From: an uncultured Candidatus Binatia bacterium
Lineage (GTDB): Bacteria; Desulfobacterota; Binatia; Bin18
Direction: 5' to 3'
DNA: 64,000 bases
Assembly (NCBI GenBank): GCA_965220195.1
Contig: CBDCPK010000005.1
Coordinates: 1,347,704 to 1,411,703 of the forward strand
Position numbers and translations under genes: made by a program
In this document: positions 1-64,000 of the stretch, piece after piece
Layout: the number at the start of each line of letters is the position of its first letter
Numbering within the stretch: position 1 is the first letter of the stretch
Notes under the pieces: model-generated
Database searches by the model: none
Seen by the model: the letters and a program-made list of their open reading frames with translations, nothing else
Told to the model about the DNA's origin: nothing

Positions 1-369
1 CAGGATGCCCACTATGGGGGCAATCTGGTTGATGGTGCGAAAATGTTGCAACTCTTTGGTGATGTAGGAACAGAGTTGAGCATTCGTCTGGACGGGGATG
101 AGGGATTGTTTCGCGCGTATGACAACGTGGAATTTCTCGCCCCGGTCTATGCCGGCGACTTCATTGAGGCGTCCGGGCGTATCACTCGCGTGGGGCGGAC
201 CTCGCGGCGGCTCGAATTCGAAGCCTGGAAAGTGATTGTGCCTCGCCCCGATATTTCCGATTCGGCGGCGGACCTGCTCGAAGAACCGGTCCTGGTCTGT
301 AAGGCCAGCGGCACCTGCGTGACCCTGCAGGAAAGGCAGCGAAAAGGTAGCGAGAGCAATTCACGCTAG
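1..369 (+). CDS. Hotdog-fold (thioesterase/ammonia-lyase-like) protein. The 5' end is cut by the window edge and the frame is open from base 1.
   Basis: The open frame continues upstream of the first Met ([23 protein letters not shown]...). The short compact fold with a central [17 protein letters not shown] segment is typical of hotdog-fold proteins. Confidence 0.45.
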
Positions 370-477
370 GCTGTAGCGACCTTTTCGCTCTCGTCATGCC
401 GGACGTGATTCGGTATCCAGCGGCCGGATCGCCCGGACCGGACCCCTATGGTGAAACAGTGAGAAAAGAGAGTCACC

Positions 478-1515
478 ATGAAATTTGTTTCCTGGTTTCC
501 CGTTTCTATCGTCTTGTTGTGGGTCTGCGCAACTCCGTACTCCGTTGCGGCGGAAGACGTTGAGGTCGCGGACTGTTTCAAGACTGATCTGGTACCCGCA
601 ACCCGATTCGTTGCCTGCCGAGTGGCAGCTGAAGCTGGACACGCAGATGCGCAGTACAGTCTCGGCTATATGTACAGCATGGGGGAGGGTGTCCCGCAGG
701 ACTATGCGGAGGCAGCGGTATGGTATCGTCGGGCCGCCGAGCAGGGAGACACGAGTGCGCAGGTCAATCTCGGCTACATGTATGATGTGGGCCAGGGCGT
801 GCCGCGGGACTATGCGGAGGCGGCGGTATGGTATCGTCGGGCCGCCGAGCGGGGAGACGCTCAGGCACAGTCTAACCTCGGCATCATATACTACATGGGC
901 CAAGGCGTGGCGCAGGACTATGCGGAGGCGGCGGTATGGTATCGTCGGGCCGCCGAGCAGGGGGACGCTCAGGCACAGTCTAACCTCGGCGTCATGTACT
1001 ACAGGGGGGAGGGTGTGCCGCAGGACTATGCGGAAGCGGCGGTATGGTATCGTCGGGCTGCCGAGCGGGGAGACGCTGAAGCGCAGTTCAACCTCGGCGT
1101 CATGTACTACAAGGATGAGGGAGTGGCGCAGGACTATGCAGAGGCGGCGGTATGGTATCGTCGGGCTGCTGAAGCCGGACACGCGAATGCCCGGTTCAAT
1201 CTTGGCTACATGTACAATACGGGTGAGGGTGTGGTGCAGGACTATGCGGAAGCAGCGGTATGGTATCGTCGGGCTGCTGAAGCCGGACACGCTAGGGCGC
1301 AATCTAGTCTCGGCGTCATGTACTACAAGGGCGAGGGCGTCCCGCAGGATTATATCCTGGCCTACATGTGGTTCAATCTCGCTGGCGCAAACGGCCCCAA
1401 AAAGTTGCTTGAGGTTCGCGACTTGGTGGCCAAGGAGATGTCCCCGGCCCAGGTCGCCGAGGCCCAGCACTTATCCCGGCAGTGGACGGCAACGTATCGG
1501 GCCGGGACGGAGTAG
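478..1515 (+). CDS. Secreted Sel1-like repeat (SLR/TPR-like) protein
   Basis: It has an N-terminal signal peptide (MKFVSWFPVSIVLLWVCATPYSVAAE). It then has about 7 consecutive 36-aa units of the form AEAAVWYRRAAEQGDAxAQxNLGxMYxxGxGVxQDY, which is the Sel1 consensus. An RBS-like GAGAAAAGAG lies upstream. Confidence 0.85.
   Translation: MKFVSWFPVSIVLLWVCATPYSVAAEDVEVADCFKTDLVPATRFVACRVAAEAGHADAQYSLGYMYSMGEGVPQDYAEAAVWYRRAAEQGDTSAQVNLGYMYDVGQGVPRDYAEAAVWYRRAAERGDAQAQSNLGIIYYMGQGVAQDYAEAAVWYRRAAEQGDAQAQSNLGVMYYRGEGVPQDYAEAAVWYRRAAERGDAEAQFNLGVMYYKDEGVAQDYAEAAVWYRRAAEAGHANARFNLGYMYNTGEGVVQDYAEAAVWYRRAAEAGHARAQSSLGVMYYKGEGVPQDYILAYMWFNLAGANGPKKLLEVRDLVAKEMSPAQVAEAQHLSRQWTATYRAGTE
700..1347. repeat. 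Six tandem 108-bp DNA repeats that encode the Sel1 units
   Basis: The 35-mer gactatgcggaggcagcggtatggtatcgtcgggc recurs at 700, 808, 916, 1024, 1132 and 1240 with a few substitutions. A degenerate 7th unit follows at about 1348. Confidence 0.85.
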
Positions 1516-1566
1516 TACGGAATGGGCCGCTGAGGGTTTGACACGATGGCATCCCGATTGAGGTGC

Positions 1567-2106
1567 TCATCGGTTTATATCCTCTATCGTCTGGGCGAGG
1601 AGCAAATCGCTATACGACTCGGCAACAAGATCGTGCGGCTGAATACCCAGCGCGTTCTGAAATGATTGGCACTGGGCACGGAGCTGTTCCTGGCTGAGAG
1701 TGCCTTCGCTATCAATGGCTTCGATTTCGACAAAATGCCCGAGTCCTTCGACGCGATCAATATGAAATTTGACGTTGTCGATAAACGCAATCTCTCGTTG
1801 CTTTTTGACCACAACAAGTACTCCTAAAGCCTGAGTGAGTTGGGCTTTGAGGGCCGACTCCGACGGTGTCTTGGTTAAAAGGACGTTCGATTGTTTGGCC
1901 GACTTTTGGTTCGTGCGCTCGTAGTAGATCAGGGCGTTCTCAATACTGCCTTCCCGGAGCTTGAGCCGTCCGTGTGAGACTCGAAAATAGGTGTCTGTCT
2001 GGTGGTCGATGCCTCTTACGTCTGCGCCGTGCGAGCGCAGATAGTCCCGGACGCGCTGGGCCTGCGTGCAGCGGGCCTTGATTTCAACGATGGTGATGAG
2101 GGGCAT
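1567..2106 (-). CDS. CYTH-domain protein (class IV adenylate cyclase / triphosphatase family)
   Basis: It is 179 aa with an N-terminal MPLITIVEIKARC...YFR...LKLREG beta-barrel signature and the acidic C-terminal motifs of the CyaB/CYTH family. Confidence 0.65.
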   Translation of the reverse strand: MPLITIVEIKARCTQAQRVRDYLRSHGADVRGIDHQTDTYFRVSHGRLKLREGSIENALIYYERTNQKSAKQSNVLLTKTPSESALKAQLTQALGVLVVVKKQREIAFIDNVKFHIDRVEGLGHFVEIEAIDSEGTLSQEQLRAQCQSFQNALGIQPHDLVAESYSDLLLAQTIEDINR

Positions 2107-2190
2107 ACGACGAAACAGGAGAGGGGCGACCTGCTTGGCCGCCCCTCTCTTGCAAACTTCGTAGACAGGGCAGACTCCGAAGACAGCGCA

Positions 2191-3873
2191 CTACGCGCTG
2201 CGCAGCACCTGCCCGGCAAACGCGCCGGTATGGTCGAGCCCGTCCATAAAGACCTGGCCGTTGACCAGGGTGTACTCATAGCCCGCGGATTTTTGAATAT
2301 AGCGCCCGCTTCCGGCGGGGAAATCGTACACAAAGGTCGGCGGCGGTAGCCGCAAGTTGTCATAATCAATGACGTTCACATCGGCGTAGGCGCCTTCGCG
2401 CAGTACGCCCCGGTCATGAATGCCGAACAGTTGGGCCGGTTCCGCGGTCAACATATGAATGGCCTGTTCGAGCGCAAAGTGCTCGCGTTCCTTGACCCAA
2501 TACTTCAGAAAATAGGTCGGCAGGCTGGAATCCATGATCTGCCCGCAGTGGGCGCCGGAGTCGCCCAGGCCAATGACGACCTGCGGATGATCCAGCATGT
2601 GCTGCACGGCTTCAAACTGCGGGTTGAGGAAGGGATAGTTGAACAGCGTCTCGCCATTATTGTCGAGAGACAAGGTAATAAAGGCTTCGCCCGGACTCAC
2701 TCCAAGGCGGTCGGCATGGGTCTGGAGACTGTCCGGTGCCCCCAGGTCATAGCGCACTTCACCCTTGGGCAGGACAAAGATCTGACTGAAATCAATCGGC
2801 GGCGGATCGTCCTTGGCTTCCTGTACCATTCGCGCCTGATAGGCCGGGTCACGCAGTTTGGCGACTTTGTCGGCCAGGCTCAGGCCGCGCAGGGCTCGCC
2901 ACGCCGGAGCCCGGTCAAAAGGCGTCCGATTGACAAAGCCGAACAGCACGCCAATGCCCCGCGTGGTGGACTGGGCAAAGACTTTAGCACCGCGCCTGGC
3001 GCTGGCGTTGATCTGGTCCAGCATGGACGCATACGCCGTCGGATGCGGGCGGCTCTGGGCCAGGCCAAAAGTCACGGGTCGGCCGGTGGCCAAGCTGACT
3101 TCCGTCATCCAGTGCACCTCGCGTTGCAGGTCTGCCTGACTGCCGCTGTCGATACCCGGCGCGGCCTCAACCACGCCGCGTTGCAGCTCGCCCAACGCGC
3201 TGGTAATGCCCATCAACTCGTCAAATTCGGCAAACGTACCGGGAACGGGCTGCCCCTCCGGCGTGCGATGGAGAATGGTCCGCGAGGTAGAGAATCCGAG
3301 CGCCCCGCCTGCAATGGCTTCGGCGACAATATCACGCATCTTGCCAATGGCCTCGGGGTTGGCGGGTTTGTTTTCCAGGCTTTCCTCACCCATGGCCCAA
3401 TAGCGAACCGCGCAGTGACCAACCATACCGCCGACGTTGACCCCTTTGGGAGCCGTATCGAGCGCCTTGAGATATTCCCCGTAGGTTTCCCATTTCCAGG
3501 GCATGCCTTCGGTAATGCTCGCCGCGGGAATATCTTCCACCGATTCCATTAAGTGAGCCAGATAGTCCCGGTCTTGCGGACGGCACGGGGCAAACGTCAC
3601 GCCGCAATTGCCCATGACAACCGAGGTCACGCCGTGCCAGCACGAGGAGGAGACCGCGGGGTCCCACCAGATCTGGGCGTCCAGGTGGGTATGAATGTCA
3701 ACAAAACCGGGGGTGACGAGCTTGCCCTCGGCATTGATGGTCCGTTTGGCCGCACCGGTCACCGTACCGATTTCGGCGACTCGGTCGCCCTGGATGGCAA
3801 CATCCGCGCGTCGTTGCTGACTGCCGGTACCGTCAATGACGGTCCCGTTTTTGATGACGATATCGTAGGCCAT
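2191..3873 (-). CDS. N-acyl-D-amino-acid deacylase (D-aminoacylase, amidohydrolase superfamily)
   Basis: MAYDIVIKNGTVIDGTG...GFVDIHTHLD carries the metal-binding HxH. The 560-aa length and overall similarity match D-aminoacylases. Confidence 0.8.
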   Translation of the reverse strand: MAYDIVIKNGTVIDGTGSQQRRADVAIQGDRVAEIGTVTGAAKRTINAEGKLVTPGFVDIHTHLDAQIWWDPAVSSSCWHGVTSVVMGNCGVTFAPCRPQDRDYLAHLMESVEDIPAASITEGMPWKWETYGEYLKALDTAPKGVNVGGMVGHCAVRYWAMGEESLENKPANPEAIGKMRDIVAEAIAGGALGFSTSRTILHRTPEGQPVPGTFAEFDELMGITSALGELQRGVVEAAPGIDSGSQADLQREVHWMTEVSLATGRPVTFGLAQSRPHPTAYASMLDQINASARRGAKVFAQSTTRGIGVLFGFVNRTPFDRAPAWRALRGLSLADKVAKLRDPAYQARMVQEAKDDPPPIDFSQIFVLPKGEVRYDLGAPDSLQTHADRLGVSPGEAFITLSLDNNGETLFNYPFLNPQFEAVQHMLDHPQVVIGLGDSGAHCGQIMDSSLPTYFLKYWVKEREHFALEQAIHMLTAEPAQLFGIHDRGVLREGAYADVNVIDYDNLRLPPPTFVYDFPAGSGRYIQKSAGYEYTLVNGQVFMDGLDHTGAFAGQVLRSA

Positions 3874-4259
3874 GGCTCCTCCTTGTGTGGCTCAGTGCGT
3901 TTCTCTAACCAGTCCTGTCCATGTTTCAGCGCTCCACTTTGCGCAATTCGGGGCTTCGTGTCAATTCGACCCTAAAGCGCTCCGCCTCATGGGGTGGGCT
4001 TCCACTGGCTCAGGATTGGTTTCCATTGCCGGCGGGAGGAAAGAACAGTTCGACGCGGATCGGAGAAGGGAAAAGAGGGGATGCAACGAGTTTTCATGCT
4101 GAGCACGTTTTGTATACTGGGGTCAGCCAGTGTGATAACAGACAACATTCTCAGACGGCAGACCAATATAACGAGGAGAATGTATTGGACTCGTCTCCCC
4201 TATTACGCCCCTCAGACCGTAGGAGTTTGATCGCCAACAGAGTACGGAGGTAAAAAATC

Positions 4260-4541
4260 ATGCCAAACGTGTCTCTGGACATTCCTGAAGATTTACTCGT
4301 TACTCTTCGCGAGCAGCCGGCCGAACTGTCCCAAGAGATACGGCTGGTTGCGGCTGTCTATTATTTCGGGGAGAAGCGTCTGTCTCTGGGTCAAGCCGCC
4401 AGGTTTGCTGGCATGAACCGCCTAGACTTTCTCGACGCCCTGAGCGCGCGAGGAGTTCCGGTTTTTGACCTCTCGGTCGAAGATGCAAAGGCGGAAGTCC
4501 AGGCCGCGCAGCGAGAGTCTCAATCGAATGATTGTCAGTAA
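4260..4541 (+). CDS. UPF0175-family antitoxin-like protein
   Basis: It is 93 aa. The ...LAAVYYFGEKRLSLGQAARFAGMNRLDFLDALSARGVPVFD segment is characteristic of UPF0175 antitoxins that pair with PIN (DUF3368) toxins. A good RBS (ggaggtaaaaaatc ATG) precedes it. Confidence 0.65.
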   Translation: MPNVSLDIPEDLLVTLREQPAELSQEIRLVAAVYYFGEKRLSLGQAARFAGMNRLDFLDALSARGVPVFDLSVEDAKAEVQAAQRESQSNDCQ

Positions 4542-4608
4542 CACGACTCCTCTCATTGCGTTTGCGCGTATCGGGGAGCTTGATTTGCTGCAAAAAATTG
4601 TCGGGCAC
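4528..4608 (+). pseudogene. 5' remnant of a PIN-domain (DUF3368-type) toxin gene, about 27 codons
   Basis: An ATG overlaps the antitoxin stop in the usual toxin-antitoxin arrangement. It encodes MIVSNTTPLIAFARIGELDLLQKIVG, the canonical DUF3368 N-terminus. Similarity then stops and the frame runs directly into a lipoprotein signal peptide. Confidence 0.5.
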
Positions 4609-5688
4609 ATGCCATCCCTGTTCCTGATCAGTGCCTTGACCAGCCTGTTGTCAGGCTGTTTGGCGACCTTCGGGCCGCAGGCCATCGAACGTACCCATCC
4701 GGCTTACAACGAAGCCATTATCGCGTCTATCAATGAGCAGATGCTTCAGAACCTGGTGCGGATGCGGTACCGGGATGTCACGTTTTTTCTGGAAATAGGC
4801 AGCGTCACCACGAGTTTGTCTCTGCAAGCCAGTGCCGGGGTTGACGCCGCGCTGAATTTCGGCACCCGGGACTCCCTGAGCCCCGGCGTCGGCCTTGGCT
4901 ATGCCGACAACCCGACCATCTCCTATACACCGTTACAGGGAGAAAACCTGCTCAAGAGCCTGCTCAGCCCCCTCCAACTCGAAGCCATTCTGGTGCTGAC
5001 CCAATCCGGGTGGAAGATCGACCGGGTGTTCGGCTTGTGCTTTGAAAGGATCAACAACCTGTACAATGCGCCCAACGCCTCCGGGCCAACCCCGCAGCAG
5101 GAGCCGGACTATGAAGCATTCAACCACCTGCTTGAATCGCTGTCCGTTTTACAAAAGCGACAGCTCATAGAAATCGGCACAACCCACCAGCACGACTCCC
5201 CCGGTATTACCGTGAGGCTGGTCGCGGATGATGTGCAACACCAACAGGAAATCGACCGCATCTATGCGCTGCTCCAACTCGACCGGGAGGTCAAGGACTT
5301 TGATCTGAACACGGATTTCCTTGAGGTGAACCAGACGCAGTGGGCGGTTCGCACCCGCTCGATCTCCGGCCTGCTGTATTATCTCTCTCAGAATGTGGAA
5401 ACACCCGAGCAGCATCAGGTCGACGGACTGGTGACTATCACCACGTCGAAAACCGGGGGGATATTCGACTGGACGCAGACGCCAGCCGGTCGTCGCTTCA
5501 AGATCAGAACCAAGGCCGAACGGCCCGATAACGCCTATATCGCGACCTACTACCGAGGCCATTGGTTTTATATTGAAGACACTGACCTGGAATCCAAATC
5601 GACCTTTATGCTGCTGCGCCAACTGTTTGACCTGCAAGCGGGACAGACCAGAGCCCAGGGACCGACCCTGACCCTGCCCGTCAGATGA
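4609..5688 (+). CDS. Lipoprotein of unknown function
   Basis: MPSLFLISALTSLLSGC has the lipobox L-S-G-C. The rest is a soluble 340-aa domain I do not recognise. It is in frame with the PIN remnant upstream. Confidence 0.55.
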   Translation: MPSLFLISALTSLLSGCLATFGPQAIERTHPAYNEAIIASINEQMLQNLVRMRYRDVTFFLEIGSVTTSLSLQASAGVDAALNFGTRDSLSPGVGLGYADNPTISYTPLQGENLLKSLLSPLQLEAILVLTQSGWKIDRVFGLCFERINNLYNAPNASGPTPQQEPDYEAFNHLLESLSVLQKRQLIEIGTTHQHDSPGITVRLVADDVQHQQEIDRIYALLQLDREVKDFDLNTDFLEVNQTQWAVRTRSISGLLYYLSQNVETPEQHQVDGLVTITTSKTGGIFDWTQTPAGRRFKIRTKAERPDNAYIATYYRGHWFYIEDTDLESKSTFMLLRQLFDLQAGQTRAQGPTLTLPVR

Positions 5689-5944
5689 TGCCATCAGCGT
5701 CCCGGCCTTTATAGCCGGTCGGCCTCCAGAAACGGACACTGATAGAAGGCACTCAGGGCCTCGCCAGGCGTGCATTTGGGTACACCAAACCGCGCAATCA
5801 GAATCGATTCGAGCCTGGAGGGCGGACAGGGTCGGCGCGTCAGTGGGTGGCTGTGATATCCCTGGTTTTCTAGCGGATTCTGGCCCAATCGGGTGGCCTT
5901 GGATGCTTGTCTCTATCCGAGCAGGTGTGGTACACGAGGCACTC

Positions 5945-7513
5945 ATGAATTTGGTGCAGCATTTCTGGAACCAGCTTTCTCACGATGCAGACCGCGTGCT
6001 GTTTGAACATCTCGCGCCTTCGGGAGCAGTCATTTGGCGGCAAACCCGTGGCGCGTTGCTCACGGAGGCCTCGCTGTGGATGGCCGCCCTGCGCGGTGCC
6101 GGCATCCGGCCGGGTGACCGGGTTGCCCTGTCGCTGGGCAAAGCCACCGGTCTGGTCACCGCGCATTTAGCTATTCTTGGTGTCGGGGCCGGGGTGGTGC
6201 CGCTCAATCCCGCGCTGTCTGCGGTCGAGACTGAAGCCGTCCTGAAACAGGCCGAGGTCAAACTGGCGATTACGATCCCATCAACAGTCAACCGCTCGCC
6301 GGAGATTATCAATGCGGTCAACGGGCCGTGGTGGGTCGCGACCCAGGCTGAAGAGTCGGACGATGTTCCGCAGCAGACCGTAGCCTTAGCTAAAGTCCTG
6401 GCCGGTTATCAGCCCGGCGACGAACCCTATATCGGCCCGGACGACGCAGTTGCCCTACTGCTGTTCACCAGTGGAACGACCGGGCAACCCAAAGGCGTTG
6501 GGCTGACTCACCACAACATCGCTGCCAACCTGCAAGCCCTGCTGGTCGATACCTGGAAAATGAGTGCTGAGGACCGTCTGTTACACGCCCTGCCGCCGCA
6601 CCATCTGCACGGCCTGGGTCTCGGCCTGTACGGAACGTTGTACGTTGGCAACGCGGCTGTGCTGCTGGACCGCTTCGATCCTGTGGTCGTTCTGACCGCG
6701 TTGGCTCAACATCGTATTAGCGTATTTATGGGCGTTCCGACCATGTATCACCGTATGACCGAGCGTATGGCCGAGCTGGCCGGAGACCTGTCGTATGCCT
6801 CGATGCGGGTGTTTATCTCCGGCTCCGCACCGCTCTCGCCGGAGACCTTTCGGCGCTTTGAAGAACAGTCGGGTTTCCGTATTGTCGAACGTTATGGCTT
6901 GACCGAGACCGCGATCAATACGTCCAATCCTCTAGACGGTGAGCGCCGCTCCGGTACGGTTGGTCCGGCCTTGCCGGGGGTTGAGGTTGGGGTTTTCGAT
7001 CCGCACACCAAGCAGCCGCTCTCACCAGAGGAGACCGGAGAAATCTGGGTGCGTGGGCCGAATGTCTTTAGCGGCTACTGGAACAATCCGGAGGCCACCG
7101 CGGCGGCCTTCTGTGGCGACTGGTTTCGCACCGGCGATTTAGGTGTCTTATCCGCAGACAACTATCTGTCCATCAACGGTCGGATGAAGGAACTCATCAT
7201 CGTGGGCGGAACCAATGTCACGCCGGGGGAGGTTGAAGCCGTATTGGAAACCCAGGCGGGTGTACGTGAGTGTGCGGTTGCCGGTGTGCCGGATGCGGAT
7301 TTGGGCGAAAAAGTCGCGGCCTTCATCGTTCCCCAGTCTGACCGGGACGCAGCGAACCTTGAAGACCAGCTGCGCCAACGAGCCGAACAGGACCTTGCGC
7401 CGTATAAGCGTCCACGCCTGTATCGATTCCTGGCCGAAATTCCGCGTAACTCCATGGGTAAGGTCGAACGTGGCAAACTCAGGGACATGGGAAACGAAGC
7501 GTCAGAGGTCTGA
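5945..7513 (+). CDS. AMP-dependent synthetase/ligase (acyl-CoA synthetase family)
   Basis: The motifs LLFTSGTTGQPKGV (AMP-binding), YGLTET and TGDLG are present. The start is assigned to the internal ATG at 5945 (MNLVQHFW...). Confidence 0.8.
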   Translation: MNLVQHFWNQLSHDADRVLFEHLAPSGAVIWRQTRGALLTEASLWMAALRGAGIRPGDRVALSLGKATGLVTAHLAILGVGAGVVPLNPALSAVETEAVLKQAEVKLAITIPSTVNRSPEIINAVNGPWWVATQAEESDDVPQQTVALAKVLAGYQPGDEPYIGPDDAVALLLFTSGTTGQPKGVGLTHHNIAANLQALLVDTWKMSAEDRLLHALPPHHLHGLGLGLYGTLYVGNAAVLLDRFDPVVVLTALAQHRISVFMGVPTMYHRMTERMAELAGDLSYASMRVFISGSAPLSPETFRRFEEQSGFRIVERYGLTETAINTSNPLDGERRSGTVGPALPGVEVGVFDPHTKQPLSPEETGEIWVRGPNVFSGYWNNPEATAAAFCGDWFRTGDLGVLSADNYLSINGRMKELIIVGGTNVTPGEVEAVLETQAGVRECAVAGVPDADLGEKVAAFIVPQSDRDAANLEDQLRQRAEQDLAPYKRPRLYRFLAEIPRNSMGKVERGKLRDMGNEASEV

Positions 7514-7537
7514 AGGCAGCCTGAAGGAGTAGCGATC

Positions 7538-8389
7538 ATGCAGCTCGTCACCTATGAACGCAACAACCAACGCAGTACGGGCGCGTTGACCGCCGCCGGT
7601 GTTGTCGATCTCCCGAGCGCCTCGCATGGAGCGATCCCCGGAGACATGCTGGACCTGATCCAAGGCGGAGCAGCCGTGCTGGCTCGGGCGCGGGAAGCCA
7701 GCGGTGCCGGCAGTCCGATTCCACTGGCCGATGTCCAGCTCAAAGCCCCTATCGCGAGACCGGGGAAACTCCTCGGGATCGGATTGAACTATGCCGACCA
7801 CGCCGCTGAAGGCGGCAGGAAGAAGCCGGACTATCCGCTGATTTTTGCCAAGACCGTGTCGGCGACAATCGGCCTGGGAGAGGCGATTCTCCTTCCGCCG
7901 GTGAGTCAGATGGTTGATTTTGAGGGCGAGTTGGCGGTCGTGGTCGGCGCCTTTGCCAGAGCGGTTTCAGCCCAGGACGCCCTCGATTACGTTGCCGGTT
8001 ACACGATTTGTAACGATGTGAGCGCGCGCGACTATCAGCGCCGGAGCGGCCATACGCCCGGCAAGTCGTTTGAGACGTTTGCGCCGTTGGGGCCGGTCAT
8101 TGTCACCCGAGATGACATCCCCGATCCCCACGCGTTGGACATTCGGACCGTGGTGAGCGGGCAAGAAATGCAGCACTCCAATACGAAACATCTGATTTTT
8201 CGGATTCCTTATCTGATTGAGTATCTATCGCATATCTTTCCCCTGGAACCGGGCGATGTGATTACCACCGGAACCCCTTCAGGCGTTGGTGCCTATCGCG
8301 AGCCGCCTCGCTTTCTCAAGGATGGCGATACGGTCCGGATTGAAGTGGAGGGGATTGGGGTTTTGGAGAACCCGGTCGTGGCCGGCTGA
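7538..8389 (+). CDS. Fumarylacetoacetate hydrolase (FAH)-family hydratase/isomerase
   Basis: GLNYADHAAE...PLIFAKT...FEGELAVVVG...ICNDVSARDYQ is the classic FAH-domain pattern. An RBS (ggag) lies 6 nt upstream. Confidence 0.85.
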   Translation: MQLVTYERNNQRSTGALTAAGVVDLPSASHGAIPGDMLDLIQGGAAVLARAREASGAGSPIPLADVQLKAPIARPGKLLGIGLNYADHAAEGGRKKPDYPLIFAKTVSATIGLGEAILLPPVSQMVDFEGELAVVVGAFARAVSAQDALDYVAGYTICNDVSARDYQRRSGHTPGKSFETFAPLGPVIVTRDDIPDPHALDIRTVVSGQEMQHSNTKHLIFRIPYLIEYLSHIFPLEPGDVITTGTPSGVGAYREPPRFLKDGDTVRIEVEGIGVLENPVVAG

Positions 8390-8485
8390 AAAGCGTCTCT
8401 TGAGTCTATAGGGTCCTAGGGTCTGTTGGGTCAAGACTCAAGAGACTCAACGATCCAACAGACCCAACCACGCAGAAAGTGGACG

Positions 8486-10234
8486 ATGGCGGACCCGCGC
8501 ACAGACACCCACCAGGACATTCGCTACGAACCTGATGAGCGTCCTCCGCTCGCGCTCACCCTCGGGCTGGGGCTTCAGTATACCGTGATTGCTATGGCAA
8601 GCGTCATGGTGACGCCCGCCATAATGATCCAATTGGCCAAAGGCAGCGAGGCGTATTTATCCTGGGCGGTCTTTTCGGCGCTGATTATCAGCGGGGCCAC
8701 CACGCTCATTCAAGTGATCCGGTTTGGGCGCTTTGGCTCGGGCTATATTCTGCTTATGGGGAGCACGAACGCCTTCCTTCCCGTCTGCGTGTCAGCCCTG
8801 GAGCAGGGGGGGCCGGGTCTGTTGGCGAGTTTGATCATCATTTCCTCCTTCTTCCAGTTCATCATGGCCGGGAAGTTGTCGCTCCTTCGACAGATATTCA
8901 CGCCAACAGTGGCCGGTACCGCGATGCTCCTGATTCCCGTCATGATTGGGCCGCTTATCATGAAGAAGTTGGTGGACGTACCAGAGTGGGCTTCTCCTGC
9001 GGCTGCACCGGCAACGGCGGCCGTAACCGTCCTCGCGATGATCGTTGTGGCGATCCGCGGCTCTGGAATGTGGCGATTGTGGGCTCCCATCATCGGCTTA
9101 GGAGCCGGCAGTATCACGGGGGCCTTTTTCGGCCTATACGAGACCGCCCGCATTCCTGAAGCAGACTGGATTGGGACGCCCTCTATGGTATGGCCCGGAT
9201 TCGATCTGAGCTTTGGTCCGCACTTCTGGGCTCTGCTACCGGCGTTCGTGATGATAACATTTGTGGGAGCGCTCGATACGGTTGGGGATACCATCGCAAT
9301 ACAACGGGCCTCGTGGCGCAGACCGCGGGCCGTGGACTTTCGCTCGATACAAGGCTCGCTCAATGCCGACGGGCTGGGCAATCTGCTCTCGGGGCTTGCT
9401 GGTACGGTGCCGAACACGACCTATGCGGCCAGTATCGCGATTGCCGAAATCACCAGAGTGGCATCGCGGGCGGTTGGCGTGTGCGTGGGAGGACTGTTCC
9501 TGGTCATTGCCTTCCTGCCCAAACTGATCGCGGTGGTGTTGGCCATCCCGAGTCCGGTGATGGCAGCGTACCTCATTGTGATCGTGTCCGTTCTCTTTGT
9601 GATGGGTATTCGCGTTCTTGTCCAGGACGGACTCGACTATCAAAAGGGGGTGATTGTCGGATTCTCGTTCTGGACCGGAATTGCCATGCAGTTTGGCTGG
9701 ATATTCCCTGATTATCTCCATGGAACGCTGGGGGAATTGTTAGAGAACGGGGTGACAACCGGCTGCGGCATAGTGATCGTCCTGACCTTATTCCTTCGCC
9801 TGACGGGCTCACGTCCGCAACGTTTCAAGACTGCCGTCCATATAGAAGCACTCCCGAAAATGGACACCTTTCTGTCTGAATTTGCCGCCCGCAAACGCTG
9901 CGGCCCGGAATGGGCCGAGCAACTCCGAGCGGTCGGAGAGGAAGCATTACTGACGTTTATTCAACAGCAAGGCGGTGGAAAAGCACGGGAAGAGCGCCAA
10001 ATGCTCCTCATTGCACGAAAGAATGGCAGAGCAATCGATTTGGAGTTTATTGTGTCTGCCAACAAGGCCAACTTGGAGGATCAAATGGCAGTCCTCAGTG
10101 AACAGGCCGCTGAGATACCCAATGAAGATGAGCTTTCCCTGCGCCTGCTCCAACACCACGCTACGTCCGTACGCCATCAGCAATTCCACGATACCGACGT
10201 GGTCACGGTTCGTGTGGAGTCGGCGGGCTCTTGA
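8486..10234 (+). CDS. NCS2-like (xanthine/uracil permease family) transporter with a roughly 150-aa C-terminal cytoplasmic extension, paralog 1
   Basis: The N-terminus QDIRYEPDERPPLALTLGLGLQYTVIAM resembles the NCS2 GLQH region. There are about 12-14 predicted TM segments. The tail ends ...HHATSVRHQQFHDTDVVTVRVE and is shared with paralogs 2 and 3. Confidence 0.65.
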   Translation: MADPRTDTHQDIRYEPDERPPLALTLGLGLQYTVIAMASVMVTPAIMIQLAKGSEAYLSWAVFSALIISGATTLIQVIRFGRFGSGYILLMGSTNAFLPVCVSALEQGGPGLLASLIIISSFFQFIMAGKLSLLRQIFTPTVAGTAMLLIPVMIGPLIMKKLVDVPEWASPAAAPATAAVTVLAMIVVAIRGSGMWRLWAPIIGLGAGSITGAFFGLYETARIPEADWIGTPSMVWPGFDLSFGPHFWALLPAFVMITFVGALDTVGDTIAIQRASWRRPRAVDFRSIQGSLNADGLGNLLSGLAGTVPNTTYAASIAIAEITRVASRAVGVCVGGLFLVIAFLPKLIAVVLAIPSPVMAAYLIVIVSVLFVMGIRVLVQDGLDYQKGVIVGFSFWTGIAMQFGWIFPDYLHGTLGELLENGVTTGCGIVIVLTLFLRLTGSRPQRFKTAVHIEALPKMDTFLSEFAARKRCGPEWAEQLRAVGEEALLTFIQQQGGGKAREERQMLLIARKNGRAIDLEFIVSANKANLEDQMAVLSEQAAEIPNEDELSLRLLQHHATSVRHQQFHDTDVVTVRVESAGS

Positions 10235-10293
10235 TGTGTAGGGCCGCGCGACGCACGGCTCCTTACGCAACCACGAAGGGAAGGAAGTGAACG

Positions 10294-12045
10294 ATGGCGG
10301 AGCAGTCCACTCATACCCCCCAGGATATTCGCTACGAGCCCGATGAGCGTCCCCCACTTGCGCTCACCATCGGGCTTGGGCTCCAGTATGCCGTCCTCGT
10401 CGTTGCCGGCGTCGTGCTGACGCCGGTCATGATGATTAGAATTGCGGGCGGCAGTGAAGCCTATCTGTCCTGGGCGGTGTTCGCCGCGCTCGTGATCAGC
10501 GGGGTCACCTCGGTGATGCAGGCCGTCCGTATCGGGCACGTTGGCGCGGGCTATCTTCTCCTCATGGGCAGTTCGGGCGCCTTTATCGCCGTCTGCGTGT
10601 CAGCCCTGGAGCAGGGTGGGCCGGGACTGATGGCGAGCCTGATTATCATTGCCTCTCTCTTCCAGTTTGTGCTTGCGACCAAGCTGTCGTTGTTCCGGCG
10701 AATCTTCACGCCAACGGTGGCCGGCACCGTGCTGATGCTGATTCCGGTGACCATAGGACCGATCGTCCTGGGCAAGCTGACCGACGTGCCGGAGGGGGTG
10801 TCACCTGTGGCTGCGCCCGTGACTGCTTGTGTGACCCTGGTGGTCACGATTGCGATGTCGCTCGCTCGCTCCAGCACGTGGCGGCTCTGGGCTCCGGTCA
10901 TTGGGATAGGCGCGGGCAGCGCGGTCGGTGGTCTGGGCTTCGGCATCTACGACACCGCGCGTATCCTTGAGGCGGACTGGGTCGGCTTGCCCGCCGTCGC
11001 GTGGCCCGGCCTCGATCTCAGCTTCGGCCCGGCCTTCTGGGCCCTTTTGCCGGCGTTCGTGATGGTGACGCTTATTGGCGCACTCGATACGATTGGCGAC
11101 GGCATTGCGATCCAACGGGCCTCGTGGCGCAGGCCGCGTGCTATCGACTTCCGTGCGATTCAGGGCGCGCTCACTGCCGATGGCCTGGGTAATCTGCTCT
11201 CCGGTTTCGCCGGCACGGTGCCCAACACGACGTATGCGTCGAGTATCTCGGTCGCCGAAATTACCAGAGTGGCGGCTCGTTCTGTTGGCGCGTGTGTGGG
11301 TGTCATCTTCGTCGTGCTGGCCTTCCTGCCGAAATGTGTGGCCGCTGTGGTGGCCATCCCGAGTCAGGTAGTGGCGGCCTACTTCATCGTGCTGATGGCC
11401 ATCCTCTTCATCATGGGCATGCGCATCCTCTTTCAGGACGGTCTCGACTATCGAAAGGGCGTTATCGTGGGCCTCGCGTTCTGGATTGGGAGCGCGTTTC
11501 AGCTTGACTGGATCTTCCCGGAATACTTCCAGGGGCCGTGGAGCGAACTGCTCGGGAACGGGATGACCGTCGGCGGCTTCACCGTGATGTTCCTGACGCT
11601 GTTCGTCGAGCTGACCGCGTCGCGTCGCCAACGCCTCAAGACCCTCTTGAACGTCGATGCCTATTCAGAGGTTGATGCCTTCCTGTCTGGATTTGCTGCC
11701 CATCGGGGCTGGAATCAAGAGATGACGGATCGACTGCGCGCGGTCGGTGAGGAGACGCTCCTCGTCCTTATCCAGCAGAAAGAGAAAGGTTCGACACACG
11801 CCGAGCGCCGCCTGCTGCTCATCGCGCACGGCGATGGCGAGGCGGCTGATCTGGAGTTCATCGCCGCAGCCGACGAGACAAATATCGAAGATCAGATGGC
11901 ACTACTCAGCGAACGGGCTGCGGATACGCCGGTCGAGGAGGAACTCTCCCTGCGGCTGCTGCGACACTACGCCACGTCCGTGCGCCATCAGCAATTCCAC
12001 GACACTGACGTGGTCACAGTCCGCGTGGAGCCGATCGTCTCTTGA
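10294..12045 (+). CDS. NCS2-like permease with C-terminal extension, paralog 2
   Basis: It is about 70% identical by eye to paralog 1 over the whole length. An RBS (gaagggaaggaag) lies upstream. Confidence 0.65.
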   Translation: MAEQSTHTPQDIRYEPDERPPLALTIGLGLQYAVLVVAGVVLTPVMMIRIAGGSEAYLSWAVFAALVISGVTSVMQAVRIGHVGAGYLLLMGSSGAFIAVCVSALEQGGPGLMASLIIIASLFQFVLATKLSLFRRIFTPTVAGTVLMLIPVTIGPIVLGKLTDVPEGVSPVAAPVTACVTLVVTIAMSLARSSTWRLWAPVIGIGAGSAVGGLGFGIYDTARILEADWVGLPAVAWPGLDLSFGPAFWALLPAFVMVTLIGALDTIGDGIAIQRASWRRPRAIDFRAIQGALTADGLGNLLSGFAGTVPNTTYASSISVAEITRVAARSVGACVGVIFVVLAFLPKCVAAVVAIPSQVVAAYFIVLMAILFIMGMRILFQDGLDYRKGVIVGLAFWIGSAFQLDWIFPEYFQGPWSELLGNGMTVGGFTVMFLTLFVELTASRRQRLKTLLNVDAYSEVDAFLSGFAAHRGWNQEMTDRLRAVGEETLLVLIQQKEKGSTHAERRLLLIAHGDGEAADLEFIAAADETNIEDQMALLSERAADTPVEEELSLRLLRHYATSVRHQQFHDTDVVTVRVEPIVS

Positions 12046-12127
12046 TGATCAGACCCGATCAACGTGCGGCTCCTCTCGCGCTCTCCGTCTTCCTGACGCT
12101 GTGCCATGTCCCTGCTATAGTCATGAG

Positions 12128-13729
12128 GTGCCCCCAACTGACACGCCTGTAGACCCTTCCCAACAGACTCCTGACTCTTTGCGGTCCCGGATCGCTCGGA
12201 AGGGCAGCCCCATTATCATTGCGACGCTGCTGAGCCGGCCGCTGGGTTTTATCCGGGAAGCCGTTCAGGCCGCGCTGTTTGGGGCGTCTCGCCTGACGGA
12301 TGCCTTTCTGGTTGCGTACAACGTCCCGGAAATGATGCAGACCCTTTTCTTCAGTGGGGTGCTGAGCAATTTTTTCGTGCCGGTCATCACCCGCTATCGC
12401 GACAAGAAAGATGAGCTGAGTACGATTTTCAGCCTCGCTCTGAATGGGGCTCTCCTGTTGGCCGTGCTGCTGGCCGGTGGGTGTTATGTTTTCGCCTCCG
12501 GCCTTATGACCGCCGCTGCGCCTGGTTTGGCCGGGGACGATCACGAGCTGGCGGTTTTTCTGTTTCGGTTCATGCTGCCCATGCTGGTTCTGCACTGCCT
12601 GCTGGCCGTAATGAAGGGTACGCTTAACAGCCTCGACCACTACGCCATGCCGGAATACGCGGGGGTGTTTTTCAATCTGGTCATGATTCTGTGCGCCCTG
12701 GCTCTCGCGCCCAGCTATGGCATTACCAGTCTGGCGGTCGGCGTTGTTGCCGGTAGCGGCCTCCAAGTGCTTGTTCAGCTCCCCAGCCTGAGACGGTGCG
12801 GTATCCGCTATCGACTGACTCTGGCGTTCTCTCACCCGGCCCTGCGAGAAATGGGTGGCCTTGCGCTCGGCGCATTTATTGCCACGGCGGTTGTGCCGAT
12901 TAACGCCTTTGTGGCGCGGGCGCTGGCATCAACCCTGGCAGAAGGCAGTATCTCCGCGCTGGCGTATGCCTTTCGGGTGTTTCTGTTACCTGTCAGTCTG
13001 GTCGCGGTGCCGGTCTATACTGTGCTGCTGACGGAACTCTCAAGTGCCCACAACGAGGGACAGCTTGCGACTTTCAAAAAACAGGCCGAGGCCGGGCTCT
13101 CTCTGCTCTTCGCCCTTGCCCTGCCGGCAACGGCGATCCTGATTGCCCTGGCGCTGCCCATCACCCGCCTGCTGTACGAACGCGGTCAATTTACCCCGGA
13201 AGACGCGGCCATGACCAGCCAGGCCCTGATGGCCTACGGGATTGGCATCCTGGCCTATGGGACCAGTCAAGTGATGGTGCGCCTCTTTAACGCGACAAAA
13301 GACACCCGAACGCCCGCTTGGATTGGCGTTGGCTCGGTTGGGCTGCACGCGGCCGGCTGTTGGCTACTGATGCAGGTATGGAGCCACTGGGGTATTGCCC
13401 TGGTGACCTCGCTGGTGTCCTATCTGAATACACTTGTCCTGTACGTTATTTTTCGGCGACGACACGGTCCGCTGGATGAAGGGACACTCCTTCGAAGTCT
13501 TGGGGCTCATGTCTTGTTAGCGATGGTTTTGGGCGGTTGCCTGTTTTTTTTCAGCCAGCCTCTGGCCGCTGCCCCCGGCTCGCTCATGACCGGTGAGCGT
13601 CTCCTCCGTTTGGCTGGAATCCTGGTCGCCGGCGGGGGTGTGTATCTCGCGCTCGGTCTGCTGCTCAAAGTCGAAGAGATTCGTACGGGAGTGCGTGTAC
13701 TCAAGCGGGCGGCGAGGGGACTGAAATAA
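12128..13729 (+). CDS. murJ: Lipid II flippase MurJ (MviN family)
   Basis: ...SRIARKGSPIIIATLLSRPLGFIREAVQAALFGASRLTDAFLVAYNVPEMMQTLFFSGVLSNFFVP matches the MurJ N-terminus, and there are 14 TM segments. There is no ATG after the upstream stop. The start is therefore assigned to GTG 12128 (alternatively TTG 12179). The first 127 codons of the ORF-track entry are a non-coding overlap. Confidence 0.7.
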   Translation: MPPTDTPVDPSQQTPDSLRSRIARKGSPIIIATLLSRPLGFIREAVQAALFGASRLTDAFLVAYNVPEMMQTLFFSGVLSNFFVPVITRYRDKKDELSTIFSLALNGALLLAVLLAGGCYVFASGLMTAAAPGLAGDDHELAVFLFRFMLPMLVLHCLLAVMKGTLNSLDHYAMPEYAGVFFNLVMILCALALAPSYGITSLAVGVVAGSGLQVLVQLPSLRRCGIRYRLTLAFSHPALREMGGLALGAFIATAVVPINAFVARALASTLAEGSISALAYAFRVFLLPVSLVAVPVYTVLLTELSSAHNEGQLATFKKQAEAGLSLLFALALPATAILIALALPITRLLYERGQFTPEDAAMTSQALMAYGIGILAYGTSQVMVRLFNATKDTRTPAWIGVGSVGLHAAGCWLLMQVWSHWGIALVTSLVSYLNTLVLYVIFRRRHGPLDEGTLLRSLGAHVLLAMVLGGCLFFFSQPLAAAPGSLMTGERLLRLAGILVAGGGVYLALGLLLKVEEIRTGVRVLKRAARGLK

Positions 13730-13744
13730 AATCGGAACGAAAAG

Positions 13745-14686
13745 TTACCGTATGCTTTGTGCATCTTCGACAAAGGGGCAAGGGAGATGCTCTGCGCTGA
13801 ACTGACGCCGTAGGGCCGTGGGCGCGGCAAAGGACGAGCCGCGGATAGACCAGAACGATTGACTCGGATACTCGCTCCGGGTTGGAGAATAACCGGAAAT
13901 GCACGTAATCGGAATGTCCGGGCATTGGTCGTTGTTGACGGCATAGCCGATGGGTTTGCCCGGTGCGTGGGAAATCAGCCGAATCAGGTAGGCGGCATGG
14001 TCGTGGATATCGACAAAGACGTTATCCGCGACAAAACGCCGCAACTCCGGTTCCACCGCACCAACGGTGATGACACCATTCGCAAAGGAATAGGTATTGA
14101 CCATGCCTGGCCCGCCGTTGCCGGCGATGGTGTACACGTTCACCCCCGAATCAACCAACGCCTCAAGCGTTCGAATAATCTCATAGGTTAACAGCCAGGT
14201 TTCCTCCGACTCTCCCCACTTTCTGATTTGGGCCTTGTATGCCTCGGCACGTTCAAGCCGGAGAGGTTTTTCAAAAGCACTGATCAGGGTGGACGATTCC
14301 CAGGACATCAGGACCGCATCAATGCGCTCACCCAGAAAGACTTGCCGCTTGATACGCTGCAACGTGGCCAGCAGTTCGTGTTTGGGCGGATTATAGTTTC
14401 GGACCGGATACGGAATAAGCGAGACCAGGGGATGGGCCGCAATCAGGCTGACCATGTCGCCATGATAATAGGGTTCGCGAATCCAATCGCGGTCCAGATC
14501 GACGATTCCATAGAGCCAGCGTTGGGTTGTCCGCTCTTCCTGCGTCTTGAATACTGCATCGCCCGGATAAAAATGATCCACCACGGCCACGCGGTAGCGG
14601 GCCTCTGTGGGTTGTAAGGACTGGAAGGTGCACGGAGTGTGCAGCAGTGCAGCCGTAGCCACGGTCAGAAAAGAGACAATCCCCAT
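13745..14686 (-). CDS. Secreted protein with a divergent subtilase (S8)-like triad
   Basis: It has a signal peptide. Candidate Asp (VAVVDHF), His (HGDMVS) and Ser (GSSFAAP, like GTSMAAP) lie in subtilase order, and an AGNGGPG glycine-rich segment is present. Similarity is weak. Confidence 0.4.
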   Translation of the reverse strand: MGIVSFLTVATAALLHTPCTFQSLQPTEARYRVAVVDHFYPGDAVFKTQEERTTQRWLYGIVDLDRDWIREPYYHGDMVSLIAAHPLVSLIPYPVRNYNPPKHELLATLQRIKRQVFLGERIDAVLMSWESSTLISAFEKPLRLERAEAYKAQIRKWGESEETWLLTYEIIRTLEALVDSGVNVYTIAGNGGPGMVNTYSFANGVITVGAVEPELRRFVADNVFVDIHDHAAYLIRLISHAPGKPIGYAVNNDQCPDIPITCISGYSPTRSEYPSQSFWSIRGSSFAAPTALRRQFSAEHLPCPFVEDAQSIR

Positions 14687-14804
14687 AAGCGACCCCCCCA
14701 GGACAACTATTATGGCATGGATTGAGGAGATAGGGTAACGAAAACATTCCCTGTGAGGTGCGGGAGCATTATCGGCCGTTCATATGGGACATGAGGAGTG
14801 CGTG

Positions 14805-16571
14805 ATGGGTGTTGACGATTCCGGCCAGCTTGCGAGCGTACGCTACCAGCCCGACGAAAAACCGCCGCCAGCGATTGCGTTCGGTCTCGGTCTACAGTTC
14901 GCCATTCTCATCATTGCCAGAATAGTCGTGATCCCCATGGTTGTGGTCCGGGCCGGCGGTGGGACCGAAGCCTACCTGTCCTGGGCGCTGTTTGCCGCAG
15001 TCTCGATCTGTGGCCTGACCACGGTACTGCAAGCGTTCCGGTTTGGCCGTATTGGTGCGGGCTATGTCGCCGTGATGGGCACCTCCCTGGCTGTCGTAGC
15101 GGTGAGCATCACGGCGGTGGCCGAGGGCGGCCCGGCGTTGCTCGCGACCCTGGTGGTCGTTGCGTCGCTGGTCCCGCTGGCGCTTTCCGCCCGGCTCTCG
15201 CTGTTTCGGCGGCTCCTGACCCCGACCGTTTCGGGGACGGTCATCATGCTGATCCCGGCCACATTGATGCCAACGGTCTTCGGTCTCCTAGAGGAGGTGC
15301 CGGTGGGAACCTCGACTCTGGCCGCTCCGTTGAGTGCCCTCGTGACCGTGTTGATCATTATCGGCATCGCGCTCAGGACAACAGGAGCGCTGCGTCTCTG
15401 GGCACCGGTGATCGGTGTAGCCCTCGGCTCTTTGGCGGCGGGGTGGGTCGGTCTCTTCAACGTGGACGGCATCGCCGAGGCTGCGTGGGTCGGCCTCCCG
15501 GCGGGCGAATGGCCCGGCTTGGCTCTTGATTTCGGACCAATTTTTTGGGCGCTTCTGCCCGCATTCGTACTCGTGGCTCTGATCGAAAGCGTCCAGACGA
15601 TCAGCAATGCCGTCGCCGTACAGCGTGTCTCCTGGCGGCAGCTCCGGGCGGTGGATTTTCGGGCGGTACAGGGTGCGGTGACGGCAGCCGGAATCGGCAA
15701 CCTGCTGTCTGGCTTGGCCGGAACGGTGCCGAATACACTGCTATCGACCGGCGTGGCGGTGGTCGAACTCACCGGGGCGGCGGCCCGCCGCGTCGGGGTT
15801 GCCGTTGGGGTCGTATTCGTCGCCGTCGCCTTCCTTCCCAAGGCGCTCGCCGTGGTCCTGGCGATACCGGGTCCGGTCGTCGCGGCCTATCTCGCCGTCT
15901 TACAGGCGACGCTCTTCGTGGTCGGCATGAAGGTCATCGTTCAGGACGGAATCGACTATCGCAAGGGGTTGGTTGTCGGCCTGTCGTTCTGGGTCGGTGT
16001 CGGTTTTCAGAATGGCGCGATATTCCCCGAGTTTGCTCAGGCATTCGCCGGAGGCCTGCTGCGGAATGGGGTCACGGCCGGCGGTCTCATGGCCATCCTG
16101 ATGACGTTCTTCATGGAGATGACAAAACCGCGCCGTGGCCGGATGGAGACACGGTTCGATCTCTCAGCTCTGCCAAAGATCAGGGAGTTTCTCGTCGCGT
16201 TCGCGTCCCGTGGTGGCTGGGCTGGGACGATGGCCGAGCGCCTTGAGGCTGTCGGCGAGGAGACGTTGCTGACGCTGCTCGGGCAAGACGAGGCCGGCGA
16301 GGAGAAAGAGCAGCGACGGCTCCTCTTGATGGCGCGCAAGGAGGGGGATAGAGCGGTACTCGAGTTCATTGCGGCGACCGGCAAGGACAATCTCCAGGAT
16401 CGGATCGCGCTGCTTGGCGATCAGATGGGCGAAATTCCGATCGAGCGGGACGTTTCGCTTCGGCTGTTGCGACACCTCGCGTCTTCGGTTCGCCACGAGC
16501 AATATCATGACACTGATATCGTGACTGTCCGTGTGGATGCCCCGGAGAAAATTCCCGGCGGGCATGCCTAA
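14805..16571 (+). CDS. NCS2-like permease with C-terminal extension, paralog 3
   Basis: It has the same architecture as paralogs 1 and 2: ...YQPDEKPPPAIAFGLGLQFAIL... and the shared tail ...SSVRHEQYHDTDIVTVRVD. An RBS (gaggag) lies 6 nt before ATG 14805. Confidence 0.65.
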   Translation: MGVDDSGQLASVRYQPDEKPPPAIAFGLGLQFAILIIARIVVIPMVVVRAGGGTEAYLSWALFAAVSICGLTTVLQAFRFGRIGAGYVAVMGTSLAVVAVSITAVAEGGPALLATLVVVASLVPLALSARLSLFRRLLTPTVSGTVIMLIPATLMPTVFGLLEEVPVGTSTLAAPLSALVTVLIIIGIALRTTGALRLWAPVIGVALGSLAAGWVGLFNVDGIAEAAWVGLPAGEWPGLALDFGPIFWALLPAFVLVALIESVQTISNAVAVQRVSWRQLRAVDFRAVQGAVTAAGIGNLLSGLAGTVPNTLLSTGVAVVELTGAAARRVGVAVGVVFVAVAFLPKALAVVLAIPGPVVAAYLAVLQATLFVVGMKVIVQDGIDYRKGLVVGLSFWVGVGFQNGAIFPEFAQAFAGGLLRNGVTAGGLMAILMTFFMEMTKPRRGRMETRFDLSALPKIREFLVAFASRGGWAGTMAERLEAVGEETLLTLLGQDEAGEEKEQRRLLLMARKEGDRAVLEFIAATGKDNLQDRIALLGDQMGEIPIERDVSLRLLRHLASSVRHEQYHDTDIVTVRVDAPEKIPGGHA

Positions 16572-16710
16572 AGCGGCCATGAGTAGGCGTGGGGTAGTGC
16601 GCCCCCTTCTCCTGTACCGAGTTGGAATGCGTGTATAGCTGTAAGGTTATAGTCTATCGTGAGACGCGTGCATTCCAGGGGCGGACGGGCGTAGCGTGAT
16701 CCGATCCAAG

Positions 16711-18600
16711 TTATTGAGAGAGGGCTTCGAGCACTTCCCAGCGTTCGTAGGCCTGTGCGAGTTCTCGTTCGATGTCGCGCAGGCGCTGTTGCAATGGCGC
16801 GACCTCCGCTCCGCCTCCACGGTAGAGTGCGGCGTCGGACAGTCTGGCGTGTATCTTGGTCTGCTCGTGCTCAAGCGCCTCAATGCGCTGCGGCAGCGCT
16901 TCAAGCTCGCGCTGTTCCTTGTAGCTGAGCTTGCGCTGCCGTTCCTGACGTTCTCGTTGGAGAGGTGCCGCTTTCGGCTCAGGTTTCTGGGGTGCGCTTT
17001 CCGTGGGGAGACGCTGACGCAGCCAGTCATCATAGCCACCAATATATTCGCCAATGTGTCCGTCGCTTTCAAAGGCGAGGGTGCTGGTGACAACATTATT
17101 GAGAAAAGTACGATCATGGCTCACCAAGAGGATTGTACCGGAGTAGGCGAGCAGGAGTTCTTCGAGCAGTTCCAGGGTCTCGGCGTCGAGATCGTTGGTG
17201 GGCTCGTCGAGGACCAGCACATTCGAAGGCTGGGTAAACAGGCGGGCGAGCAACACCCGGTTCCGCTCGCCGCCGGATAAGACACTCACCGGACTCCGGG
17301 CACGGTCCGGCGAAAACAGAAAGTCTTGCAGGTAGCCGATGATATGGCGTTCCTTGCCGCCGAAGGTGACGTGATCGTTTCCCCGTCCCACGATCTCCTG
17401 GACCGTTTTATCAGCATCAAGTGGCGTACGGAGTTGGTCGAAATACGCGACTGCCAGGTTGGTGCCGTGCTGGACACTGCCGTGTTGGGGCATGAGTTCG
17501 CCCAATAAAAGCTGAAGCAATGTCGTTTTTCCTATGCCGTTCGGACCGATGATGCCGATCTTATCACCACGCATAATCACCGTGGAAAAGTCCTTGACAA
17601 CAGGCTGGTCGGCATAGGCGTAGCTGACATCTTGCGCCCGCAGCACGAGTTTTCCGGAGCGCTCCGCTTCCTGGACCTGGAGACGGACCGTGCCCGGTTG
17701 CTCGCGGCGGGCGCTCCGGGTCGCCCGTAACGCCTGAAGGGCTCGCACACGGCCCTCATTCCGAGTCCGTCGGGCTTTAATGCCCTGACGAATCCAGGCC
17801 TCTTCCTGGGCGAGTTTTTTATCGAACTGGGCCCAGTGTTGGGCCTCAGTCTCAAACGCCGCCTGTTTCCGTTCCAGGAAGGTTTCATAGTCGCACGACC
17901 AACTCGTCAAACGTCCCCGGTCGAGTTCCACAATACGGGTGGCAAGATTTTTGAGCAGCATGCGATCGTGGGTCACAAAGACGAGGGTCTTGCCCTGTTG
18001 CAGCAAGAACTCTTCGAGCCAGGTAATAGACTCGACATCGAGATGGTTGGTCGGTTCGTCGAGCAGTAGAATATCGGGATCGCTCACCAAGGCTTCTGCT
18101 AGCAGCACGCGGCGTTTGAGCCCGCCGGAAAGCGTGTTGAATGCGGCACGCTCGTCGAGTTTCAACCGGGTCAGTGTTTGCTCAACCCGCTGATGGACCA
18201 GCCAGCCGCCGTTGCTATCGACAGTCTGTTGCAGCTGCTCCAACTGCCGGAGCAGTTTTGGGTCATTCGTTTGGCTCACTTGAGCACTGACGGTGTGATA
18301 GGCCGCCAGAGTGTCGCCCAGCCGGCCTAAGCCCTGGGTCACGCGCTGTAATACCGTCCCAGGCAGAGACAGAGGAATGTCCTGAGGGAGGAATCTGGCG
18401 CGTGTATCCTTAGCGCGGACGAGCTGACCGGCATCGGGCCGGACCTCACCCTGAATCACTTTCATCAGGGTAGACTTCCCCGCCCCGTTGCGGCCCAGGA
18501 TGCCAACCCGCTCCCCCGCTTCGAGTTGCAAACTCACCCCGTCCAGCAACGGCGGCTCTCCAAAGCTGACCCGGACATCCTGAAGGCTCAGTACTGCCAT
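16711..18600 (-). CDS. ABC-F family ATPase (Uup/EttA-like, tandem ABC domains)
   Basis: It has two Walker A motifs (GRNGAGKST, GPNGIGKTT) and two LSGGE signatures, and no TM domain. The C-terminal coiled-coil region is typical of Uup. Confidence 0.85.
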   Translation of the reverse strand: MAVLSLQDVRVSFGEPPLLDGVSLQLEAGERVGILGRNGAGKSTLMKVIQGEVRPDAGQLVRAKDTRARFLPQDIPLSLPGTVLQRVTQGLGRLGDTLAAYHTVSAQVSQTNDPKLLRQLEQLQQTVDSNGGWLVHQRVEQTLTRLKLDERAAFNTLSGGLKRRVLLAEALVSDPDILLLDEPTNHLDVESITWLEEFLLQQGKTLVFVTHDRMLLKNLATRIVELDRGRLTSWSCDYETFLERKQAAFETEAQHWAQFDKKLAQEEAWIRQGIKARRTRNEGRVRALQALRATRSARREQPGTVRLQVQEAERSGKLVLRAQDVSYAYADQPVVKDFSTVIMRGDKIGIIGPNGIGKTTLLQLLLGELMPQHGSVQHGTNLAVAYFDQLRTPLDADKTVQEIVGRGNDHVTFGGKERHIIGYLQDFLFSPDRARSPVSVLSGGERNRVLLARLFTQPSNVLVLDEPTNDLDAETLELLEELLLAYSGTILLVSHDRTFLNNVVTSTLAFESDGHIGEYIGGYDDWLRQRLPTESAPQKPEPKAAPLQRERQERQRKLSYKEQRELEALPQRIEALEHEQTKIHARLSDAALYRGGGAEVAPLQQRLRDIERELAQAYERWEVLEALSQ

Positions 18601-18777
18601 GTCAGGAGGTTTCTCATATTCGAGGGCGGAAGGCTATTGCCGTCATGCGCTATGGATGCTCGTGCGAGTGTTGTAAAATGTCCACTTCGACACAATGACA
18701 ATAGCCTCAGGCTGGCCGCTTTATCTCTAGCAGGTTTTCGAGTAAACAAAGCGGGCAACGGTGGAAGGAAGGCCATT

Positions 18778-19572
18778 ATGGGACAACTGGAAAACAAAGT
18801 CGCTCTCGTTACCGGCTCCGGGCGGGGCCAGGGGCTTGTGGCTGCGCAACGCTTTGCCTCAGAAGGGGCGAAGATCGTGATTAACGACCTTGACGCGGAG
18901 TCTGTCGAGGCTGCGGTTGCCGCCGTCAAAAACGCCGGAGGCGAAGCGGTGGGGGCCGTCGGTGATGTGTCCAAGGCTGCGGACGTGCAAGCCGTTCTGC
19001 AAACCGCCCAGGACGCCTGCGGCGGGTTTGACATCCTGTATAACAACGCCGGGATCGGCTACTCGGCGACGCAACGCTTCGGCATTGCCATGAGCGATAT
19101 CGTCAACTGTACCGAGGATGACTGGCGGCGCATCATGGGCATTAATGTCGGTGGGATTTTCCTGTTTTGTAAATACGGGATTCCCCAGCTGATCGAACGC
19201 GGAGGCGGGGTCATTATCAACACCGCCTCCATTGCGGCTCTGCGCGGAGCTCAAGACGCCCACGCCTACACGGCCAGTAAGGGCGCGATTCTGGCCCTGA
19301 CCCGAGCGATTGCGGTCACCTATGGCCCCAAAGGCATCCGCGCCAACACGCTCTGCCCCGGCGTGATCGACACCGAAATGATTCACGACACCTTAATCAG
19401 CGAGAAGAATATCAGCGATCTCCTTGCTCGGAACACCCCGCTCCAGCGCAATGGCACGCCGGAAGACGTGGCCGACGTAGCGTTATTCCTGGCGAGCGAC
19501 CAGTCTCGTTTCGTGACCGGCGAGGCGTTTGCCGTCGATGGCGGAATTATCCAGCATATTGGATTGGCCTGA
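18778..19572 (+). CDS. SDR-family oxidoreductase
   Basis: It has TGSGRGQG (the Rossmann TGxxxGxG motif), NNAG and YxxxK (YTASK). Confidence 0.8.
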   Translation: MGQLENKVALVTGSGRGQGLVAAQRFASEGAKIVINDLDAESVEAAVAAVKNAGGEAVGAVGDVSKAADVQAVLQTAQDACGGFDILYNNAGIGYSATQRFGIAMSDIVNCTEDDWRRIMGINVGGIFLFCKYGIPQLIERGGGVIINTASIAALRGAQDAHAYTASKGAILALTRAIAVTYGPKGIRANTLCPGVIDTEMIHDTLISEKNISDLLARNTPLQRNGTPEDVADVALFLASDQSRFVTGEAFAVDGGIIQHIGLA

Positions 19573-19597
19573 GCAGACCGCTCAAAAAGGGGAGCCC

Positions 19598-20545
19598 ATG
19601 GATCAGGAACAACTCGTCAAGGTATTCACGAGCGCGGTACTAGCGCGACGCTTTGAGGCGAAAATCGTCGAGCTGGCTATGGCCGGCGAACTGCCTCCAT
19701 CGCTGCACGTTGGCGCCGGCCAGGAGGTGGCGCAGATCGCTGCTATCGAAGCCCTACGACCCGACGACTACATCTTGTACGGCCATCGTGGCGTAGCGTA
19801 TATGGTCGCCCGGGGCGTGAGTCTGGCCGACATGCTGGCCGATATGGCGGGCAAGGAGGGCGCGACCAGTCGTGGCAAGGGCGGGGTGATGCACGTCGTG
19901 GATGTGCCCAAAGGTATTCTGGGTGAGAGTGGGACCTTGGGTGGCAGCTTCGTGGTCTCGGTTGGAGTGGGCATGGCGCTCAAGCGCAAGCAGCCGGACA
20001 CAGTGGTAACGTATTTCTTTGGGGATGGGACGGCGAACCGGGGCCCGTTCCACGAGGCGCTCAACTGGGCTGCGGTTCAGAAACTGCCCTGCGTCTATTT
20101 TTGTGAGAATAACGGCTTCGCGATTTCCATGCCGACCAGCCGCTCGACCGCGGTCGAGAATATCGCGGACCGGGCCGCGGGTTATAACGTCCCTGGCGTG
20201 GTGGTTGACGGGAGTGATCCGGTGGCGGTGTACGAAGTCATGGAACAGGCTGCGGCGCGGGCGCGGGCCGGCCATGGTCCGACGCTGATTGAAGCCAAAG
20301 TGACGCGGCTGCAAGGGCATTATGTCGCCGACCAGCAGGAATACCGGACCGACCGCAACGCCGTGGCGGAAAAAGACCCTCTGCCGAAGCTGCAACAGAC
20401 CCTGTGCGACCGGGACATCCTGACGCAGGCCGACGTGGACGACATACAGGCCGACGCCGACCGGCAGATTGAAGCGGCCGTAGCAGCCATGCGCGCGGCT
20501 CCGTTGCTCGCACCGGAAGTCGCATTGCAGGACGTTTATGCGTAG
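19598..20545 (+). CDS. 2-oxoacid (pyruvate/acetoin) dehydrogenase E1 component, alpha subunit (TPP-binding)
   Basis: It has the TPP motif GDGTANRGPFHEALNWAA...NNGFAIS. An RBS (aaaaggggag) lies upstream, and the E1 beta and E2 genes follow. Confidence 0.85.
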   Translation: MDQEQLVKVFTSAVLARRFEAKIVELAMAGELPPSLHVGAGQEVAQIAAIEALRPDDYILYGHRGVAYMVARGVSLADMLADMAGKEGATSRGKGGVMHVVDVPKGILGESGTLGGSFVVSVGVGMALKRKQPDTVVTYFFGDGTANRGPFHEALNWAAVQKLPCVYFCENNGFAISMPTSRSTAVENIADRAAGYNVPGVVVDGSDPVAVYEVMEQAAARARAGHGPTLIEAKVTRLQGHYVADQQEYRTDRNAVAEKDPLPKLQQTLCDRDILTQADVDDIQADADRQIEAAVAAMRAAPLLAPEVALQDVYA

Positions 20546-20580
20546 GAAGGGAATTGGGGATTAGGGGCTGGGGGTTGGGG
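20545..20580 (+). repeat. G-tract repeat (ggaagggaattggggattaggggctgggggttgggg), a potential G-quadruplex former
   Basis: Four or more runs of G3-5 are separated by 2-4 nt loops. It lies in the E1alpha-4HB intergenic region. Its inverted partner is at 20962-20991. Confidence 0.7.
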
Positions 20581-20588
20581 AGGAAGGT

Positions 20589-21023
20589 ATGGAGAAGAAC
20601 TCGAAGATCAGCGGTTTTCGTGATCTCCGGGTATGGCAGGGAGGAATGGACTTGGTGGAACAAATCTATCGGTTGACACGGGAGTTCCCCAAACATGAGA
20701 TGTATGGCTTGGCGAGCCAAATGCAGTGGGCCGCTGTTTCGGTTCCCTCAAATATCGCGGAAGGTCATACGCGTGATTCGCGGAAAGAATACCTCCGTCA
20801 TCTCTCGGTCGCTCGGGCATCTTTGGCTGAACTGCAGACACAACTGGAGATCGCTAAACGTCTCCAGTACTGCTCCTCTGAAGGCTACGCTCGTCTCCTT
20901 GACCAGTCTGACCTATTAGCCAGGCAACTCTCGGCATTACGAACTACCCTGCTCAAAGGAGCCAACCCCCAATCCCCAATCCCTAACCCCCTCAGGAGTG
21001 TTTATGCCAACACGGACCTATAG
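20589..21023 (+). CDS. Four-helix-bundle protein (TIGR02436-like)
   Basis: MEKNSKISGFRDLRVWQ...AVSVPSNIAEGHTRDSRKEYLRHLSVARASLAELQTQLEIA is a textbook member of the 4HB family. Confidence 0.8.
   Translation: MEKNSKISGFRDLRVWQGGMDLVEQIYRLTREFPKHEMYGLASQMQWAAVSVPSNIAEGHTRDSRKEYLRHLSVARASLAELQTQLEIAKRLQYCSSEGYARLLDQSDLLARQLSALRTTLLKGANPQSPIPNPLRSVYANTDL
20962..20991 (+). repeat. C-tract repeat (ccaacccccaatccccaatccctaaccccc), the inverted partner of the 20545-20580 G-tract
   Basis: Its reverse complement is gggggttagggattggggattgggggttgg, which is similar to the upstream copy. It encodes NPQSPIPNP at the 4HB C-terminus. Confidence 0.7.
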
Positions 21024-21975
21024 TCAGGCGATTAATGATGCGCTTGCCGAAGAAATGCGGCGCGATGAAAACGTGATTCTGTACGGTCAGGACGTTGCGG
21101 TCTGGGGTGGGATTTTCAAAGTCACCGACGGGCTGCTTGAAAAGTTCGGTCCGGATCGCGTGTTCGATACGCCGATCTCCGAGAGTGTGATGGTCGGCGC
21201 CGGTGTGGGCGCGGCCTCGATGGGCCTGCGGCCGGTGGTGGAACTCCAGTTTGCCGACTTCGTCATCACCGCGGGTGATGAAATTTTCTTTAAGGCCGGT
21301 ATGTGGCGCTATATGCACGGTGGGGCGCATACGATTCCGCTGGTGGTGCGCGCTCCCTCGGGCGGCTCGGGCTTTGGACCCGAGCATTCAGCCTGTCCCG
21401 AAGCCTTTATCATGCACGCGCCCGGCCTGCTGTGCGCCGTGCCCTCAACGCCGGCAGACGCCAAGGCTCTGCTCAAGCAGGCGATTCGACTGGATAACCC
21501 GGTCATCTATTTTGAGCATAAACTACTGTATCAAATGCGGGGCGAGGTACCGGACGGAGAGGTGCTGACTCCCTTTGGCAAAGCAGTCGTCCGACGCGAG
21601 GGCGAGGCCGTGACGATTGTGGCCTGGCAGGACATGTTGCGCCGTTCGCTCGCAGCCGCGGAGCGACTGAGCCAGGAAGGCATCGAGGTAGAGATCGTCG
21701 ATCCGCGTACCCTGAATCCGTTTGACCGCGAAACCATTATCGAGTCGGTCAAAAAGACCGGAGCCTGTATTGTGGTGGAAGAGGCCTATCGTACACTTGG
21801 GGTTGGGGCGGAGATCGGGGCGCTGCTCCTGGAAGAGGTCCTCCCCTATCTGGACAAACCCTTCAAGCGCTTGGCTATTCCCGATGTGCCGATTCCGACC
21901 AGCCAGCATCTGGTCGATGCTATCGTTCCTTCGGCAGACGATATTTATCGGGCGGTCAAAGAACTCGCTGACTGA
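21004..21975 (+). CDS. 2-oxoacid dehydrogenase E1 component, beta subunit (transketolase-like)
   Basis: MPTRTYSQAINDALAEEM...VILYGQDV...LQFADF is the E1-beta pyrimidine-binding domain. An RBS (aggag) lies 5 nt before ATG 21004. Confidence 0.85.
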   Translation: MPTRTYSQAINDALAEEMRRDENVILYGQDVAVWGGIFKVTDGLLEKFGPDRVFDTPISESVMVGAGVGAASMGLRPVVELQFADFVITAGDEIFFKAGMWRYMHGGAHTIPLVVRAPSGGSGFGPEHSACPEAFIMHAPGLLCAVPSTPADAKALLKQAIRLDNPVIYFEHKLLYQMRGEVPDGEVLTPFGKAVVRREGEAVTIVAWQDMLRRSLAAAERLSQEGIEVEIVDPRTLNPFDRETIIESVKKTGACIVVEEAYRTLGVGAEIGALLLEEVLPYLDKPFKRLAIPDVPIPTSQHLVDAIVPSADDIYRAVKELAD

Positions 21976-22003
21976 GGCTGGTGTGCGAAATACCAAAGTC
22001 GTG

Positions 22004-23650
22004 ATGCCCAAACTCGGCCAGGCCATGACCGAGGGAGTGGTCGTGCGATGGCATCGCAAAAACGGCGGGCGCGTCACTGCCGGCGAGCTGCTCGTCACGG
22101 TGGAGACGGACAAGGCCACATATGATCTTGAGGCAACCGCGAGTGGGACGCTCCACATTGTGGTTCAAGAAGGCGAAGAGGTCCCGATTCATACCGTCAT
22201 TGGCGAGATTGGTGACGCGCCAGTCCAGGCGGATACCACCACCGCTCTGCCACCTGCCGAACCGGTCGTCCAACAGCGAATAGCGTCACGCCCAAGGCGC
22301 GTCCTCGCCTCACCTAAAGCTAAACGACTGGCCGCTGAACGCGGCATTGATCTTTCAACCCTGACGCCGTCATCTGCGGATGGGGTGATTTCCGCGGCTG
22401 ATGTAGAGCAGGCCGCGGAGAACGCAGTTGCCCAGCAGCAGTCTGCGACGGCCACTCGACCTGGTTCCGCTCCAACCCGGACCGAGCGCGAACGCCGCCC
22501 TCTGACCGGCATTCGGAAGGCCTCCGCCCGCCGGGTCCAGGCCGCCTGGCAGACCATTCCGCATATCGTCCAGATGATCGAGGTCGATGCCGGCGCGCTG
22601 CAAACGGTCCGGGAACGACTCAAAGCGGATATCTCCGGGCTGACGCTCAACGACCTGATTTTACACGCGGCGGCGCGGGTGCTGGCCGGACTGCCCGACC
22701 TCAACGCGACGGTCGAAAACGAAGAGCTTATTCTCTATGACGGGGTTGATATCGGCTTTGCCGTTGACTCGCCGCGCGGTCTGCTGGTCCCGGTTATCCG
22801 CGGGGCGGACGGTCTGTCTATAGCACAGCTTGCGAAGGACAGGCAGCGACTGGTTGAAGTCGCTCGGGCGGGGCAGTTGCAGCCGGCCGATATGGGTCAG
22901 GCCAGCCTGACCGTCTCGAACCTTGGCATGTTCGGCATCCGGGCCGGCACCCCGGTCATCAATCTGGGTGAACCCATCCTCGTCTTTGTGGGCGCGGTTG
23001 AAGAGCGGCCGGTCGTGCGGAATGGGCAGATTATCGCCCGTCCCATGCTGACGCTCAGCATTGCTTATGACCACCGGGTAGCGGACGGGGTAGCGGCATC
23101 CCGTTTGAGTCAGGGTCTGAAAGAGGCGCTGGAAAATCTAGGATCAGAATCCTTCTCGGAAGTCTCCAACTCCCAACCCCTAACCCCCAACCCCCAAGAA
23201 GCCCTGGACAAACGGGAAGTCCGCTCAATGTCTGCTGGCGAGCGATATGCCGTTCGGGTGCGGAGCCACGCCCATGTCTGGAGCCTTGACGAGCCGGCGA
23301 GCGACGGCGGAGAGGATACCGGCCCGGACCCGGTAACCGCTTTTCTCGGCGCTCTTCTCTCCTGCATGACGATTGCCTTCAAAGCGGCTGCCCGGCGTCG
23401 CAAGATTTCAATTGAACGGATTGAGGGACGTGCCAAAGCATCGCTGAAGGGCCAGGTGAAAGACATAACTTTAACCCTGGCTGTGTGGAGTTCGGCTTCG
23501 GAGCAAGATGCGCAGATTCTCCTCGAACGGGCCAAGCGCGGCTGTTATGTAAGCGGAATGCTGAGGCCGGATATCCACCTTACGGTGGAGTTGGTCAGGC
23601 ACGCGCCGGACGCCGCCTCTTCCCCTCGCCCCCTTGGGGGAGAGGGCTAG
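22004..23650 (+). CDS. Dihydrolipoamide acyltransferase (E2: lipoyl, peripheral subunit-binding and catalytic domains) fused in frame to a C-terminal OsmC/Ohr-like domain
   Basis: The lipoyl domain is ...VTVETDKATYDLEA. The peripheral subunit-binding domain is SPKAKRLAAERGIDLSTL. The catalytic domain ends at ...YDHRVADG...LENL. The frame then continues through a Pro/Asn linker (SNSQPLTPNPQEA, encoded by a C-tract repeat). It runs on into an OsmC-like domain (DPVTAFLGALLSCMTIAFKAAARRRKI...ERAKRGCYVSGML). Confidence 0.7.
   Translation: MPKLGQAMTEGVVVRWHRKNGGRVTAGELLVTVETDKATYDLEATASGTLHIVVQEGEEVPIHTVIGEIGDAPVQADTTTALPPAEPVVQQRIASRPRRVLASPKAKRLAAERGIDLSTLTPSSADGVISAADVEQAAENAVAQQQSATATRPGSAPTRTERERRPLTGIRKASARRVQAAWQTIPHIVQMIEVDAGALQTVRERLKADISGLTLNDLILHAAARVLAGLPDLNATVENEELILYDGVDIGFAVDSPRGLLVPVIRGADGLSIAQLAKDRQRLVEVARAGQLQPADMGQASLTVSNLGMFGIRAGTPVINLGEPILVFVGAVEERPVVRNGQIIARPMLTLSIAYDHRVADGVAASRLSQGLKEALENLGSESFSEVSNSQPLTPNPQEALDKREVRSMSAGERYAVRVRSHAHVWSLDEPASDGGEDTGPDPVTAFLGALLSCMTIAFKAAARRRKISIERIEGRAKASLKGQVKDITLTLAVWSSASEQDAQILLERAKRGCYVSGMLRPDIHLTVELVRHAPDAASSPRPLGGEG
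23172..23196 (+). repeat. C-tract repeat (cccaacccctaacccccaacccccaa)
   Basis: It belongs to the same CCCCAA/CCCTAA family as 20962-20991 and lies in the E2-OsmC linker. A G-tract partner (gggggagagggctagggtgaggggg) lies at 23636-23660 and spans the stop codon. Confidence 0.65.
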
Positions 23651-23696
23651 GGTGAGGGGGTCTCGGTAGCAACGCTATTGAATAACCCGGACCTGC

Positions 23697-24632
23697 CTAT
23701 TCATGCAGAGCGGTCTTCAGCGCCGCGGCCGCCTTTTCCAATGCCTGCCCGGCCGGCTCAACGACCTTGGCCATACCCATAAAGCCGTGGATGAGCCCCT
23801 CAAAACAAACGTATTCAACCGCTACGCCTGCCTCACGCAGCCTGGCCGCGTACGCGGCTCCCTCGTCCCGCAGGGGATCGTATTCTGCGGTGGCAATAAA
23901 GGCCGGCGGCAGGGAGCGGCATTGATCGGTCGAGGCGTACAGGGGGGAGGCCAGCGGGTTGTGTCCATCCGCTTCGCTGGCGAGATAATGGTCCCAGAAC
24001 CACCCCATCATCTCGGTTGTCAGAAAATAGCCGTCCGCATTTTCGGTGTGCGACGGCAGGTCAACCGCGTGCGCCGTGACCGGGTATAGGAGGAGTTGAT
24101 AGGCGAGAGCCGGCAGGCCGCTCTCTTGCGCCTTGAGGGTCACTGCGGCTGCCAGGTTGGCACCGGCACTTTCACCGCCCACAGCCAGTCGAGAGACATC
24201 CCCGTTCAGGGCGGCCGCGTTGAACGCGACCCACCGCGTCGCGGCGTAGCAGTCATTGACCGCTGCCGGAAATTTGTCTTCTGGCGCGAGCCGGTAGTCT
24301 GCGGAGACCACCACGCAGTTAGCAAGATTAGTCAAGGCACGACAGGATGCATCCACCGTGTTCAGACTGCCAACCACCCAGCCACCCCCGTGAAAATAGA
24401 CCAATATGGGAAACGGGCCGTCTCCGGCCGGGGTGTAAATACGGATCGGCTGTTTGCCGGCCACGCCGGGTATCAGCCGGTCTTCGACCGTGCCGACCGG
24501 CTCGGGGTCAGCCGTTACGCCTCGCGCGGCTTCCATGGCGGTCCGCGCTTCCTGGGGCGAAAGATGATGTAGGGGTGGACCGGCGGCGGCCATTTGTTCG
24601 AGGGCTTTTGCGACCTGGGGATGGAGTGGCAT
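23697..24632 (-). CDS. Alpha/beta hydrolase (HSL-family esterase/lipase)
   Basis: It has the oxyanion-hole HGGGW motif (VYFHGGGWVVGS) and the nucleophile motif GESAGANL (GxSxG). Confidence 0.8.
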   Translation of the reverse strand: MPLHPQVAKALEQMAAAGPPLHHLSPQEARTAMEAARGVTADPEPVGTVEDRLIPGVAGKQPIRIYTPAGDGPFPILVYFHGGGWVVGSLNTVDASCRALTNLANCVVVSADYRLAPEDKFPAAVNDCYAATRWVAFNAAALNGDVSRLAVGGESAGANLAAAVTLKAQESGLPALAYQLLLYPVTAHAVDLPSHTENADGYFLTTEMMGWFWDHYLASEADGHNPLASPLYASTDQCRSLPPAFIATAEYDPLRDEGAAYAARLREAGVAVEYVCFEGLIHGFMGMAKVVEPAGQALEKAAAALKTALHE

Positions 24633-24644
24633 GGTGTTTTCCTT

Positions 24645-25442
24645 TTAGACGAGTGCACATGAGGTCAGAAAATTTTGGATAAGCCGGACGCATTCGATTG
24701 GCTTTTCCAGTGGCGGGCAATTACCGCATTGCGGAATGATTTCTACGCGGGCGTTGGGCAGAGCGTGCTGATACAAGGCACTGCATTCCAGCGGCACGAT
24801 CCGGTCGTCCTGTCCCCAGATAATAAGGGTTGGCAGATGCACTCGGCCTAACAGCCCAGGCAGGCTGGGGCTGAACATATACGGCTTCCAACAGTAGCGG
24901 ACGAGAGTTTCCTGGTTGCGCGTTTGTATGTCGCGCTCCTCTTTGGACGGCTTGCGCTGGAACAGTTCGGCATACTCGGCAACCTGCTGTGGGTCGAAAT
25001 ACGCCAGTTGTCTGGTGCCCTCCTGTCCGTGCAGAAAGACATCGGTAATTTCGCCGTCCCTCGGCTGGATACCGGCCGCGTCAATCAGAATGAGATGATC
25101 GAATGTCCTGGGCGACATAACCGCCATTTCTGCTGCCAGCCAGCCGCCGATGAAGTGACCCGCCAGGGTAACCTGAGATAGCTCCAGCGCATCCAATAGC
25201 CACAGACTGAAGCGCGTCAGGTCCGTAAAGGATTCGAGCCAGGGGGGACGTTCGGACTGCCCAAAGCCCGGATAGGTTGGCGCATAGACAGTAAAGGACT
25301 CGGCCAACTGTTCGTGATATTGCCGCCAGCCCAGACTGCCTTCCGCGCCGTGCAGCATGACGAGCGGCTTGCCCCGGCCGCCTTTCAGATAATGAATTGT
25401 GGCGCCGCCGACTTCGATAGTATGTTCTGCATGTTCTGGCAT
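24645..25442 (-). CDS. Alpha/beta hydrolase-fold protein whose nucleophile-elbow Ser is replaced by Phe (a likely pseudo-enzyme or recently inactivated gene)
   Basis: It has the MhpC/BphD-like fold (LVMLHGAEGS...). The nucleophile elbow reads GHFIGG and is encoded by GGT CAC TTC ATC GGC GGC. The expected GHSxGG would need TCC at the third codon. Confidence 0.65.
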   Translation of the reverse strand: MPEHAEHTIEVGGATIHYLKGGRGKPLVMLHGAEGSLGWRQYHEQLAESFTVYAPTYPGFGQSERPPWLESFTDLTRFSLWLLDALELSQVTLAGHFIGGWLAAEMAVMSPRTFDHLILIDAAGIQPRDGEITDVFLHGQEGTRQLAYFDPQQVAEYAELFQRKPSKEERDIQTRNQETLVRYCWKPYMFSPSLPGLLGRVHLPTLIIWGQDDRIVPLECSALYQHALPNARVEIIPQCGNCPPLEKPIECVRLIQNFLTSCALV

Positions 25443-25471
25443 GGTTGTTGTCTCTGTTCCATGGAGATTGT

Positions 25472-26692
25472 TTATGGAGCGCGTTCAAAGGGTCCGGGCA
25501 GTCCCAGCTCTCTTCCCATTTCCCGAACTGCCGGGAGCACGTCATGCTCCATGAGGGCTAAACAGCGCATCGTGTCTTCATGTCCGATGGTGCCGTCATT
25601 CGTCCAGACGCCAAGAATGCCGGGGCGGACAACGCTGAGGACTTCGCGTAATTTCCTGACTACCGTGTCCGGGTTGCCCACAATAACCCGGTTGCTTTCT
25701 ACGACCTTTTCCCAGCCCGCGGAATCAACGCCGCCGTAGAGGGGGTCAGGCCGGAGTGAATAGCGCCGGTACTGGTCGACAATGCGCTTGGCCCCTTCGC
25801 GTGAGTTATAGCCCGGCGGGGCCATGAAGTCGCCCGGCAGCGGCACGCGACCGACACCGGCGTTTCCGATCAGAAAACCTTTACCGACCTCATACGCTTT
25901 TTCGTCTGTGTCCTGGACATGGACGCGGACGAGATAGCCAAAGTTTTGCGGACCCGGCTCATAGCCCACCCGCTTGGCGGCCTCGGTATAAATTGCGGTC
26001 AGGTCCAGGGTCACCTGGGGATCGGTTTCTAAATAAATGTAGGGATAGTGGTGCTGGGCACACCAGATCAGCGTCTCCGGGCTGCCGATACCGGGAATCC
26101 AAACGGGAGGATGCGGCTGTTGGAGCGGTCGTTCAAACGGGTTGACGACCCGGAACTGATAATGCTTACCCTCCCAGCGCCACGGCCCTGGGGTGGTCCA
26201 GGTTTTGATAATCAAGTCGTGCGCTTCTTCAAAACGCTCGCGGTTATACACCGGGTTGGTGTTCGTTGCCCAGCTCTCAATACCCGTTCCCCGTACAAAG
26301 CCCGATACGAGTCGGCCCCGCGAGATCATATCGATCTCCGCCAGCTCCTCGGCCAGTCGTAGCGGGTTATCGAAAATCGGGAGCGGATTGCCCAGCAGGA
26401 CGATTTTCGCCCGCTTGGTAGTGCGGGCCAGGATGGCGGCTTCGAGATTCATGGCCGCCCCCATACACGTCGGGGTATTATGATGCTCATTCAGCATCAG
26501 ACCGTCGAAGCCAACCTCTTCTGAATACTCGTACTCGTCAAGGTAGGTATTATACAGGTCCGCTCCCAGGCTTGGATTGAAATGGGCATTCGGAAACGTC
26601 AGGCGGACCGCGCTGCGGAAACTCTGGCGCACATCTTCTTCCGAGTAGTCTACATAGGCCCGTTCTGTAAAACGCATGAGAAACATACCCAT
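25472..26692 (-). CDS. LLM-class flavin-dependent oxidoreductase (luciferase-like monooxygenase)
   Basis: It has the TIM-barrel LLM signature (...GFDGLMLNEHH...). The start is assigned to ATG 26692 (MGMFLMRF), which lies after the RBS aaaggagggg. Confidence 0.75.
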   Translation of the reverse strand: MGMFLMRFTERAYVDYSEEDVRQSFRSAVRLTFPNAHFNPSLGADLYNTYLDEYEYSEEVGFDGLMLNEHHNTPTCMGAAMNLEAAILARTTKRAKIVLLGNPLPIFDNPLRLAEELAEIDMISRGRLVSGFVRGTGIESWATNTNPVYNRERFEEAHDLIIKTWTTPGPWRWEGKHYQFRVVNPFERPLQQPHPPVWIPGIGSPETLIWCAQHHYPYIYLETDPQVTLDLTAIYTEAAKRVGYEPGPQNFGYLVRVHVQDTDEKAYEVGKGFLIGNAGVGRVPLPGDFMAPPGYNSREGAKRIVDQYRRYSLRPDPLYGGVDSAGWEKVVESNRVIVGNPDTVVRKLREVLSVVRPGILGVWTNDGTIGHEDTMRCLALMEHDVLPAVREMGRELGLPGPFERAP

Positions 26693-26813
26693 GCCCCTCC
26701 TTTCTTTCCCGGACACTATCCTGTCTGGTATCACCGGATCAAGAGAAAGGGGCGGACGCAGCTTGACTCCTGTCAGCAGGCCGCATACGGATAGCTGGAG
26801 AGGAGGGCTGAGT

Positions 26814-27233
26814 ATGGCAAAGACCTACGCCAAGAACACGATTTCGTATGAATCCGCAGCGGCAATGGTGGCCGCTGCTGTCGCCAAGGCAGAAGAGTTG
26901 GGTTGCAAACAGAACGTGGCGGTTGTTGATGATGGCGGCAACCTCAAGGCGTTTGGCCGCATGGACGGCGCCCCGCTACTCGGGGTGGAAGGCTGTCAAC
27001 GCAAGGCGTTTACCGCCCTGTTTGGGGTGGGAACACAAGACCTCTACAGCGCCATCAAAGATGACCAATCCCTGGTCGTCGGCTTGTCGCATTTTTCTCG
27101 GGCGACCATGGTCGGGGGTGGACTGCCCATTGTCGTTGATGGGGAGGTCATCGGCGGGATCGGCGTTGGCGGCGGCACGGTCGATGAAGACGTGGCCTGC
27201 TCGCAGGCCGGGCTCGACGCGCTTGGCGGCTAG
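26814..27233 (+). CDS. GlcG/HbpS-like (DUF336) heme-binding protein
   Basis: It is 139 aa. ...AAAMVAAAVAKAEELGCKQNVAVVDDGGNLKAFGRMDGAP...GGGLPI is typical of GlcG. An RBS (ggagaggaggg) lies upstream. Confidence 0.7.
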   Translation: MAKTYAKNTISYESAAAMVAAAVAKAEELGCKQNVAVVDDGGNLKAFGRMDGAPLLGVEGCQRKAFTALFGVGTQDLYSAIKDDQSLVVGLSHFSRATMVGGGLPIVVDGEVIGGIGVGGGTVDEDVACSQAGLDALGG

Positions 27234-27249
27234 CTTGTAGAGAGATTGA

Positions 27250-27645
27250 TCAGATCGGTCGCGGCACGCGCGGGACGGGACGTTGCGACCCGCCCGACGG
27301 CGGGGTTTGGGGGGGAGTTTCTTCGCCCTCGCCCACCCGGAGTTGGTCTTGTGTGCAGAGTCCCTTTTCGATCAGTACCTTTTCCAACGAGGCCAGCCAG
27401 TGTTCATAATAGCCGGTCACGGGAGCGTCCGGCTTGTCGGCCTGCGTCTTATCCGCGGCTCCAATTTCTGCAATCAAATGGTCTCGAAACTCGTCCCATT
27501 GATACTGCCCCTGTTCACACAGGGCCACGGCCAGGGCAAAGGCGCGCCGTTCCCAAGCGTCGTGAAAGACCAGCTCGCCGCTCTTCCGCGGCAGAGCCGT
27601 GTCCCCGGCCATATTTGAGATCTTACGATCGGGCGTAGGCTTCAT
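27250..27645 (-). CDS. Nitrile hydratase accessory/activator protein (a beta-subunit homologue, P14K/NhlE-like)
   Basis: ELVFHDAWERRAFALAVALCEQGQYQWDEFRDHLIAEI...YYEHWLASLEKVL mirrors the beta-subunit N-terminal region. It lies directly downstream of the alpha subunit. Confidence 0.6.
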   Translation of the reverse strand: MKPTPDRKISNMAGDTALPRKSGELVFHDAWERRAFALAVALCEQGQYQWDEFRDHLIAEIGAADKTQADKPDAPVTGYYEHWLASLEKVLIEKGLCTQDQLRVGEGEETPPQTPPSGGSQRPVPRVPRPI

Positions 27646-27694
27646 GATGCTGGATGAAAGAATACTTTCCGTTCTCTATCTGCCAGGCGTTTTG

Positions 27695-28360
27695 TCAACG
27701 TAAAGTATTCTTTTCGACCCTGGCGACACCGATCATCGAGTCGCGGCTGACCAGCGCGGTGAGTTCTTCTTCACTCATGCTCTCGGTTCCGGCGGGCCGT
27801 TCGGGCAGGACCATATAGCGGATTTCTGCGCTACTGTCCCAGACCTTCACTGCGGTGGATTCGTCGAGTTCCAGACCAAAGTCCCGCAGCACACCACGCG
27901 GGTCCACCACCGAACGCGAGCGATAGGCCGCATCCTTGAACCAGGCCGGCGGTAGCCCCAGAACCGGCCACGGATAGCAGGAGCACAGAGTGCAGACGAC
28001 CAGGTTATGGGTGTCCGGGGTGTTCTCAACCACTACCATATGTTCGCCCTGGAGGCCGCTGAAGCCGAGTTCCGCAATGGCGGAGGTGGCGTCTTCGAGC
28101 AGGCGCTCTTTATACGCCGGATCGACCCAGGCTCGGGCCACAACCTTGGCCCCGTTGATCGGCCCGAGGTCGCTCTCATACGTTTCGACCAGCTTGTCGA
28201 GCGTTTCCGAAGAGACCAGACCCTTGGCTACCAGTAAGGACTCCAGGGCCCGCACCCGTTGCTCCAGAGCCGCGGTCTGTTCGGGAGAGGTGTGTTTCTC
28301 CAGGTAGGGATTCGGCGGGGCATCGTGGGCGCTATGGCCGTGAGTATGATCGCTACTCAT
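27695..28360 (-). CDS. nthA: Nitrile hydratase alpha subunit (cobalt type)
   Basis: The metal-binding motif is [10 protein letters not shown]. Thr and Tyr at these positions mark Co-type enzymes, whereas Fe-type enzymes have Ser and Thr. An RBS (aaggag) lies upstream. Confidence 0.9.
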
Positions 28361-28371
28361 GACTCTTCTCC

Positions 28372-29031
28372 TTAGGCGGGGTCAAGATAATCTTCCCACA
28401 GGTCGATATACAGATTGTCTGTTGCGGCGGCGTCCGGGCCCCAGAGTTCCTGGGCGGTAAAGCAGACCGAATACAGTGGCTGTGGCTGTTCGCCCTGGCC
28501 GTGAGCATTGGTATCCGGGTACACAAAGGTGCCGTAGACTTGGGCTATCGTGCCATTTTTCCCCCGGACATAACGGGGCAGCCGGGTGTGCCCGGTTGGA
28601 TTCAGGTTACGGGATCGAACTTGGTCGCCTACCGAGAAACGCGGGGTCAGGCGGCCTTCTGTCCGATGGCAGGGCGCCCCGCCTTGGACAACTGCCGGGA
28701 CCGCTTCCGGTGGAAGCGGTCCTTCCGCTCGCTTACCGGTCTCCTGGGCGACTCCGGTTGCTAATTCCTCTGGGGTGAGAACACCTTTTTCCACGGCCAG
28801 GGTTTCCAGTGCGGCCAGCCAGTGCTCATAATAGGTCGAGGAGAGATAATGGGCGGGGTCCATGCGTTCGATTGCATGCCGGAAGGCGTCGAGCGTGTCG
28901 AGTTGGCCCATGCCGAGCATGGTCATGGCAAACACACGCTTTTCCCACTCGGCATGAAAGATCGGCTCGTTCTCTTCCGGTTTGACCGGGCCGTAGCAGG
29001 TCATACCACCCATATCATGCACACCATTCAT
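28372..29031 (-). CDS. nthB: Nitrile hydratase beta subunit
   Basis: [10 protein letters not shown]... is the canonical beta-subunit start. The start is set at ATG 29031 after the RBS gaggag. The beta-then-alpha order matches Co-type operons. Confidence 0.85.
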
Positions 29032-29113
29032 ACGTTTCTCCTCGGGCTCAATGCGTGGGCACCAGCCTAACACCCGGTCTGGTGAGGGTCAATCAATTGA
29101 GCGCGGTGGAAAC

Positions 29114-29920
29114 TCAGGGTGTAGTTTCCGCTATCCACCTTTGAGCGACTTCCAGATGCGTCGCAAACCAGACTCCCTCATGTTCCAGGATGTGTTGAAT
29201 CAGCCGCTCTAGCATGGCCATGCGCGAGCGGCGGCCAATAATCTGCGGATGCATGACAATGCCGAGAAAGCCGCCGTCCGCATAGGCGCCGTCAAACTCG
29301 GCCTCCCAGATTTCATATACCTTGTTCTGGCTCGACATGCCGGTGAAGTAGGGGGAGAAGCTGAAAAAAAAGTGTGGCGCATCATCCAGCTCCCAGCTAA
29401 AGGGAACTTCCAGGAGCTGACGCTTGGTCTGGGGGGTGGTGAGCCAGTAGGGGTTATCGTCGCCAACCAGGCTGCTGTCATACAGAAAATCGTGGTCGAG
29501 CAATAAGTCAAAGGTATGCGGGCCGGTATTGCCGGCTGGAGAGCGATAGCCCCGTGGCGCCTGGCCGGTAATACGCTTGAGGCTCTCTGTCCCCCTCAGC
29601 AACACCTCCAACTCGGCTTCTCGGCCTTTGTTCGCGACAAACTCGTGCTCATAGCCGTGATGCCCGATCTCATGCCCATCGGCGTACATCTGTTCAACCA
29701 ACTGGGGGTGGGTATCCGCCGACCAGCCCGGCACAAAGAACGTTGCCTTGAGGTCATATTTTTTGAGCAGCTTGAGAATGCGCGGCACCCCGACCCGCGC
29801 CCCATACTCGCCGCGCGAGAGCTGGCCTGGGAAGGGCTGCCGCATGGTGCGGGTCCACAGCGTTTCCGCATCAAAGTCAAAACTCAGGCCAACCGCACAG
29901 CGTTTATTATCCGGCCACAT
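29114..29920 (-). CDS. Polysaccharide deacetylase (NodB-homology, CE4) family protein
   Basis: LSFDFDAETLW...TFFVPGW...HGYEH carries the NodB motifs. Confidence 0.75.
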   Translation of the reverse strand: MWPDNKRCAVGLSFDFDAETLWTRTMRQPFPGQLSRGEYGARVGVPRILKLLKKYDLKATFFVPGWSADTHPQLVEQMYADGHEIGHHGYEHEFVANKGREAELEVLLRGTESLKRITGQAPRGYRSPAGNTGPHTFDLLLDHDFLYDSSLVGDDNPYWLTTPQTKRQLLEVPFSWELDDAPHFFFSFSPYFTGMSSQNKVYEIWEAEFDGAYADGGFLGIVMHPQIIGRRSRMAMLERLIQHILEHEGVWFATHLEVAQRWIAETTP

Positions 29921-30069
29921 GGGACGCTCCTTTGTCGTAACTCAGATCAGTATTCCGTCTGACTGTAAAAGAGCGAGCCCATATTCTCAATGGATACCTC
30001 GCGGAATCTCGGCTAGGCGTTGAAAAACAACAGGTGGCGTTCTAGGCTGAAAGGTCACGGAGAACAAAG

Positions 30070-30687
30070 ATGTCTCAAGTAAGCAAACCAGCCTGGCCGG
30101 GTTGGGCGGAATATTCCATTCCGGTGAAAATCAATGTGCAGGCGGTACAACTGACGGATGAACAGTTCGTGCTTCTGTGTCAAGAGAACCCGGAGTTGCG
30201 GCTTGAACTGACCGCAGAGCACGAGTTGGTGATTATGCCTCCAACAGGATCAAAGACGGGATGGCGGAATAGTAAGCTGACTTACTATCTAGTCGCTTGG
30301 GCTGAAACGGACGGAACCGGTCTGGTATTCGATTCTTCAACCGGATTCATGCTGCCGAATGGCGCAAAACGTTCACCGGGTGTCTCATGGCTGAGACGCG
30401 CCCGCTGGGAGGCTTTGACCGAAGCACAGCAGAACGGCTTTGCCCCGCTGTGTCCCGACTTTGTGGTCGAGCTTCGCTCGCAACAGGATCGTCTCGCCAC
30501 CCTGCAAGAAAAAATGCAGGAGTATCTTGCCACCGGTGCCCAGCTCGGCTGGCTGATTGATCCGCTCGAAAGGCGTGTCCATATCTACCGCCCGAAGCAG
30601 GCCGTTGAGATTCGTGATGATCCGGCTTCACTCGATGGCGAAGCCGTCCTGCCCGGATTCGTCCTGGACGTTCGGGAGTTGTGGTAG
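30070..30687 (+). CDS. Uma2-family (DUF820) putative restriction-endonuclease-like protein
   Basis: It is 205 aa. ...ELRLELTAEHELVIMPPTG...PDFVVEL... shows the PD-(D/E)xK-like Uma2 pattern. Confidence 0.75.
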   Translation: MSQVSKPAWPGWAEYSIPVKINVQAVQLTDEQFVLLCQENPELRLELTAEHELVIMPPTGSKTGWRNSKLTYYLVAWAETDGTGLVFDSSTGFMLPNGAKRSPGVSWLRRARWEALTEAQQNGFAPLCPDFVVELRSQQDRLATLQEKMQEYLATGAQLGWLIDPLERRVHIYRPKQAVEIRDDPASLDGEAVLPGFVLDVRELW

Positions 30688-30788
30688 GTGACAGGAATAT
30701 CATCGGTCGGGGCGGGAAGCGGACGTTTGCCCCAGGGTGCGTTACATCCGGCCTCATCCACACGTGAAGGATTTCCTTTCCCTTTTAT

Positions 30789-30810
30789 ATGATGGTATAC
30801 ATACCATCAT
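30789..30810. promoter_or_regulatory. 10-2-10 inverted repeat ATGATGGTAT-ac-ATACCATCAT, a putative operator
   Basis: The two arms are exact reverse complements around a 2-nt centre. The repeat abuts the ATG at 30811 and is probably bound by the HTH protein encoded two genes downstream. Confidence 0.45.
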
Positions 30811-31125
30811 ATGATTAAGCCGCGAAGAACGCGAGCAAAAGAAATATACCGCTTCAAGGAATCAGTAGAGTCAACAGCGCTCATCATTGAGGTTGCCATT
30901 TTCGAATTCTCCCCGACAAAAGAAAACCCAGATGGGACAGCCTATCGCCTCCAACTCTATGAGCGGGAAAGTGGAGAAACTGTTCTCCGCTATGACTTTG
31001 AACAAGGAAAGGGACACCACAGACACTTACGGGGAAACGAGTTCCCTTATGAATGGCGAGGCGTTGAGCAGCTTCTTTCCGACTTTCGTAGGGACGTTGA
31101 ATTAGTGAAGAAAGGGTACTTATGA
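30811..31125 (+). CDS. Small protein (104 aa), a putative toxin-like partner of the downstream HTH protein (TumE-like?)
   Basis: It is translationally coupled by an ATGA overlap to the next gene. Its sequence is not diagnostic. Confidence 0.45.
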   Translation: MIKPRRTRAKEIYRFKESVESTALIIEVAIFEFSPTKENPDGTAYRLQLYERESGETVLRYDFEQGKGHHRHLRGNEFPYEWRGVEQLLSDFRRDVELVKKGYL

Positions 31126-31511
31126 AGCTAAAACGGATGAAGATTGTCGTGCAGCCAGAGGACGATTTTTTCGATCAGGTTCGCGAGGCATTTTCTACTG
31201 TTGCCAAAGCGTCACGGAAAGGCGAAAAACTCCCACGGTCCACGCCGGTTCTCTCCTTTCCCAGCATTAAGGAGATGGCCCGGACTCTGACGCCGAAACG
31301 GCTTGAACTCCTGAGATTGATCCGGCGAAACGATCCTCAATCAGTGCGCCAATTGGCCACGTTGGCAGGTAGAAACATCAAGAACGTCAGTACGGACCTG
31401 AAAGTGTTGGAGAACCTGGGATTGGTCGAAGCGGAAGAACGGGAGTCACCTCGCCAGCGCAAACGTCCAGTGAGTCCCTTTGATCGGCTAGATATGGAGG
31501 TGTATTTGTAG
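31122..31511 (+). CDS. HTH DNA-binding protein (a putative antitoxin/regulator of the HVO_A0114-like/MarR-like kind)
   Basis: ...RLELLRLIRRNDPQSVRQLATLAGRNIKNVSTDLKVLENLGLVE is a winged-HTH. There is a 4-nt overlap with the upstream gene. Confidence 0.55.
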   Translation: MKLKRMKIVVQPEDDFFDQVREAFSTVAKASRKGEKLPRSTPVLSFPSIKEMARTLTPKRLELLRLIRRNDPQSVRQLATLAGRNIKNVSTDLKVLENLGLVEAEERESPRQRKRPVSPFDRLDMEVYL

Positions 31512-31614
31512 TCTGGCTTCTCCAGAGAGCTCTCTAAGTCGTCGCGCTATAGAGTCAATGACTGAGACTTATGGATAACTAGGGTTATAGAAGCGATAGA
31601 TTGAGAGGACGTCA

Positions 31615-31830
31615 ATGCGGAACGAATTTACCGCGCTGATTGAGCGGGAGAACGACTGGTATATTGCCTACTGTCCCGAAATCCCCGGAGCAAACGGTCA
31701 GGGCCGGACTCCAGCCGAAGCACGAGCAAGCGTAGCCGAGGCTATTGCGTTAATTCTTGAGGATCGCCGGGAGGATGCCCTCCGTGGGCTACCTGCCGAT
31801 GCCATCAGGGAAACGGTGATTGTCGAGTGA
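31615..31830 (+). CDS. HicB-family antitoxin (UPF0150), with no adjacent hicA
   Basis: It is 71 aa. ...ERENDWYIAYCPEIPGANGQGRTPAEARASVAEAIAL is the HicB N-domain. No HicA-sized ORF flanks it. Confidence 0.65.
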   Translation: MRNEFTALIERENDWYIAYCPEIPGANGQGRTPAEARASVAEAIALILEDRREDALRGLPADAIRETVIVE

Positions 31831-31891
31831 AGCGGAACACTCTTCTTCAGCGGTAAGCCGAACACATACCCAACGCTCTCAAGGTAGTTGT

Positions 31892-32686
31892 ATGACCACA
31901 TTTTTCGACGGACCGAAACCCAGACTGTTTGCACACCGGGGCGCGAGCGGGGAAGCGCCCGAGAATACCATGGCTGCGTTTCAGCGGGCTGTGGATGCAG
32001 GTGTTGAGTATATTGAGCTGGATGTCCATGCGTCTGAGGATGGGCAGGTCATGGTTATCCATGACGCGACCATCGAGCGGACGACCAATGGTCTGGGCGC
32101 GGTGCAGAACTACTCCCTTGCTGCTCTGCAACAGCTTGACGCGGGCTATCGGTTTTCGCCGGATGAGGGCAAGACGCTCCCTTTCCGCGCGTCGGATGTG
32201 ATTATTCCCTCGCTCCAGGAGGTGCTGGAGAGCTTTCCGCAGGTCAAGTTTACGGTTGAGATCAAGCCATCCGACCCGCCCATTGAAGAACCGGTGATTG
32301 CGGTTATCAAAGACTGCGGCAAGGCGGATGACGTTATCATTGCGTCGGAACATGACGCGGTGCTGGCGCGCGTGCGAACCCTGGCCCCAGGTATCCCGAC
32401 GAATTTTGGCTATAACGAAGTGGTCGATTTTATCCAGCGCGTTGCAACAAACCAGCTAGACGACTATCAACCGCCCGGTCGGGCGCTTCAGATTCCACCC
32501 ACCTATCAGGGTATCCCGTTAGTGACGGAACAAACAATTGCCGCCGCGCACCAGCTCGGTATAGAAATCCAGGTGTGGACGATCAATGAGCCGCCCGAGA
32601 TGCGCCGTTTACTCGACCTCGGAGTGGATGGGGTGATGTCGGACTTTCCGGCGCGTTTGTTGGAAGTGGCGCGGGAGAGAGGGTAA
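31892..32686 (+). CDS. Glycerophosphodiester phosphodiesterase
   Basis: FAHRGASGEAPENTMAAF...IELDVHASEDGQVMVIHD carries the GDPD catalytic His and Glu motifs. Confidence 0.8.
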   Translation: MTTFFDGPKPRLFAHRGASGEAPENTMAAFQRAVDAGVEYIELDVHASEDGQVMVIHDATIERTTNGLGAVQNYSLAALQQLDAGYRFSPDEGKTLPFRASDVIIPSLQEVLESFPQVKFTVEIKPSDPPIEEPVIAVIKDCGKADDVIIASEHDAVLARVRTLAPGIPTNFGYNEVVDFIQRVATNQLDDYQPPGRALQIPPTYQGIPLVTEQTIAAAHQLGIEIQVWTINEPPEMRRLLDLGVDGVMSDFPARLLEVARERG

Positions 32687-32855
32687 GGAGGGTCAAGCGA
32701 CCTCCTTCCTCTTCTCATATTCTCATAGAAGAAGTTAGGTTCATGGGGGGCGGACCGGATTTCTGTATCTTGAGGAATGAGTAAGCATCATTAAAAAAGA
32801 ATGTTTACAACGTCGTCGTTTCCCTGGATGAGTCTCAATACTTGATCGGGTAGGA

Positions 32856-35800
32856 GTGAGAAAGACGTTTATGCAATGGGATGGGGAAAAATTGCAACCT
32901 GGAATGCGGGTCCGATTAGTCAACAATTGGTCGCGGATCGGTGAACTGACGGAAGCGGAGCCTCGAATGAGAAATGGACGACGTCTGTTCCAGGTCCGTT
33001 TCCCCGATATCGTTGAGCGTGTTTATGAAGACCAACTACAACTACAACCCCAGGAGCGGATGAACCCGCTTGATTTACTTGAGAATGGGAAGTTAGGAAC
33101 GCCTAATGATCTGCGGAGAACTTTGACCCATGTCCGCCTTACGGGGCGATTAGCGGACATCATATACAGCATGGAAGCGACGAACACTGATTTCTATGCT
33201 TATCAATTTAAGCCCGTCCTTAAGCTCCTTCAGACTCCGACTAACGGCCTTCTGATAGCAGACGAGGTCGGACTCGGCAAAACTATTGAGGCTGGCTTGA
33301 TATGGACCGAGCTAAGAAGTCGCTTTAATTTGAACAGGCTCGTTGTGCTGTGCCCAGCAGCGTTGCGAGAGAAATGGAGGGATGAACTCGCTGGGAAAAT
33401 GGGCCTCTCTCCTGTCATCTGCGATACAAAGGAAACTCTAAGGAAGCTTAGGAGCAGTGAAGATCAAGCTAAAGGATTCGTGATTATCGCGAGTATGCAG
33501 GGGCTACGTCCACCCCGCCGCTGGAATGACACCGATGAAGCAGAATCGGACGCCGCCGAATTGGCACGATTTCTCAGGTCTATGGAAGACGAGGAACGGC
33601 TAGTGGACCTGCTTGTGATCGACGAAGCCCATCATATGCGTAACCCAGAAACTCAAACCAATCATCTTGGGCAGTTGATACGCAACGTTTCCGAATACCT
33701 CGTTTTGCTCACAGCTACACCAATTCACAATCACAATCACGACATCTTTTCCCTACTCCATCTTCTTGACCCTGACACATTTGAACGACAGGAGGATTGT
33801 ATTGAGATTCTGGATGCTAATAAGCCGTTGGTCCGTGCGCGAGACCTTGTACTCAAAGGAGAGGCTGGAGCACAAGAATTGATATCCCTTCTACGGGAGG
33901 CTGAGAGGAACCGTATCTTGGATGGCAACCGACAACTTGAAATTCTGTTGGAGGGAATCACCGACGAGAAGCTGCACTCCCTCCCGGAGCGGAGCCGGAT
34001 AGCCTATCGTCTTGAGACCATCAATCTGCTGGGACACGTCGTAACCCGTACTCGGAAGCGGGATATCCAGGAATGGCGTATTGTTCGCGACCCACAGCCC
34101 GAATTCGTCCCTATGACAAATGTGGAACAGGAGTTCTACAGGGCTGTGACGGATATTGTGATTGACTACTGTCTGGAACGTGATCTCAACGAAGCGTTCC
34201 TTCTTGTAATACCTCAACGTCAGATGGCGAGTTGTATGCCGGCTGCTCTGAATACATGGAAGAAACGGCGGGTAGAAATTACCGAAGATCAGTTTTTATG
34301 GGCGGATAGAGATGACCATCGCAAGAAACTCGGTCCACTGACGGAGAAACTGGTGGATTGTTCAGATAATATTGCCAGCTTTGATGAACTTGTTTCGAAT
34401 GACAGTAAATATAAGCGATTGAGCGAGGTCCTACGAGAATTTTTCACCTCTCATCCAAAAGCCAAAGTCATCGTCTTCTCTACGTTTCGAGGCACACTTG
34501 CGTACCTTCAAGGTCGCCTTGACGAGGAAGGTATTTCGAGCATCATCCTCCAGGGCGGAGGGGACAGAACGAAGGATGATATCATTCGTGAATTCAGAGC
34601 ACCTGACGGTCCTCCCGTACTTTTATCGTCCGAAGTAGGTAGCGAAGGCGTTGATCTCCAGTTCTCTTGGGTCGTGATTAACTACGATCTCCCGTGGAAT
34701 CCAATGCGTGTCGAACAGCGAATAGGGCGGATAGATCGTATCGGCCAGAAAGCGGACAAGGTTCTGATCTGGAATCTCTTTTATAACGAAACCGTAGACG
34801 CCAGAATCTATAAGCGTCTATACGACAAGCTGGATTTGTGCCGTAATGCACTCGGGGATTTTGAGGAAATTCTTGGTGAGGAAGTGAAGAAACTTACACA
34901 TGATCTCCTCACTAGTCATCTAACGTCCGAGGAACAGGAAGATCGAATCGCCCAAACGGCTCAGGCACTAGAGACAAAAAAACAGGAAGAAGAGCGCCTG
35001 GAATCGGAAGCGGTACATCTAACAGCATATGGCGACTATATTCTCCGGCAGGTTCAGGCGGCTAAGGAGACGAATCGCTGGATCAACGGAAATGATCTGT
35101 TCTCCTATGTTACTGACTTCATGAACATCCACTATCCTGGCTACCGTTTGTTGAAAACGGATGGAGAAAATTATGAATATCAACTTTCGCTGACCGCTCA
35201 GGCCAAATACGACTTGTCAGAGTTCGTCAGACAAAAACACATGACAGGTCAAACACGATTAACTCAAGTCACATCCACCCCCGTAGTATGTCGGTTTGAA
35301 AATCTTGTGCGGCCTGAAACCCGGACAAGGAAAGAAGTCCTCTCTCAATTCCACCCCTTGGTTCGTTTTATCAGTGAAAAGATTTCTGAAACCGCTGAAC
35401 AAATACGACCAGCGGTAGCCGTAAGGGTAGCAGTACGCGACTTTGACCCACCACTTGACGCTGGAATTTACATCCTGGCAGCTTCTCTCTGGTCTGTTCA
35501 GGGGCTTCGTGATGTTGAGAAGCTTGTCTATGAGGCTGCTCGTTTGGGTCGGCCTAATGAACTCCTCGGAGAGGTCCAAGCGGAACGTATGGCTAGTGTT
35601 TGCTCCTTCAAAGGAAATCAATGGCTAGAGGTGAGACACGAATGCGACCTGAATCTTACCTCTAAAATTGCCAATGACATCCTTGGTGAGCTTGAGAGCC
35701 GCTTCTTCCAATTTGCCAAGGAGGAAAAAGCTCAAAATGCGGACCGAGCAGACATTCAAGAACGGAACCTTAACAAGTACGTATCGAAACAACGTAAGGC

Positions 35801-35981
35801 TATTCAGCAGACAATAAACAAATTACGAGAGACTGGGCGAACGAAGCTGGTCCCTGCAAATGAAGGACGCTTGCGAGCGCTCGAGGAAAGGTATGAACGC
35901 CAGAAATTAATAATCAATTCGCATCGGAAAGTGACACATCGGAGCGAGGATATTTGTGTTGCCCTAGTGTTGATCGAATAG
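32856..35981 (+). CDS. SNF2-family helicase with a 70-aa N-terminal extension and a 350-aa C-terminal domain of unknown function
   Basis: Motif I is LLIADEVGLGKTIEAG, motif II is DEAHHMRN and motif III is LLTATPIHN. The helicase-C motifs are SEVGSEGVDLQ and EQRIGRIDRIGQ. The C-terminal third is coiled-coil rich and I do not recognise it. Confidence 0.85.
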   Translation: MRKTFMQWDGEKLQPGMRVRLVNNWSRIGELTEAEPRMRNGRRLFQVRFPDIVERVYEDQLQLQPQERMNPLDLLENGKLGTPNDLRRTLTHVRLTGRLADIIYSMEATNTDFYAYQFKPVLKLLQTPTNGLLIADEVGLGKTIEAGLIWTELRSRFNLNRLVVLCPAALREKWRDELAGKMGLSPVICDTKETLRKLRSSEDQAKGFVIIASMQGLRPPRRWNDTDEAESDAAELARFLRSMEDEERLVDLLVIDEAHHMRNPETQTNHLGQLIRNVSEYLVLLTATPIHNHNHDIFSLLHLLDPDTFERQEDCIEILDANKPLVRARDLVLKGEAGAQELISLLREAERNRILDGNRQLEILLEGITDEKLHSLPERSRIAYRLETINLLGHVVTRTRKRDIQEWRIVRDPQPEFVPMTNVEQEFYRAVTDIVIDYCLERDLNEAFLLVIPQRQMASCMPAALNTWKKRRVEITEDQFLWADRDDHRKKLGPLTEKLVDCSDNIASFDELVSNDSKYKRLSEVLREFFTSHPKAKVIVFSTFRGTLAYLQGRLDEEGISSIILQGGGDRTKDDIIREFRAPDGPPVLLSSEVGSEGVDLQFSWVVINYDLPWNPMRVEQRIGRIDRIGQKADKVLIWNLFYNETVDARIYKRLYDKLDLCRNALGDFEEILGEEVKKLTHDLLTSHLTSEEQEDRIAQTAQALETKKQEEERLESEAVHLTAYGDYILRQVQAAKETNRWINGNDLFSYVTDFMNIHYPGYRLLKTDGENYEYQLSLTAQAKYDLSEFVRQKHMTGQTRLTQVTSTPVVCRFENLVRPETRTRKEVLSQFHPLVRFISEKISETAEQIRPAVAVRVAVRDFDPPLDAGIYILAASLWSVQGLRDVEKLVYEAARLGRPNELLGEVQAERMASVCSFKGNQWLEVRHECDLNLTSKIANDILGELESRFFQFAKEEKAQNADRADIQERNLNKYVSKQRKAIQQTINKLRETGRTKLVPANEGRLRALEERYERQKLIINSHRKVTHRSEDICVALVLIE

Positions 35982-35984
35982 GAA

Positions 35985-37409
35985 ATGATTATGGCAAATA
36001 GTGATCAGTTTTTTAATGGAGTTCCAGAGAATGTTTCACAATTTGACGGAGGCGGAAGCTCCAGTAAGCTCGAAGTCGTTATAGGGCTCGATTTTGGAAC
36101 GTCCTCAACAAAGGCTGTCATCCATGTTTTCAATTTTCCCGGAGACCCTGCATTTGCGGTACCATTCGGCGAGTTCGCTCACGAGAGCTTGGAATACTTA
36201 TTGCCAACAAGGTTGTTTGTGAAGCCAGATGGGTACTGTTCGTTAAAGTGTGCTCCAGATACACCGACATCGCTTTTGACTGACATTAAGGTCGGTTTAA
36301 TGCAAACGCCAGATAAGAGCATCGAACCAGTTTCCAGTCCATCTTGTGATGCGTCAACCATAACTGTTGCGACAGCTTATCTAGCATTAGTCCTGCGGTA
36401 TGCTCGTTGCTGGTTCATTACAAATAAGAGAGACGCGTTTGAAGGCTTTTCGCTCAACTGGTCTTTCAATCTTGGGTTGCCCGCTGCAATCAAAGATCAG
36501 CCCCAATTTAAGGAAACATTTGGATTGGTTGGCGAAGCTGCCTGGCTTGTCTCTCAGCGCCCGGGTCCTATTACGATTCCCAGAACTAAGGAAGCGATCT
36601 CTGATATCGAAAATAGCGCGTCTCTATCAGAGGACGTGCCTTGCGATTTCGAGCTAATTCCAGAAGTAATTGCCGAAGTAGTCGGATACGCCCGTTCCCC
36701 GCTCCGCGACCCAGGACTCCATCTGCTCGTAGATATCGGAGCAAGCACCTTGGACGTGTGCGCATTCATATTGGGTGATAGCTATGGTGAAGATTATTTC
36801 TCCATACTGACTGCCGATGTTGCTTTGCTGGGTGCAAAACATCTGCATATGGAGAGAATCAAAGGATTGAAGAGAGTAGTGGAGGATCATGTGAAAAATC
36901 TGTTTGATCCAACCGATCCATTATGCGTGATAAAGGATGATATGAAATCGTATATGCCGCCTAGTGAAAAGCTCGACAATATCGAGAAAGCTTTTGCCAA
37001 TGAATGTGAGAGTCTTCTCAAAAAAACTTTTGCGGTTCTGAAAAAAGACAAAGACCCAGATTCAGCTCGTTGGTCCAATGATTTTCCCATATTTTTGTGT
37101 GGGGGAGCCAAAGAGATGTCAATATATGATGAGGTGATATCTGGCATTGAGCGATGGCTTCGTGAGTGGGGTCAATCACTCATTCACGCCCCAACAGGAG
37201 TAAGGCGAATTGACCTACCGAAACCAGAGGTTCTTGAGGCAACAATGGATGACAAGCTTTATCACCGGCTTGCCGTAGCATGGGGGCTAAGCCACCAGAG
37301 TTACAACATTGGCACATATAAACTACCAAGTGAGATAGAAAAATTTTCGCCTCTTCACCATTCAGTTCGGGATATTGATAAAGATTACGTCAGTAAGGAC
37401 ATGGTTTGA
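35985..37409 (+). CDS. Actin/Hsp70/sugar-kinase-superfamily ATPase (Hsp70-like nucleotide-binding domain) of unknown function
   Basis: The phosphate-1 motif is VVIGLDFGTSSTKAV and the adenosine motif is IFLCGGAKEMS. It starts 4 nt after the SNF2 stop. No substrate-binding domain is recognisable. Confidence 0.55.
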   Translation: MIMANSDQFFNGVPENVSQFDGGGSSSKLEVVIGLDFGTSSTKAVIHVFNFPGDPAFAVPFGEFAHESLEYLLPTRLFVKPDGYCSLKCAPDTPTSLLTDIKVGLMQTPDKSIEPVSSPSCDASTITVATAYLALVLRYARCWFITNKRDAFEGFSLNWSFNLGLPAAIKDQPQFKETFGLVGEAAWLVSQRPGPITIPRTKEAISDIENSASLSEDVPCDFELIPEVIAEVVGYARSPLRDPGLHLLVDIGASTLDVCAFILGDSYGEDYFSILTADVALLGAKHLHMERIKGLKRVVEDHVKNLFDPTDPLCVIKDDMKSYMPPSEKLDNIEKAFANECESLLKKTFAVLKKDKDPDSARWSNDFPIFLCGGAKEMSIYDEVISGIERWLREWGQSLIHAPTGVRRIDLPKPEVLEATMDDKLYHRLAVAWGLSHQSYNIGTYKLPSEIEKFSPLHHSVRDIDKDYVSKDMV

Positions 37410-37713
37410 GTGTGTTGGGAGAGACTCTCCCGGTACTCATCCTTCTAATGAAGGAAACCCACCCCGGCCTGCGGTCACCCCTCCAGGGACGTGTGATGCA
37501 TATTGTGGCGTAAGCCTCCCGGGACCGGTCCGGTGGCCCCCGCCTCGGGCCGCGCGCCTGCCCACTTCCTGGGAGAGCGGCCATCTTGGCCGCTTGCGGG
37601 CTGGAAGCCCGCACTCCTGGCCCCTGCACGACGCAGGGGCGCGAGGGGCCGCCGAGTAATGCAATACGCGGCACCCCTCCAGGGAGGCGGAGGGATGCCG
37701 GGAATGAGCCCGC

Positions 37714-38550
37714 TTAATGAATCTTCGGCATGACCTCGGCGGCAAAGCGCTCTATACCGCTGCGGAAGGTCGCGGCATCAGCGTAGCGCCCCAGCCCCAG
37801 CACATAGTAATTGGCCCCGGCTTCTTTCATGGCTGATATACGGTCAATCATGGGTTCGGGACTGCCCTCGCGGATCATGCCGCCGACGATCAAGTCGGGC
37901 ATGGACCGCCCGTGCTTTTCGGATTCCTCGCGTAAATGCGTGGCAACCTGGGCCAACTCTCCCGACTGGAGCCCAATCGGGTAATAGCCGTCGCCCCATT
38001 TGATGGTCCGCTCAATGGCCTTGGGGCCAGCCCCCCCAACCCAGATGGGTGGACGCGCCGGTCGCGGGGCAAAGACAAATTCGGGGAATTTGATGTGAGT
38101 CCCGTCGTACGCACTCACATCGTTATCAAACAACTGGTGGACGACTTCGAGGGTTTCGTTGGTAATGGCACCACGCTTGCGCGGGTCCACACCCAGGGCT
38201 TCAAATTCCGGCCGCATCCAGCCGACCCCGGCACCCAGGATAAGCCGCTCCCCCGAGAGTTCCTGGAGGGTGGCTACCTGTTTGGCCAGATACACGGCCG
38301 GCCGGTAGGGAAAGACCAGGACGGAAATACCGAGCTGGATCTTCCGGGTCAGCGCGGCAAAATAGGCCAGCGTCGTCAGCGGCTCAAAATAGCGTCCGCC
38401 CGATCCTTCAGTTTGATCCGGCGGAATAGCCAGATGATCCACGACAAACGCGGCATCAAAGCCGGTCTCTTCCACGGCCTGCACGCAGGCACCGAGCGTA
38501 TCTCGGGTCGCGGCCGGACCCATATTGCGGATGACAACACCAAATTTCAT
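37714..38550 (-). CDS. LLM-class F420-dependent oxidoreductase
   Basis: MKFGVVIRNMGP...FDAAFVVDHL...ISVLVFPYRPAVYLAKQVATLQELSGERLILGAGVGW is typical of F420-dependent LLMs. Confidence 0.8.
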   Translation of the reverse strand: MKFGVVIRNMGPAATRDTLGACVQAVEETGFDAAFVVDHLAIPPDQTEGSGGRYFEPLTTLAYFAALTRKIQLGISVLVFPYRPAVYLAKQVATLQELSGERLILGAGVGWMRPEFEALGVDPRKRGAITNETLEVVHQLFDNDVSAYDGTHIKFPEFVFAPRPARPPIWVGGAGPKAIERTIKWGDGYYPIGLQSGELAQVATHLREESEKHGRSMPDLIVGGMIREGSPEPMIDRISAMKEAGANYYVLGLGRYADAATFRSGIERFAAEVMPKIH

Positions 38551-38852
38551 GCGTCTTCTCCTTCGCCGTCTTGAAACAAACGTTCAGCCAATTCCTCGGC
38601 GAGCGCCGAACGCTCGTCCTTATCCTCTCGCAGCAGATCGAAAGACAGATTCATCAGCATTTTCCCGAGGACTTCGCGTTGGAGCACGTTGAGGCTGACG
38701 GCCTGCGGTTGTTCCTCTTCGAGCTGAGCCAGGAGGGTCTCCATGGAGCGTACCCCGGCATCGTTCTCCTGTCGCGCCAAACGGTCGCCGGCCATGCCCG
38801 CGGCCTGATGGAGCAAAGCTGCTTCCCGGACTGTGAGGGGGTACGAGGACAT
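38547..38852 (-). CDS. Hypothetical acidic protein (101 aa)
   Basis: It is translationally coupled by an ATGA overlap to the LLM gene and has no recognisable domain. Confidence 0.35.
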   Translation of the reverse strand: MSSYPLTVREAALLHQAAGMAGDRLARQENDAGVRSMETLLAQLEEEQPQAVSLNVLQREVLGKMLMNLSFDLLREDKDERSALAEELAERLFQDGEGEDA

Positions 38853-38864
38853 GCTGGATATTTT

Positions 38865-39485
38865 CTACCCCAAGTCGGGAAACAGCCAGGGTGCTTCGTT
38901 TTTGCGGCGTTGCTCATAGGCCGTGATATCGGCCTCTTTTTGCAGGGTGAGCCCGATTTCATCCAGGCCGTTCAGCAGACAGTCTTTCCGAAACGGATCA
39001 ACTTCGAAATGAAAACTCGTCCCCCCAGGTGTGGTAACGGTTTGGGCCGCAAGGTCCACGCTGAGCTGATAGCCCGGCTGAGGTTCGACTTCTTTGAATA
39101 ATTGATCGACTTCCGCGTTGGTCAGGACAACCGGCAGCATGCCGTTTTTGAAGCAATTGTTAAAAAAGATATCGGCAAAGCTGGGGGCGATAACGCATCG
39201 AAAACCGTGGTCCAATAAGGCCCACGGCGCGTGCTCGCGCGACGAGCCACAGCCGAAATTATCCCGCGCCAGGAGAATACTCGCGCCATCATAGCGGGGT
39301 TGATTCAAGACAAATCCTTCCTGGGGATTGCCGTCGCTGGTGTAGCGCCAATCCGAGAACAAGCCTTCCCGCAGGCCCGTGCGCTTAATGGTCTTGAGGT
39401 ACTGCTTGGGAATAATTTGATCGGTATCAACATTCACCCGGTCAAGCGGGGCAACAATACCTGTAAGCGTGGTAAAAGCGTCCAT
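38865..39485 (-). CDS. leuD: 3-isopropylmalate dehydratase small subunit
   Basis: [31 protein letters not shown]...[14 protein letters not shown] matches LeuD. Confidence 0.85.
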
Positions 39486-39504
39486 ATGCGTCTCCAATAG
39501 GGGT

Positions 39505-40908
39505 CTAGCTCCAGTTCCTGATATCGACAAAGCGGCCTTCAATGGCGGCGGCGGCGGCCATGGCCGGGGAGACCAGATGGGTGCGCCCGCCCTTGCCCTG
39601 ACGGCCTTCAAAATTGCGGTTGCTGGTTGAAGCGCAGCGCTCGCCCGGCTGAAGGGTGTCGGCGTTCATGGCCAGACACATGGAACAGCCGGCCTCGCGC
39701 CACTCGAAACCCGCCTCCTTAAAAACGACGTCGAGCCCCTCGTCCTCGGCCTGTTTTTTGATCAGGCCGGAGCCTGGCACCACCATGGCGTTGACCGTCG
39801 AGGCGACTTGCTTGCCCTTTGCATACTGGGCGGCAATGCGCAGGTCTTCGATGCGTGAGTTGGTACAGGAGCCGATAAAGACCCGGTCGACCGGAATGGC
39901 CGTTATGGGGGTTCCGGCCTTCAGGTCCATATAGGCCAGCGCCCGCTGCGTAGCCTCTTGGATTTCCGGCGAAGGCATGGCGGCCGGGTCCGGCACAGCC
40001 CCGGTGATATCGGTGACCATACCCGGATTCGTGCCCCAGGTGACCTGGGGGGCGATGTCTTCCGCTCGCAGCTCGACGGTCTTGTCGAAGCTGGCGTCCG
40101 GGTCTGAGGGCAGTTGCTGCCAGGCTGCCACCGCTCGCTCGAACAGCTCACCCTTGGGCGCAAACGGGCGATCTTTGATATAGGCAAACGTTTGTTCGTC
40201 CGGCGCAACCATACCGGCCCGCGCACCGCCCTCAATGGACATATTGCACAGCGTCATGCGGCCTTCCATGGACAGTGCCCGGATGGCCGAGCCCGTGTAT
40301 TCGATGACATGCCCGGTTCCGCCGGCCGTTCCGATTTTACCGATAATGGCCAGGATAATGTCTTTGGCAGAACACTGTGCGGACAACACGCCCTCCACTC
40401 GCACCTGCATGGTCTTGGCTTTCTTTTGGAGCAGGCATTGTGAGGCCAATACGTGTTCAACCTCGCTGGTGCCGATACCAAAGGCCAGCGCGCCAAACGC
40501 GCCGTGCGTGGCGGTATGGGAATCCCCGCACACAATAATCATACCCGGCAGGGTGAGACCCTGCTCCGGCCCGATCACATGCACAATGCCCTGGCGGATG
40601 TCGTCTATGTCGAAAATCGGGACGCCGGTTGCCCGACAGTTCTCCTGGAGGGCTTCGATCTGCTTGGCTGCGACGGCATCTTCAATGGGTTTGTCCCGGT
40701 CCGTTGTCGGCACGTTATGGTCGGGCACGGCTATTGTCGCCTGGGTGCGGCGCACGTTGCGGCCGGCCAGTTGCAGGCCCTCAAATGCCTGCGGAGAAGT
40801 CACTTCATGGGTGAGGTGACGATCAACATAGAGGAGCGCCGTGCCGTCCTCTTCGGTTCGCACCACGTGCGACTCCCAGATTTTTTCAAACATTGTCTTG
40901 CTCGCCAT
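39505..40908 (-). CDS. leuC: 3-isopropylmalate dehydratase large subunit
   Basis: [11 protein letters not shown]...[18 protein letters not shown]... matches LeuC. The aconitase-family Cys ligands are present. Confidence 0.9.
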
Positions 40909-41110
40909 GATCTACCCCTTATGTCCTCTATTTGCTTTTGGGACGTGGCTGCTGAAAGAGCTATACCTTTCTCAGATTTGGTAGGGGCTGGCAAGATGGA
41001 AGGAGCGGAGACGGTATGGTAGGATAGCGCACCTGAGCAAGTGGGGATGGGCCAGCATGTCCCGGCGCATTAAAAAACCAGACCAGAGATGATCATGCAG
41101 GGAGAATTTC

Positions 41111-41971
41111 ATGGGTGAATGGACCGTTGATATCAATGAAAAAGACTTTGAGCAGGACGTGCTCGAACGCTCGTACAGCGTCCCTGTTGTGTTGGATTTT
41201 TGGGCTCCGTGGTGTGGTCCGTGTCGTGCCATCGGCCCGGTGCTGGAGAAACTCGCGGACGAACAAGCCGGTAAGTTTGTCCTGGCAAAGGTGAATGTCG
41301 ATGAAAACCCCGCCCTGGCCCAATCCTTTCAGATCAGTAGCATTCCGGCGGTGAAGGCCGTCAAGGCGGGCGCTATTGCCAACGAGTTTCTGGGCGCTGT
41401 GCCCGAGCCGACGATTCGCCAATTTATTGAGGACCTGCTGCCCTCCGAGGCCGACGCGCTGGCCCAGCAAGGCCAGGACCTGCAAGATCAGGGAAAGGAG
41501 CAAGGAGCCGAGAGTCTCTATCGCGCCGCCCTCTCAAAGGACGAGCGGCAGCCGAAAGCACTGCTTGGGCTGGCCCGTCTTCTGATGGGTAAGGAAGAGC
41601 ACGCGGATGCGCTTGCCTTACTGGGTCGTATTCCGCCGCATACTCGGGAGTATGACGAAGCGCAGCAGGTAGCCGCTCAGATACGCGTCAAACAGACCGG
41701 AGCCAGCGCCGATGAAGAGGCCGCTTGTCGCGAGAAAATTGAGGCCGACCCGAACGATCTGGACACACGGTTTGACCTTGCCCAGATTCTGGCTGCTTCG
41801 ACTCGCTATGAAGAGGCGCTTGCCGAATATCTGGAGATCGTGAAGAAAGACCGTACCTTCCGAGACGAAGGCGCGCGGAAAGCCATGCTCGAAATTTTTG
41901 AGGTGGTTGGCGCTCGGAGTGAATTAGCTGATCGATACCGGTCGGAAATGGCTAAGGTGTTGTTCAGTTAG
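41111..41971 (+). CDS. Thioredoxin-domain protein with a C-terminal TPR-like domain (YbbN/CnoX-like)
   Basis: It has the WAPWCGPC active site followed by about 170 aa of TPR-like helices. Confidence 0.8.
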   Translation: MGEWTVDINEKDFEQDVLERSYSVPVVLDFWAPWCGPCRAIGPVLEKLADEQAGKFVLAKVNVDENPALAQSFQISSIPAVKAVKAGAIANEFLGAVPEPTIRQFIEDLLPSEADALAQQGQDLQDQGKEQGAESLYRAALSKDERQPKALLGLARLLMGKEEHADALALLGRIPPHTREYDEAQQVAAQIRVKQTGASADEEAACREKIEADPNDLDTRFDLAQILAASTRYEEALAEYLEIVKKDRTFRDEGARKAMLEIFEVVGARSELADRYRSEMAKVLFS

Positions 41972-42377
41972 GCTGGACTGTCGTACCCATCCGCGACACT
42001 TCTGCCCTCATGCCTGATTCGGTCGCCGCTCTTCCAGTAGTCGCCTCAGCGCATCTGTATGTGTATTCAAAGTGTCAGCAATAGCCTTGCGGTCATTATT
42101 AGACCTTGCCATCAGCCAGATACCCCAGGCAATAAGACCGGTTTGTAATAGGCTGACCAACAGGCCAAGGGCTTCTGCTGTGGTTAAAGGTTCAGGCGTA
42201 AGCATATGGTTCTCCTTCGCATCTCAGTGGGTCAGGTAAGCGAAGCGTCACATATCTTCCTCCGCTACCAATAACCACCAGGGCCGACTTGTACTGGTGG
42301 CTGAGGATTTTCCAAAGGAGGATGAGGGTACCAGCTAACGCGATCCATTCATACGTTGTCATGGCTGAATATCTTTA

Positions 42378-43253
42378 TCACACCAACGCCCACTCCTCAC
42401 CTTCGTTTTTCACCACGCCTTCTTTTTCCAGCTTAATCAGGTGGGACTGCACGGAGTTCCCGGCCGCGGCGTGCAGAAACTCGGGCACGTCCACATAAAT
42501 ACGCTTCACCATGTCTGGAATTTTGGTCAGTCCGGCGCCAAGTGCGTCCAGCACCTGCTGCTCGCGCAACTCGCGGTGGGCGATGTAGGCGTTCAGTTTT
42601 TTATACGGCTCGCGAATCGCCGGGCCGTGAGCGGGATAAATCACCGATAGATCAAGGTCGAGCAGCTTGCGCAGTGAGGCCATATAGTCAATCAAGCCGC
42701 CGCCTTCTTCCGGTACGACCGTCGTTCCGGCTCCCAGCACCAGGTCTCCGGTAAAGAGCGCTTTTTCCTCTTCGAGGTAGTAACACAGATGGTCCTTGGC
42801 ATGACCCGGCGTATGGATCGCGTGCAGGGTGGCCCCGTCGGTCTCGATGGTAGCGCCGTCTTCGATATAGGTCAGTGGGAAGGTGTAGGCCGCGTCCTTT
42901 TCCGGCCAGCGATGTTTTGAGACGCTGAGTTCGCCAAAACGTTTCTGCACATTGGGCACCCCGCCGATATGGTCCTGATGGACATGGGTGAGGACAATCT
43001 CCTGGAGTTCGTTGGCGCCCTTGGTTTCGGACAGGCCCTGTTCCAATAAGGGGTCGTAGACCTCCAGGCCGATTCCTGTGTCGAGCAACAGTGGCCGTTT
43101 GCTCGTGCCAACCAGATAGGTGTTGGTTCCGGGCCCGGTGAACGGCCCGGGGTTTTGACCAAGCACGGTCGCAACCCGCTCGCTCCAGGTGTCGAAGTCG
43201 GGCAGCTTCAGCCCGGCCATGGTATCCGTAACAACACGTTGTGGTTGGGTCAT
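42378..43253 (-). CDS. MBL-fold metallo-hydrolase
   Basis: It has the metal-binding motif THVHQDH and downstream His/Asp ligands. Confidence 0.8.
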   Translation of the reverse strand: MTQPQRVVTDTMAGLKLPDFDTWSERVATVLGQNPGPFTGPGTNTYLVGTSKRPLLLDTGIGLEVYDPLLEQGLSETKGANELQEIVLTHVHQDHIGGVPNVQKRFGELSVSKHRWPEKDAAYTFPLTYIEDGATIETDGATLHAIHTPGHAKDHLCYYLEEEKALFTGDLVLGAGTTVVPEEGGGLIDYMASLRKLLDLDLSVIYPAHGPAIREPYKKLNAYIAHRELREQQVLDALGAGLTKIPDMVKRIYVDVPEFLHAAAGNSVQSHLIKLEKEGVVKNEGEEWALV

Positions 43254-43255
43254 TC

Positions 43256-44422
43256 TCAGCTCCTTAGCAGGTTGGCGGCAATGGTTCTGAGTTGCATATT
43301 TGAGGTGCCCTCATAGATTTTGCCAATCTTGGCGTCCCGGTAAAACTTCTCGGCCGGATAGTCTTTGGTAAAACCCACGCCGCCGAAAATCTCCAGGGAG
43401 CGGGAGGCGACTCGTTCACCGACCTGGGAGCAAAAGAATTTGGTCATGGCCGCGGAATGGGCAAACGGCTGTCCGCTCTCTTTGAGGCGGGCGGTGTTAT
43501 ACACCATCAGCCGGGCGGCCTCGATCTCGGTTGCCAGCTCGGCCAACTCGAATTGGACGGCCTGAAAATCTGTAATCGCCCGCCCAAACTGTGAACGCTC
43601 TCTGGCATAGCCCAGCGCACACTCAAAGGCCCCCTGGGCCAGACCGGTCATTTGCGCTCCGATCCCGATCCGACCCTCGTTCAGGGTCTCAATCGCGACT
43701 TTATAGCCCTGGCCAATCTCCCCCACGACCTGGCTGCGCGGCACCCGGACGTCTTCGAGAATCAGCTCACAGGTCGAACTGGCGCGAATGCCCAGCTTAT
43801 CCTCTTTTTTCCCGACGCTGAAACCTGGCATATCGCGTTCGACTATGAAGGCGGTCACGCCCTTATAGCCCTTGTCCGGGTCGGCATTGGCAAAGAGCAG
43901 ATACACGCCGGCTTCTGCGCCATTGGTGGTCCACATCTTTTGGCCGTTCAGCACAAAGGTATCGCCCTCCGGCCGCGCGCGGGTCTGCATGGCAAAGGCG
44001 TCGCTCCCGGAACCGGACTCGGATAAGGAATAGGCCCCGACCGTATCTGTGGCCAGGCGAGGGAAAAACTGAGCTTTCTGGTCAGGGTTGAGCCAGCGGA
44101 CGAGGGCGTTATTGACCAGGGTATTCTGGACATCCACACAGGTGGCGACCGCCGGGTCAATCCGTGCAAACTCTTCAATGGCCAGAATCGACATAAAGAA
44201 ACTGGCATCCGCGCCGCCATAGCTGGCGGGGATTTCGATGCCCATGACCCCCAAGTCAAAGAGTTGGGCAATCAGCCCCTGGGGGATCTTGGCCGCGCGG
44301 TCCATCTCCATGACGTGGGGTCTGACCTGTTCCTCGGCGAACTCCCGCACCATCGTCCGAAATAATTCCTCTTCCTCACTCAGCGTCGCCAGAGGCAGAT
44401 GTGTCGCGTGATCCATAGACAT
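43256..44422 (-). CDS. Acyl-CoA dehydrogenase
   Basis: It is 388 aa with the ACAD N-, middle- and C-domain pattern (...YGGADASF...NGQKMWTTNG...YEGTSN...). Confidence 0.85.
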   Translation of the reverse strand: MSMDHATHLPLATLSEEEELFRTMVREFAEEQVRPHVMEMDRAAKIPQGLIAQLFDLGVMGIEIPASYGGADASFFMSILAIEEFARIDPAVATCVDVQNTLVNNALVRWLNPDQKAQFFPRLATDTVGAYSLSESGSGSDAFAMQTRARPEGDTFVLNGQKMWTTNGAEAGVYLLFANADPDKGYKGVTAFIVERDMPGFSVGKKEDKLGIRASSTCELILEDVRVPRSQVVGEIGQGYKVAIETLNEGRIGIGAQMTGLAQGAFECALGYARERSQFGRAITDFQAVQFELAELATEIEAARLMVYNTARLKESGQPFAHSAAMTKFFCSQVGERVASRSLEIFGGVGFTKDYPAEKFYRDAKIGKIYEGTSNMQLRTIAANLLRS

Positions 44423-44528
44423 CTTCCCCCCTTGCTTGGTTGGATGGTGTCATTGTTGGCACGTTGCTTCTCGGATGTCCAGCCGGTATATCATCACGAG
44501 AAAACGCTCACGGACAGTTTTCCTTGGT

Positions 44529-45098
44529 ATGAAAATCGGACTCATCGCCGACTCGCATATCCCTGAGGCCATGCCCGAACTCCCGAGCCAGGTACGGACG
44601 GTGTTTGCCGGGGTTGACCTGATTATCCACGCCGGCGATCTGCACTGCCTTGCCGTGCTGGACTGGCTCGAAGAAATCGCGCCGGTGGTAGCGTGTCGGG
44701 GCAATGGCGACGAAGGCTCGGGCGGACGCGCGGTCGTCCCGGAAGACCCCCGGCTGCACGAGGCCGTTGTAACGCAGTGCGCGGGCTACACGCTGGGGCT
44801 GGTGCACGATGTATTGGATCCGAACGAATATCCGCACTGGCCGATTGAGCGGACGATGGAGCGGGCCTTTGGTCGGCGGACCGATATTATTGTTTGCGGC
44901 CATACCCATGTCGAGCGCATCCAGCGCTACGCCGATGTCCTGGTCATTAATCCCGGCAGTCCGACCTATCCGCACAATTACGCGGCCCAGCCGGGCACGG
45001 TTGGCATGCTGACCCTGGAAGAGGGCGGTGGCGGCACGGTTGAGATCATAGATCTCAAGACGCTTGCCGTGTTGCCGGAATTTTCGACGACGTTCTGA
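44529..45098 (+). CDS. Metallophosphoesterase (YfcE-like phosphodiesterase)
   Basis: It has the MKIGLIADSH, AGD and GNGD motifs. The start is at internal ATG 44529. Confidence 0.75.
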   Translation: MKIGLIADSHIPEAMPELPSQVRTVFAGVDLIIHAGDLHCLAVLDWLEEIAPVVACRGNGDEGSGGRAVVPEDPRLHEAVVTQCAGYTLGLVHDVLDPNEYPHWPIERTMERAFGRRTDIIVCGHTHVERIQRYADVLVINPGSPTYPHNYAAQPGTVGMLTLEEGGGGTVEIIDLKTLAVLPEFSTTF

Positions 45099-45128
45099 CT
45101 CGAGCTACGTGTCCCAGGTAGCGCGACT

Positions 45129-46142
45129 TTACCCGCCCAGACTAATCATCTCGATTTTTTTATGCTCTTTGGGGTCGTAGCCGGCTCCCGAACGCAGGGC
45201 GGCCAAGCGTTCTTCCGAGTAGCGGTCCGTCCGTTGGAGCCAGACCTGTTGCAGCACGTCGAGCAGCCTGTCATCGCTGGCCCCACCGCGCAGCAGAACC
45301 TTGAGGTTGCGACCGGTGTTGGCAAAGAGACAGGTCACCAGTCTGCCGTCCGCGGTCAGCCGCGCGCGCGTACAAGACGCACAGAACGGCTCGGTGACCG
45401 AGGCGATCACCCCGATATCACCGCTGCCGTCTACACACTGATAGTCCACCGACGGTGCGCTGCCACCTTTTCGACCTACTTCCCGCAGGGGAAAGCGCGT
45501 GTTGATGATGTCCAGGATTTCCTGCTTGGGCACGATGGTGTCCGACTGCCAGTGATTGGCATTGCCCACATCCATAAACTCAATGAAACGGATGGCAAAG
45601 CCGTGCTCAAGCGAGAACGTCACCAGATCGATAATCTCGTCGTCATTCACGCCGCGTTCGATGACCGCGTTGAGCTTAATCGGCGAGAACCCGTGCTCCT
45701 TGGCCACAAACAGGCCGTGCAGAACTTTCTGCAAGTCGCCGCGCTTGGTGATGCGTCGAAAACGGTCGGGTTTGAGGCTGTCGAGGCTGACGTTCAGCCG
45801 GCGTAAGCCAGCCGCTCTCAGGACCTGGGCTTTTTCCGCCAGGGTTGAGCCGTTCGTGGTGAGACACAGATCACGCAGGCCGTCGAGGCCGGACAGGCTT
45901 TTGACGAGTTGCTCAAGGTCTCGCCGGGCCAGGGGCTCGCCCCCGGTTAAACGAATTTTTTCAACCCCGAACTGAATAAACAGGCGGGCCAGCCGTGTGA
46001 TTTCCTCAAACGTCAGCACCTCGCTCTTGTCCAGCCAGTCGTAGTCGTCCAGCGGCATGCAATAGGTGCAGCGAAAATTGCACCGGTCGGTGACGGAAAT
46101 GCGCAGGTCCTTGACCGGGCGTTGCAGGGTATCGAGCAGCAT
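45129..46142 (-). CDS. moaA: GTP 3',8-cyclase MoaA (radical SAM)
   Basis: RISVTDRCNFRCTYCMP carries the CxxxCxxC radical-SAM cluster. The C-terminal second-cluster Cys residues are present. Confidence 0.9.
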   Translation of the reverse strand: MLLDTLQRPVKDLRISVTDRCNFRCTYCMPLDDYDWLDKSEVLTFEEITRLARLFIQFGVEKIRLTGGEPLARRDLEQLVKSLSGLDGLRDLCLTTNGSTLAEKAQVLRAAGLRRLNVSLDSLKPDRFRRITKRGDLQKVLHGLFVAKEHGFSPIKLNAVIERGVNDDEIIDLVTFSLEHGFAIRFIEFMDVGNANHWQSDTIVPKQEILDIINTRFPLREVGRKGGSAPSVDYQCVDGSGDIGVIASVTEPFCASCTRARLTADGRLVTCLFANTGRNLKVLLRGGASDDRLLDVLQQVWLQRTDRYSEERLAALRSGAGYDPKEHKKIEMISLGG

Positions 46143-46259
46143 GCAGTCTCCTTAAGGCTGCCTATTATAATGATTTTAGCTCGCGAGCCAAGACGGGGTT
46201 TGTCAGGGCTCTCAGCCTGAGAGATTGACAAAATATAATACAAAATGAATGCTCTATGT

Positions 46260-46493
46260 ATGACACGAACAATATCTCTTCGTATAGATGCCTCGCTTCT
46301 AAAGGAAATTGACCTCGCCGGCCGGGCAGATAAACGGGGCCGGTCCGAAGTGGTTCGCGAGGCCCTGGAACTCTGGCTTCAACGGCGCTCTCTGGCCGAG
46401 AAGGTCCGGATCCACAGAGAAGGATATGAGCGGCATCCTGTAAGCCAAGACGAATTTACGCCCGTGCTGGGAGCTCAGACATGGCCGAAGTAA
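46260..46493 (+). CDS. Ribbon-helix-helix antitoxin (MazE/PemI-like)
   Basis: MTRTISLRIDASLLKEIDLAGRADKRGRSEVVREALELWL is an RHH fold. It overlaps the downstream toxin by 13 nt. Confidence 0.6.
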   Translation: MTRTISLRIDASLLKEIDLAGRADKRGRSEVVREALELWLQRRSLAEKVRIHREGYERHPVSQDEFTPVLGAQTWPK

Positions 46494-46819
46494 ATCGCGG
46501 AGAGATATGGCAGTTTAGTTTTCCCAGTCCAAACAAGCGACGCCCCGTACTCATTTTGACAAGACAAGAAATCATTAGCCATCTGCACAGCGTAATCGTT
46601 GCCCCGATCACAACCACAATTCGCGGTATCCCTTCCGAGGTCGTTATTGGTCCGGAGTGTGGCTTGAAGACGGCCTCCGCCATTAACCTGGATAATCTTG
46701 TGACCGTCCCAAAAGTTGGGCTGCGCTCCTTTGTGGGGACCGTCCCTTCAACGGTCTTAACCGAACTGCGTGGAGCCTTACTCTTTACCCTTGGCTTTGA
46801 CGATCTTACTCAAGATTAG
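46481..46819 (+). CDS. MazF/PemK-family endoribonuclease toxin
   Basis: MAEVNRGEIWQFSFPSPNKRRPVLILTRQEI...SVIVAPITTT is the canonical PemK/MazF pattern. Confidence 0.75.
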   Translation: MAEVNRGEIWQFSFPSPNKRRPVLILTRQEIISHLHSVIVAPITTTIRGIPSEVVIGPECGLKTASAINLDNLVTVPKVGLRSFVGTVPSTVLTELRGALLFTLGFDDLTQD

Positions 46820-46950
46820 CCGCCTCTCCCAGCTTCGGTGACGGCACCCTCTTGACGAGCATCCCACCAGGCATGCCAGTGAGCATACGCGTTGCTGATG
46901 TCTACGAGTCTCGGCTAAGATAGCCCGGCTTTTCAGCGGAGGAGGAATGC

Positions 46951-47712
46951 ATGCGTATTAAAGACAAGGTCGCGCTGGTGACTGGCGGCAGTCGAGGCAT
47001 AGGCCGGGCGATTTGTTTGCGTCTGGCCGAGGAGGGTGCCAGAGTCGCCATTGCCGATATTCTGGAAGACGAAGCCCGGAAAACAGCCGACGATATCCTG
47101 GCCGCAGGCGGGCAGGCGCAGGTAACCAAGACCGATGTGACTCAGCTTGAGCAGGTCCAGGCCTGCGTAGGCCAGGTGACGGATAGCTGGGGACCGATTG
47201 ACGTGCTGGTGAATAATGCCGGTTGGGACAAGATCGAGCCTTTTCTCCACAGCGCGCCCGAGACCTGGGATAAGGTGATCGCGATCAATCTGCGTGGTCC
47301 GATTAATTTTTGCCATACGGTGGCGGCACAGATGGCCGAGCGCGGCCAGGGCAAGATCATTTCGATCAGCTCGGACGCCGGCCGGGTCGGCTCGACCGGA
47401 GAGGCGGTCTATTCCGCCTGCAAGGCCGGGATTATCGGCTTTTCCAAAACGCTGGCGCGTGAACTGGCTCGGGCGAAGATCACTGTCAACGTGGTCTGTC
47501 CCGGTCCCACGGATACGGCGCTACTCCAGCAGGTTTCGTCCGGGGAAAAGGGGGCCAAGATTATCAGCGCCATGACCCGTGCGGTTCCGTTTCGACGGTT
47601 GGGGCAGCCCGAAGAAATTGCAAACGCCGTTGCGTTTTTTGCCTCGCCGGATGCGGATTTTGTGACTGGCCAGGTCCTGTCTGTCAGTGGTGGGCTGACT
47701 ATGGCAGGCTAG
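46951..47712 (+). CDS. SDR-family oxidoreductase (FabG-like)
   Basis: It has TGGSRGIG, NNAG and YSACK motifs. Confidence 0.85.
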   Translation: MRIKDKVALVTGGSRGIGRAICLRLAEEGARVAIADILEDEARKTADDILAAGGQAQVTKTDVTQLEQVQACVGQVTDSWGPIDVLVNNAGWDKIEPFLHSAPETWDKVIAINLRGPINFCHTVAAQMAERGQGKIISISSDAGRVGSTGEAVYSACKAGIIGFSKTLARELARAKITVNVVCPGPTDTALLQQVSSGEKGAKIISAMTRAVPFRRLGQPEEIANAVAFFASPDADFVTGQVLSVSGGLTMAG

Positions 47713-47731
47713 AGTCAAAAGGAATACGCGC

Positions 47732-48520
47732 GTGCGTTTCGCAGACAAAGTGGCCCTTATCACCGGCTCTTCGCGGGGCATCGGCCGGGCGATTGCCCTG
47801 CGGCTGGCGTCCGAAGGAGCAAGGATCGGCGTGAATTACCGCCGTAATACGGCCGAAGCGGAAGCGGTTGCCGCCGAGGTCGCACAACGGGGCTCCGAGG
47901 CGCTGTTGCTCCAGGCCGACCTGAGTGACGCCGAGGCGGTCCGGGCGATGTTTCGGCGGGTGAAAGAGACGTTCGGCTGTCTGGATATTTTGGTCGCCAA
48001 TGCCGCGGCCACCGCCTTTCGACCGCTGTTGCGCCAGGGCGAACACAATGTGACCCGGACCTTTGATTTGACCATCACCGGCACCCTGATTGCCGTGCAG
48101 GAAGCGGTACCCTTGATGGCCGGCCGCCAGGGAAAAATCGTCACCATATCCGGCATTGATTCCTTACGCATGCTGGCCGGCCACGGCTTGCTGGGTGCGG
48201 CCAAGGCTGCCCTGGAAAACATGACGATGTATCTGGCGCACGAACTCGGCCCGCGTGGGATTGCCGTCAACGGCATTAACCCCGGCCTGATTCAAACCGA
48301 CTCGGCCCAAATGTACGCGGGCGGGGAGGCTGCCTATGCGCAGTACGAGCGCGATGTTATTCCCCAGACCCCGGCCGGTCGGACAGGCCGGCCGGAAGAT
48401 ATTGCTGCGGTGGCCGCCTTTCTCTGCTCCGGGGATGCCGATTTTATTCGCGGTCAGACCCTGCTCGTGGATGGTGGGCTGCTGTCATCGTCTATTGCGA
48501 GCCGGGAGCGTGAAGGCTGA
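47732..48520 (+). CDS. SDR-family oxidoreductase
   Basis: It has TGSSRGIG and the Rossmann fold. It is likely a GTG start. Confidence 0.8.
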   Translation: MRFADKVALITGSSRGIGRAIALRLASEGARIGVNYRRNTAEAEAVAAEVAQRGSEALLLQADLSDAEAVRAMFRRVKETFGCLDILVANAAATAFRPLLRQGEHNVTRTFDLTITGTLIAVQEAVPLMAGRQGKIVTISGIDSLRMLAGHGLLGAAKAALENMTMYLAHELGPRGIAVNGINPGLIQTDSAQMYAGGEAAYAQYERDVIPQTPAGRTGRPEDIAAVAAFLCSGDADFIRGQTLLVDGGLLSSSIASREREG

Positions 48521-48559
48521 GTGGGAGGGTAAAACGAGAAGCATCAAACACGGTGGGGC

Positions 48560-48880
48560 TTATTCACTGTCAGATGAATCCGAGCTGTCCGCGCTAATCA
48601 AGATCAGCTTGCCGGTTTCCGGGTCCCGGTAGACTTGTCCTACCGGCTTCAGTCCACTACCACCCTCACGTATGCCTTCCGGAACATTGGGGAGTTCCCG
48701 GCCTTCTTCAATGATTTTGTCTCTGGAAAGTTCTTTGACAAGCTCAGGGCTTAAAGCAAAGAGGGCGGCAATGAGCCCGCAAGTAAAAACGAGCATGATA
48801 TCTATGAGGTTCGCAAGCGGTCCAAGCGGTTCATCAGCTTGCACGATAAAACGACTGGGCCGCCAGTTCCGCTGACTCAT
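48560..48880 (-). CDS. DUF2149-like small membrane protein
   Basis: It has a single TM segment (LIDIMLVFTCGLIAALFAL) and an acidic tail. It has an ATGA overlap with the exbB-like gene. The start is assigned to MSQRNW. Confidence 0.5.
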   Translation of the reverse strand: MSQRNWRPSRFIVQADEPLGPLANLIDIMLVFTCGLIAALFALSPELVKELSRDKIIEEGRELPNVPEGIREGGSGLKPVGQVYRDPETGKLILISADSSDSSDSE

Positions 48881-49341
48881 CTGCTGTTCCCTTCCAGGCC
48901 CATTGCTTCCAAGGCTTCCAGCTTGTCCATCGTTGTATCGTACCAACGACGGCGGAAACGCCCGAGTACAAAGCCAATTGCCCCGGCGAGCAGGCCAAGG
49001 ACAGTCGTGTCAAAGGCAATGGTTATCGCCTCGGTCAGAATAGTGAGATTGCCTTGTCCTAACGCGGCTAATCCCGGCCCCAGTGGAATAAGTGTTCCCA
49101 TCAGGCCGAACATGGGAGCAATGCGTGCAATCATATCAGCCCGTTCAATACGTTTGCGCCCCTGTGCCTCAACTTGGCTTTTTTCAAGCAGAGTCACATG
49201 TTTGAGCGCTCCGTACCGTTCGCCAAGAGCCGTGCCGATTTCAAAGACTGCCATCGCCACCAGCAAGATTAACACGGTCGCCACCGGATAGAGTAACAGC
49301 GCGACAAGATCATGCATCAGGGGCAGAATGATATTTCCCAC
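48877..49341 (-). CDS. MotA/TolQ/ExbB-family proton-channel protein
   Basis: It has 3 TM segments and the conserved ...MFGLMGTLIPLGPGLAALG... segment. Confidence 0.75.
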   Translation of the reverse strand: MGNIILPLMHDLVALLLYPVATVLILLVAMAVFEIGTALGERYGALKHVTLLEKSQVEAQGRKRIERADMIARIAPMFGLMGTLIPLGPGLAALGQGNLTILTEAITIAFDTTVLGLLAGAIGFVLGRFRRRWYDTTMDKLEALEAMGLEGNSR

Positions 49342-49344
49342 GGT

Positions 49345-52300
49345 TTACGCTTCTTTCCTCACTCGACGGCCCCTCCATATCCCTGTCACTATCAATAAGA
49401 GGATAAGCAGGATAAGCCAATAATACTGAGAGGCCGTCTGTGAATGGACTTCTTGAGCAGCAGGCTGCGCCTTGTCCTCTTCCAGACTATCGATTTGCCC
49501 GCTGTCCTCAAGGTTTATTTCTGTAATGCGGGTTGGCGCTCGTTCCGTGTTCGCGTCATCCTCTGCAATGCGGGTGTCATCAAGCAGTTGTTGCAAGGCT
49601 TCTGCCATATCGGCCGCCAGTTTTGGCATGACCCAGGGAAAAACGGGATGATCCGGTGTCGTATGGCCGCTGCCCGGTAGTCCATGCGTCAATATTTTAT
49701 TCACAAAGGCTCTGGCCAAGTCTTCAAGCCGTTCGTCGCTCGCCTGCCAAAAACCTTTTTGCGCAGCGACCAGCATAATGGCCTCGATGTTGATTTTTAC
49801 ATGGATGTTTTCATGCTCCTCAAGAAAACGGTCAAGATCGATACCATAGCGATCCTGCAAATACACTGCGTCCACCTCATCCCACACACGGCTGGTGATA
49901 ATATCCGGGTTTGTGACCTGCCATCCCCATAGATACTCAATAAATTCGGACCCCATCGTCCGCGCTCCCGCATAGCCGTGCTCCATCAGCGGTTTCAACC
50001 ACTCGGGGTTCAAAAACCGGCCACGCAGTTCACCCAGAAGCGCGCTGGTGAGCGGTTGCAGGCTCGCATTTTCAGGGTCCGCATGATGAATGACCTTATT
50101 CTCAGGCGTTTTGCCGGTCAGCGTTTCAACCGCCAGGCTGAGACCACCCAGATAATCAAACGCGTCGTTATTATCCAGCAAGCCGTACAGATTGCTGGCC
50201 CGACCCAGATAGGTATTCTTGACGGAAGAGAGATGGCGCTTGAACACGGTATGCGCCGGCATCCCGTGTTGGGTGACGCCATAAGCGTGTCCCATACGAG
50301 CAATATAGACCGCACCAAGCTCCTCGCGTTCTTCCCACGCCCCGGAGCGTTCTGCCAGCCGGTTCACCCCCGCGCCGTATGTCCCGGGTGCGGCCCCAAA
50401 CAGGCGGAGCGCTGCCCTTTTCTCCGCCCGTTCGAGCGCTGTCCCAGAGTCTATTTCTTTTTGGGTATCCGCAATCCAGTGCGCGGCAACATCATTGACC
50501 TCAATCGGTTCCGCGCCACCTGTTGCCAGTGCTCCGAGCGGCGCCAGCGCCTGATCCAGCGCGGGAATCAGATCAGGATGGAGAGAGCGAATATGGTGAC
50601 TCGAACCATCCAGGACAAGCAACACCGCCTTATCAAGCAAGACCAGTTGTTGGCCGTATAAATCGCGGAACAGGCCTGAGGAGATGAAAACGGTGTCCAG
50701 GCGACGGCGCCTCTTGTGTGTCAGAGGCAGGCGTTCAATTCCGGTAACAATACCCCGGGTATTCCACACCGGCTTGATACCCAGTAAGTCCAGCCCGAAG
50801 GCAATCATGGCCCCTTCGTCCCGTACAGTATCAGAAGCCCATAAGATCACCGCTTCTCGCCCATCTTCTGTGGTGTCGTTATCCTCGACGGCCTTGACAG
50901 CCAATTCTTGTCCCATGGCATAGCCCAGCTGTGTCGGCAAAACGGAGCTATCGAGCGCATAAAAATTCCGTCCAGTCGGCAGGGCCTCAGGCGTGCGGAT
51001 CGGGTCGTTGCCTTTGCCTGGCTCCACAAACGCCCCATTCAGGGCATTGAGAAAGGCAGTGCGCTCCGCTTTCGGGGAGTTTTGCAGCGGAAGACGAAAG
51101 GCATTACTCTTGGCCTCATCACCGTCACTAATGGAAGCCAGCATGAGCTGAACCGCCTCAGCATCCCATTCCCTGCCGAAAATATGTAAGCCGCGCGGCA
51201 TGAAATCTTCCTGCAACTGAGTCAGGTAATGCCCCACCTCATGGACAAGAAACTCACCGTCAGCTTCCTCAAAGCTGATACCCCGTGCTTGTAATTCTTC
51301 ATCCATCGAAGCGCTCAGTTCCTTCTTCAGGTTCAGCGTAGCGATTAAGTCTCGTATGGCGGTTAAGGCACGGGCTTTTGCCGGGGCAGCACTATCTGGC
51401 CCGGAGGCTTCATAGGATTCAACGAGTTGCCTGAGACGCAAAAGGTCGTCATAGAGGGGAGTGACCCCGAGGGGCGGGGTGAGATGGTCCACCATGACTG
51501 CAAGGCCGCGACGTTTGGCCTGTATGCCTTCGCCGACGCCATCAACAATATACGGATAGATTCCGGGGATCGTCGAAGCAATTTGCAGTGGGTAATCGCT
51601 GGCACTGACCCCAACACCGTGCCGCGGTAAGAACTCATAGGTTGAATGGCGTCCGACATGCACGAGGGCATCGGCTTGAAACTCTTTCTGGAGCCACAGA
51701 TACAATGCCAGATACTGGTGGGGTGGCGGAAAGCTCATATTCGCGTGGAGCAATTCCTCGTTGAGCTCCCAACCGCGCGGGGGTTGCGGGCCGATGAAAA
51801 TATTTCCGAACTGAAGACCTGGAAGCAGGATATTCCCGGCGTGCACCATAATCTTGCCGGGTGCCGGGCCCCAGCCGCGCAAGCCTTCTATCCCCGTTTT
51901 TATCAAGGCATGTGTCAGAGCGTCTATTTCCGGAAAATCAGGATCACCCCCTATAGCCCGTTCATATTCTGCCTGTAATTGATGCAGAAGCTTCAGTGCG
52001 CGATCTTTTGCCGGGTGCCGGACTCCTTCAAGAACATGCTCAATATCGCCGATCACACGCTTCGCCAGCCTTTTCGCAGTGACGACTTCCCCTTCAGCCA
52101 ACATGCGTTTCAACTGGGCATTCAGATAGCCCAGCGGACCTTCAACCATTTCAGATTGCAGACTGGTGGGCAGAGCGCCTAGCCAATTCTCATATTTCGC
52201 TTTGGATATATTTGTGACCTTCGCAGCCATAGCGGCAATAGCTTGGCGGTCTTCCGGCAGGTTCGTAGCCTTTTCCTGGATAAGCCTGAGCAACGCTTCC

Positions 52301-53682
52301 GGGCTTTCGGGCAACTCACCAGTGCGATAGCCTGCACCTTTCAGCCAGGTGAGCATCTCATGCAGTGAGGCTGGGACATCCAGATTATCCGCCCCGATAT
52401 TATGTCGTCCCGGCGGATGGTTGTAATAGATAATGGCGACCTTCTTTTCGGCATTCTGTTTTTGCCGAAGCTGACGCCAAGCAGCTATCCGACCGATCGT
52501 CAGACTGATCTGATCGTCAATAGGCAGTGTTTGCGTAAGCCGGACTCCGGTCACAGGGTCCGTATCTTCAGGAGAGGCTGCGGCGACTACAAGGGGCTGT
52601 CCAATACCTTGCAACTCAGGCATGGCAATACGATAATGCACCGAATCCCAGGGCAGGCCGTCGTCCGAGTAGCGCCATTCCGCTTCCGTACGGTCAGTGA
52701 CACGAATGGCTTTCAGAACGGGTACCCCGATTTCTCCGATATGTCTGAGCGATGCCAGGCGGCCTTCACCGCCGCCAACGACGAAATCTTGCAAGGAGAT
52801 GATTCCCGCGACAGGAAGCTGCCGGTTCAAATCTGCTATTTTCTCGAGTGCGGCCGTGCTCGCTTCTCCCCAACGGGCAAAAAACGCGAGGCATTGCATA
52901 CCTTTTGTTTCGGCTTCGGTACACAGGCGGTTGACGGTATCAATGTCACCCGCCCGGTCACCAGTGTCATGATCGATGATAGCGATCCAGCCGTTGTCTG
53001 ATTGCGCTAAAACAGGGGCTTCGTCTGTAATAAATCTGCCACCCGAATAGACTCGAAGGCTGGGCCGCTCTACAAGAGCGACCGGCGTAATGGTCGCGTC
53101 TATTTCAGCCGCTAAATGTTCGAGAAAACCCAACATGTTCTCTCGTCCCCGGCCCTGCCAGTAGGCTTTGAGGGCTAACCATTTTTGTTGACCGGGATGC
53201 TGCTTTTGCGTGCGTTCAAGCCAGGCTTGTAAAGTTTCATTCTTGGCGAGGTTTTTGGTCAAAGCCAAGATTTGCTGGCCACTCATGCCTGCAAAAACTG
53301 GTGTCTTCTGGTTGCGGGAAAGTTCCACAAGCCGTTGAACCGAGCTGACGGCATAAAAGATCTTTGACGAGGCATGCGCCTCCACAAGCTTCGTAAAACG
53401 GGTGGCCTGGTCACCAAAAAACGCCGACGCTGAAATGACACTTGCCTTTTCAAGCTCATGCACAATCGCCCGATCACTCATCTGGCGAAGCTGTGACGGT
53501 GTCCTGAGAACAATTCTGTAGCCCGGATGCTTGTCAAGAAATGCGGCGGCACCGGATGCCAGAGCAGAGGCTGAGCGATCAGAGACAATACCAAAGATAC
53601 GTTTATCTGGGGTAAGAGCTGAAGTCGCAGCACCCTCAAATAATAGCGCCGCTATAAAAAGGCATCTTAGGAAACAGCTCAC
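49345..53682 (-). CDS. CobN-like chelatase with an N-terminal signal peptide (1445 aa)
   Basis: It shows CobN/Mg-chelatase-family similarity over more than 1200 aa. The N-terminal MSCFLRCLFIAALLFEGAATSA signal and a C-terminal TM anchor (YYWLILLILLLIVTGIW) are present. It uses a GTG start. Confidence 0.75.
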   Translation of the reverse strand: MSCFLRCLFIAALLFEGAATSALTPDKRIFGIVSDRSASALASGAAAFLDKHPGYRIVLRTPSQLRQMSDRAIVHELEKASVISASAFFGDQATRFTKLVEAHASSKIFYAVSSVQRLVELSRNQKTPVFAGMSGQQILALTKNLAKNETLQAWLERTQKQHPGQQKWLALKAYWQGRGRENMLGFLEHLAAEIDATITPVALVERPSLRVYSGGRFITDEAPVLAQSDNGWIAIIDHDTGDRAGDIDTVNRLCTEAETKGMQCLAFFARWGEASTAALEKIADLNRQLPVAGIISLQDFVVGGGEGRLASLRHIGEIGVPVLKAIRVTDRTEAEWRYSDDGLPWDSVHYRIAMPELQGIGQPLVVAAASPEDTDPVTGVRLTQTLPIDDQISLTIGRIAAWRQLRQKQNAEKKVAIIYYNHPPGRHNIGADNLDVPASLHEMLTWLKGAGYRTGELPESPEALLRLIQEKATNLPEDRQAIAAMAAKVTNISKAKYENWLGALPTSLQSEMVEGPLGYLNAQLKRMLAEGEVVTAKRLAKRVIGDIEHVLEGVRHPAKDRALKLLHQLQAEYERAIGGDPDFPEIDALTHALIKTGIEGLRGWGPAPGKIMVHAGNILLPGLQFGNIFIGPQPPRGWELNEELLHANMSFPPPHQYLALYLWLQKEFQADALVHVGRHSTYEFLPRHGVGVSASDYPLQIASTIPGIYPYIVDGVGEGIQAKRRGLAVMVDHLTPPLGVTPLYDDLLRLRQLVESYEASGPDSAAPAKARALTAIRDLIATLNLKKELSASMDEELQARGISFEEADGEFLVHEVGHYLTQLQEDFMPRGLHIFGREWDAEAVQLMLASISDGDEAKSNAFRLPLQNSPKAERTAFLNALNGAFVEPGKGNDPIRTPEALPTGRNFYALDSSVLPTQLGYAMGQELAVKAVEDNDTTEDGREAVILWASDTVRDEGAMIAFGLDLLGIKPVWNTRGIVTGIERLPLTHKRRRRLDTVFISSGLFRDLYGQQLVLLDKAVLLVLDGSSHHIRSLHPDLIPALDQALAPLGALATGGAEPIEVNDVAAHWIADTQKEIDSGTALERAEKRAALRLFGAAPGTYGAGVNRLAERSGAWEEREELGAVYIARMGHAYGVTQHGMPAHTVFKRHLSSVKNTYLGRASNLYGLLDNNDAFDYLGGLSLAVETLTGKTPENKVIHHADPENASLQPLTSALLGELRGRFLNPEWLKPLMEHGYAGARTMGSEFIEYLWGWQVTNPDIITSRVWDEVDAVYLQDRYGIDLDRFLEEHENIHVKINIEAIMLVAAQKGFWQASDERLEDLARAFVNKILTHGLPGSGHTTPDHPVFPWVMPKLAADMAEALQQLLDDTRIAEDDANTERAPTRITEINLEDSGQIDSLEEDKAQPAAQEVHSQTASQYYWLILLILLLIVTGIWRGRRVRKEA

Positions 53683-54042
53683 CGGGTCGACCTTAACACT
53701 CGAACGGGAGATTTTGTGTAGAGCGGTACGAATGCATGATAGCGCCAGGTGTTCTCTGTTCCGCTAATCCGATAAACATCCTCACAGCGTCTATTATCAC
53801 GCTTGGATAAACGGAGAGCCGGCTGGTCCAGACTAGAATGCCGGTGCCGTACCTACCATTGTTGCGAGGGCCGCACAAGACAGGAACCTGTTTCCCAACT
53901 CGAACTTCTCCATTCGTTTCATGCTACTCGGGAATGAATCCAGATAACCCGCAGGGGCGAACCTCTATGACTGAGCCTGCGGCTTTGGTACGCTACGAGT
54001 CACCCACACGTGCCAGACGTGTCACATGAGGAGGGATGTCCT

Positions 54043-54582
54043 ATGGCTGAACACATCAAGGTCAAAATCAAACCGCTTACCGCCGAAGCCTTTGCGCCCT
54101 ACGGGAAAGTCCTGGAACAGAAAAAGCTGATCTATCCCGAGGTCGAAGAGGGCAGAGTGGCCATGGAAATGCTGTCGTTTCAGTATAGACCCAACGCTAG
54201 AATCATGGACCAGATGGCTATCCATTTTTCCTACAACCAGACCTTTATCCCTGTGCAGGGCTCTTTGATTCTGGTTGTTGCCCCGCCCCCCGACAGCCGT
54301 GAGGGAGGGCCTGAGGAATATGCGTTTGATTATGACAACGTGGCCGCTTTTAATGTCGATCCAGGTCAGGCGGCCTTCATCTATAAGGGCACCTGGCATA
54401 ACGCGCTGACCCTGGGCCAGGAGTGCTCGTTTATCAACGTGACCCGCAAGAACGCGGGTGAAGGCATCAGCCCTGCCGGCGAGATGGAGGGTAAGATCGA
54501 GCAGGCCCACGCCGTACGCTCGTATGTCGAATTCGTAGACATGAAGAAGCGGGATGGGCGGGTGATTGAACTCGAAGTCTGA
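54043..54582 (+). CDS. Cupin-fold protein (ureidoglycolate lyase AllA-like)
   Basis: ...LTAEAFAPYGKVLE... resembles the AllA N-terminus. An RBS (gaggaggg) lies upstream. Confidence 0.5.
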   Translation: MAEHIKVKIKPLTAEAFAPYGKVLEQKKLIYPEVEEGRVAMEMLSFQYRPNARIMDQMAIHFSYNQTFIPVQGSLILVVAPPPDSREGGPEEYAFDYDNVAAFNVDPGQAAFIYKGTWHNALTLGQECSFINVTRKNAGEGISPAGEMEGKIEQAHAVRSYVEFVDMKKRDGRVIELEV

Positions 54583-54593
54583 GGAGGAGGCCC

Positions 54594-55709
54594 GTGACGT
54601 ATAAGATCATCTCTGCTGACTCCCATATGTGCGAGCCGCCGACGCTATGGGTGGACCGCATAGAGAAACGGTTTCGTGACCAGGCTCCCAGGGTGATCAA
54701 AAATCCTGGGGATAAAAAAGGCCACTTTTTTATGTGTGAAGACCTGCCGCCGCTCCGCCTCTCCGGGGCGTTTGCTGCGGGTCAGACGTTTAATAAAGAC
54801 TTCATGGAAGCCGGGCCCGAGGACGCCCTGCCCGGTGGCTGGGACCCTGCGGCCCGGCTGAAAGACATGGAGTTGGACGGCATTCAGGCCGAAGTCCTGT
54901 ATACTACCTGTGCCTTTGTCCTGTTCTGGCTGGAAGACGCCGCGCTGCAACACGCCTGCTTCCGGGTCTATAACGACTGGCTGGCCGAGTTTTGCAGTTA
55001 TGACTCTAAGAAGTTCGCCGGCCTGGGTCTGATCTCTCTGTTTGATATCGAGCAGGGCTGTGCCGAGCTTGAGCGCTGTAAAAAAATGGGTCTCAAGGGG
55101 GCCATGATCTGGGCCTCGCCGCCCGATGACCAGCCCTACGGCTCGGCGGCCTATGAGCGCTTTTGGGCGACGGCCCAAGAGCTTGAGATGCCCCTGTCGC
55201 TGCATCTGGCGACCGGACGCAGTAAGGACAGCCAACAGGACGAGTCGGACATTGCCGAGCTGTATGTGCGCATGATTATTCGCCCCAGTGAGATGCAGCA
55301 TTCCTTTTTACGGCTGGTCTTCAGCGGGGTGTTGGAACGCTTCCCGCAGCTCAAGTTTGTCTCCGCCGAAGGCGATATCGCCTGGGTGCCGCATTTATTG
55401 GAGCGCGCGGATAAATACTATCGGCGGTTTAAGCAAGGCTATGGGGTGAAGCTGTCGCTCAAACCGAGCGAGTACTTCCAGCGCCAGATGTATGCCACTT
55501 TTATCGATGATCCCATGGGGCTCAAGACCTACACCCTGGCCGGTGGGGCGGAGAACTTCATGTGGTCCACCGATTATCCGCACCAGGCCTCCACCTTTCC
55601 GCACACCCAGGAAACGCTGGAGAGAGCCTTTCAGGATGTGCCGGAAGCAGATAAACAAAAGATGACACGCGATAATGCGTCGAGGTTATACGGATTGCCA
55701 GTGGAGTAA
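54594..55709 (+). CDS. Amidohydrolase-2 family metal-dependent hydrolase/decarboxylase (ACMSD/LigI-like)
   Basis: The N-terminal IISADSHMCEP carries the metal-binding His pair. It has the TIM-barrel amidohydrolase-2 pattern. Confidence 0.7.
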   Translation: MTYKIISADSHMCEPPTLWVDRIEKRFRDQAPRVIKNPGDKKGHFFMCEDLPPLRLSGAFAAGQTFNKDFMEAGPEDALPGGWDPAARLKDMELDGIQAEVLYTTCAFVLFWLEDAALQHACFRVYNDWLAEFCSYDSKKFAGLGLISLFDIEQGCAELERCKKMGLKGAMIWASPPDDQPYGSAAYERFWATAQELEMPLSLHLATGRSKDSQQDESDIAELYVRMIIRPSEMQHSFLRLVFSGVLERFPQLKFVSAEGDIAWVPHLLERADKYYRRFKQGYGVKLSLKPSEYFQRQMYATFIDDPMGLKTYTLAGGAENFMWSTDYPHQASTFPHTQETLERAFQDVPEADKQKMTRDNASRLYGLPVE

Positions 55710-55714
55710 GGCAT

Positions 55715-56971
55715 ATGCAGACACAACACAACGGAAACGGCAGCAATGGCACTTCTTTTTCCTGGCCGGCAGAAGGCGGTGCGCGGGTGCCCTATCAGGT
55801 CTTCTATGACCCCGACATTTACGCCCAGGAGCAGGACAAGCTCTTTCGTGGCCCCATCTGGAATTATGTGGCGCTCGAAGCCGAAGTGGCGCAGCCGGGG
55901 GATTTCAAGGCCACCTTTATCGGCGATACGCCCGTTGTGGTCACGCGCGACAAAGAGGGTAGGCTCAACGCCTTCGTGAATCGTTGCGCGCATCGCGGTG
56001 CCATGGTCTGCCGGGAGCTGAGCGGTAACCGCCCGACCCATACCTGCATCTACCATCAGTGGAGCTACGATCTCAAAGGCAATCTGACCGGGGTGCCGTT
56101 CAAGAAAGGGATTGGGGGCGTCGGCGGCTATGGCGAGGATTTTGATCGGGCCAAACATTCGCTCCAAAAACTCCGCGTTGCCGCCTATCGCGGTCTGATC
56201 TTTGCCTCGTTCAGCCCAGACGCTGAACCCTTGGAGGACTATCTCAGCCCACCCATGCGGGAGTGGCTGGACCGTCTTTTTAATCGTCCCATCCAGGTTC
56301 TGGGTCACACCCGCCAGTGGGTGAACGCCAACTGGAAGCTGTATTTTGAAAACGTCAAAGACCCGTATCACGCCAGCCTGCTGCATATGTTCCACGCCAC
56401 CTTTGGCCTGTACCGGTCGTCGCAACAGGGCGGTGTCATCATGGACACTCACTCGCGGCATGACGTGCTGCACGCCAAGCCGCAGGCCGAGGAAGACCTC
56501 TCGACCTATGAATCCGGGCTGCACAGTTATCAGAAGGGCTATCAGCTTGCCGACCCGTCCGTGCTCAAAGGGTGGCCCGAGTTTGAGGGCCTCTTTATCC
56601 AGACGATCTTCCCCTGTCTGATTGTCCAGCAGATTGCCAATACGCTGGCCGTCAGGCAGGTTCTGCCCAAGGCGCCGGATCGCTTTGAGCTGATCTTCAC
56701 CTATTTCGGCTACGAGGACGACGACGAGGAAATGCGTGAGATTCGGCTGAAACAGGCCAATTTGGTTGGCCCGGCCGGCCTGATTTCCATGGAAGACGGC
56801 TATGCGGCCGAGATCGTCCAGCAGTCGGTGACAGGCGATTCCAGCGCGACGTCCTTTGTTGAAATGGGTGGAACCGAGGTCGCCAACGAACAAAGCCTGA
56901 TCACGGAAACCGCCATCCGCGGGTTCTGGGGCTATTATCGCGACACCATGGGCTTTCACGCAGGCGCCTAA
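55715..56971 (+). CDS. Rieske non-haem iron ring-hydroxylating oxygenase, alpha subunit
   Basis: The Rieske motif is CAHRGAMVC...(x17)...CIYHQW. The catalytic domain has a His/Asp iron-ligand region. Confidence 0.85.
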   Translation: MQTQHNGNGSNGTSFSWPAEGGARVPYQVFYDPDIYAQEQDKLFRGPIWNYVALEAEVAQPGDFKATFIGDTPVVVTRDKEGRLNAFVNRCAHRGAMVCRELSGNRPTHTCIYHQWSYDLKGNLTGVPFKKGIGGVGGYGEDFDRAKHSLQKLRVAAYRGLIFASFSPDAEPLEDYLSPPMREWLDRLFNRPIQVLGHTRQWVNANWKLYFENVKDPYHASLLHMFHATFGLYRSSQQGGVIMDTHSRHDVLHAKPQAEEDLSTYESGLHSYQKGYQLADPSVLKGWPEFEGLFIQTIFPCLIVQQIANTLAVRQVLPKAPDRFELIFTYFGYEDDDEEMREIRLKQANLVGPAGLISMEDGYAAEIVQQSVTGDSSATSFVEMGGTEVANEQSLITETAIRGFWGYYRDTMGFHAGA

Positions 56972-56980
56972 GCGGGGAGG

Positions 56981-57484
56981 GTGACGGCTATGAGCGGCAT
57001 GAGCGCTATTGAAACCCGTTTTGCGGTCGAAGACCTGCTGCACGCCTATGTGGCCTGTCTGGATAATGACGAGCTCGAAGACTGGCCGAACTTTTTTGTC
57101 GAAGACTGCCTGTATCAAATCATCCCCCATGAGAATGTGTCGCAGGACCTGCCCATCTCGCTGATCTATTGTGACAGCCGCGGGATGTTGCAGGACCGGG
57201 TGACCGCCTACCGCAAGGCCAATTACTATGCGCCCCATCTGTACCGCCACGTGGTCAGCGGGGTGCGGATCATCGGTGAGGACAACGGCATGATTGAGGC
57301 CCGGGCCAACTATGTGGTGCTCCAGACCCACCTCGACCCGGTCGATTACGGCAGCACCGAGGTGTATAGCGCCGGCGAGTATCGAGACAAAGTGCTCATC
57401 AACGACGGGGTTGCCAAGTTGAAAGAGAAGATCGTTGTGGTTGACACCAGCCGGATTTCGTCGCTGCTGGCGACGCCGCTGTAA
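56981..57484 (+). CDS. Ring-hydroxylating oxygenase beta subunit (SnoaL/NTF2-like)
   Basis: It is 167 aa with the beta-subunit pattern ...LLHAYVACLDNDELEDWPNFFVEDCLY... It follows the alpha gene with a 9-nt gap. Confidence 0.75.
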   Translation: MTAMSGMSAIETRFAVEDLLHAYVACLDNDELEDWPNFFVEDCLYQIIPHENVSQDLPISLIYCDSRGMLQDRVTAYRKANYYAPHLYRHVVSGVRIIGEDNGMIEARANYVVLQTHLDPVDYGSTEVYSAGEYRDKVLINDGVAKLKEKIVVVDTSRISSLLATPL

Positions 57485-57495
57485 CGGTTCTGTCT

Positions 57496-58200
57496 CTATT
57501 CAAACTCCCGCGTCGCTTCGTCAGCAGGCCGGGGAGCATGGCGCACAGCCCGCTTTCCGGCTCCCCAGACGATGGCCAGCGAGAGCACGCTCCACAGCCC
57601 GGCCCAGATAAAGGCCGGCACCGCGGTCAGCTCCGCCAAAATAACCGCGTCCGTGCGCATACCGATAAACAAGAAATCCGTCAGATCGTACACGGCGTAC
57701 AGTGAACTCGTGACCGCCAGGATGTCCACGATGTAGTGCGTGCCCGGAAAGGGCCGTCGCGAGAGCAAGGCAAAGCTCAGGGCCGTCCCGCAGCCAAAAA
57801 CCAGCCCAAAGCCATTGCGCACAAAAACGAGCGTCACCAGCCCGAAGAAAACGGCCAGTCCAAAGAAGATCGCTGAAGCCCATTCGTCCCGGGTTGAAAG
57901 CAGGAGCAGCAGGCCGCCAAAAAGCGCACTGCCGACATAGCCGGCGGAGGCAATGAACAGTGGGTTGCCACCGACATGCTGGACATAACCCGACTGCCAC
58001 GGGGTCACCACCATGGAGATTACCTGTCCGCCGGTGAGAACCGTGGTGAACGCATGGCCTGCTTCGTGGATAAAGACAACGAAAATTTTAATCGGGTAGA
58101 GAAACGGCGTATGCCAGAAGAGCAGCGACACAAAACCGATGGTGAGGAAAACCAGCAGTTGGCGGAGGTTCAGCGGTTGGCGGTGTTGGCTGTCCGGCAT
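57496..58200 (-). CDS. Membrane zinc metallopeptidase-like protein (M50-like, HExxH)
   Basis: It is polytopic with FIHEAGHAF in the second TM region. Confidence 0.5.
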   Translation of the reverse strand: MPDSQHRQPLNLRQLLVFLTIGFVSLLFWHTPFLYPIKIFVVFIHEAGHAFTTVLTGGQVISMVVTPWQSGYVQHVGGNPLFIASAGYVGSALFGGLLLLLSTRDEWASAIFFGLAVFFGLVTLVFVRNGFGLVFGCGTALSFALLSRRPFPGTHYIVDILAVTSSLYAVYDLTDFLFIGMRTDAVILAELTAVPAFIWAGLWSVLSLAIVWGAGKRAVRHAPRPADEATREFE

Positions 58201-58387
58201 CAGAATGTCGTTCCCCAGCGGTTCTCGGAGCCCTCCTTTGATATAGCCCGAGGACAGGTCCGTCGCTAGTGATGGAGATCTAACCTAAAATCCTGTCGGG
58301 ATTATATAACTGCACCATTCAGAGATCGACTTTGCGGGCTGACACGGATATATCAGGGAAATCTCGGGGACGGGAGAAAGGACCAGC

Positions 58388-59254
58388 ATGGATTACGGAA
58401 TTATTTTGCCTCACTTCAGCGCCTTTGCGCACGAAAACCCGGCTGAGCGGATTTTGACCGCAGCCACCACTGCGGAAGCGCTGGGCTATGGGACGCTGTG
58501 GGTAGCCGACCATATTGTTTTCCCGTCCAAGATTGAGGGAAGTTATGCCTTCAATCCGGAAGACCCTTTTCTTGATCCTCTCACCGTCCTGGCGGCCCTG
58601 GCGTATAAGACGACAACAGTCAAACTCGGCACCGCAGTCCTGATTCTTCCCTACCGGCATCCCTTAGCCGCGGCAAAGGCCCTTGCCACCATCGATGTCT
58701 TATCCGGCGGACGGACGGTTGTCGGCGTGGGGGCGGGCTGGCTGGAGCAGGAGTTTACAGCCCTGGGCACGTCGATCACAGAGCGGGGAGCCCGCACGAA
58801 TGAGACCATGGATATCTTCAAGGCGGTCTGGACGCAGGAAACGCCAGCATTTAGCGGCAAACATTTTCAGTTCGCCGACATTAAATTCATTCCCAAGCCG
58901 GTTCAGCAACCGCATCCGCCCATTCTTGTTGGGGGAATGACCAAGGGCGCCCTGCGCCGCATAGCGCGGCGCGGCGATGGCTGGATTGCCATGGGCAAGG
59001 GACCGGATGACATCCAAGCGCCTTTGGCAACCCTGCGGGAACTGACCTCTCAGGCCGGCCGCAACCCGGACGATCTACAGATTTGCATGCTGCCACTCGG
59101 AGCACCGAGCGTGGATCAGCTCATTCAGGACATTCCGCGCTACGCCGACCTGGGGGTGCATCACGTCTATCTGTCGTTTCGGGCCTGGACGAATGAGTTT
59201 GCCGAACTCATGCGCCTCATGGAACACTTTGCAAAGGAAATGAAGCTGGCCTAG
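58388..59254 (+). CDS. LLM-class F420-dependent oxidoreductase
   Basis: MDYGIILPHF...LWVADHIVFP...GGRTVVGVGAGW is an F420-dependent LLM pattern. Confidence 0.8.
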   Translation: MDYGIILPHFSAFAHENPAERILTAATTAEALGYGTLWVADHIVFPSKIEGSYAFNPEDPFLDPLTVLAALAYKTTTVKLGTAVLILPYRHPLAAAKALATIDVLSGGRTVVGVGAGWLEQEFTALGTSITERGARTNETMDIFKAVWTQETPAFSGKHFQFADIKFIPKPVQQPHPPILVGGMTKGALRRIARRGDGWIAMGKGPDDIQAPLATLRELTSQAGRNPDDLQICMLPLGAPSVDQLIQDIPRYADLGVHHVYLSFRAWTNEFAELMRLMEHFAKEMKLA

Positions 59255-59272
59255 TCCGGAGAAGGAGACCCT

Positions 59273-59959
59273 ATGAGTGGCAAGAAGTGGCCCATCGAAC
59301 ACCCTGACCGCATTCAACTCTATTCACTGGCAACCCCAAACGGCCAGAAGGCAGGTATCGCTCTCGAAGAATTGGGACTGGCGTATGAGGCCCATAAGGT
59401 GAATATCCTGGAGAACGAGCAGTTCAGCGAGGAGTTCATCGCGGTGTGTCCCAACTCGAAAATCCCCGCCATGGTTGATCCCGACGGTCCGGGCGGCAAG
59501 CCGCTGTCCATCTTTGAGTCCGGGGCCATGCTGTTATACCTGGCGGAGAAGACGGGCAAGCTGCTACCGGCTGCCCCCCACCGACGCATCGAGTGCATCC
59601 AGTGGTTGTTCTTTCAAATGGCTGGGGTCGGACCCATGTTCGGGCAGTTCGGCCACTTCTATAAATTCGCCAAAGAGCGTATTCCGTATCCGACCGAGCG
59701 CTATACCAATGAAGCCCGGCGGCTCCTGGGCGTGCTGGAAAAACGTTTGGCCGGCCGGGACTATGTGATGGACGATGAGTACACGATTGCCGACATCGCG
59801 ACCTTCCCCTGGGTCGGCTGCCTCGACTGGGGCTATGGAGCGCGCGAGGATTTGAAGCTGGACGCGGATTTCCCCAATGTGGTCGCCTGGTATGCGCGCT
59901 GCACCGAGAAGCCGGCTTCTGTGCGAGGGGCCAAGGTATGCGGCTTTTCGGACGATTAG
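59273..59959 (+). CDS. Glutathione S-transferase family protein (Nu-class-like)
   Basis: It has the thioredoxin-like N-domain ...IQLYSLATPNGQKAGIALEELGL... and a helical GST C-domain. Confidence 0.75.
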   Translation: MSGKKWPIEHPDRIQLYSLATPNGQKAGIALEELGLAYEAHKVNILENEQFSEEFIAVCPNSKIPAMVDPDGPGGKPLSIFESGAMLLYLAEKTGKLLPAAPHRRIECIQWLFFQMAGVGPMFGQFGHFYKFAKERIPYPTERYTNEARRLLGVLEKRLAGRDYVMDDEYTIADIATFPWVGCLDWGYGAREDLKLDADFPNVVAWYARCTEKPASVRGAKVCGFSDD

Positions 59960-60176
59960 ACTGATGGAAACAGACAGCGGACCCGACCTTGTGGTCGATA
60001 TCTTTGTTGACGGGCGGCTGGTAAACCCGAGCGAGGTACCGACTGCGGTTGTGAGGGAGATTGAAACGCTGGTCTCAGCGTCGGCATCCGGCAGGCTGAC
60101 GGCCGAGGGCGTTGTGTACGAGTGGTCCACGCGGCCCTGCGTCTACCCGTAGCTAGCCGGGCAGTGAGGGAGAATC

Positions 60177-60608
60177 ATGCGAAAGAATCTACGCCCCGAA
60201 GACCTTGGCGACTTCCTGGATCAGCCCAAATGCGCAACCCTGGCGACACATTTCAAGGACGGGACGATTCTGATGTCCCCCGTCTGGCACGAGTGGAAAG
60301 ACGGCGGGTTTACGGTTGCGGTGGCGAACGGGGATGTTAAGGCTCGTCACATTAGGCGTGATGCGAAGGTAAGTATCAGCGTGGCTGAAGATAGCCCTCC
60401 CTATCGGGGGATTGAGGTACGCGGGGAGGCCAGCATCGAGCGGGCGGACGCGTTTGAGACAACTCGTCGTATCGCCGTGCGCTATCTGGGAGCCAAACTG
60501 GGAGCGGCCTATGTTGAGGCCTTCCGTGAGGCGGACCTCGCGCTGATCCGGGTCAAACCGGGGGCGCTGCGGGCCTGGGACTTTGCTGACGAGATGGAGT
60601 TTAGCTGA
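60177..60608 (+). CDS. PPOX-class (pyridoxamine 5'-phosphate oxidase-like) probable F420-dependent enzyme
   Basis: It is 143 aa with a split-barrel pattern (...CATLATHFKDGTILMSPVWHEW...). Confidence 0.7.
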   Translation: MRKNLRPEDLGDFLDQPKCATLATHFKDGTILMSPVWHEWKDGGFTVAVANGDVKARHIRRDAKVSISVAEDSPPYRGIEVRGEASIERADAFETTRRIAVRYLGAKLGAAYVEAFREADLALIRVKPGALRAWDFADEMEFS

Positions 60609-60652
60609 GGTATCGGCTAAAGCTGCGCTCAGCCGATACCTCAGTGCTTGCC

Positions 60653-62089
60653 TTACTTTGCCACTGACGCGCTGGCCGCTGGGTGACTATTCGGCGCGCT
60701 CCGGTCCGCCTCACTCCTGGCACCCAGTAAGGACTGGCGGTGCAGGGCCGCCGGATGCGGTACGCTGAGCTTCGGTCCTTTGCCGTACAGCTTCTCGCGC
60801 AACGTGCCTTCCCGATATTCCTTTTGCATGCGACCGCGTTTTTGCAGCACGGGCACCACTCCGTCGACAAACTCCTCAAATGAACCCGGCGTGGTGGCAT
60901 AGGCCAGGTTAAACCCGTCTACTCCCGCGTCTATCCAGTCCTCGAACTGGTCGGCAATGTTCTCGGGCGTGCCGACCAGAACCGGGCCGGCTCCGCCAAT
61001 GCCGACATAGCGGGCGAGGTCTCGCAATGTCCATTTGCGATTTGGATCACCCTCGGTAAAGCTGTGAACGAGGGTGCGAATGGCATTGGTCTCGATATAC
61101 TCAAGCGGCTGATCGGGTTCAAACTGCCCGAAGTCTATGCCGCTCCAACCGCTTAACAAGGCGAGCCCGCCATCGTAGCTGCACTGCTCAAAGTACTCTT
61201 CATAGCGCCGTTTGGCTGCGGCTTCGGTCTCACCGGTAATCACCTTCATATATGCAAAACACAAGATGTCCTCTGGGTTCCTGCCGTTCTTGCGAGCGAT
61301 CTTGCGGATATCCTTAATATACTGGCCATCGACCTCAGGCTTTGAGCCAATGACAAAAACAGCTTCCGCATGCTGAGCCGCAAAGGCACGGCCCCGATCT
61401 GAGGCACCAGCCTGAAACAGGACGGGCGTCCGTTGCGGGGAGGGTTCAGCCAGGTGGCAGCCTTCAACCTTATAGTATGTGCCTTCATGGCTGACATCGT
61501 GGACTTTGGTTGGGTCGGCATAAATCCCGCGCTTAACATCTTTAAGCACGGCATCATCTTCCCAGCTCTTCTCCCACAGCTTGTAACACACATCGCAGTA
61601 CTCATCCGCGATGTCGTAGCGATTATCATGCTCTGCTAAACCAGCCTGGCCGTAGTTTCGACCTGCGCTCTCGAGATATGACGTCACGATATTCCAGGCG
61701 ATCCGGCCTTTGGTGAGATGGTCCAAGGTGGAAATGAGGCGAGCAAACGTGAACGGGTGGTTTTGGATGATAGAGCTCGTAAAACCAAATCCGATATGCT
61801 CGGTGGCATAGGCCATGGCCGGGATGAGCAGCATGGGGTCGTTGACCGGTATCTGGGCGGCTTCGGTCAGCGCGGCTTCCCGGTTGCCTCGAAACACATC
61901 GTACACGCCGAGCACGTCGGCCAGGAAGATGGCATCGAATTTTCCCCGCTCAACGATCTTCGCGAACTCGACCCACTGATTGAGGTCGGTGTACTCGGTC
62001 ATATGGTCATCGTCGCGGACCCATAGGCCGGGAGACTGATGGACCACACAGTTCATATGAAAGGCGTTGAAATAAATGCGTCTCTTCAT
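60653..62089 (-). CDS. LLM-class flavin-dependent monooxygenase (NtaA/SnaA/DszA family)
   Basis: It is 478 aa. MKRRIYFNAFHMNCVVHQSPGLW...FLADVLGVYDV is the family N-terminus. Confidence 0.85.
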   Translation of the reverse strand: MKRRIYFNAFHMNCVVHQSPGLWVRDDDHMTEYTDLNQWVEFAKIVERGKFDAIFLADVLGVYDVFRGNREAALTEAAQIPVNDPMLLIPAMAYATEHIGFGFTSSIIQNHPFTFARLISTLDHLTKGRIAWNIVTSYLESAGRNYGQAGLAEHDNRYDIADEYCDVCYKLWEKSWEDDAVLKDVKRGIYADPTKVHDVSHEGTYYKVEGCHLAEPSPQRTPVLFQAGASDRGRAFAAQHAEAVFVIGSKPEVDGQYIKDIRKIARKNGRNPEDILCFAYMKVITGETEAAAKRRYEEYFEQCSYDGGLALLSGWSGIDFGQFEPDQPLEYIETNAIRTLVHSFTEGDPNRKWTLRDLARYVGIGGAGPVLVGTPENIADQFEDWIDAGVDGFNLAYATTPGSFEEFVDGVVPVLQKRGRMQKEYREGTLREKLYGKGPKLSVPHPAALHRQSLLGARSEADRSAPNSHPAASASVAK

Positions 62090-62317
62090 TGATGCTCTCC
62101 TCTCCCCTCTTTCCTCATATGCAAGCAGGTCCTGATATTCAAGCCGAAAAGCGGGACGACGGATTTTCTGCCAGGCTCTCGAATGGCGGGATACAAAAGC
62201 AGAAGCGGGGGGGAAGTGTCAAGTAGAGGAATACGCCTTGCCATATAAGGCGGGCGGACGATATGATTCGCAATCAAACCTGGGGCAGCATTCGTTCATA
62301 GCCTGGAAGGAAAATAT

Positions 62318-63337
62318 ATGACCAGAGTCACAGCACAGGCCACCGGTGAAACGGACAGTTTGGGTCGGCTCAACTACCTCGACTCCTCTCTTCAGAGTTC
62401 GCTCTACCGCAACGGCAAAGTGCTGCTCCGACGCGATGCGGACGGCAGCGACAGCGGCATGCAGGGGGTCGTCTTTGATGAGCGGCAGATGCCAGTCCAC
62501 AATGCTCGATTGCTAGAGGAAGGGGATAGGCAGAACGGACACGCGCCTCGCAGCCTTGAGGCCAACGGTTTTGAACTCCTGACCCGCCCCCTTGAGCGTC
62601 CGGACCTCGACTTTTTCGATCATCGGGAAGTCATCCAGGACTACTACCGCCAATGCGCCCAGATCGTTAGAGAAGCGACCGGGGCGGCATCCGTCGCGGC
62701 TTTTGACCATAATGTCCGGTCGGCCGCGGGCAAGCAGAGCCAGCGACGCATTCGTGGCGGACAGCAGGTGCAGGGTCCGGCCTCTATCGCCCATGGGGAT
62801 TATACCCTGCGAAGCGCTCCGGAGCGGCTGCAACAACTCGCCCAACCGCCCGGTGGCAACGACACGTTCCGCTCGGTGCTCGACCAGGGCCAATCGCTCA
62901 TTGCGCCCGAAAAGGCGCACCAGGTGCTCGCTACGGACGGACGCTTCGCCATCATTAATGTCTGGCGCAATATCGCTGCGGAGCCGGTCGCGACCCATCC
63001 CCTGGCGTTATGCGACGCGCAGAGCGTGCATCCCGAAGACCTGGTGGTATTCGAAATTCACTATCAGGATCGGGTTGGCGAGAACTATTTTTCCAAGTAC
63101 GCGCCGCGACACCAGTGGTATTCCTACCCGGCCATGACTCGGGATGAGGCTCTGCTGATTAAGCAGTGGGACTCGGCCGGGCCACTCGCCCGCTCAGAAG
63201 GCCGCCGGGCCGATAGCGACGACACAAAAACGCCGTGCACCTTCAGCTTTCACACCGCCTATCAGGACCCGTCCACCCCTCCCGACGCGCCCGAGCGCTG
63301 GAGCATCGAGGTCCGCTGTATCGCCCTGTACGCCTGA
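62318..63337 (+). CDS. Putative CmcJ/NvfI-like (GA4-desaturase-like) oxidoreductase
   Basis: It has weak similarity by eye (...IAHGDYT... His/Asp motif). It is a full-length ORF with coding-like composition. Confidence 0.35.
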   Translation: MTRVTAQATGETDSLGRLNYLDSSLQSSLYRNGKVLLRRDADGSDSGMQGVVFDERQMPVHNARLLEEGDRQNGHAPRSLEANGFELLTRPLERPDLDFFDHREVIQDYYRQCAQIVREATGAASVAAFDHNVRSAAGKQSQRRIRGGQQVQGPASIAHGDYTLRSAPERLQQLAQPPGGNDTFRSVLDQGQSLIAPEKAHQVLATDGRFAIINVWRNIAAEPVATHPLALCDAQSVHPEDLVVFEIHYQDRVGENYFSKYAPRHQWYSYPAMTRDEALLIKQWDSAGPLARSEGRRADSDDTKTPCTFSFHTAYQDPSTPPDAPERWSIEVRCIALYA

Positions 63338-63417
63338 GCGAGGGGTGAAAAGAGTAAACGTGTCCTCCAATAGGTCCAAAGCTGTTGACACGTTTGCTCT
63401 TCAGAGAAGGGCCGTTC

Positions 63418-64000
63418 TCATGACGGTTGACGAAAATATGTCCGCGCCCGGTCTTCGGCCCGGGTTTGAATCAGCAGGGTCAGCAGCAGACCGCTGCCCA
63501 GGGTTGAAGCGACAAGCGCATAGGACAGGGCGGCGTAGCCGATGTGTGCCACCGCCAGTCCCCCGATAGCGGCCCCAACCGCATAACTGGCATAGCCGCT
63601 GCCGGATAAGACACCCGTCAGCGTTCCTCTCGCCGTTCCGCCTACATCGACGCCAACAACAAAGAGGAGGGTTGCCAGCGGCATGGTGAGCACCATAAAC
63701 ACGCTGGTGACAGCCACGCTCAGCCACAGGCTGTCGTTTAATAAAAAAGCGGCCATACCAGGCAGCGTCGCAATGAGTGCTGTGACCGATGCGATGAACA
63801 AACGCCCTCGGCTTTTTCCTATTTTTCCGCCCAGGAAGAGACCGCAGGTTGTACCGAGGGCGACAACGGAAACCGGCAGGGCGAGCTCTGCGGTGCTGAG
63901 GTGATACGTCACTTGGAGAAAAGGCGGAAAGAAAGTCATAATGAGCCCGTAGGCGGTCCGGACGGTGAGGTTGGTGAAGGCCAGCAGCCAGGTCACCGAA
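63418..64000 (-). CDS. MFS transporter, C-terminal part only (N-terminus lies beyond the window end)
   Basis: It has six hydrophobic helices and a GxLaDrxGrr-like loop. The frame is open to base 64000. Confidence 0.7.
   Translation of the reverse strand, partial: SVTWLLAFTNLTVRTAYGLIMTFFPPFLQVTYHLSTAELALPVSVVALGTTCGLFLGGKIGKSRGRLFIASVTALIATLPGMAAFLLNDSLWLSVAVTSVFMVLTMPLATLLFVVGVDVGGTARGTLTGVLSGSGYASYAVGAAIGGLAVAHIGYAALSYALVASTLGSGLLLTLLIQTRAEDRARTYFRQPS

Follow-up and report, generated by a model that had tools for sequence, protein, structure and literature searches.

Permeases of the NCS2/SLC23 class, whose substrates include uracil, xanthine, uric acid, and vitamin C, are textbook elevator transporters. 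To our knowledge, they are generally described without a dedicated cytoplasmic regulatory domain, unlike the SLC26/SulP transporters, with their STAS domain, and SLC4. What the STAS domain does has long been debated. SLC26 and SLC23 have a 7+7 fold in common, to which SLC26 adds STAS (PMC6497670). In bacterial partner switching, the opposite partner of STAS (SpoIIAA-like) proteins is a GHKL protein of the SpoIIAB/RsbW/UsfX type (PF13581), which is free-standing, and RsbW homologues without kinase activity work purely through binding (PMC7693655). Here, we analyze three permease genes in a window of 64,000 nucleotides (the whole stretch of DNA that was analyzed), each of which encodes an NCS2-class core followed by a tail whose predicted fold is that of these anti-sigma-factor kinases.

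Three paralogous permeases

The permeases are encoded on the plus strand by gene 1 (582 aa; 8486..10234), gene 2 (583 aa; 10294..12045), which starts 59 bp 3′ of gene 1, and gene 3 (588 aa; 14805..16571). Gene 2 is 65% and gene 3 is 48% identical to gene 1 over the full length, and in tblastn the paralogues resemble one another well past chance in both the core (E 0 to 1e-122) and the tail (E 1e-50 to 4e-40). All three match PF00860 (Xan_ur_permease) over residues ~27-401 with E 1e-37 to 1e-42 (1.5e-41 for gene 1) and scores of 127-143 bits, the gathering cutoff being 27. These results bear out the first-pass annotation, which had called three paralogous NCS2-like permeases here. It had also described one soluble C-terminal domain of 150 aa, common to the three and ending in a strongly conserved motif. 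The conserved tail and its closing motif (...SLRLL.H.A.SVRH.Q.HDTD.VTVRV. in the alignment of genes 1-3) are both present, but the length is about 140 aa (about residues 442-582). The tails are encoded on the plus strand at 9809..10231 in gene 1 (141 aa), 11620..12042 in gene 2 (61% identity to the gene 1 tail), and 16128..16568 in gene 3 (50% identity to the gene 1 tail). Proteins with identical sequences and the same starts are present in a public collection, where the sole source name that we met for them is "hypothetical protein," and the three-gene locus is present in four independent assemblies.

Gene 3 is parted from the gene 1-gene 2 pair by two context genes that lie outside the system: murJ, for the lipid II flippase (12179..13729, plus strand; PF03023 E 4.5e-96; TIGR01695 above cutoff), and a divergently oriented 313-aa ORF (13745..14686, minus strand). 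The earlier identification of murJ stands. The label "secreted-protease-like" for the ORF is weakly supported because its sole similarity is a sub-threshold, weakly subtilase-like match to Peptidase_S8 (PF00082, E 0.052), with no Pfam match at E ≤ 0.01. The ORF is missing from the close relative L080, in which murJ runs directly into gene 3; in locus L081, murJ is called as a 516-aa gene. A promoter and terminator scan of positions 7400-17000 returned signals at chance level.

The core matches UapA and UraA in profile comparison. In the full-length AF2 model of gene 1, a predicted structure only, the core (residues ~17-440) has 14 TM segments in a 7+7 inverted repeat with the UraA fold, including short β-strands in TM3 and TM10 (residues 91-93 and 310-312). 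Foldseek searches with this model gave UapA as the best match (E 3.6e-15), followed by UraA (7e-14) and SVCT1 (1e-13), and then by SLC26 and SLC4. We take the product of each gene to be a secondary transporter that belongs structurally to the NCS2/NAT/SLC23 class (UapA, UraA, XanQ, SVCT1; PF00860, TCDB 2.A.40), with TM14 predicted to lead into the tail within about four residues. The likeness to the class lies in the Pfam match and in the 14-TM, 7+7 UraA fold. The differences are a folded domain formed by about 140 additional C-terminal residues and scores well under the NCBIfam cutoffs for genes 1-3, at 149-166 bits for TIGR00801 (ncs2; curated cutoff 291.8) and 166-189 bits for TIGR03173 (pbuX; curated cutoff 414). 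NF037981 was barely passed, by gene 1 alone (41.1 against a cutoff of 40). Neither PF00916 (Sulfate_transp) nor PF01740 (STAS) matches genes 1-3 in Pfam.

A tail of predicted GHKL fold

The first-pass annotation could not assign the tail to a known fold, and from sequence this remains so. The tail matched nothing in Pfam at E ≤ 10, HATPase_c and HATPase_c_2 included; an NCBIfam search of the full proteins gave no match in the tail; and searches of PDB sequences (phmmer and profile hmmsearch) returned designed-repeat artifacts only (Tako8, ThreeFoil). The domain is, as had been claimed, unrecognized by these sequence databases. Structure prediction, on the other hand, does assign a fold. The AF2 model of the gene 1 tail (pLDDT 79.5, pTM 0.77; residues 101-108 and 56-59 of low confidence) has the element order b-a-a-b-b-a-a-b-b, which was repeated in the independent full-length run, although there the pLDDT falls to 33-61 in the second half of the tail. 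The best Foldseek match of the tail model is UsfX (8ih8_D, E 3.7e-6, TM 0.67), and the top 19 are UsfX, RsbW, or SpoIIAB without exception (probability 1.00, E 4e-6 to 1e-3, TM 0.55-0.67, rmsd of 4-7 Å to the matches). SiaB, the RsbW domain of Rv1364c, and histidine-kinase CA domains form the next tier. GHKL proteins make up ~42 of the top 50 matches, no other fold exceeds a probability of 0.2, and no STAS fold is among the matches. Because the matches are near-exclusively GHKL, a chance match of topology is unlikely. We conclude that the tail is predicted to adopt a GHKL/Bergerat α/β sandwich, nearest to the anti-sigma-factor kinases SpoIIAB, RsbW, and UsfX, with a likeness at the level of fold only.

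Homology to GHKL proteins is not demonstrated by these data, since hhalign comparisons of the tail with RsbW and SpoIIAB (3 sequences) and of 228 tails with 120 SpoIIAB and RsbW sequences were both non-significant (probabilities of 0.1% and 0.5%). For the same reason, that the likeness is one of fold without a sequence-family match, the tail does not really count as a known common domain. In both of these non-significant alignments, "RAVGEEtLl" of the tail stands opposite "vSEAvTNaI": a Leu of the tail faces the N-box Asn, and a Glu is kept where the catalytic Glu of the N-box helix lies. The ATP/Mg-binding motifs (N-box Asn, G1 DxGxG, and G2 GxxGxG) are absent from the tails; with no GHKL homology at sequence level, the argument from loss of G1 and G2 rests on topological correspondence. 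Across the 228 tails there is no conserved glycine motif, nor any conserved glycine beyond G43. E44, E45, and H123 are 100% conserved in this set, with the EE pair located in helix 2 of the predicted tail, and E79, N88, and R112 are at least 99% conserved. Because the ATP/Mg-binding motifs are lost while the tail keeps invariant polar residues of its own (EE, E79, N88/D91, R112, and H123), we read it as a putative non-catalytic module of pseudokinase type.

Compared with SpoIIAB, RsbW, and UsfX, the tail is thus alike in size (~140 aa), in predicted element order, in its near-exclusive best structural matches, and in the Glu kept at the N-box helix position. It differs in having no sequence homology to them and no N-box Asn, G1, or G2 motif, and in being fused to a membrane transporter without adjoining sigma-factor or STAS genes. 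A working model for such a motif-less tail may be the kinase-inactive RsbW1/UsfX-type and RsbW3 proteins of M. smegmatis, which have the GHKL fold and bind without phosphorylating the partner (PMC7693655). Those proteins, however, are soluble, have recognizable RsbW sequences, and are encoded by genes that adjoin sigF.

Family history and substrate site

The family is large. At 50% identity it falls into 761 clusters, and its genomic loci number at least 482, of which the best 80 are all from MAGs. Core and tail occur together in 80 of these 80 best loci, and in the 761 representative clusters the tail lies at the extreme C terminus of proteins of ~570-600 aa. Non-terminal tail matches (P0098, P0142, P0173, P0181, and P0010) proved to be frameshifted or chimeric calls, and short "stand-alone" tail proteins were rejected as starts at internal Met codons within TM13/14. 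The tail is associated exclusively with this permease core.

An NJ tree of the family places genes 1, 2, and 3 in three separate deep clades, each with orthologues from other Binatia genomes; the tail is therefore ancestral to the whole family. The gene content of the locus also varies among close relatives: L001-L003 have their gene 1 orthologue at another place, the Binatia locus L006 has gene 2 alone at the same position (gene 2 being related also to L041), and the Binatia locus L080 has gene 3 alone, adjoining murJ. Together, the tree and the differing locus content rule out a recent local triplication, and with it the earlier picture of a triplication equipped with a dedicated tail. Judged from this tree, the three copies are ancient paralogues.

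The NAT signature motif of TM10 is [Q/E/P]-N-x-G-x-x-x-x-T-[R/K/G]. In the profile alignment, FAQNNGVIALTR of UapA TM10 pairs with YAASIAIAEITR, so that Q408, N409, and G411 of UapA become A, S, and A, and the residue at the Q408 position differs from clade to clade. The canonical signature, which binds nucleobases, was not found across the family. Its [Q/E/P]-N-x-G half is replaced by x-S-[IV]-[AS] in a motif that reads x-S-[IV]-[AS]-...-T-[G/R/K], and only the last two positions, the closing T-[R/G/K], are shared with the class. A further likeness is the acidic pair of TM8 (D/E...D), present in most members, the reference residues being UapA E356/D360 and UraA E241. At these positions the pair reads D/D in genes 1 and 2, E/D in many members of the family, and Q/N in the gene 3 clade, which leaves gene 3 without the acidic pair. 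Purine-catabolism genes are not enriched near these permeases, either in the 80 loci or among the 112 nearest neighbors. The loss of the [Q/E/P]-N-x-G half makes a nucleobase substrate doubtful, and what these permeases carry is probably something other than a canonical nucleobase. The substrate probably also differs among the three copies, as we infer from the residues of the site. The earlier suggestion of a substrate-diversified uptake system gains some support from these clade-specific binding-site residues.

Possible roles of the tail

The reading that we prefer, with confidence somewhat above even, is of an NCS2-class permease that carries a motif-less GHKL-fold tail as a non-catalytic regulatory or dimerizing module with a STAS-like role, the substrates being probably non-nucleobase and the copies ancient paralogues. 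The tail would sit on the cytoplasmic side, beneath the gate domain, a location taken by homology from the topology of UraA and UapA. There it could stabilize or regulate the transporter dimer by binding either another protein or a small ligand, in a position and role parallel to those of the STAS domain of SLC26/SulP transporters. This arrangement suggests what may be an undescribed way to regulate NCS2-class transporters. A regulatory tail, as first proposed, is still the best reading, now in the form of a putative non-catalytic module.

The invariant residues of the tail bear on several alternatives. By a mapping inferred from topology, E44/E45 (N-box helix), E79 (end of β3), H123 (β4), N88/D91 (G1 position), and R112 (G2 helix) all fall on elements that line the GHKL nucleotide pocket, and Glu, His, and Asp are usual metal or ligand ligands. 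The tail might on these grounds be an allosteric sensor, its ATP pocket remodeled to accept a metal ion or some other metabolite of the cytosol that feeds back on uptake. The same residues would equally fit an interface with the transporter core or a dimer partner, and we regard a sensor as unlikely. Far less probable is an active ATP-binding kinase or ATPase with atypical motifs, which would phosphorylate the transporter or a partner or sense the energy state. The predicted GHKL fold and the Glu kept where the N-box helix has its catalytic Glu favor such an activity, but the N-box has Leu in place of its Asn, DxGxG, GxxGxG, and glycines conserved past G43 are missing from the 228 tails, and HATPase_c and HATPase_c_2 stay unmatched in Pfam even at E ≤ 10. 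We give just as little credence to a purely structural appendage that serves folding, membrane insertion, or oligomerization without regulatory input, its GHKL-like shape being convergent or an artifact of prediction. The lack of homology at sequence level, the moderate TM-scores (0.55-0.67) and rmsd values (4-7 Å), and the low confidence of the tail in the full-length model are compatible with this, yet polar, non-structural residues are extremely conserved across phyla (100% for E44, E45, and H123) and the Foldseek matches converge on GHKL (~42 of the top 50, other folds never above a probability of 0.2).

The tail could also act in partner switching, capturing a STAS protein or sigma factor at the membrane and releasing it by transport state, which would link substrate availability to transcription. 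Its nearest structures are partner-switching anti-sigma factors, including complexes with sigma factors or STAS antagonists (8ih8, 8jzt, 6m36, 1th8, and 1l0o), kinase-inactive RsbW homologues function by binding alone (PMC7693655), and polar residues of surface type are strongly conserved in the tails. The gene neighborhoods speak against it: all-versus-all ORF clustering of the 80 best loci found no conserved neighbor genes, a Pfam scan of the 112 nearest neighbors found no family in more than two, neither set is enriched in STAS, PP2C, or sigma-factor genes, and the scanned parts of the window hold none. Moreover, the tail has no sequence homology to PF13581, and a partner would be required for each of several paralogues per genome. 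We think such a transceptor a little less likely even than the ligand sensor.

In comparison with SulP/SLC26, the permeases share the 7+7 superfold (second-tier Foldseek matches) and one compact cytoplasmic domain right after TM14, with a fold drawn from the bacterial partner-switching toolkit. They differ in that the predicted fold of the tail is that of the opposite partner, SpoIIAB/RsbW, rather than STAS. We would read the relation as an architectural analogy only. A bolder version, to which we assign a slightly smaller chance than to the transceptor, is that both partner-switching halves became attached to the C termini of sister 7+7 elevator transporters, STAS in the case of SulP/SLC26 and a domain like SpoIIAB/RsbW in the case of this NCS2 clade. 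The permeases would then be transceptors, with the tail binding a STAS protein (possibly the SulP STAS domain) or a sigma factor by transport state. On the preferred reading of a non-catalytic regulatory module, the GHKL-like tail would, if confirmed, be a new regulatory architecture for the NCS2/SLC23 class in a multi-phylum clade of hundreds of 50%-identity clusters, would add membrane transporters to the settings in which the anti-sigma-kinase fold is known, and would offer a concrete, testable parallel to STAS function. It would also flag as transporters, probably for non-nucleobase substrates, several thousand proteins that are mostly unnamed or "hypothetical" in the lists examined, and whose hosts are uncultured Binatia, Acidobacteriota, Gemmatimonadota, and Proteobacteria.

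Permease genes, membrane core and substrate site

Three paralogous permease genes lie on the forward strand of the window: gene 1 (8486–10234, 582 aa) and gene 2 (10294–12045, 583 aa), separated by 59 bp, and gene 3 (14805–16571, 588 aa). The ORF listing and the full-length identities to gene 1 (65% for gene 2, 48% for gene 3) confirmed the first-pass annotation of three paralogues with a common C-terminal tail; its interpretation as a whole was supported in part. Exact copies of the three proteins, with the same starts, are found in public collections (cluster sizes 71, 19, and 101), where their sole name is "hypothetical protein". The three-gene locus recurs in four independent assemblies, which rules out an assembly artefact, and no further permease copies were found within the window. 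Public gene calls start gene 1 at ATG 8486 (582 aa); upstream, its frame continues without a stop as far as a TTG at 8426 (602 aa if translation began there), and gene 3 has an in-frame ATG upstream at 14784. Between genes 2 and 3 are murJ (PF03023, E 4.5e-96; TIGR01695 above cutoff) and a 313-aa ORF on the reverse strand (13745–14686) with no significant Pfam match and a resemblance, below threshold (E 0.052), to Peptidase_S8 only. By eye, D/H/S-like motifs can be spotted in this ORF.

All three proteins match PF00860 over residues ~27–401 (E 1e-37 to 1e-42), and against PDB sequences the three-protein profile matched the NCS2/NAT/SLC23 transporters UapA (E ~1e-21), UraA (~1e-11), and SVCT1. 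The full-length AF2 model (pLDDT 73.6, pTM 0.69) has 14 TM helices and, as is usual for the UraA fold, short β-strands in TM3 and TM10; Foldseek placed UapA, UraA, and SVCT1 at the top (E 4e-15 to 1e-12) and SLC26, SLC4/Bor1, and AzgA in the next tier. Genes 1–3 score far below the curated NCBIfam cut-offs for ncs2 and pbuX. In the HMMER alignment, UapA E356/D360 of TM8 correspond to D/D in genes 1 and 2 and to Q/N in gene 3; across 76 family members the TM8 pattern is GA[LMI][DE]T[ILV]GD, the gene 3 clade being the exception. The UapA TM10 signature FAQNNGVIALTR pairs with YAASIAIAEITR, so that Q408, N409, and G411 are substituted and T-R alone is retained. Specificity depends in part on the Q408 position of the NAT signature (Q in xanthine/uric acid, E in uracil, and P in ascorbate transporters), and its equivalent varies by clade among the 76 members (A, S, N, H, Q, T, L, M, I, G). 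On the basis of these binding-site residues, we infer that the substrates are not canonical nucleobases and differ between paralogue clades.

Predicted fold and possible role of the tail

The tail comprises the last ~140 residues, starting about four residues past TM14. It had been described as unrecognised, and at the sequence level this stood: the tail matched nothing in Pfam at E ≤ 10 and had no genuine match among PDB sequences, whether one sequence or a profile served as query (matches to Tako8 and ThreeFoil were repeat artefacts). A fold could nonetheless be predicted. Modelled with AF2 from an alignment of 35 tail sequences, the tail gave a confident structure (pLDDT 79.5, pTM 0.77) with the topology β1-α1-α2-β2-β3-α3-loop-α4-β4-β5, and an independent full-length run gave the same element order. 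The 19 best Foldseek matches in the PDB were all anti-sigma-factor Ser kinases, among them UsfX (8ih8, 8jzt; E 3.7e-6, TM 0.67), RsbW (6m36/6m37), and SpoIIAB (1th8, 1l0o, 1tid, 1til), followed by SiaB, the RsbW domain of Rv1364c, and histidine-kinase CA domains. Neither STAS domains nor unrelated folds reached comparable scores. These matches predict a GHKL/Bergerat fold for the tail, of the small anti-sigma-kinase type. The literature searched did not describe an NCS2 protein with a GHKL-like C-terminal domain, and we predict that the permeases form an NCS2-fold transporter clade bearing such a previously undescribed domain. Predicted structure underlies both this fold and every functional reading, and no homology was detected at the sequence level.

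We consider the tail to be probably a non-catalytic regulatory or dimerising module, which would be tethered directly beneath the gate domain of the transporter. The proposed analogy is with the STAS domain of SLC26/SulP, whose 7+7 fold is common to SLC23 (PMC6497670), and kinase-inactive RsbW homologues that act by binding alone are documented (PMC7693655). That the tail is an atypical active kinase is very improbable: compared with the GHKL N-box it retains the Glu but has Leu in place of the Mg-ATP-binding Asn, and a conserved glycine motif able to act as a G1 or G2 box is absent in 228 tails. By sequence comparison the tail does not appear to be a member of the anti-sigma-kinase family, with hhalign probabilities of 0.1% against RsbW + SpoIIAB and 0.5% (E 0.11) against a 120-sequence SpoIIAB + RsbW alignment. 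Both alignments nevertheless match tail "RAVGEEtLl" to the N-box helix "vSEAvTNaI". A purely structural or artefactual GHKL resemblance is, in our view, just as improbable as an active kinase.

Conservation bears on a remodelled ligand or metal pocket, an unlikely but plausible alternative. E44, E45, and H123 are 100% conserved and L78, E79, N88, L111, R112, and L114 at least 98.7% conserved (n = 228); by topology, the polar ones are inferred to sit on elements that line the nucleotide pocket in true GHKL proteins. It is quite unlikely that the tail makes the permease a partner-switching transceptor: STAS, PP2C, and sigma-factor genes were absent from the scanned parts of the window, ORF clustering over 80 loci with tail-bearing permeases returned no conserved neighbour (only shadow ORFs of the permease itself), and every Pfam family occurred in at most 2 of the 112 nearest neighbours. 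Promoter and terminator scans gave chance-level results.

Family distribution and history of the locus

Searched exhaustively with a profile, 1.84 billion representatives yielded the tail in 761 clusters at E ≤ 1e-3, 547 of them at E ≤ 1e-10. Among the best 150 matches, the full-length ones carry the tail at the extreme C-terminus of ~570–600 aa proteins and the others are fragments; the few apparent exceptions were frameshifts or chimeras. At least 482 loci were detected in species-representative genomes. The best 80 are from MAGs only, span Binatia, Vicinamibacterales, Bryobacterales/Terriglobia, Gemmatimonadota, and Alpha- and Gammaproteobacteria, and combine core and tail in 80/80 cases (split cases were frameshifts). 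Many of the MAG names resemble what we take to be sponge-microbiome bins. The nearest relatives of the window are Binatia MAGs (88–96% nucleotide identity). A full-length search returned >6000 relatives, the best 120 of which are all ~583 aa with PF00860 as the only annotation. Members from different phyla are 65–70% identical over full length, and clades of a neighbour-joining tree mix Binatia, Acidobacteriota, Gemmatimonadota, and Proteobacteria, a pattern suggestive of horizontal transfer between uncultured lineages that co-occur.

In that tree (76 full-length members), each of genes 1–3 belongs to a deep clade of its own and has Binatia orthologues there (loci L001–L003, L041, and L080, respectively). 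Locus content varies among close relatives: the surroundings of gene 1 orthologues are unrelated, the order in L006 is AMP-ligase, gene 2, murJ, and that in L080 is FAA-hydrolase, murJ, gene 3. The triplication proposed earlier was thus not borne out as a local event; the deep clades and variable synteny indicate a lineage-specific juxtaposition of old paralogues, with a tail older than their divergence. The 313-aa ORF is missing from the close relative L080, in which murJ abuts gene 3, and is thus an indel between strains. Several genomes have three or more permease copies, some with tandem pairs. Tail-bearing tandem pairs of different clades occur in L011 (3480 and 6450) and L049 (2362 and 6681), and at least three dispersed copies in OZ220728.1 (L016, L019, L074) and CBDEVZ010000008.1 (L017, L041, L062).

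Flanking genes

Hydrolases and amidohydrolases abound in the regions flanking the permease cluster, which include Amidohydro_3 (2191–3873), AMP-ligase (5843–7513), and FAA hydrolase (7538–8389) genes. Nitrile hydratase alpha and beta subunit genes (27695–29073, reverse strand) adjoin a polysaccharide deacetylase and a luciferase-like monooxygenase. From ~30000 to 38000, GC content is 0.47–0.53 (~0.59 elsewhere); this stretch, which encodes a Uma2-family endonuclease, a GDPD phosphodiesterase, a 1041-aa SNF2/ResIII helicase, and a 474-aa ORF without a Pfam match, could be an island that was gained horizontally or is of a defence type. A 642-aa ORF (21722–23650, forward strand) joins lipoyl, E3-binding, and 2-oxoacid-dehydrogenase E2 catalytic domains to a C-terminal OsmC-like peroxiredoxin domain (PF02566, E 2e-13). 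Because OsmC/Ohr peroxidases take reduction from lipoylated proteins, this putative fusion could be informative.

Follow-up and report, generated by a model that had tools for sequence, protein, structure and literature searches.

A four-helix-bundle gene bracketed by complementary heptamer arrays between the E1alpha and E1beta genes of a Candidatus Binatia bacterium: a candidate intervening-sequence-type cassette in an mRNA operon

Introduction

The genes for the E1alpha and E1beta subunits of 2-oxoacid dehydrogenases are normally neighbors. An earlier note on a 64-kb stretch of DNA from a Candidatus Binatia bacterium (hereafter the window, meaning that whole stretch) drew attention to a junction at which a gene for a four-helix-bundle (4HB) protein separates the two and is flanked by G-rich repeats on one side and their reverse complement on the other. 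What kind of unit is this, how old is it at this position, and what might it do to the operon that carries it?

The question reaches beyond one operon. Proteins of the PF05635/TIGR02436 family are annotated as “four helix bundle protein” or “S23 ribosomal protein” in many bacterial genomes and, to our knowledge, have no known function; we likewise know of no activity for the stand-alone 4HB proteins. Heptamer repeat arrays have been known in bacteria since 1990 (STRR) and have more recently been read as G-quadruplex (G4) elements, with no function attached to them. The locus described here offers these two unexplained features, the protein family and the arrays, a common and testable explanation.

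Results

Gene layout at the junction

The host operon has the order SDR-E1alpha-E1beta-E2/OsmC and carries the cassette in sense orientation (Table 1). The E1alpha gene, likewise 315 aa long in the orthologous loci, ends with a TAG stop codon at 20543-20545, 2 nt 5' of the left arm. The 4HB reading frame fills the spacer and overlaps the start of E1beta by 20 nt. Its Shine-Dalgarno sequence is placed 5 nt before the ATG and overlaps the inner end of the left arm. The E1beta Shine-Dalgarno sequence is kept across all cassette-bearing loci as well as the decayed ones described below, with CTCAGGAG followed by ATG found in the window and in L002, L004, L006, L007, and L009.

Promoter and terminator scans of the operon revealed no promoter-like or terminator-like site in the cassette, an Rfam scan gave no match in the cassette and no rRNA match at 19500-24000, and neither a second 4HB gene nor a second cassette copy occurs within the 64-kb window. 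The element comprises a 4HB gene that has a Shine-Dalgarno sequence of its own and no promoter, together with the two inverted arrays, each of about four heptamers, that enclose it.

Table 1. Features of the E1alpha-E1beta junction and the third heptamer array, in window coordinates
Feature	Position	Strand	Basis and remarks
E1alpha, 2-oxoacid dehydrogenase, 315 aa	19598..20545	+	PF00676 E1_dh, E=8e-70; upstream neighbor
Left (5') arm, G-rich tandem heptamers (GGGAATT, GGGGATT, AGGGGCT, GGGGGTT, GGGG), 5 G-tracts	20548..20580	+	Inverted-repeat search, TRF, G4Hunter, fold
Shine-Dalgarno GGAGG for the 4HB ORF	20579..20583	+	Read from the sequence; kept in orthologues
Four-helix-bundle protein gene (S23p / 23S_rRNA_IVP / Avd-like), 144 aa, 435 nt	20589..21023	+	PF05635, TIGR02436, PDB 2GSC
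Right (3') arm, C-rich tandem heptamers (CCAACCC, CCAATCC, CCAATCC, CTAACCC, CC)	20962..20992	+	Reverse complement of the left arm
Shine-Dalgarno AGGAG for E1beta	20994..20998	+	Directly 3' of the right arm
E1beta, 323 aa	21004..21975	+	PF02779 E=1.4e-40, PF02780 E=1.8e-37; ATG at 21004; downstream neighbor
Third array, CCAACCC, 4.6 copies	23166..23197	+	TRF; inverted repeat; G4Hunter -2.60

Inverted heptamer arrays

Both strings that the earlier note had singled out are present, ggggattaggggctgggggttgggg at 20556-20580 and ccaacccccaatccccaatccctaaccccc at 20962-20991, and the bracketing of the gene by a G-rich array and its reverse complement was borne out. The inverted-repeat arms measure 31 nt each (20548-20578 and 20962-20992), are 81% complementary, and lie 383 nt apart in a cassette of 445 nt; the idea of a discrete cassette with inverted terminal repeats also holds. 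TRF assigns a period of 7 to both arms, with 3.9 copies on the left and 4.3 on the right. The arms exceed what chance would give: they are conserved in orthologous loci, their arrangement recurs at independent 4HB loci, and together with a third array they have the three highest G4Hunter scores of the window. In MFE and centroid RNA folds the 31-nt arms pair around the ORF, giving the enclosing stem of complementary termini that is characteristic of an intervening sequence (IVS). The fold energy of the whole element is unexceptional (z=-1.5), which counts against an RNA-stem reading, and the complementarity of just 81% between the window's own arms is a weak point of that reading.

A third array with the same unit lies in frame within the E2-OsmC fusion gene (about 21983-23650), where it encodes the inter-domain linker SNSQPLTPNPQPP; over 26 nt it is 85% complementary to the left arm 2.6 kb upstream. 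Heptamer repeats are therefore not exclusive to the cassette ends, and the linkers of orthologous E2-OsmC genes are also in-frame heptamer arrays, variable in unit and length. A G-rich hairpin flanking OsmC (23622-23663) was considered, together with the third array, as another cassette; this candidate was dropped, the two being only 70% complementary and of opposite polarity, and the hairpin is treated as a separate, terminator-like GC-rich structure.

The 4HB protein

The assignment of the 435-nt gene to the TIGR02436 family, proposed earlier from its translation, was confirmed (“four helix bundle protein”; E=9e-35, 119.2 bits against a cutoff of 24), as was membership in PF05635 23S_rRNA_IVP (E=5e-37, 126.8 bits against a cutoff of 33.8). 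The domain covers residues 11-115. The structure PDB 2GSC (XCC0516) matches residues 12-122 with E=1.8e-28 and PDB 2RLD was also matched, and homology to these two suggests that the protein adopts a four-helix-bundle fold; solved members of PF05635/TIGR02436 are pentameric four-helix bundles. The last 21 codons of the ORF (from about codon 125) are a read-through of the right arm into E1beta. This C-terminal tail is unconserved, and in L004 the ORF stops inside the right arm.

Against its orthologues the gene has a dN/dS of 0.07-0.10, which points to a functional protein under strong purifying selection. An exact-sequence look-up found no identical protein sequence on record, and PADLOC gave no match for the 4HB protein, leaving a role in anti-phage defense without support. 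Membership of the family among the HEPN RNases was considered and dropped; a survey of HEPN proteins does not mention the family (PMC3710099).

History of the junction in Binatia

A comparison of junctions in related genomes, which the earlier note had proposed as the means of telling an insertion from an ancestral gene, had an intermediate outcome, with the cassette kept by many members, though not by all, and missing from the outgroups. It occupies the same junction in the orthologous Binatia loci L001-4, L011, L010, L014, L017, L018, L165, and L170. Both arms are kept in L006, where most of the ORF has been lost; L007 is decayed further, and in L009 the right arm alone is left. The spacer is empty in L005, L008, L012, L013, L015, L016, L019, and L020. 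Several relatives, some close and some more distant, have E1alpha and E1beta side by side with 15-29 nt between them, in agreement with the view that the two genes are normally neighbors.

Among the orthologous cassettes the arms are conserved, the identity of the 4HB proteins falls to 65-69%, and dS between clades is saturated, while sister lineages with 96-98% identical E1beta have lost the cassette from an otherwise intact operon. The empty junctions of relatives and outgroups thus favor the insertion that the earlier note had suspected, although not a recent one, because the orthologous operons carry the cassette and the 4HB gene diverges alongside the host genes. The cassette appears to be old at this junction, inherited vertically in a Binatia clade and lost repeatedly, with L006, L007, and L009 as apparent decay intermediates. 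L006, with its arms and little of the ORF, shows that deletion can produce an ORF-less version in place.

The heptamer unit differs between the orthologous loci, being GGGGATT in those of the window type, GGCAACA in L010 and L170, GGGTGCT in L017, and GGGGWCN in L018. In a matrix of duplex energies for left by right arms, pairing is strongest within each unit type; the left arm of L017, for instance, reaches -51.8 with its own right arm versus -21 to -38 with the right arms of other loci. The unit thus drifts between lineages while both arms stay complementary to each other.

The same architecture at other 4HB loci

We extended the analysis to 77 non-redundant, unrelated 4HB loci from metagenomes and scored arms as matched when the left flank had at least three heptamers in common with the reverse-complemented right flank. 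Matched arms were detected in 66 of the 77 loci, with a median of 8 common heptamers versus 1 in the between-locus control; about 15% of the loci have no detectable matched arms. Period 7 dominates among the arrays, which typically have about four units per arm (modal copy number 4, in 58/114), and period-7 arrays occur at 4.1 per kb beside 4HB ends versus 0.18 per kb elsewhere. The elements have a median length of about 475 nt. At least 15 end-to-end pairs form in the MFE fold at 53 of 78 loci, versus 29 of 121 displaced controls. Gene and arrays together form one physical unit, in which the 4HB gene is enclosed by arrays complementary to each other.

Both neighbors are co-oriented with the 4HB gene in 39/53 loci by a crude longest-ORF heuristic; some cassettes are antisense to their neighbors, as in the RNR locus of Nostoc edaphicum. 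The G-rich arm lies upstream in 60 of the 66 cassettes, a polarity that a simple stem model does not account for. The most crowded locus, L096, has the order HMGL-[4HB]-ECH-[4HB]-SDR-[4HB]-thiolase, with three cassettes within 3.2 kb and three different units. A genome-specific “writer” of one unit was therefore rejected; neighboring elements do share a unit at some loci (the window, L017, and L146).

If the arms were maintained as RNA, mismatches between them should include an excess of G.U over A.C on the sense strand. We observed no such excess (46 vs 65, p=0.09), so the arms bear no RNA-specific signature, and single-stranded DNA hairpins or gene conversion between the arms could equally well preserve their complementarity at the DNA level.

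Discussion

A proposed intervening-sequence-type cassette in an mRNA operon

We put the chances at about even (roughly 50%) that the element is an IVS-type guest of an mRNA operon, its arms forming a stem of roughly 30 bp that probably serves as an RNase III-type processing site, a cleavage step that we infer from the rRNA case. The reading is based on the match in size and layout with the S23p-encoding IVS of 23S rRNA in Coxiella burnetii, Leptospira, Xanthomonas, and Brucella, whose ORFs belong to the same family (PF05635/S23p). The Coxiella IVS has 428 nt, an S23p ORF, and a 28-bp terminal stem that is cut mid-stem by RNase III (PMC4990558). Sizes are alike, the cassette of the window measuring 445 nt and its relatives a median of 475 nt versus 428-444 nt in Coxiella (PMC4990558), and so is the layout, in which the ORF is enclosed by complementary termini that form a stem of about 28-31 bp. 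The cassette, like the IVS, is presumably transcribed with its host operon, and distribution is sporadic in both. “Intervening sequence”, one of the terms that the earlier note had offered, is on these grounds the right analogy.

The two systems differ in site. Known IVS reside in rRNA genes, either 23S, where they occupy helix 9, 25, or 45, or 16S, whereas the cassette occupies the intercistronic spacer of a protein-coding operon, between E1alpha and E1beta, and none of the 4HB loci examined contains 23S motifs. The arms of the cassettes are tandem heptamer arrays with a variable unit. Furthermore, S23p is thought not to be made in Coxiella, whereas the present ORF is preceded by a good Shine-Dalgarno sequence and evolves under purifying selection.

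According to the IVS-type reading, the cassette would be transcribed within the operon mRNA, and its G-rich 5' arm and C-rich 3' arm would pair into a stem of roughly 25-30 bp enclosing the 4HB cistron. Because tandem arrays of the same unit pair in several registers, such a stem would survive the slippage of whole units. The stem would then be cut, much as RNase III excises the S23p-encoding 23S rRNA IVS after transcription without re-ligation. Such a cut would release a free 4HB mRNA with its ends still paired and divide the operon transcript in two, with E1alpha on one piece and E1beta-E2 on the other. The latter piece would retain a Shine-Dalgarno sequence supplied by the cassette just 3' of the right arm. 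Homology to the Avd pentamer, which binds RNA and the RT, leads us to presume that the 4HB protein binds nucleic acid and perhaps its own stem.

This arrangement places IVS-like geometry inside ordinary mRNA operons, with up to three cassettes per operon. It yields testable hypotheses, namely RNase III-type cleavage of the arms, segmentation of operon mRNA at the cassettes, and binding of the 4HB protein to its own stem.

Alternative explanations

The arms could instead act in DNA, as terminal inverted repeats or single-stranded hairpins recognized by a transposase in trans or by the 4HB protein, in an element that was inserted by transposition, could still move, and has the ORF-less pairs as its MITE-like derivatives. 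We regard this as unlikely, though it accommodates several observations: the termini are inverted, presence and absence are patchy among close relatives, and the same loci also contain inverted pairs without an ORF, some of which share their unit with the local 4HB cassette (L146). The family is, moreover, found across phyla and on plasmids, and a Pyrinomonadaceae 4HB protein is 70% identical to that of the window despite the different host phyla. Against it, each 4HB protein cluster was found in a single genomic context, the 4HB gene diverges in step with the host genes, and ORF-less forms can arise in place, as L006 shows. Direct repeats at the arm boundaries of 52 loci were close to a shuffled-pair control, giving no sign of target-site duplications (TSD), although their absence would fit hairpin elements of the HUH/Y1 type. 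Arm sequences are unconserved even between orthologues and differ between neighboring cassettes as well, unlike the termini that transposases bind. No transposase lies nearby; a single Y1_Tnp gene near the L001 cassette has no homologue in 1.3 Mb of loci, and a link to Y1/RAYT transposases was dropped because this gene is confined to L001. The present-day mobility that the earlier note had raised as a possibility is not supported, there being no TSD, no transposase, and no second copy in the window; a TIR transposon or MITE would be expected to have conserved multi-copy termini with a cognate transposase.

Elements of the REP/BIME type are short inverted repeats in operon spacers that can stabilize upstream mRNA segments, and REP make no TSD. 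Together with their RAYT (Y1) partners and with MITEs, they resemble the cassettes as short inverted-repeat spacer elements with numerous ORF-less derivatives. They differ in having a sequence conserved per genome and in depending on a transposase, whereas each cassette has its own unit, no transposase is associated with it, and the autonomous form encodes a 4HB protein.

A G-quadruplex switch appears still less probable. The G-rich arm would form a G4, whether on non-template DNA or, 5' of the 4HB ORF, in the mRNA; a second one would form from the right arm on the other strand, and the two would regulate transcription or translation across the junction. The left arm has a high G4 propensity, and its five G3-5 tracts give it the sequence pattern of at least four G3+ tracts with short loops, the canonical G4 motif that the earlier note had recognized. 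At +2.68 it has the top G4Hunter score of the 64-kb window, and with the third array (-2.60) and the right arm (-2.44) it makes up the top three scores there, where only 0.3% of 25-nt windows reach |1.5|. In vitro, the sequence (GGGGATT)3GGGG, built from a unit identical to that of the window, folds into a G4 of very high stability (T1/2 above 95 C in K+) according to PMC4692102, a paper that also reports a preference for four units. However, G4 formation is not the conserved property. A canonical G4 motif is present in only 17 of the 66 related cassettes, so what is conserved is the match of each arm to its partner; orthologous cassettes at the same junction have GGCAACA or GGGTGCT arms that lack four G3 runs, and the four-unit mode is as strong in arrays without GGG/CCC (33/70) as in those with it (25/44).

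It is very improbable that the 4HB protein serves the 2-oxoacid dehydrogenase complex as a dedicated accessory, for instance in its assembly or regulation, with incidental repeats around the gene. Long retention at the junction under purifying selection (dN/dS 0.07-0.10) and the gene's own Shine-Dalgarno sequence would suit such a role. The same package, however, lies between unrelated genes elsewhere, including RNR alpha/beta (Nostoc), ECH/SDR/thiolase (L096), FG-GAP genes (Pyrinomonadaceae), and cmr3/cmr2 in Pleurocapsa (PMC3936711), and the sister lineages with 96-98% identical E1beta lost the 4HB gene from operons that are otherwise intact. For annotation, this implies that 4HB genes in cas, RNR, or dehydrogenase operons should not be taken as functional partners of their neighbors.

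Avd of diversity-generating retroelements (DGRs) is a distant homologue whose pentameric four-helix-bundle fold the present protein probably shares. It binds RNA stem-loops, and a distal duplex flanks the template repeat TR in DGRs (10.1101/2023.10.23.563531). A DGR remnant, with the 4HB protein as an Avd whose reverse transcriptase, TR, and VR were lost or lie elsewhere, is scarcely credible, given that the matches to bAvd PF22296 (E=1.7e-6, 29 bits against a cut-off of 40) and NCBIfam DivGenRetAVD NF033474 (E=6e-7, 29.7 bits against 80) are weak, that the protein scores far better on the stand-alone 4HB models, and that the locus has no TR or VR and no reverse-transcriptase (RVT) domain among the genes called within 4-6 kb in any orthologous locus.

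Relation to published heptamer arrays

The arms of the cassette resemble the arrays described in Xanthomonas (GGGAATC), in Nostoc (GGGGAYT), and as cyanobacterial STRR, which share 7-nt units, about four copies, and a mostly intergenic position between co-oriented ORFs. Xanthomonas genomes contain 70-75 convergent heptamer pairs each (PMC4692102). That paper treats the heptamers as simple sequence repeats and G4 elements, and its text does not refer to S23p or 4HB genes. By comparison, the arrays studied here form the termini of a gene cassette, include many units that are poor in G, and have arm pairing, not G4 formation, as their conserved feature. We found no paper describing a link between 4HB genes and heptamer arrays in the literature searched, an absence that is no proof of novelty.

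A broader and much more tentative proposal goes beyond the IVS-type cassette. The 4HB protein and its two arms may constitute a self-contained element of a previously undescribed kind, in which an Avd-like pentamer recognizes, protects, or propagates its own hairpin without a transposase. Decay of such elements into ORF-less inverted pairs and then solo arrays could be the source of STRR and of the Xanthomonas GGGAATC arrays, and rRNA IVS would be a special case that landed in rRNA. The preference for four units, earlier credited to G4 formation, here fits an arm length of about 28-30 bp.

Organization of the cassette within the dehydrogenase operon

A four-helix-bundle (4HB) protein gene lies between the E1alpha and E1beta genes, as the earlier note had stated, and both repeat strings described there were found and extend to 31-nt arms that are 81% complementary, each a period-7 tandem array. 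The 4HB ORF clearly belongs to PF05635 (E=5e-37), scores 119 bits against TIGR02436 (cutoff 24), and matches XCC0516 (2GSC), a solved pentameric four-helix-bundle protein, with E=1.8e-28. The left, G-rich arm has GGAGG, the 4HB ORF's Shine-Dalgarno sequence, at its end, and the AGGAG Shine-Dalgarno sequence of E1beta stands directly 3' of the right, C-rich arm. The ORF runs on through the right arm to overlap E1beta by 20 nt; this read-through tail is unconserved, and in the orthologous locus L004 the ORF terminates within the right arm. Scanning the cassette for promoter-like sites, terminator-like sites and Rfam families revealed none. The G+C content of the window is 57.6%.

Positions of the operon genes, arms and repeat features in the window and in related loci (L numbers)
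Locus	Feature	Position	Strand
Window	Coding tandem repeat	661-1353	
Window	SDR gene, first in operon	about 18778-19572	+
Window	E1alpha gene	19598-20545	+
Window	Left arm	20548-20578	
Window	4HB ORF, 144 codons	20589-21023	+
Window	Right arm	20962-20992	
Window	E1beta gene	21004-21975	+
Window	E2 fused to OsmC domain	about 21983-23650	+
Window	In-frame C-rich heptamer array	23166-23197	
Window	GC-rich hairpin	23622-23663	
L001	Y1/IS200-like transposase gene	1326-2006	-
L096	Three 4HB cassettes	2390-5585	
L122	ORF-less pairs	2343-2504; 2964-3069	
L130	ORF-less pair	1514-1691	
L146	ORF-less pairs	2165-2345; 6967-7057	
L162	Apparent tRNA gene, putative	about 830-900	

A widespread architecture of 4HB genes

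The cassette in the window is an old representative of a widespread architecture. A metagenome scan with the 4HB alignment yielded 80 loci in many different contexts, chosen by similarity to the window protein (42-65% identity). With matched arms defined as at least three heptamers that the upstream flank shares with the downstream flank in reverse complement, 66 of the 77 non-redundant cassettes carried them, with a median of 8 shared heptamers versus 1 in the between-locus control. Period-7 arrays are about 22-fold enriched beside 4HB ends (4.1 versus 0.18 per kb), and at least 15 end-to-end pairs formed in the MFE folds of 53/78 elements, compared with 29/121 displaced controls. Elements have a median length of 475 nt. 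Their arrays most often contain four units (58/114) and mostly have period 7; a period of 8, 14 or 16 occurs in some. Units are diverse, including GGGGTCA, GGGTGTT, GTTGTGA, GCGAGCT, AGAGAAC, GGTTAAAA and GTGGTGA. The G-rich arm is upstream in 60/66 loci, and by a crude longest-ORF heuristic the cassette is co-oriented between co-directional genes in 39/53.

For instance, a single catabolic operon of L096 (metagenome contig Ga0299915_10000005), with genes for HMGL-like, enoyl-CoA hydratase, SDR and thiolase proteins, holds cassettes in three consecutive spacers, all with different units (GCGAGCT, GGGTCTG, GGGATTA). In Nostoc edaphicum, plasmid pNe_5 has one that separates the RNR beta gene from the RNR alpha gene; its arms are (GGGAGTA)n and (TCCCTAC)n. 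The Riemerella anatipestifer cassette uses 8-nt units. Directly after one metagenomic cassette lies an apparent tRNA gene (…GTCTAGTGGCCTAGGATATCAGGTTCTCATCCTGGAGACAGGGGTTCGA…), from which cassettes may also sit within RNA-gene operons.

Intergenic spacers near 4HB cassettes also contain inverted heptamer pairs without an ORF, with inner spacers of 30-120 nt; those of L146 share the unit GGGATCA with the local cassette. These pairs may have arisen as MITE-like copies or by deletion in place.

This cassette architecture is apparently undescribed. 4HB genes between cas genes were noted before and taken as CRISPR-associated (PMC3936711), and heptamer arrays were described as SSR or G-quadruplex (G4) elements with 4HB genes unmentioned (PMC4692102, PMC4679880). 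Within reach of the searchable literature, we found no link between 4HB genes and flanking inverted heptamer arrays.

Co-variation of the arms and the third array

Judged from their sequences, the arms at one orthologous site co-vary between lineages. Units are of GGGGATT/GGGGTTA type in the window, L004, L011, L165 and L014, GGCAACA in L010 and L170, GGGTGCT in L017, and GGGGWCN in L018, and the right arm of each cassette is reverse-complementary to the left arm of that cassette. In a left-by-right arm matrix, duplex energies are strongest inside each unit type: L010 and L170 arms reach -55 to -71 kcal/mol with each other and -21 to -34 with window-type right arms, while the L017 left arm reaches -51.8 with its own right arm versus -21 to -38 with others.

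A third array (CCAACCC x4.6, translated as SNSQPLTPNPQPP) encodes the linker from the E2 catalytic domain to the C-terminal OsmC domain; a 26-nt stretch of it is 85% complementary to the left arm. Among L001-L020, L165 and L170, the available DNA covers both domains in 19 orthologues, and in these a repeat array likewise makes up the linker; the unit varies, as does the length (45-126 nt), which is divisible by 3 in each. The array shares its unit with the cassette arms, which lie 2.2-2.6 kb upstream, in the window and in L004, L011, L165 and L017. The linker looks like an intergenic heptamer array absorbed into the gene fusion.

At and just past the E2-OsmC stop codon lies a GC-rich hairpin (CCCCTCGCCCCCTTGGGGGAGAGGGCTAGGGTGAGGGGG; G4Hunter +2.36) that has no T-run, is only 70% complementary to the third array, and may mark the operon 3' end or be a REP-like element. 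Elsewhere, a coding tandem repeat (period 108 nt, 6.4 copies, 82% matches) specifies 36-residue units (…YYKGEGVPQDYAEAAVWYRRAAEQGD…) that look like Sel1/TPR-type repeats.

G-quadruplex potential

The three highest G4Hunter scores in the 64 kb are the window's three heptamer arrays, and their unit forms very stable G4s in vitro (PMC4692102), which makes G4 formation at the window cassette physically plausible. The G4 reading of the earlier note is secondary: a canonical motif occurs in only 17/66 cassettes. Orthologous cassettes at the same E1alpha-E1beta site have non-G4 units, and the four-unit preference, put down to G4 by Rehm et al. (PMC4692102), is equal for units with GGG/CCC (25/44) and without (33/70). 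The feature conserved among these cassettes is thus not G4 formation.

Presence, loss and age at the E1alpha-E1beta junction

The earlier note had regarded family-wide conservation as the mark of an ancestral rather than inserted cassette. By its E1beta, the window falls among MAGs of Candidatus Binatia. Across 22 orthologous loci, the junction holds a full cassette in some (window, L001-L004, L011, L165, L014, L010, L170, L017, L018) and is decayed or empty in others. L006 keeps both arms and about 60 nt of ORF ends in a 154-nt spacer, L007 is further decayed (99 nt), and L009 has a sole right arm (40 nt); L005, L008, L012, L013, L015, L016, L019 and L020 are empty, with spacers of 10-29 nt. 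More distant E1 operons, from other phyla, lack a 4HB gene. The intermediates record loss by deletion, and L006, whose arms are still mostly paired in its fold, shows that an ORF-less mini-element can arise in place.

Identity to the window 4HB protein is 96% in the closest relative and 65-73% in the other clade. Since 4HB divergence roughly parallels that of the host genes and synonymous divergence (dS) between clades is saturated, the cassette is old at this site and vertically inherited; a recent insertion is unsupported. A dN/dS of 0.07-0.10 indicates that the protein is under selection. Full and empty junctions are interleaved on an E1beta neighbour-joining tree without support values; a single ancient insertion followed by numerous losses could account for the pattern, and so could repeated insertion or exchange of alleles. 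The empty L005/L008 spacer resembles that of L019 (GCGGAGT.AC), a similarity that points to persistence or exchange of an uninterrupted allele as well.

Between the window and L004, dS is 0.78 for the 4HB gene and about half as high (0.37) for the neighbouring E1beta, a hint that recombination or allele exchange affected the cassette or the gene beside it. The L003 4HB domain has an in-frame 33-nt deletion.

Possible mechanism and mobility

The closest known system is the S23p-encoding intervening sequence (IVS) of 23S rRNA, and the agreement in ORF family, size and geometry shows that the earlier note was right to call the cassette intervening-sequence-like. The Coxiella IVS is a 428-nt element whose complementary termini form a 28-bp stem, cut in its middle by RNase III (PMC4990558); the cassette arms (about 28-30 nt) agree with this stem. 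By analogy, the arms would pair within the operon transcript to create an RNase III-type processing site, and cleavage would free the 4HB cistron and split the E1alpha part of the mRNA from the part with E1beta and E2. Avd, a diversity-generating retroelement accessory protein recognised as a 4HB homologue (PMC10053308), binds RNA stem-loops (10.1101/2023.10.23.563531). This RNA-stem model leaves the G-rich-upstream polarity unexplained, and arm mismatch types gave no RNA-specific signal (46 sense G.U versus 65 A.C); their complementarity may instead be maintained by pairing at the DNA level or by gene conversion of one arm by the other.

The evidence speaks against a classical transposon, and current mobility is unsupported: there is no TSD, no conserved terminal sequence, no associated transposase and no second copy in the 64-kb window. 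In L001, a gene for a Y1/IS200-like (RAYT-like) transposase (PF01797, 30.5 bits, HUH motif) adjoins hsdM about 4 kb upstream of the cassette; the pair occupies the ABC-F gene position of the window and L002, and no homologue turned up in the other loci compared. Horizontal spread of the 4HB family at some time is suggested by its cross-phylum distribution, its occurrence on plasmids, and a Pyrinomonadaceae protein 70% identical to that of the window.

Follow-up and report, generated by a model that had tools for sequence, protein, structure and literature searches.

Thiol peroxidases of the Ohr/OsmC family, such as Ohr of Xylella fastidiosa and OsmC of E. coli, are recognised by a conserved cysteine pair with a spacing of about 60 residues, in which Cp lies on helix 1 and Cr on helix 2, and the free-standing proteins are reduced in trans by a protein-bound dihydrolipoyl group (PMC5384416). 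X. fastidiosa Ohr works in this way with lipoylated E2 proteins and Lpd. In Mycobacterium tuberculosis, the reduced lipoate of DlaT (E2p) powers a peroxidase pathway and is charged either by E1 with a ketoacid or by E3 with NADH (PMC12995895). The acceptors in this Lpd-DlaT-AhpD-AhpC peroxynitrite reductase/peroxidase are separate proteins of unrelated folds, the thioredoxin-like adaptor AhpD and the peroxiredoxin AhpC. The hydrogenosomal OsmC of Trichomonas vaginalis lacks the canonical Arg and Glu and was reported to reduce peroxides with a lipoylated carrier and a dihydrolipoamide dehydrogenase, an activity that was not reproduced with free lipoamide (PMC5384416). The parts of that system are again separate, being the H and L proteins of the glycine cleavage system, and its carrier is the H protein, not an E2.

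The locus described here shares the Pfam family, the fold and the Cp/Cr pair with the Ohr/OsmC peroxidases and, like the M. tuberculosis pathway, would use an E2 core as an antioxidant electron hub. However, its peroxidase-like OsmC-fold domain is covalently fused to the E2, as a single module with no adaptor evident. The gene lies in the window, by which we mean the whole 64,000-nt stretch of Candidatus Binatia DNA that was analysed. The features of the module and its surroundings are listed below, with residue numbers of the fusion protein counted from the ATG at 22004.

18526..19572 (ORF maximum), + strand: SDR-family oxidoreductase, first gene of the module (Pfam adh_short_C2, E 9.7e-63)
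19529..20545, + strand: E1 alpha of a TPP-dependent 2-oxoacid/acetoin-type dehydrogenase (Pfam E1_dh, E 8e-70)
20546..20997, + strand: polymorphic cassette with a four-helix-bundle (4HB; 23S rRNA IVS protein) gene (Pfam 23S_rRNA_IVP, E 5e-37)
20998..21975, + strand: E1 beta (Pfam Transket_pyr and Transketolase_C)
21983..23650, + strand: E2::OsmC fusion gene, a single ORF with four Pfam domains
22004..22210, + strand: lipoyl domain, residues 1-69 (Pfam Biotin_lipoyl, E 7.5e-14)
22301..22408, + strand: peripheral-subunit (E1/E3) binding domain, PSBD, residues 100-135 (Pfam E3_binding, E 2.5e-10)
22484..23140, + strand: E2 acyltransferase catalytic domain, residues 161-379 (Pfam 2-oxoacid_dh, E 2.3e-66)
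23141..23209, + strand: inter-domain linker, residues 380-402 (Tandem Repeats Finder score 50)
23210..23602, + strand: OsmC-like domain, residues 403-533 (Pfam OsmC, PF02566)
23618..23660, + strand: tail SSPRPLGGEG and stop codon, inside a GC-rich hairpin element (comparison with relatives)
23697-24632, - strand: LipP1-type esterase (Pfam and NCBIfam)
24645-25442, - strand: alpha/beta hydrolase (Pfam and NCBIfam)
25472-26734, - strand: luciferase-like monooxygenase (Pfam and NCBIfam)

Reading of the ORF bears out the first-pass annotation of the window in that no stop separates the E2 from the OsmC domain: the frame is unbroken from the E2 start to the TAG at 23648-23650, and both the C-tract-encoded linker SNSQPLTPNPQEA (DNA 23166-23197) and the G-rich tract across the stop codon are present as described. 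Two candidate starts are available, a GTG at 21983 (555 aa) and an ATG at 22004 (548 aa). The GTG is the more likely of the two, judging from a GAGG Shine-Dalgarno sequence 5 nt upstream of it and from the 555-aa call of P0024, a 33-member cluster that is 100% identical to the protein of the window.

Key residues are kept in both parts of the protein, namely the lipoyl-lysine Lys37 (codon 22112-22114, motif VETDKA), the catalytic His357 (codon 23072-23074, within YDHRVADG), Cys454 (23363-23365) and Cys514 (23543-23545). Residues E34, T35, D36, K37 and A38 of the lipoyl domain and D356, H357 and R358 of the catalytic domain are invariant among 47 fusions. The Pfam OsmC match covers residues 436-529 with an E-value of 1.6e-13 (51.4-54 bits against a gathering cutoff of 27.5). 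As the OsmC match is significant by itself and more than 120 database clusters contain the same fused ORF, the fusion lies far beyond chance. The internal Met409 (23228), put forward at first as a possible start of its own for the OsmC domain, is indeed present, but the position is T, V or A in relatives, so that a separate start is unlikely. The verified stand-alone homologue P0017 begins four residues ahead of the REVR motif (MADREVR), which is conserved and opens the OsmC domain in the fusions, and Met409 was rejected as a start on both counts.

The fusion is a genuine, conserved gene fusion and is not peculiar to the genome of the window. E2 and OsmC are found in one frame at 19 of the 21 orthologous genome loci, nearly all from Candidatus Binatia, the 21 loci being independent genome assemblies that include many complete chromosomes. 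The 120 best database homologues (58-100% identity, 527-591 aa) all combine PF02566 with E2 domains, except for one frameshifted contig, and the more than 120 protein clusters with the fused ORF come from varied samples and platforms. At the level of 50% identity, an exhaustive search recovered about 20 full-length clusters in which lipoyl, catalytic and OsmC domains occur together, along with further truncated ones; the PSBD is detectable in most, and the haloarchaeal genera Halovalidus, Halomarina, Halolamina and Halorubrum are among those represented.

The fusion has been retained over the distance from the window to L024, at which synonymous sites have reached saturation, and both of its parts are under purifying selection, with dN/dS values of 0.17-0.35 for the OsmC domain and 0.08-0.23 for the E2 catalytic domain. 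For comparison, the hinges give 0.39-2.7 and the inter-domain linker 0.2-1.4, in or near the hinge range. The earlier annotation had weighed a genuine E2-peroxiredoxin-like fusion against an anomaly produced by read-through, and had named the same fusion in the E2 orthologues of relatives as the observation that would speak against the anomaly. This conserved domain architecture is what the relatives carry, which removes the read-through reading and leaves the genuine fusion. In a neighbour-joining tree of OsmC domains, calculated without support values, the fused domains are confined to one half of the diversity covered and are interleaved with short or stand-alone sequences.

The gene neighbourhood is conserved along with the fusion. 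Even where the flanks differ, as in the distant loci L028 and L029, the four-gene module SDR-E1alpha-E1beta-E2::OsmC is retained; the SDR gene is syntenic in these two and in all Binatia loci, and E1 alpha and E1 beta lie upstream of E2 in all complete loci. Most of the close Binatia loci keep the convergent trio at 23697..26734 on the 3' side of the fusion, and L028/L029 do not. As the SDR orthologues are about 261-264 aa long, the true start of the SDR gene is probably near 18.78 kb. Its best NCBIfam matches are generic SDR families, and the meso-2,3-butanediol dehydrogenase model scores 217 bits, below cutoff. E1 beta reaches 323.7 bits with NF006667 (cutoff 321), E1 alpha 257 bits with TIGR03182, below the equivalog cutoff, and the best E2 equivalog models 222-248 bits against cutoffs of 379-449. 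Assignment to PDH, OGDH, BCKDH or an acetoin complex was rejected, since the E2 and E1 alpha equivalog models all stay below cutoff. A scan of the larger ORFs in the 7.5-41 kb part of the window revealed no E3 (Pyr_redox-type) gene, and none adjoins the distant fusions of L028/L029.

The OsmC domain carries the cysteine pair of its family. Cys454 and Cys514 are 60 residues apart, correspond in the alignment to the Cp and Cr residues of Xylella Ohr (Cys61/Cys125) and are present in 108 of 108 and 106 of 107 sequences, respectively. The AlphaFold2 (AF2) model of the domain has the topology beta3-alpha-beta2-alpha-beta, and the best 48 PDB matches of a Foldseek search are all OsmC/Ohr structures with a probability of 1.0, including OhrB bound to dihydrolipoamide (6ebd, 6ebg). 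The corresponding TM-scores are only 0.44-0.60, the query being a swapped dimer modelled as a monomer. Confidence in the AF2 monomer models is moderate (pLDDT 73 and 67), residues 382-440, which take in most of the short, disordered linker, have pLDDT values below 50, and the full-length model gives no confident placement of the OsmC domain on the catalytic domain. The DEP, GG and P-x-P motifs are conserved around the Cp helix, which suggests a preserved active site. In a profile search, the closest solved sequences are 9wo1, 3cje and 2opl (E 3.8e-11 and 1.4e-09). The last two are uncharacterised OsmC-like structures, while 9wo1 is a 400-aa 'Osmotically inducible protein C' in which about 260 residues precede the OsmC match; the entry is not named as an E2, and the OsmC branch of this type is often a C-terminal module.

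Taken together, these observations favour a genuine E2::OsmC fusion in a complex of the PDH/acetoin type, with the OsmC domain acting as a lipoyl-fed two-cysteine redox module, a reading to which we assign a probability of roughly 0.6. The arrangement of the domains suggests that the E2's own lipoyl arm may feed electrons to a built-in peroxide-detoxifying module, and a lipoyl-dependent thiol peroxidase or disulfide reductase within the E2 scaffold is the likely function. In such a mechanism, the Cys454-Cys514 disulfide (or a sulfenate) would receive its electrons from a swinging dihydrolipoyl arm within its own E2 assembly, the OsmC domain would then reduce an organic hydroperoxide or similar oxidant, and the arm would be recharged by E1-catalysed oxidative decarboxylation of the substrate or from NADH through an E3 encoded in the genome. 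Lipoyl-dependent reduction of Ohr/OsmC proteins was established biochemically with separate proteins, and the widely conserved fusion adds independent genomic support of the Rosetta-stone kind. It also provides a compact system in which to ask how one swinging lipoyl arm serves both acyl transfer and redox defence, a problem of arm-sharing that M. tuberculosis meets with the separate AhpD and AhpC.

The strongest alternative accepts the fusion as real and sees in the OsmC domain a dimerisation or scaffold module, a redox switch of the E2 or a reductase of something other than peroxide, for which the substrate could be a disulfide or electrophile from the neighbouring catabolic enzymes. Several features of the domain point this way. 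The canonical catalytic Glu of Ohr, 10 residues before Cp, is replaced by Val444 ('dpv' instead of 'npe'), as it is by Val in 65 of 108 relatives, and all OsmC subfamily models fall below threshold. The Ohr model TIGR03561 gives 18.4-21.9 bits against 88.85, and the OsmC model TIGR03562 gives 19.8-23.2 bits against 85.8, the lower value of each range being that of the full-length protein. The position of the catalytic Arg of Ohr, in the beta1-beta2 loop, gave no alignment. The best NCBIfam match of OsmC type, the OsmC-related (seleno)protein model NF041052, reaches 53.6-58.4 bits, below its cutoff of 95. The Val at the Glu position and the scores far below cutoff place the domain in the third OsmC group, a poorly characterised one whose members are uncharacterised or inconsistent in assays, some lacking peroxidase activity in vitro (PMC5384416). 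Proteins that combine a lipoyl-like domain with OsmC and lack the lipoyl lysine also exist (P0179 and P0236); for that lack, both were rejected as Rosetta-stone evidence.

A structural role would suit the geometry as well, since OsmC/Ohr proteins are intertwined dimers and the C-termini of E2 meet at the inter-trimer two-fold (PMC12995895), and the scaffold version would place OsmC at this trimer-trimer two-fold of the E2 core. The E2 catalytic domain aligns with the solved E2p cores 1b5s and 1eaa until about 8 residues short of their C-termini, where a stretch of low conservation, leading into the linker, takes the place of the usual C-terminal 'knob' of about 8 residues. The extension begins exactly at the C-terminal segment through which E2 trimers normally lock together as 24- or 60-mers, which raises a structural question of its own. 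However, a cysteine pair that is invariant in 106-108 of 108 sequences would be needless in a purely structural module, the motifs around the Cp helix suggest a preserved active site, and thiol chemistry coupled to a dithiol cofactor is the simplest reading. We consider a non-peroxidase role less likely, if the most serious of the alternatives. Under the preferred reading, the fusion would extend the partnership between lipoyl groups and OsmC proteins to the third group.

A further and more speculative proposal, which we regard as rather unlikely, is that the OsmC domain serves as an E3-independent outlet, re-oxidising E1-reduced arms with a hydroperoxide-like oxidant, and that OsmC dimers across the trimer-trimer two-fold reshape the core. 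If so, a module without an adjoining E3 would constitute a self-contained 2-oxoacid (or acetoin-type substrate):hydroperoxide oxidoreductase.

Much less probable is the capture of the OsmC gene by a repeat element, in which a heptamer-repeat element recently put OsmC behind E2 and the read-through is accidental and functionless. Tandem Repeats Finder identifies a (CCAACCC)x4.6 array at 23166-23197, encoding NSQPLTPNPQ, and inverted heptamer arrays that flank the 4HB gene (20589-21023), (TTGGGGG)x3.9 at 20554-20580 and (CCAACCC)x4.3 at 20962-20991. The CCAACCC unit is common to the array of the linker and to that on the right of the 4HB cassette (87-94% over 16-23 nt), in agreement with the earlier view that they belong to one repeat family, and the 64-kb window contains just three arrays of this kind. 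The cassette is also demonstrably polymorphic, being found in 7 loci, while the remaining ones lack it or keep only a remnant.

The further step of the first-pass annotation, that the repeat family bracketing the 4HB gene had recently brought in OsmC, finds no support in the comparison with relatives. The closest relatives, L005-L007 (91-99% amino acid identity), have no 4HB cassette, yet they carry the same fusion and linker array, and the distant fusions (L013 type, L025 and the haloarchaea) have no C-tract, nor does that of L002. Retention of the fusion beyond synonymous saturation, with the OsmC domain under constraint, also speaks against capture, as does the lack of a flanking G-array partner of the OsmC domain, the G-tract at the 3' end being part of a separate local hairpin. 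The 4HB cassette is not part of the fusion. An ancient fusion by way of a repeat-containing intergenic spacer is possible, and the heptamer array of the linker, which is hypervariable among relatives (+21 nt in L012, -14 nt in L026), is a tolerated, slippage-prone spacer, likely with no functional role.

The same slippage-prone array is the starting point for the weakest alternative, that the C-tract hides a stop or frameshift and that E2 and OsmC are truly two genes; two split cases fit it, a 14-nt array deletion that frameshifts E2 away from OsmC in L026/P0097 (a 5.6x Illumina contig) and one extra C directly before the OsmC domain in L027/P0002 (an 8x long-read contig), but both stand on low-coverage contigs, other length changes such as that of L012 keep the frame, the internal Met is not conserved, the protein of the window is identical to a cluster of 33 members, and the in-frame fusion at 19 of 21 assemblies and in more than 120 clusters from varied samples and platforms rules out a hidden stop or frameshift for practical purposes.

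The RefSeq entries looked up for the fusion bear the plain name "2-oxo acid dehydrogenase subunit E2", so that the OsmC domain is invisible in those annotations. A full-text literature search of partial coverage returned no description of an E2-OsmC fusion or of OsmC with lipoyl domains.

The 3' end of the gene has its own recent history. The hairpin element consists of CCCCTCGCCCCC-TTG-GGGGGAGAGGG, followed by CTAGGGTGAGGGGG. Its fold energy is -37.9 kcal/mol with a z-score of only -1.06, which is not statistically exceptional, and no T-run terminator was found at it. The G-tract was rejected as an inverted partner of the linker C-tract, as a repeat search returned no such pair and the G-tract pairs with the adjacent upstream C-run. 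In L012 and L013, the ORF ends with ...HAPDAA or HAPDSA and a like element follows directly after the stop. This stop is lost in the window and in L001, L005-L008 and L014, and it is through this loss that the ORF of the window reads into the GC hairpin; the ORF of L009 likewise enters the element, its tail being longer. The tail SSPRPLGGEG is a recent stop-loss extension into the 3' hairpin and is not likely to be functional.

The plus strand is a single open frame from 21722 to 23650, with zero stop codons between the end of the E2 catalytic domain (...LKEALENL) and an OsmC domain. With ATG 22004 as the E2 start, the protein has 548 aa, and Pfam assigns it four domains (residues counted from this ATG):

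residues 1-69, Biotin_lipoyl
residues 100-135, E3_binding
residues 161-379, 2-oxoacid_dh (E 2.3e-66)
residues 436-529, OsmC (E 1.6e-13; 51 bits against a cutoff of 27.5)

Both the lipoyl lysine K37 (motif VETDKA) and the catalytic histidine H357 (motif YDHRVADG) are present. ORF and Pfam analysis thus bear out in all details the first-pass annotation of an E2 that runs in frame through a C-tract linker into an OsmC domain. The start is probably GTG 21983 (555 aa) rather than ATG 22004, because a GAGG lies 5 nt upstream of it and the identical database protein (P0024) has 555 aa. The E1beta stop lies 8 nt upstream of this GTG, and the extension encoded by 21983-22003 is kept as protein in relatives, with the consensus xQNTxVL ahead of MPKLGQ.

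Searched against the database, the full protein gave 2211 matches, and the best 120 of these (58-100% identity, 527-591 aa) carry the E2 domains and PF02566 in all cases except P0097. Scanning one genome per species gave 21 loci, nearly all labelled Candidatus Binatia, with E2 and OsmC in one frame in 19 of them, as confirmed by translation. The best locus, L005, is 97% identical across the linker and OsmC region, which identifies the window as Binatia DNA. Comparison of the window proteins with the relatives' loci by tblastn shows that the gene order SDR, E1alpha, (4HB), E1beta, E2::OsmC is kept, as is that of the opposite-strand genes beyond the fusion (esterase, alpha/beta hydrolase, luciferase-like monooxygenase). 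In the distant loci L028 and L029 (58% identity), the SDR-E1alpha-E1beta-E2::OsmC module is intact and the flanking genes differ. The orthologue comparison, set beforehand as a possible refutation, therefore shows a genuine fusion shared by relatives as a conserved domain architecture, and the alternative of an anomaly or artefact falls. The exceptions include two degraded loci, L001 and L021, in which the E1 genes are gone along with most of E2; the others are the low-coverage metagenome contigs L026/P0097 and L027/P0002. Despite this loss, the end of the catalytic domain and the OsmC domain are kept in both (L001 7860-8630, L021 7295-8440); the L001 remnant is a 216-codon frame that is still open at 91% identity, and that of L021 is interrupted.

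Nei-Gojobori dN/dS between the window and eight relatives is 0.17-0.35 for the OsmC domain, 0.08-0.23 for the catalytic domain and 0.06-0.21 for the lipoyl domain, with values of 0.2-1.4 for the E2-OsmC linker and 0.39-2.7 for the two classical hinges. The fusion is still kept in L024, where synonymous sites are saturated relative to the window, and in L025, where they are saturated in most regions. Across 108 aligned OsmC domains, Cys454 never varies, and 106 of 107 sequences have Cys514, 60 residues further on; D429-E-P, G435-G, P441-x-P443, A510 and R512 are also strongly conserved. Modelled with AF2 (pLDDT 73), the domain adopts the OsmC topology, and the model's best 48 Foldseek matches in the PDB are all OsmC/Ohr structures, including OhrB and Ohr with dihydrolipoamide bound. 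Pairwise alignment with Xylella Ohr places Cys454 and Cys514 at the Cp and Cr positions, and Val444 at that of the Ohr catalytic Glu. None of the subfamily models for Ohr, OsmC and NF041052 comes near its cutoff, so the domain is a member of the superfamily outside both characterised subfamilies, and it fits the 'third group' of PMC5384416.

The architecture reaches beyond Binatia. An exhaustive OsmC-domain search over 1.84 billion cluster representatives, followed by local domain mapping, yielded, with clustering at 50% identity, 20 full-length clusters that have lipoyl, catalytic and C-terminal OsmC domains, as well as further truncated clusters; the peripheral-subunit binding domain (PSBD) is also detectable in most of the 20, and the lowest OsmC identities are 29-31%. 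Haloarchaeal RefSeq members with the lipoyl-PSBD-catalytic-OsmC order come from Halovalidus salilacus (P0185), Halomarina ordinaria (P0203), Halolamina sp. (P0190/P0301) and Halorubrum sp. (P0197/P0303). In a neighbour-joining tree without support values, the fused OsmC domains, haloarchaeal ones included, are confined to one half of the diversity sampled, where some short or stand-alone sequences also fall. P0017, a verified stand-alone relative from a Chloroflexi MAG (51% identity), has no adjoining E2. Two further proteins of about 245 aa, P0179 (member HXW82812.1, Candidatus Binataceae) and P0236, join a lipoyl-like domain to a C-terminal OsmC domain from the same subfamily, with the lipoyl lysine substituted (VETGEAH and VTTDGVT).

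TRF detects three heptamer arrays, with no others of this kind elsewhere within the 64 kb:

20554-20580, (TTGGGGG)x3.9
20962-20991, (CCAACCC)x4.3
23166-23197, (CCAACCC)x4.6, the E2-OsmC linker

The first two are mutually inverted and bracket the 4HB gene (PF05635) between E1alpha and E1beta, and the first-pass annotation had raised the possibility that this repeat family brought in the OsmC domain. The linker array is found in loci with and without the 4HB cassette, so the OsmC domain did not arrive together with the cassette. The cassette itself (20546-20997) is polymorphic among near-identical Binatia genomes: seven loci carry it in full, L010 keeps a remnant of about 100 nt with an internal deletion (5713-5860), and the nearest relative L005 lacks it, the C-array alone remaining (5819-5848). 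Within the operon, its behaviour resembles that of a small mobile or excisable element.

The linker is hypervariable among relatives, with PNPQ-type arrays of differing lengths. L012 has an in-frame insertion of 21 nt, or three units (about 8003-8060); the linker of the L013 group (ESQKPEA.QSQE) equals the array in length and is non-repetitive, and those of L025, L002 and the haloarchaea have unrelated sequences. AF2 pLDDT is below 50 over residues 382-440. We take the array to be a spacer that is prone to slippage and is tolerated because the linker is disordered, and it is possible that the fusion was born from a repeat-containing intergenic spacer. Because array length varies by whole units and only changes of three units keep the fusion, the array could in principle switch it on and off. 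The sole case, a 14-nt, two-unit deletion in the low-coverage metagenome contig L026/P0097 (5.6x; about 4170-4200) that shifts E2 out of frame with OsmC, is too little to claim this. Another low-coverage metagenome contig, L027/P0002, has one extra C immediately ahead of the OsmC domain. A CTAACCC variant unit places a +1-frame TAA at 23181-23183 within CCCTAACCC, inside the linker, so that a +1 slip in the array would terminate E2 about 4 residues later; no recognisable programmed-frameshift motif was seen.

At the 3' end of the gene, the ORFs of L012 and L013 close with ...HAPDAA-TAG and ...HAPDSA-TAG. Directly 3' of the stop, L013 carries a GC hairpin element, TTCCCTCGCCCCC-AAG-GGGGAGAGGGG..., and L012 a similar, more diverged sequence. 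In the window, L001, L005-L008 and L014, this stop is mutated and ten codons, (S/N)SP(R/L)P(L/Q)GGEG, are added up to a TAG within the element; L009 also reads into it, with a longer tail. The SSPRPLGGEG tail (within 23618-23660) arose by recent loss of the stop codon and read-through into this GC-rich palindrome. The G-tract noted at the module end does span the stop codon as described. Its pairing with the linker C-tract was rejected, since the matching element 3' of the L012 and L013 stops identifies it as the 3' arm of a local hairpin. The stability of this hairpin is unexceptional for its composition (z = -1.06), and a T-run terminator was rejected, the hairpin not being of that type.

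One polypeptide therefore unites a lipoyl arm and an acyltransferase, both intact, with a conserved two-cysteine OsmC fold. Protein-bound lipoyl groups reduce Ohr/OsmC disulfides (PMC5384416), and in M. tuberculosis a peroxidase pathway has the E2 core DlaT as its electron hub, with the lipoate reduced by E1 and ketoacid or by E3 and NADH (PMC12995895). By analogy, the dihydrolipoyl arm of the fusion protein would reduce the fused OsmC domain, which would in turn reduce a hydroperoxide or related oxidant. No E3 gene was found in the module, the window (larger ORFs, 7.5-41 kb) or the neighbourhoods of the distant relatives L028 and L029, which leaves two options: electrons could pass via a shared cellular E3 or, more speculatively, the OsmC domain could offer an E3-independent route for re-oxidation of the lipoyl arm. 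In canonical E2 cores, the C-terminal residues are inserted into the adjacent trimer (PMC12995895). The catalytic domain of the fusion protein aligns to solved E2 cores, ending about 8 residues short of their C-termini, and the segment matching those residues continues directly into the linker. As OsmC proteins are obligate dimers, we infer that the trimer-trimer two-fold may be where the OsmC domain is placed, or may be altered by it.

The closest known systems in function are the Ohr/OsmC-lipoyl protein-Lpd peroxidases, which act in trans, the mycobacterial Lpd-DlaT-AhpD-AhpC pathway and the Trichomonas OsmC-H protein-L protein system. The fusion protein is set apart by its covalent linkage, by an OsmC domain of the third group that lacks the canonical Glu, and by having no adjacent E3. 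The lipoyl-OsmC partnership itself is already known; the novelty is its covalent E2-OsmC form with a third-group domain, of which we found no description in the full-text literature searched (incomplete coverage). Fusion proteins are on record in public annotation, generally with the extra domain left unnamed: RefSeq calls the haloarchaeal ones just '2-oxo acid dehydrogenase subunit E2', and JGI names some 'E2 component/uncharacterized OsmC-like protein'.

In the surrounding DNA, the maximal ORFs of SDR (18526-19572) and E1alpha (19529-20545) overlap. They exceed the orthologues called elsewhere (261-264 aa and 316 aa) by 20-85 codons, and their true starts are probably internal. Three paralogous transporter genes of the Xan_ur_permease family lie upstream (8426-10234, 10294-12045 and 14784-16571), and further downstream the minus strand encodes a nitrile hydratase alpha/beta pair (27695-29073).
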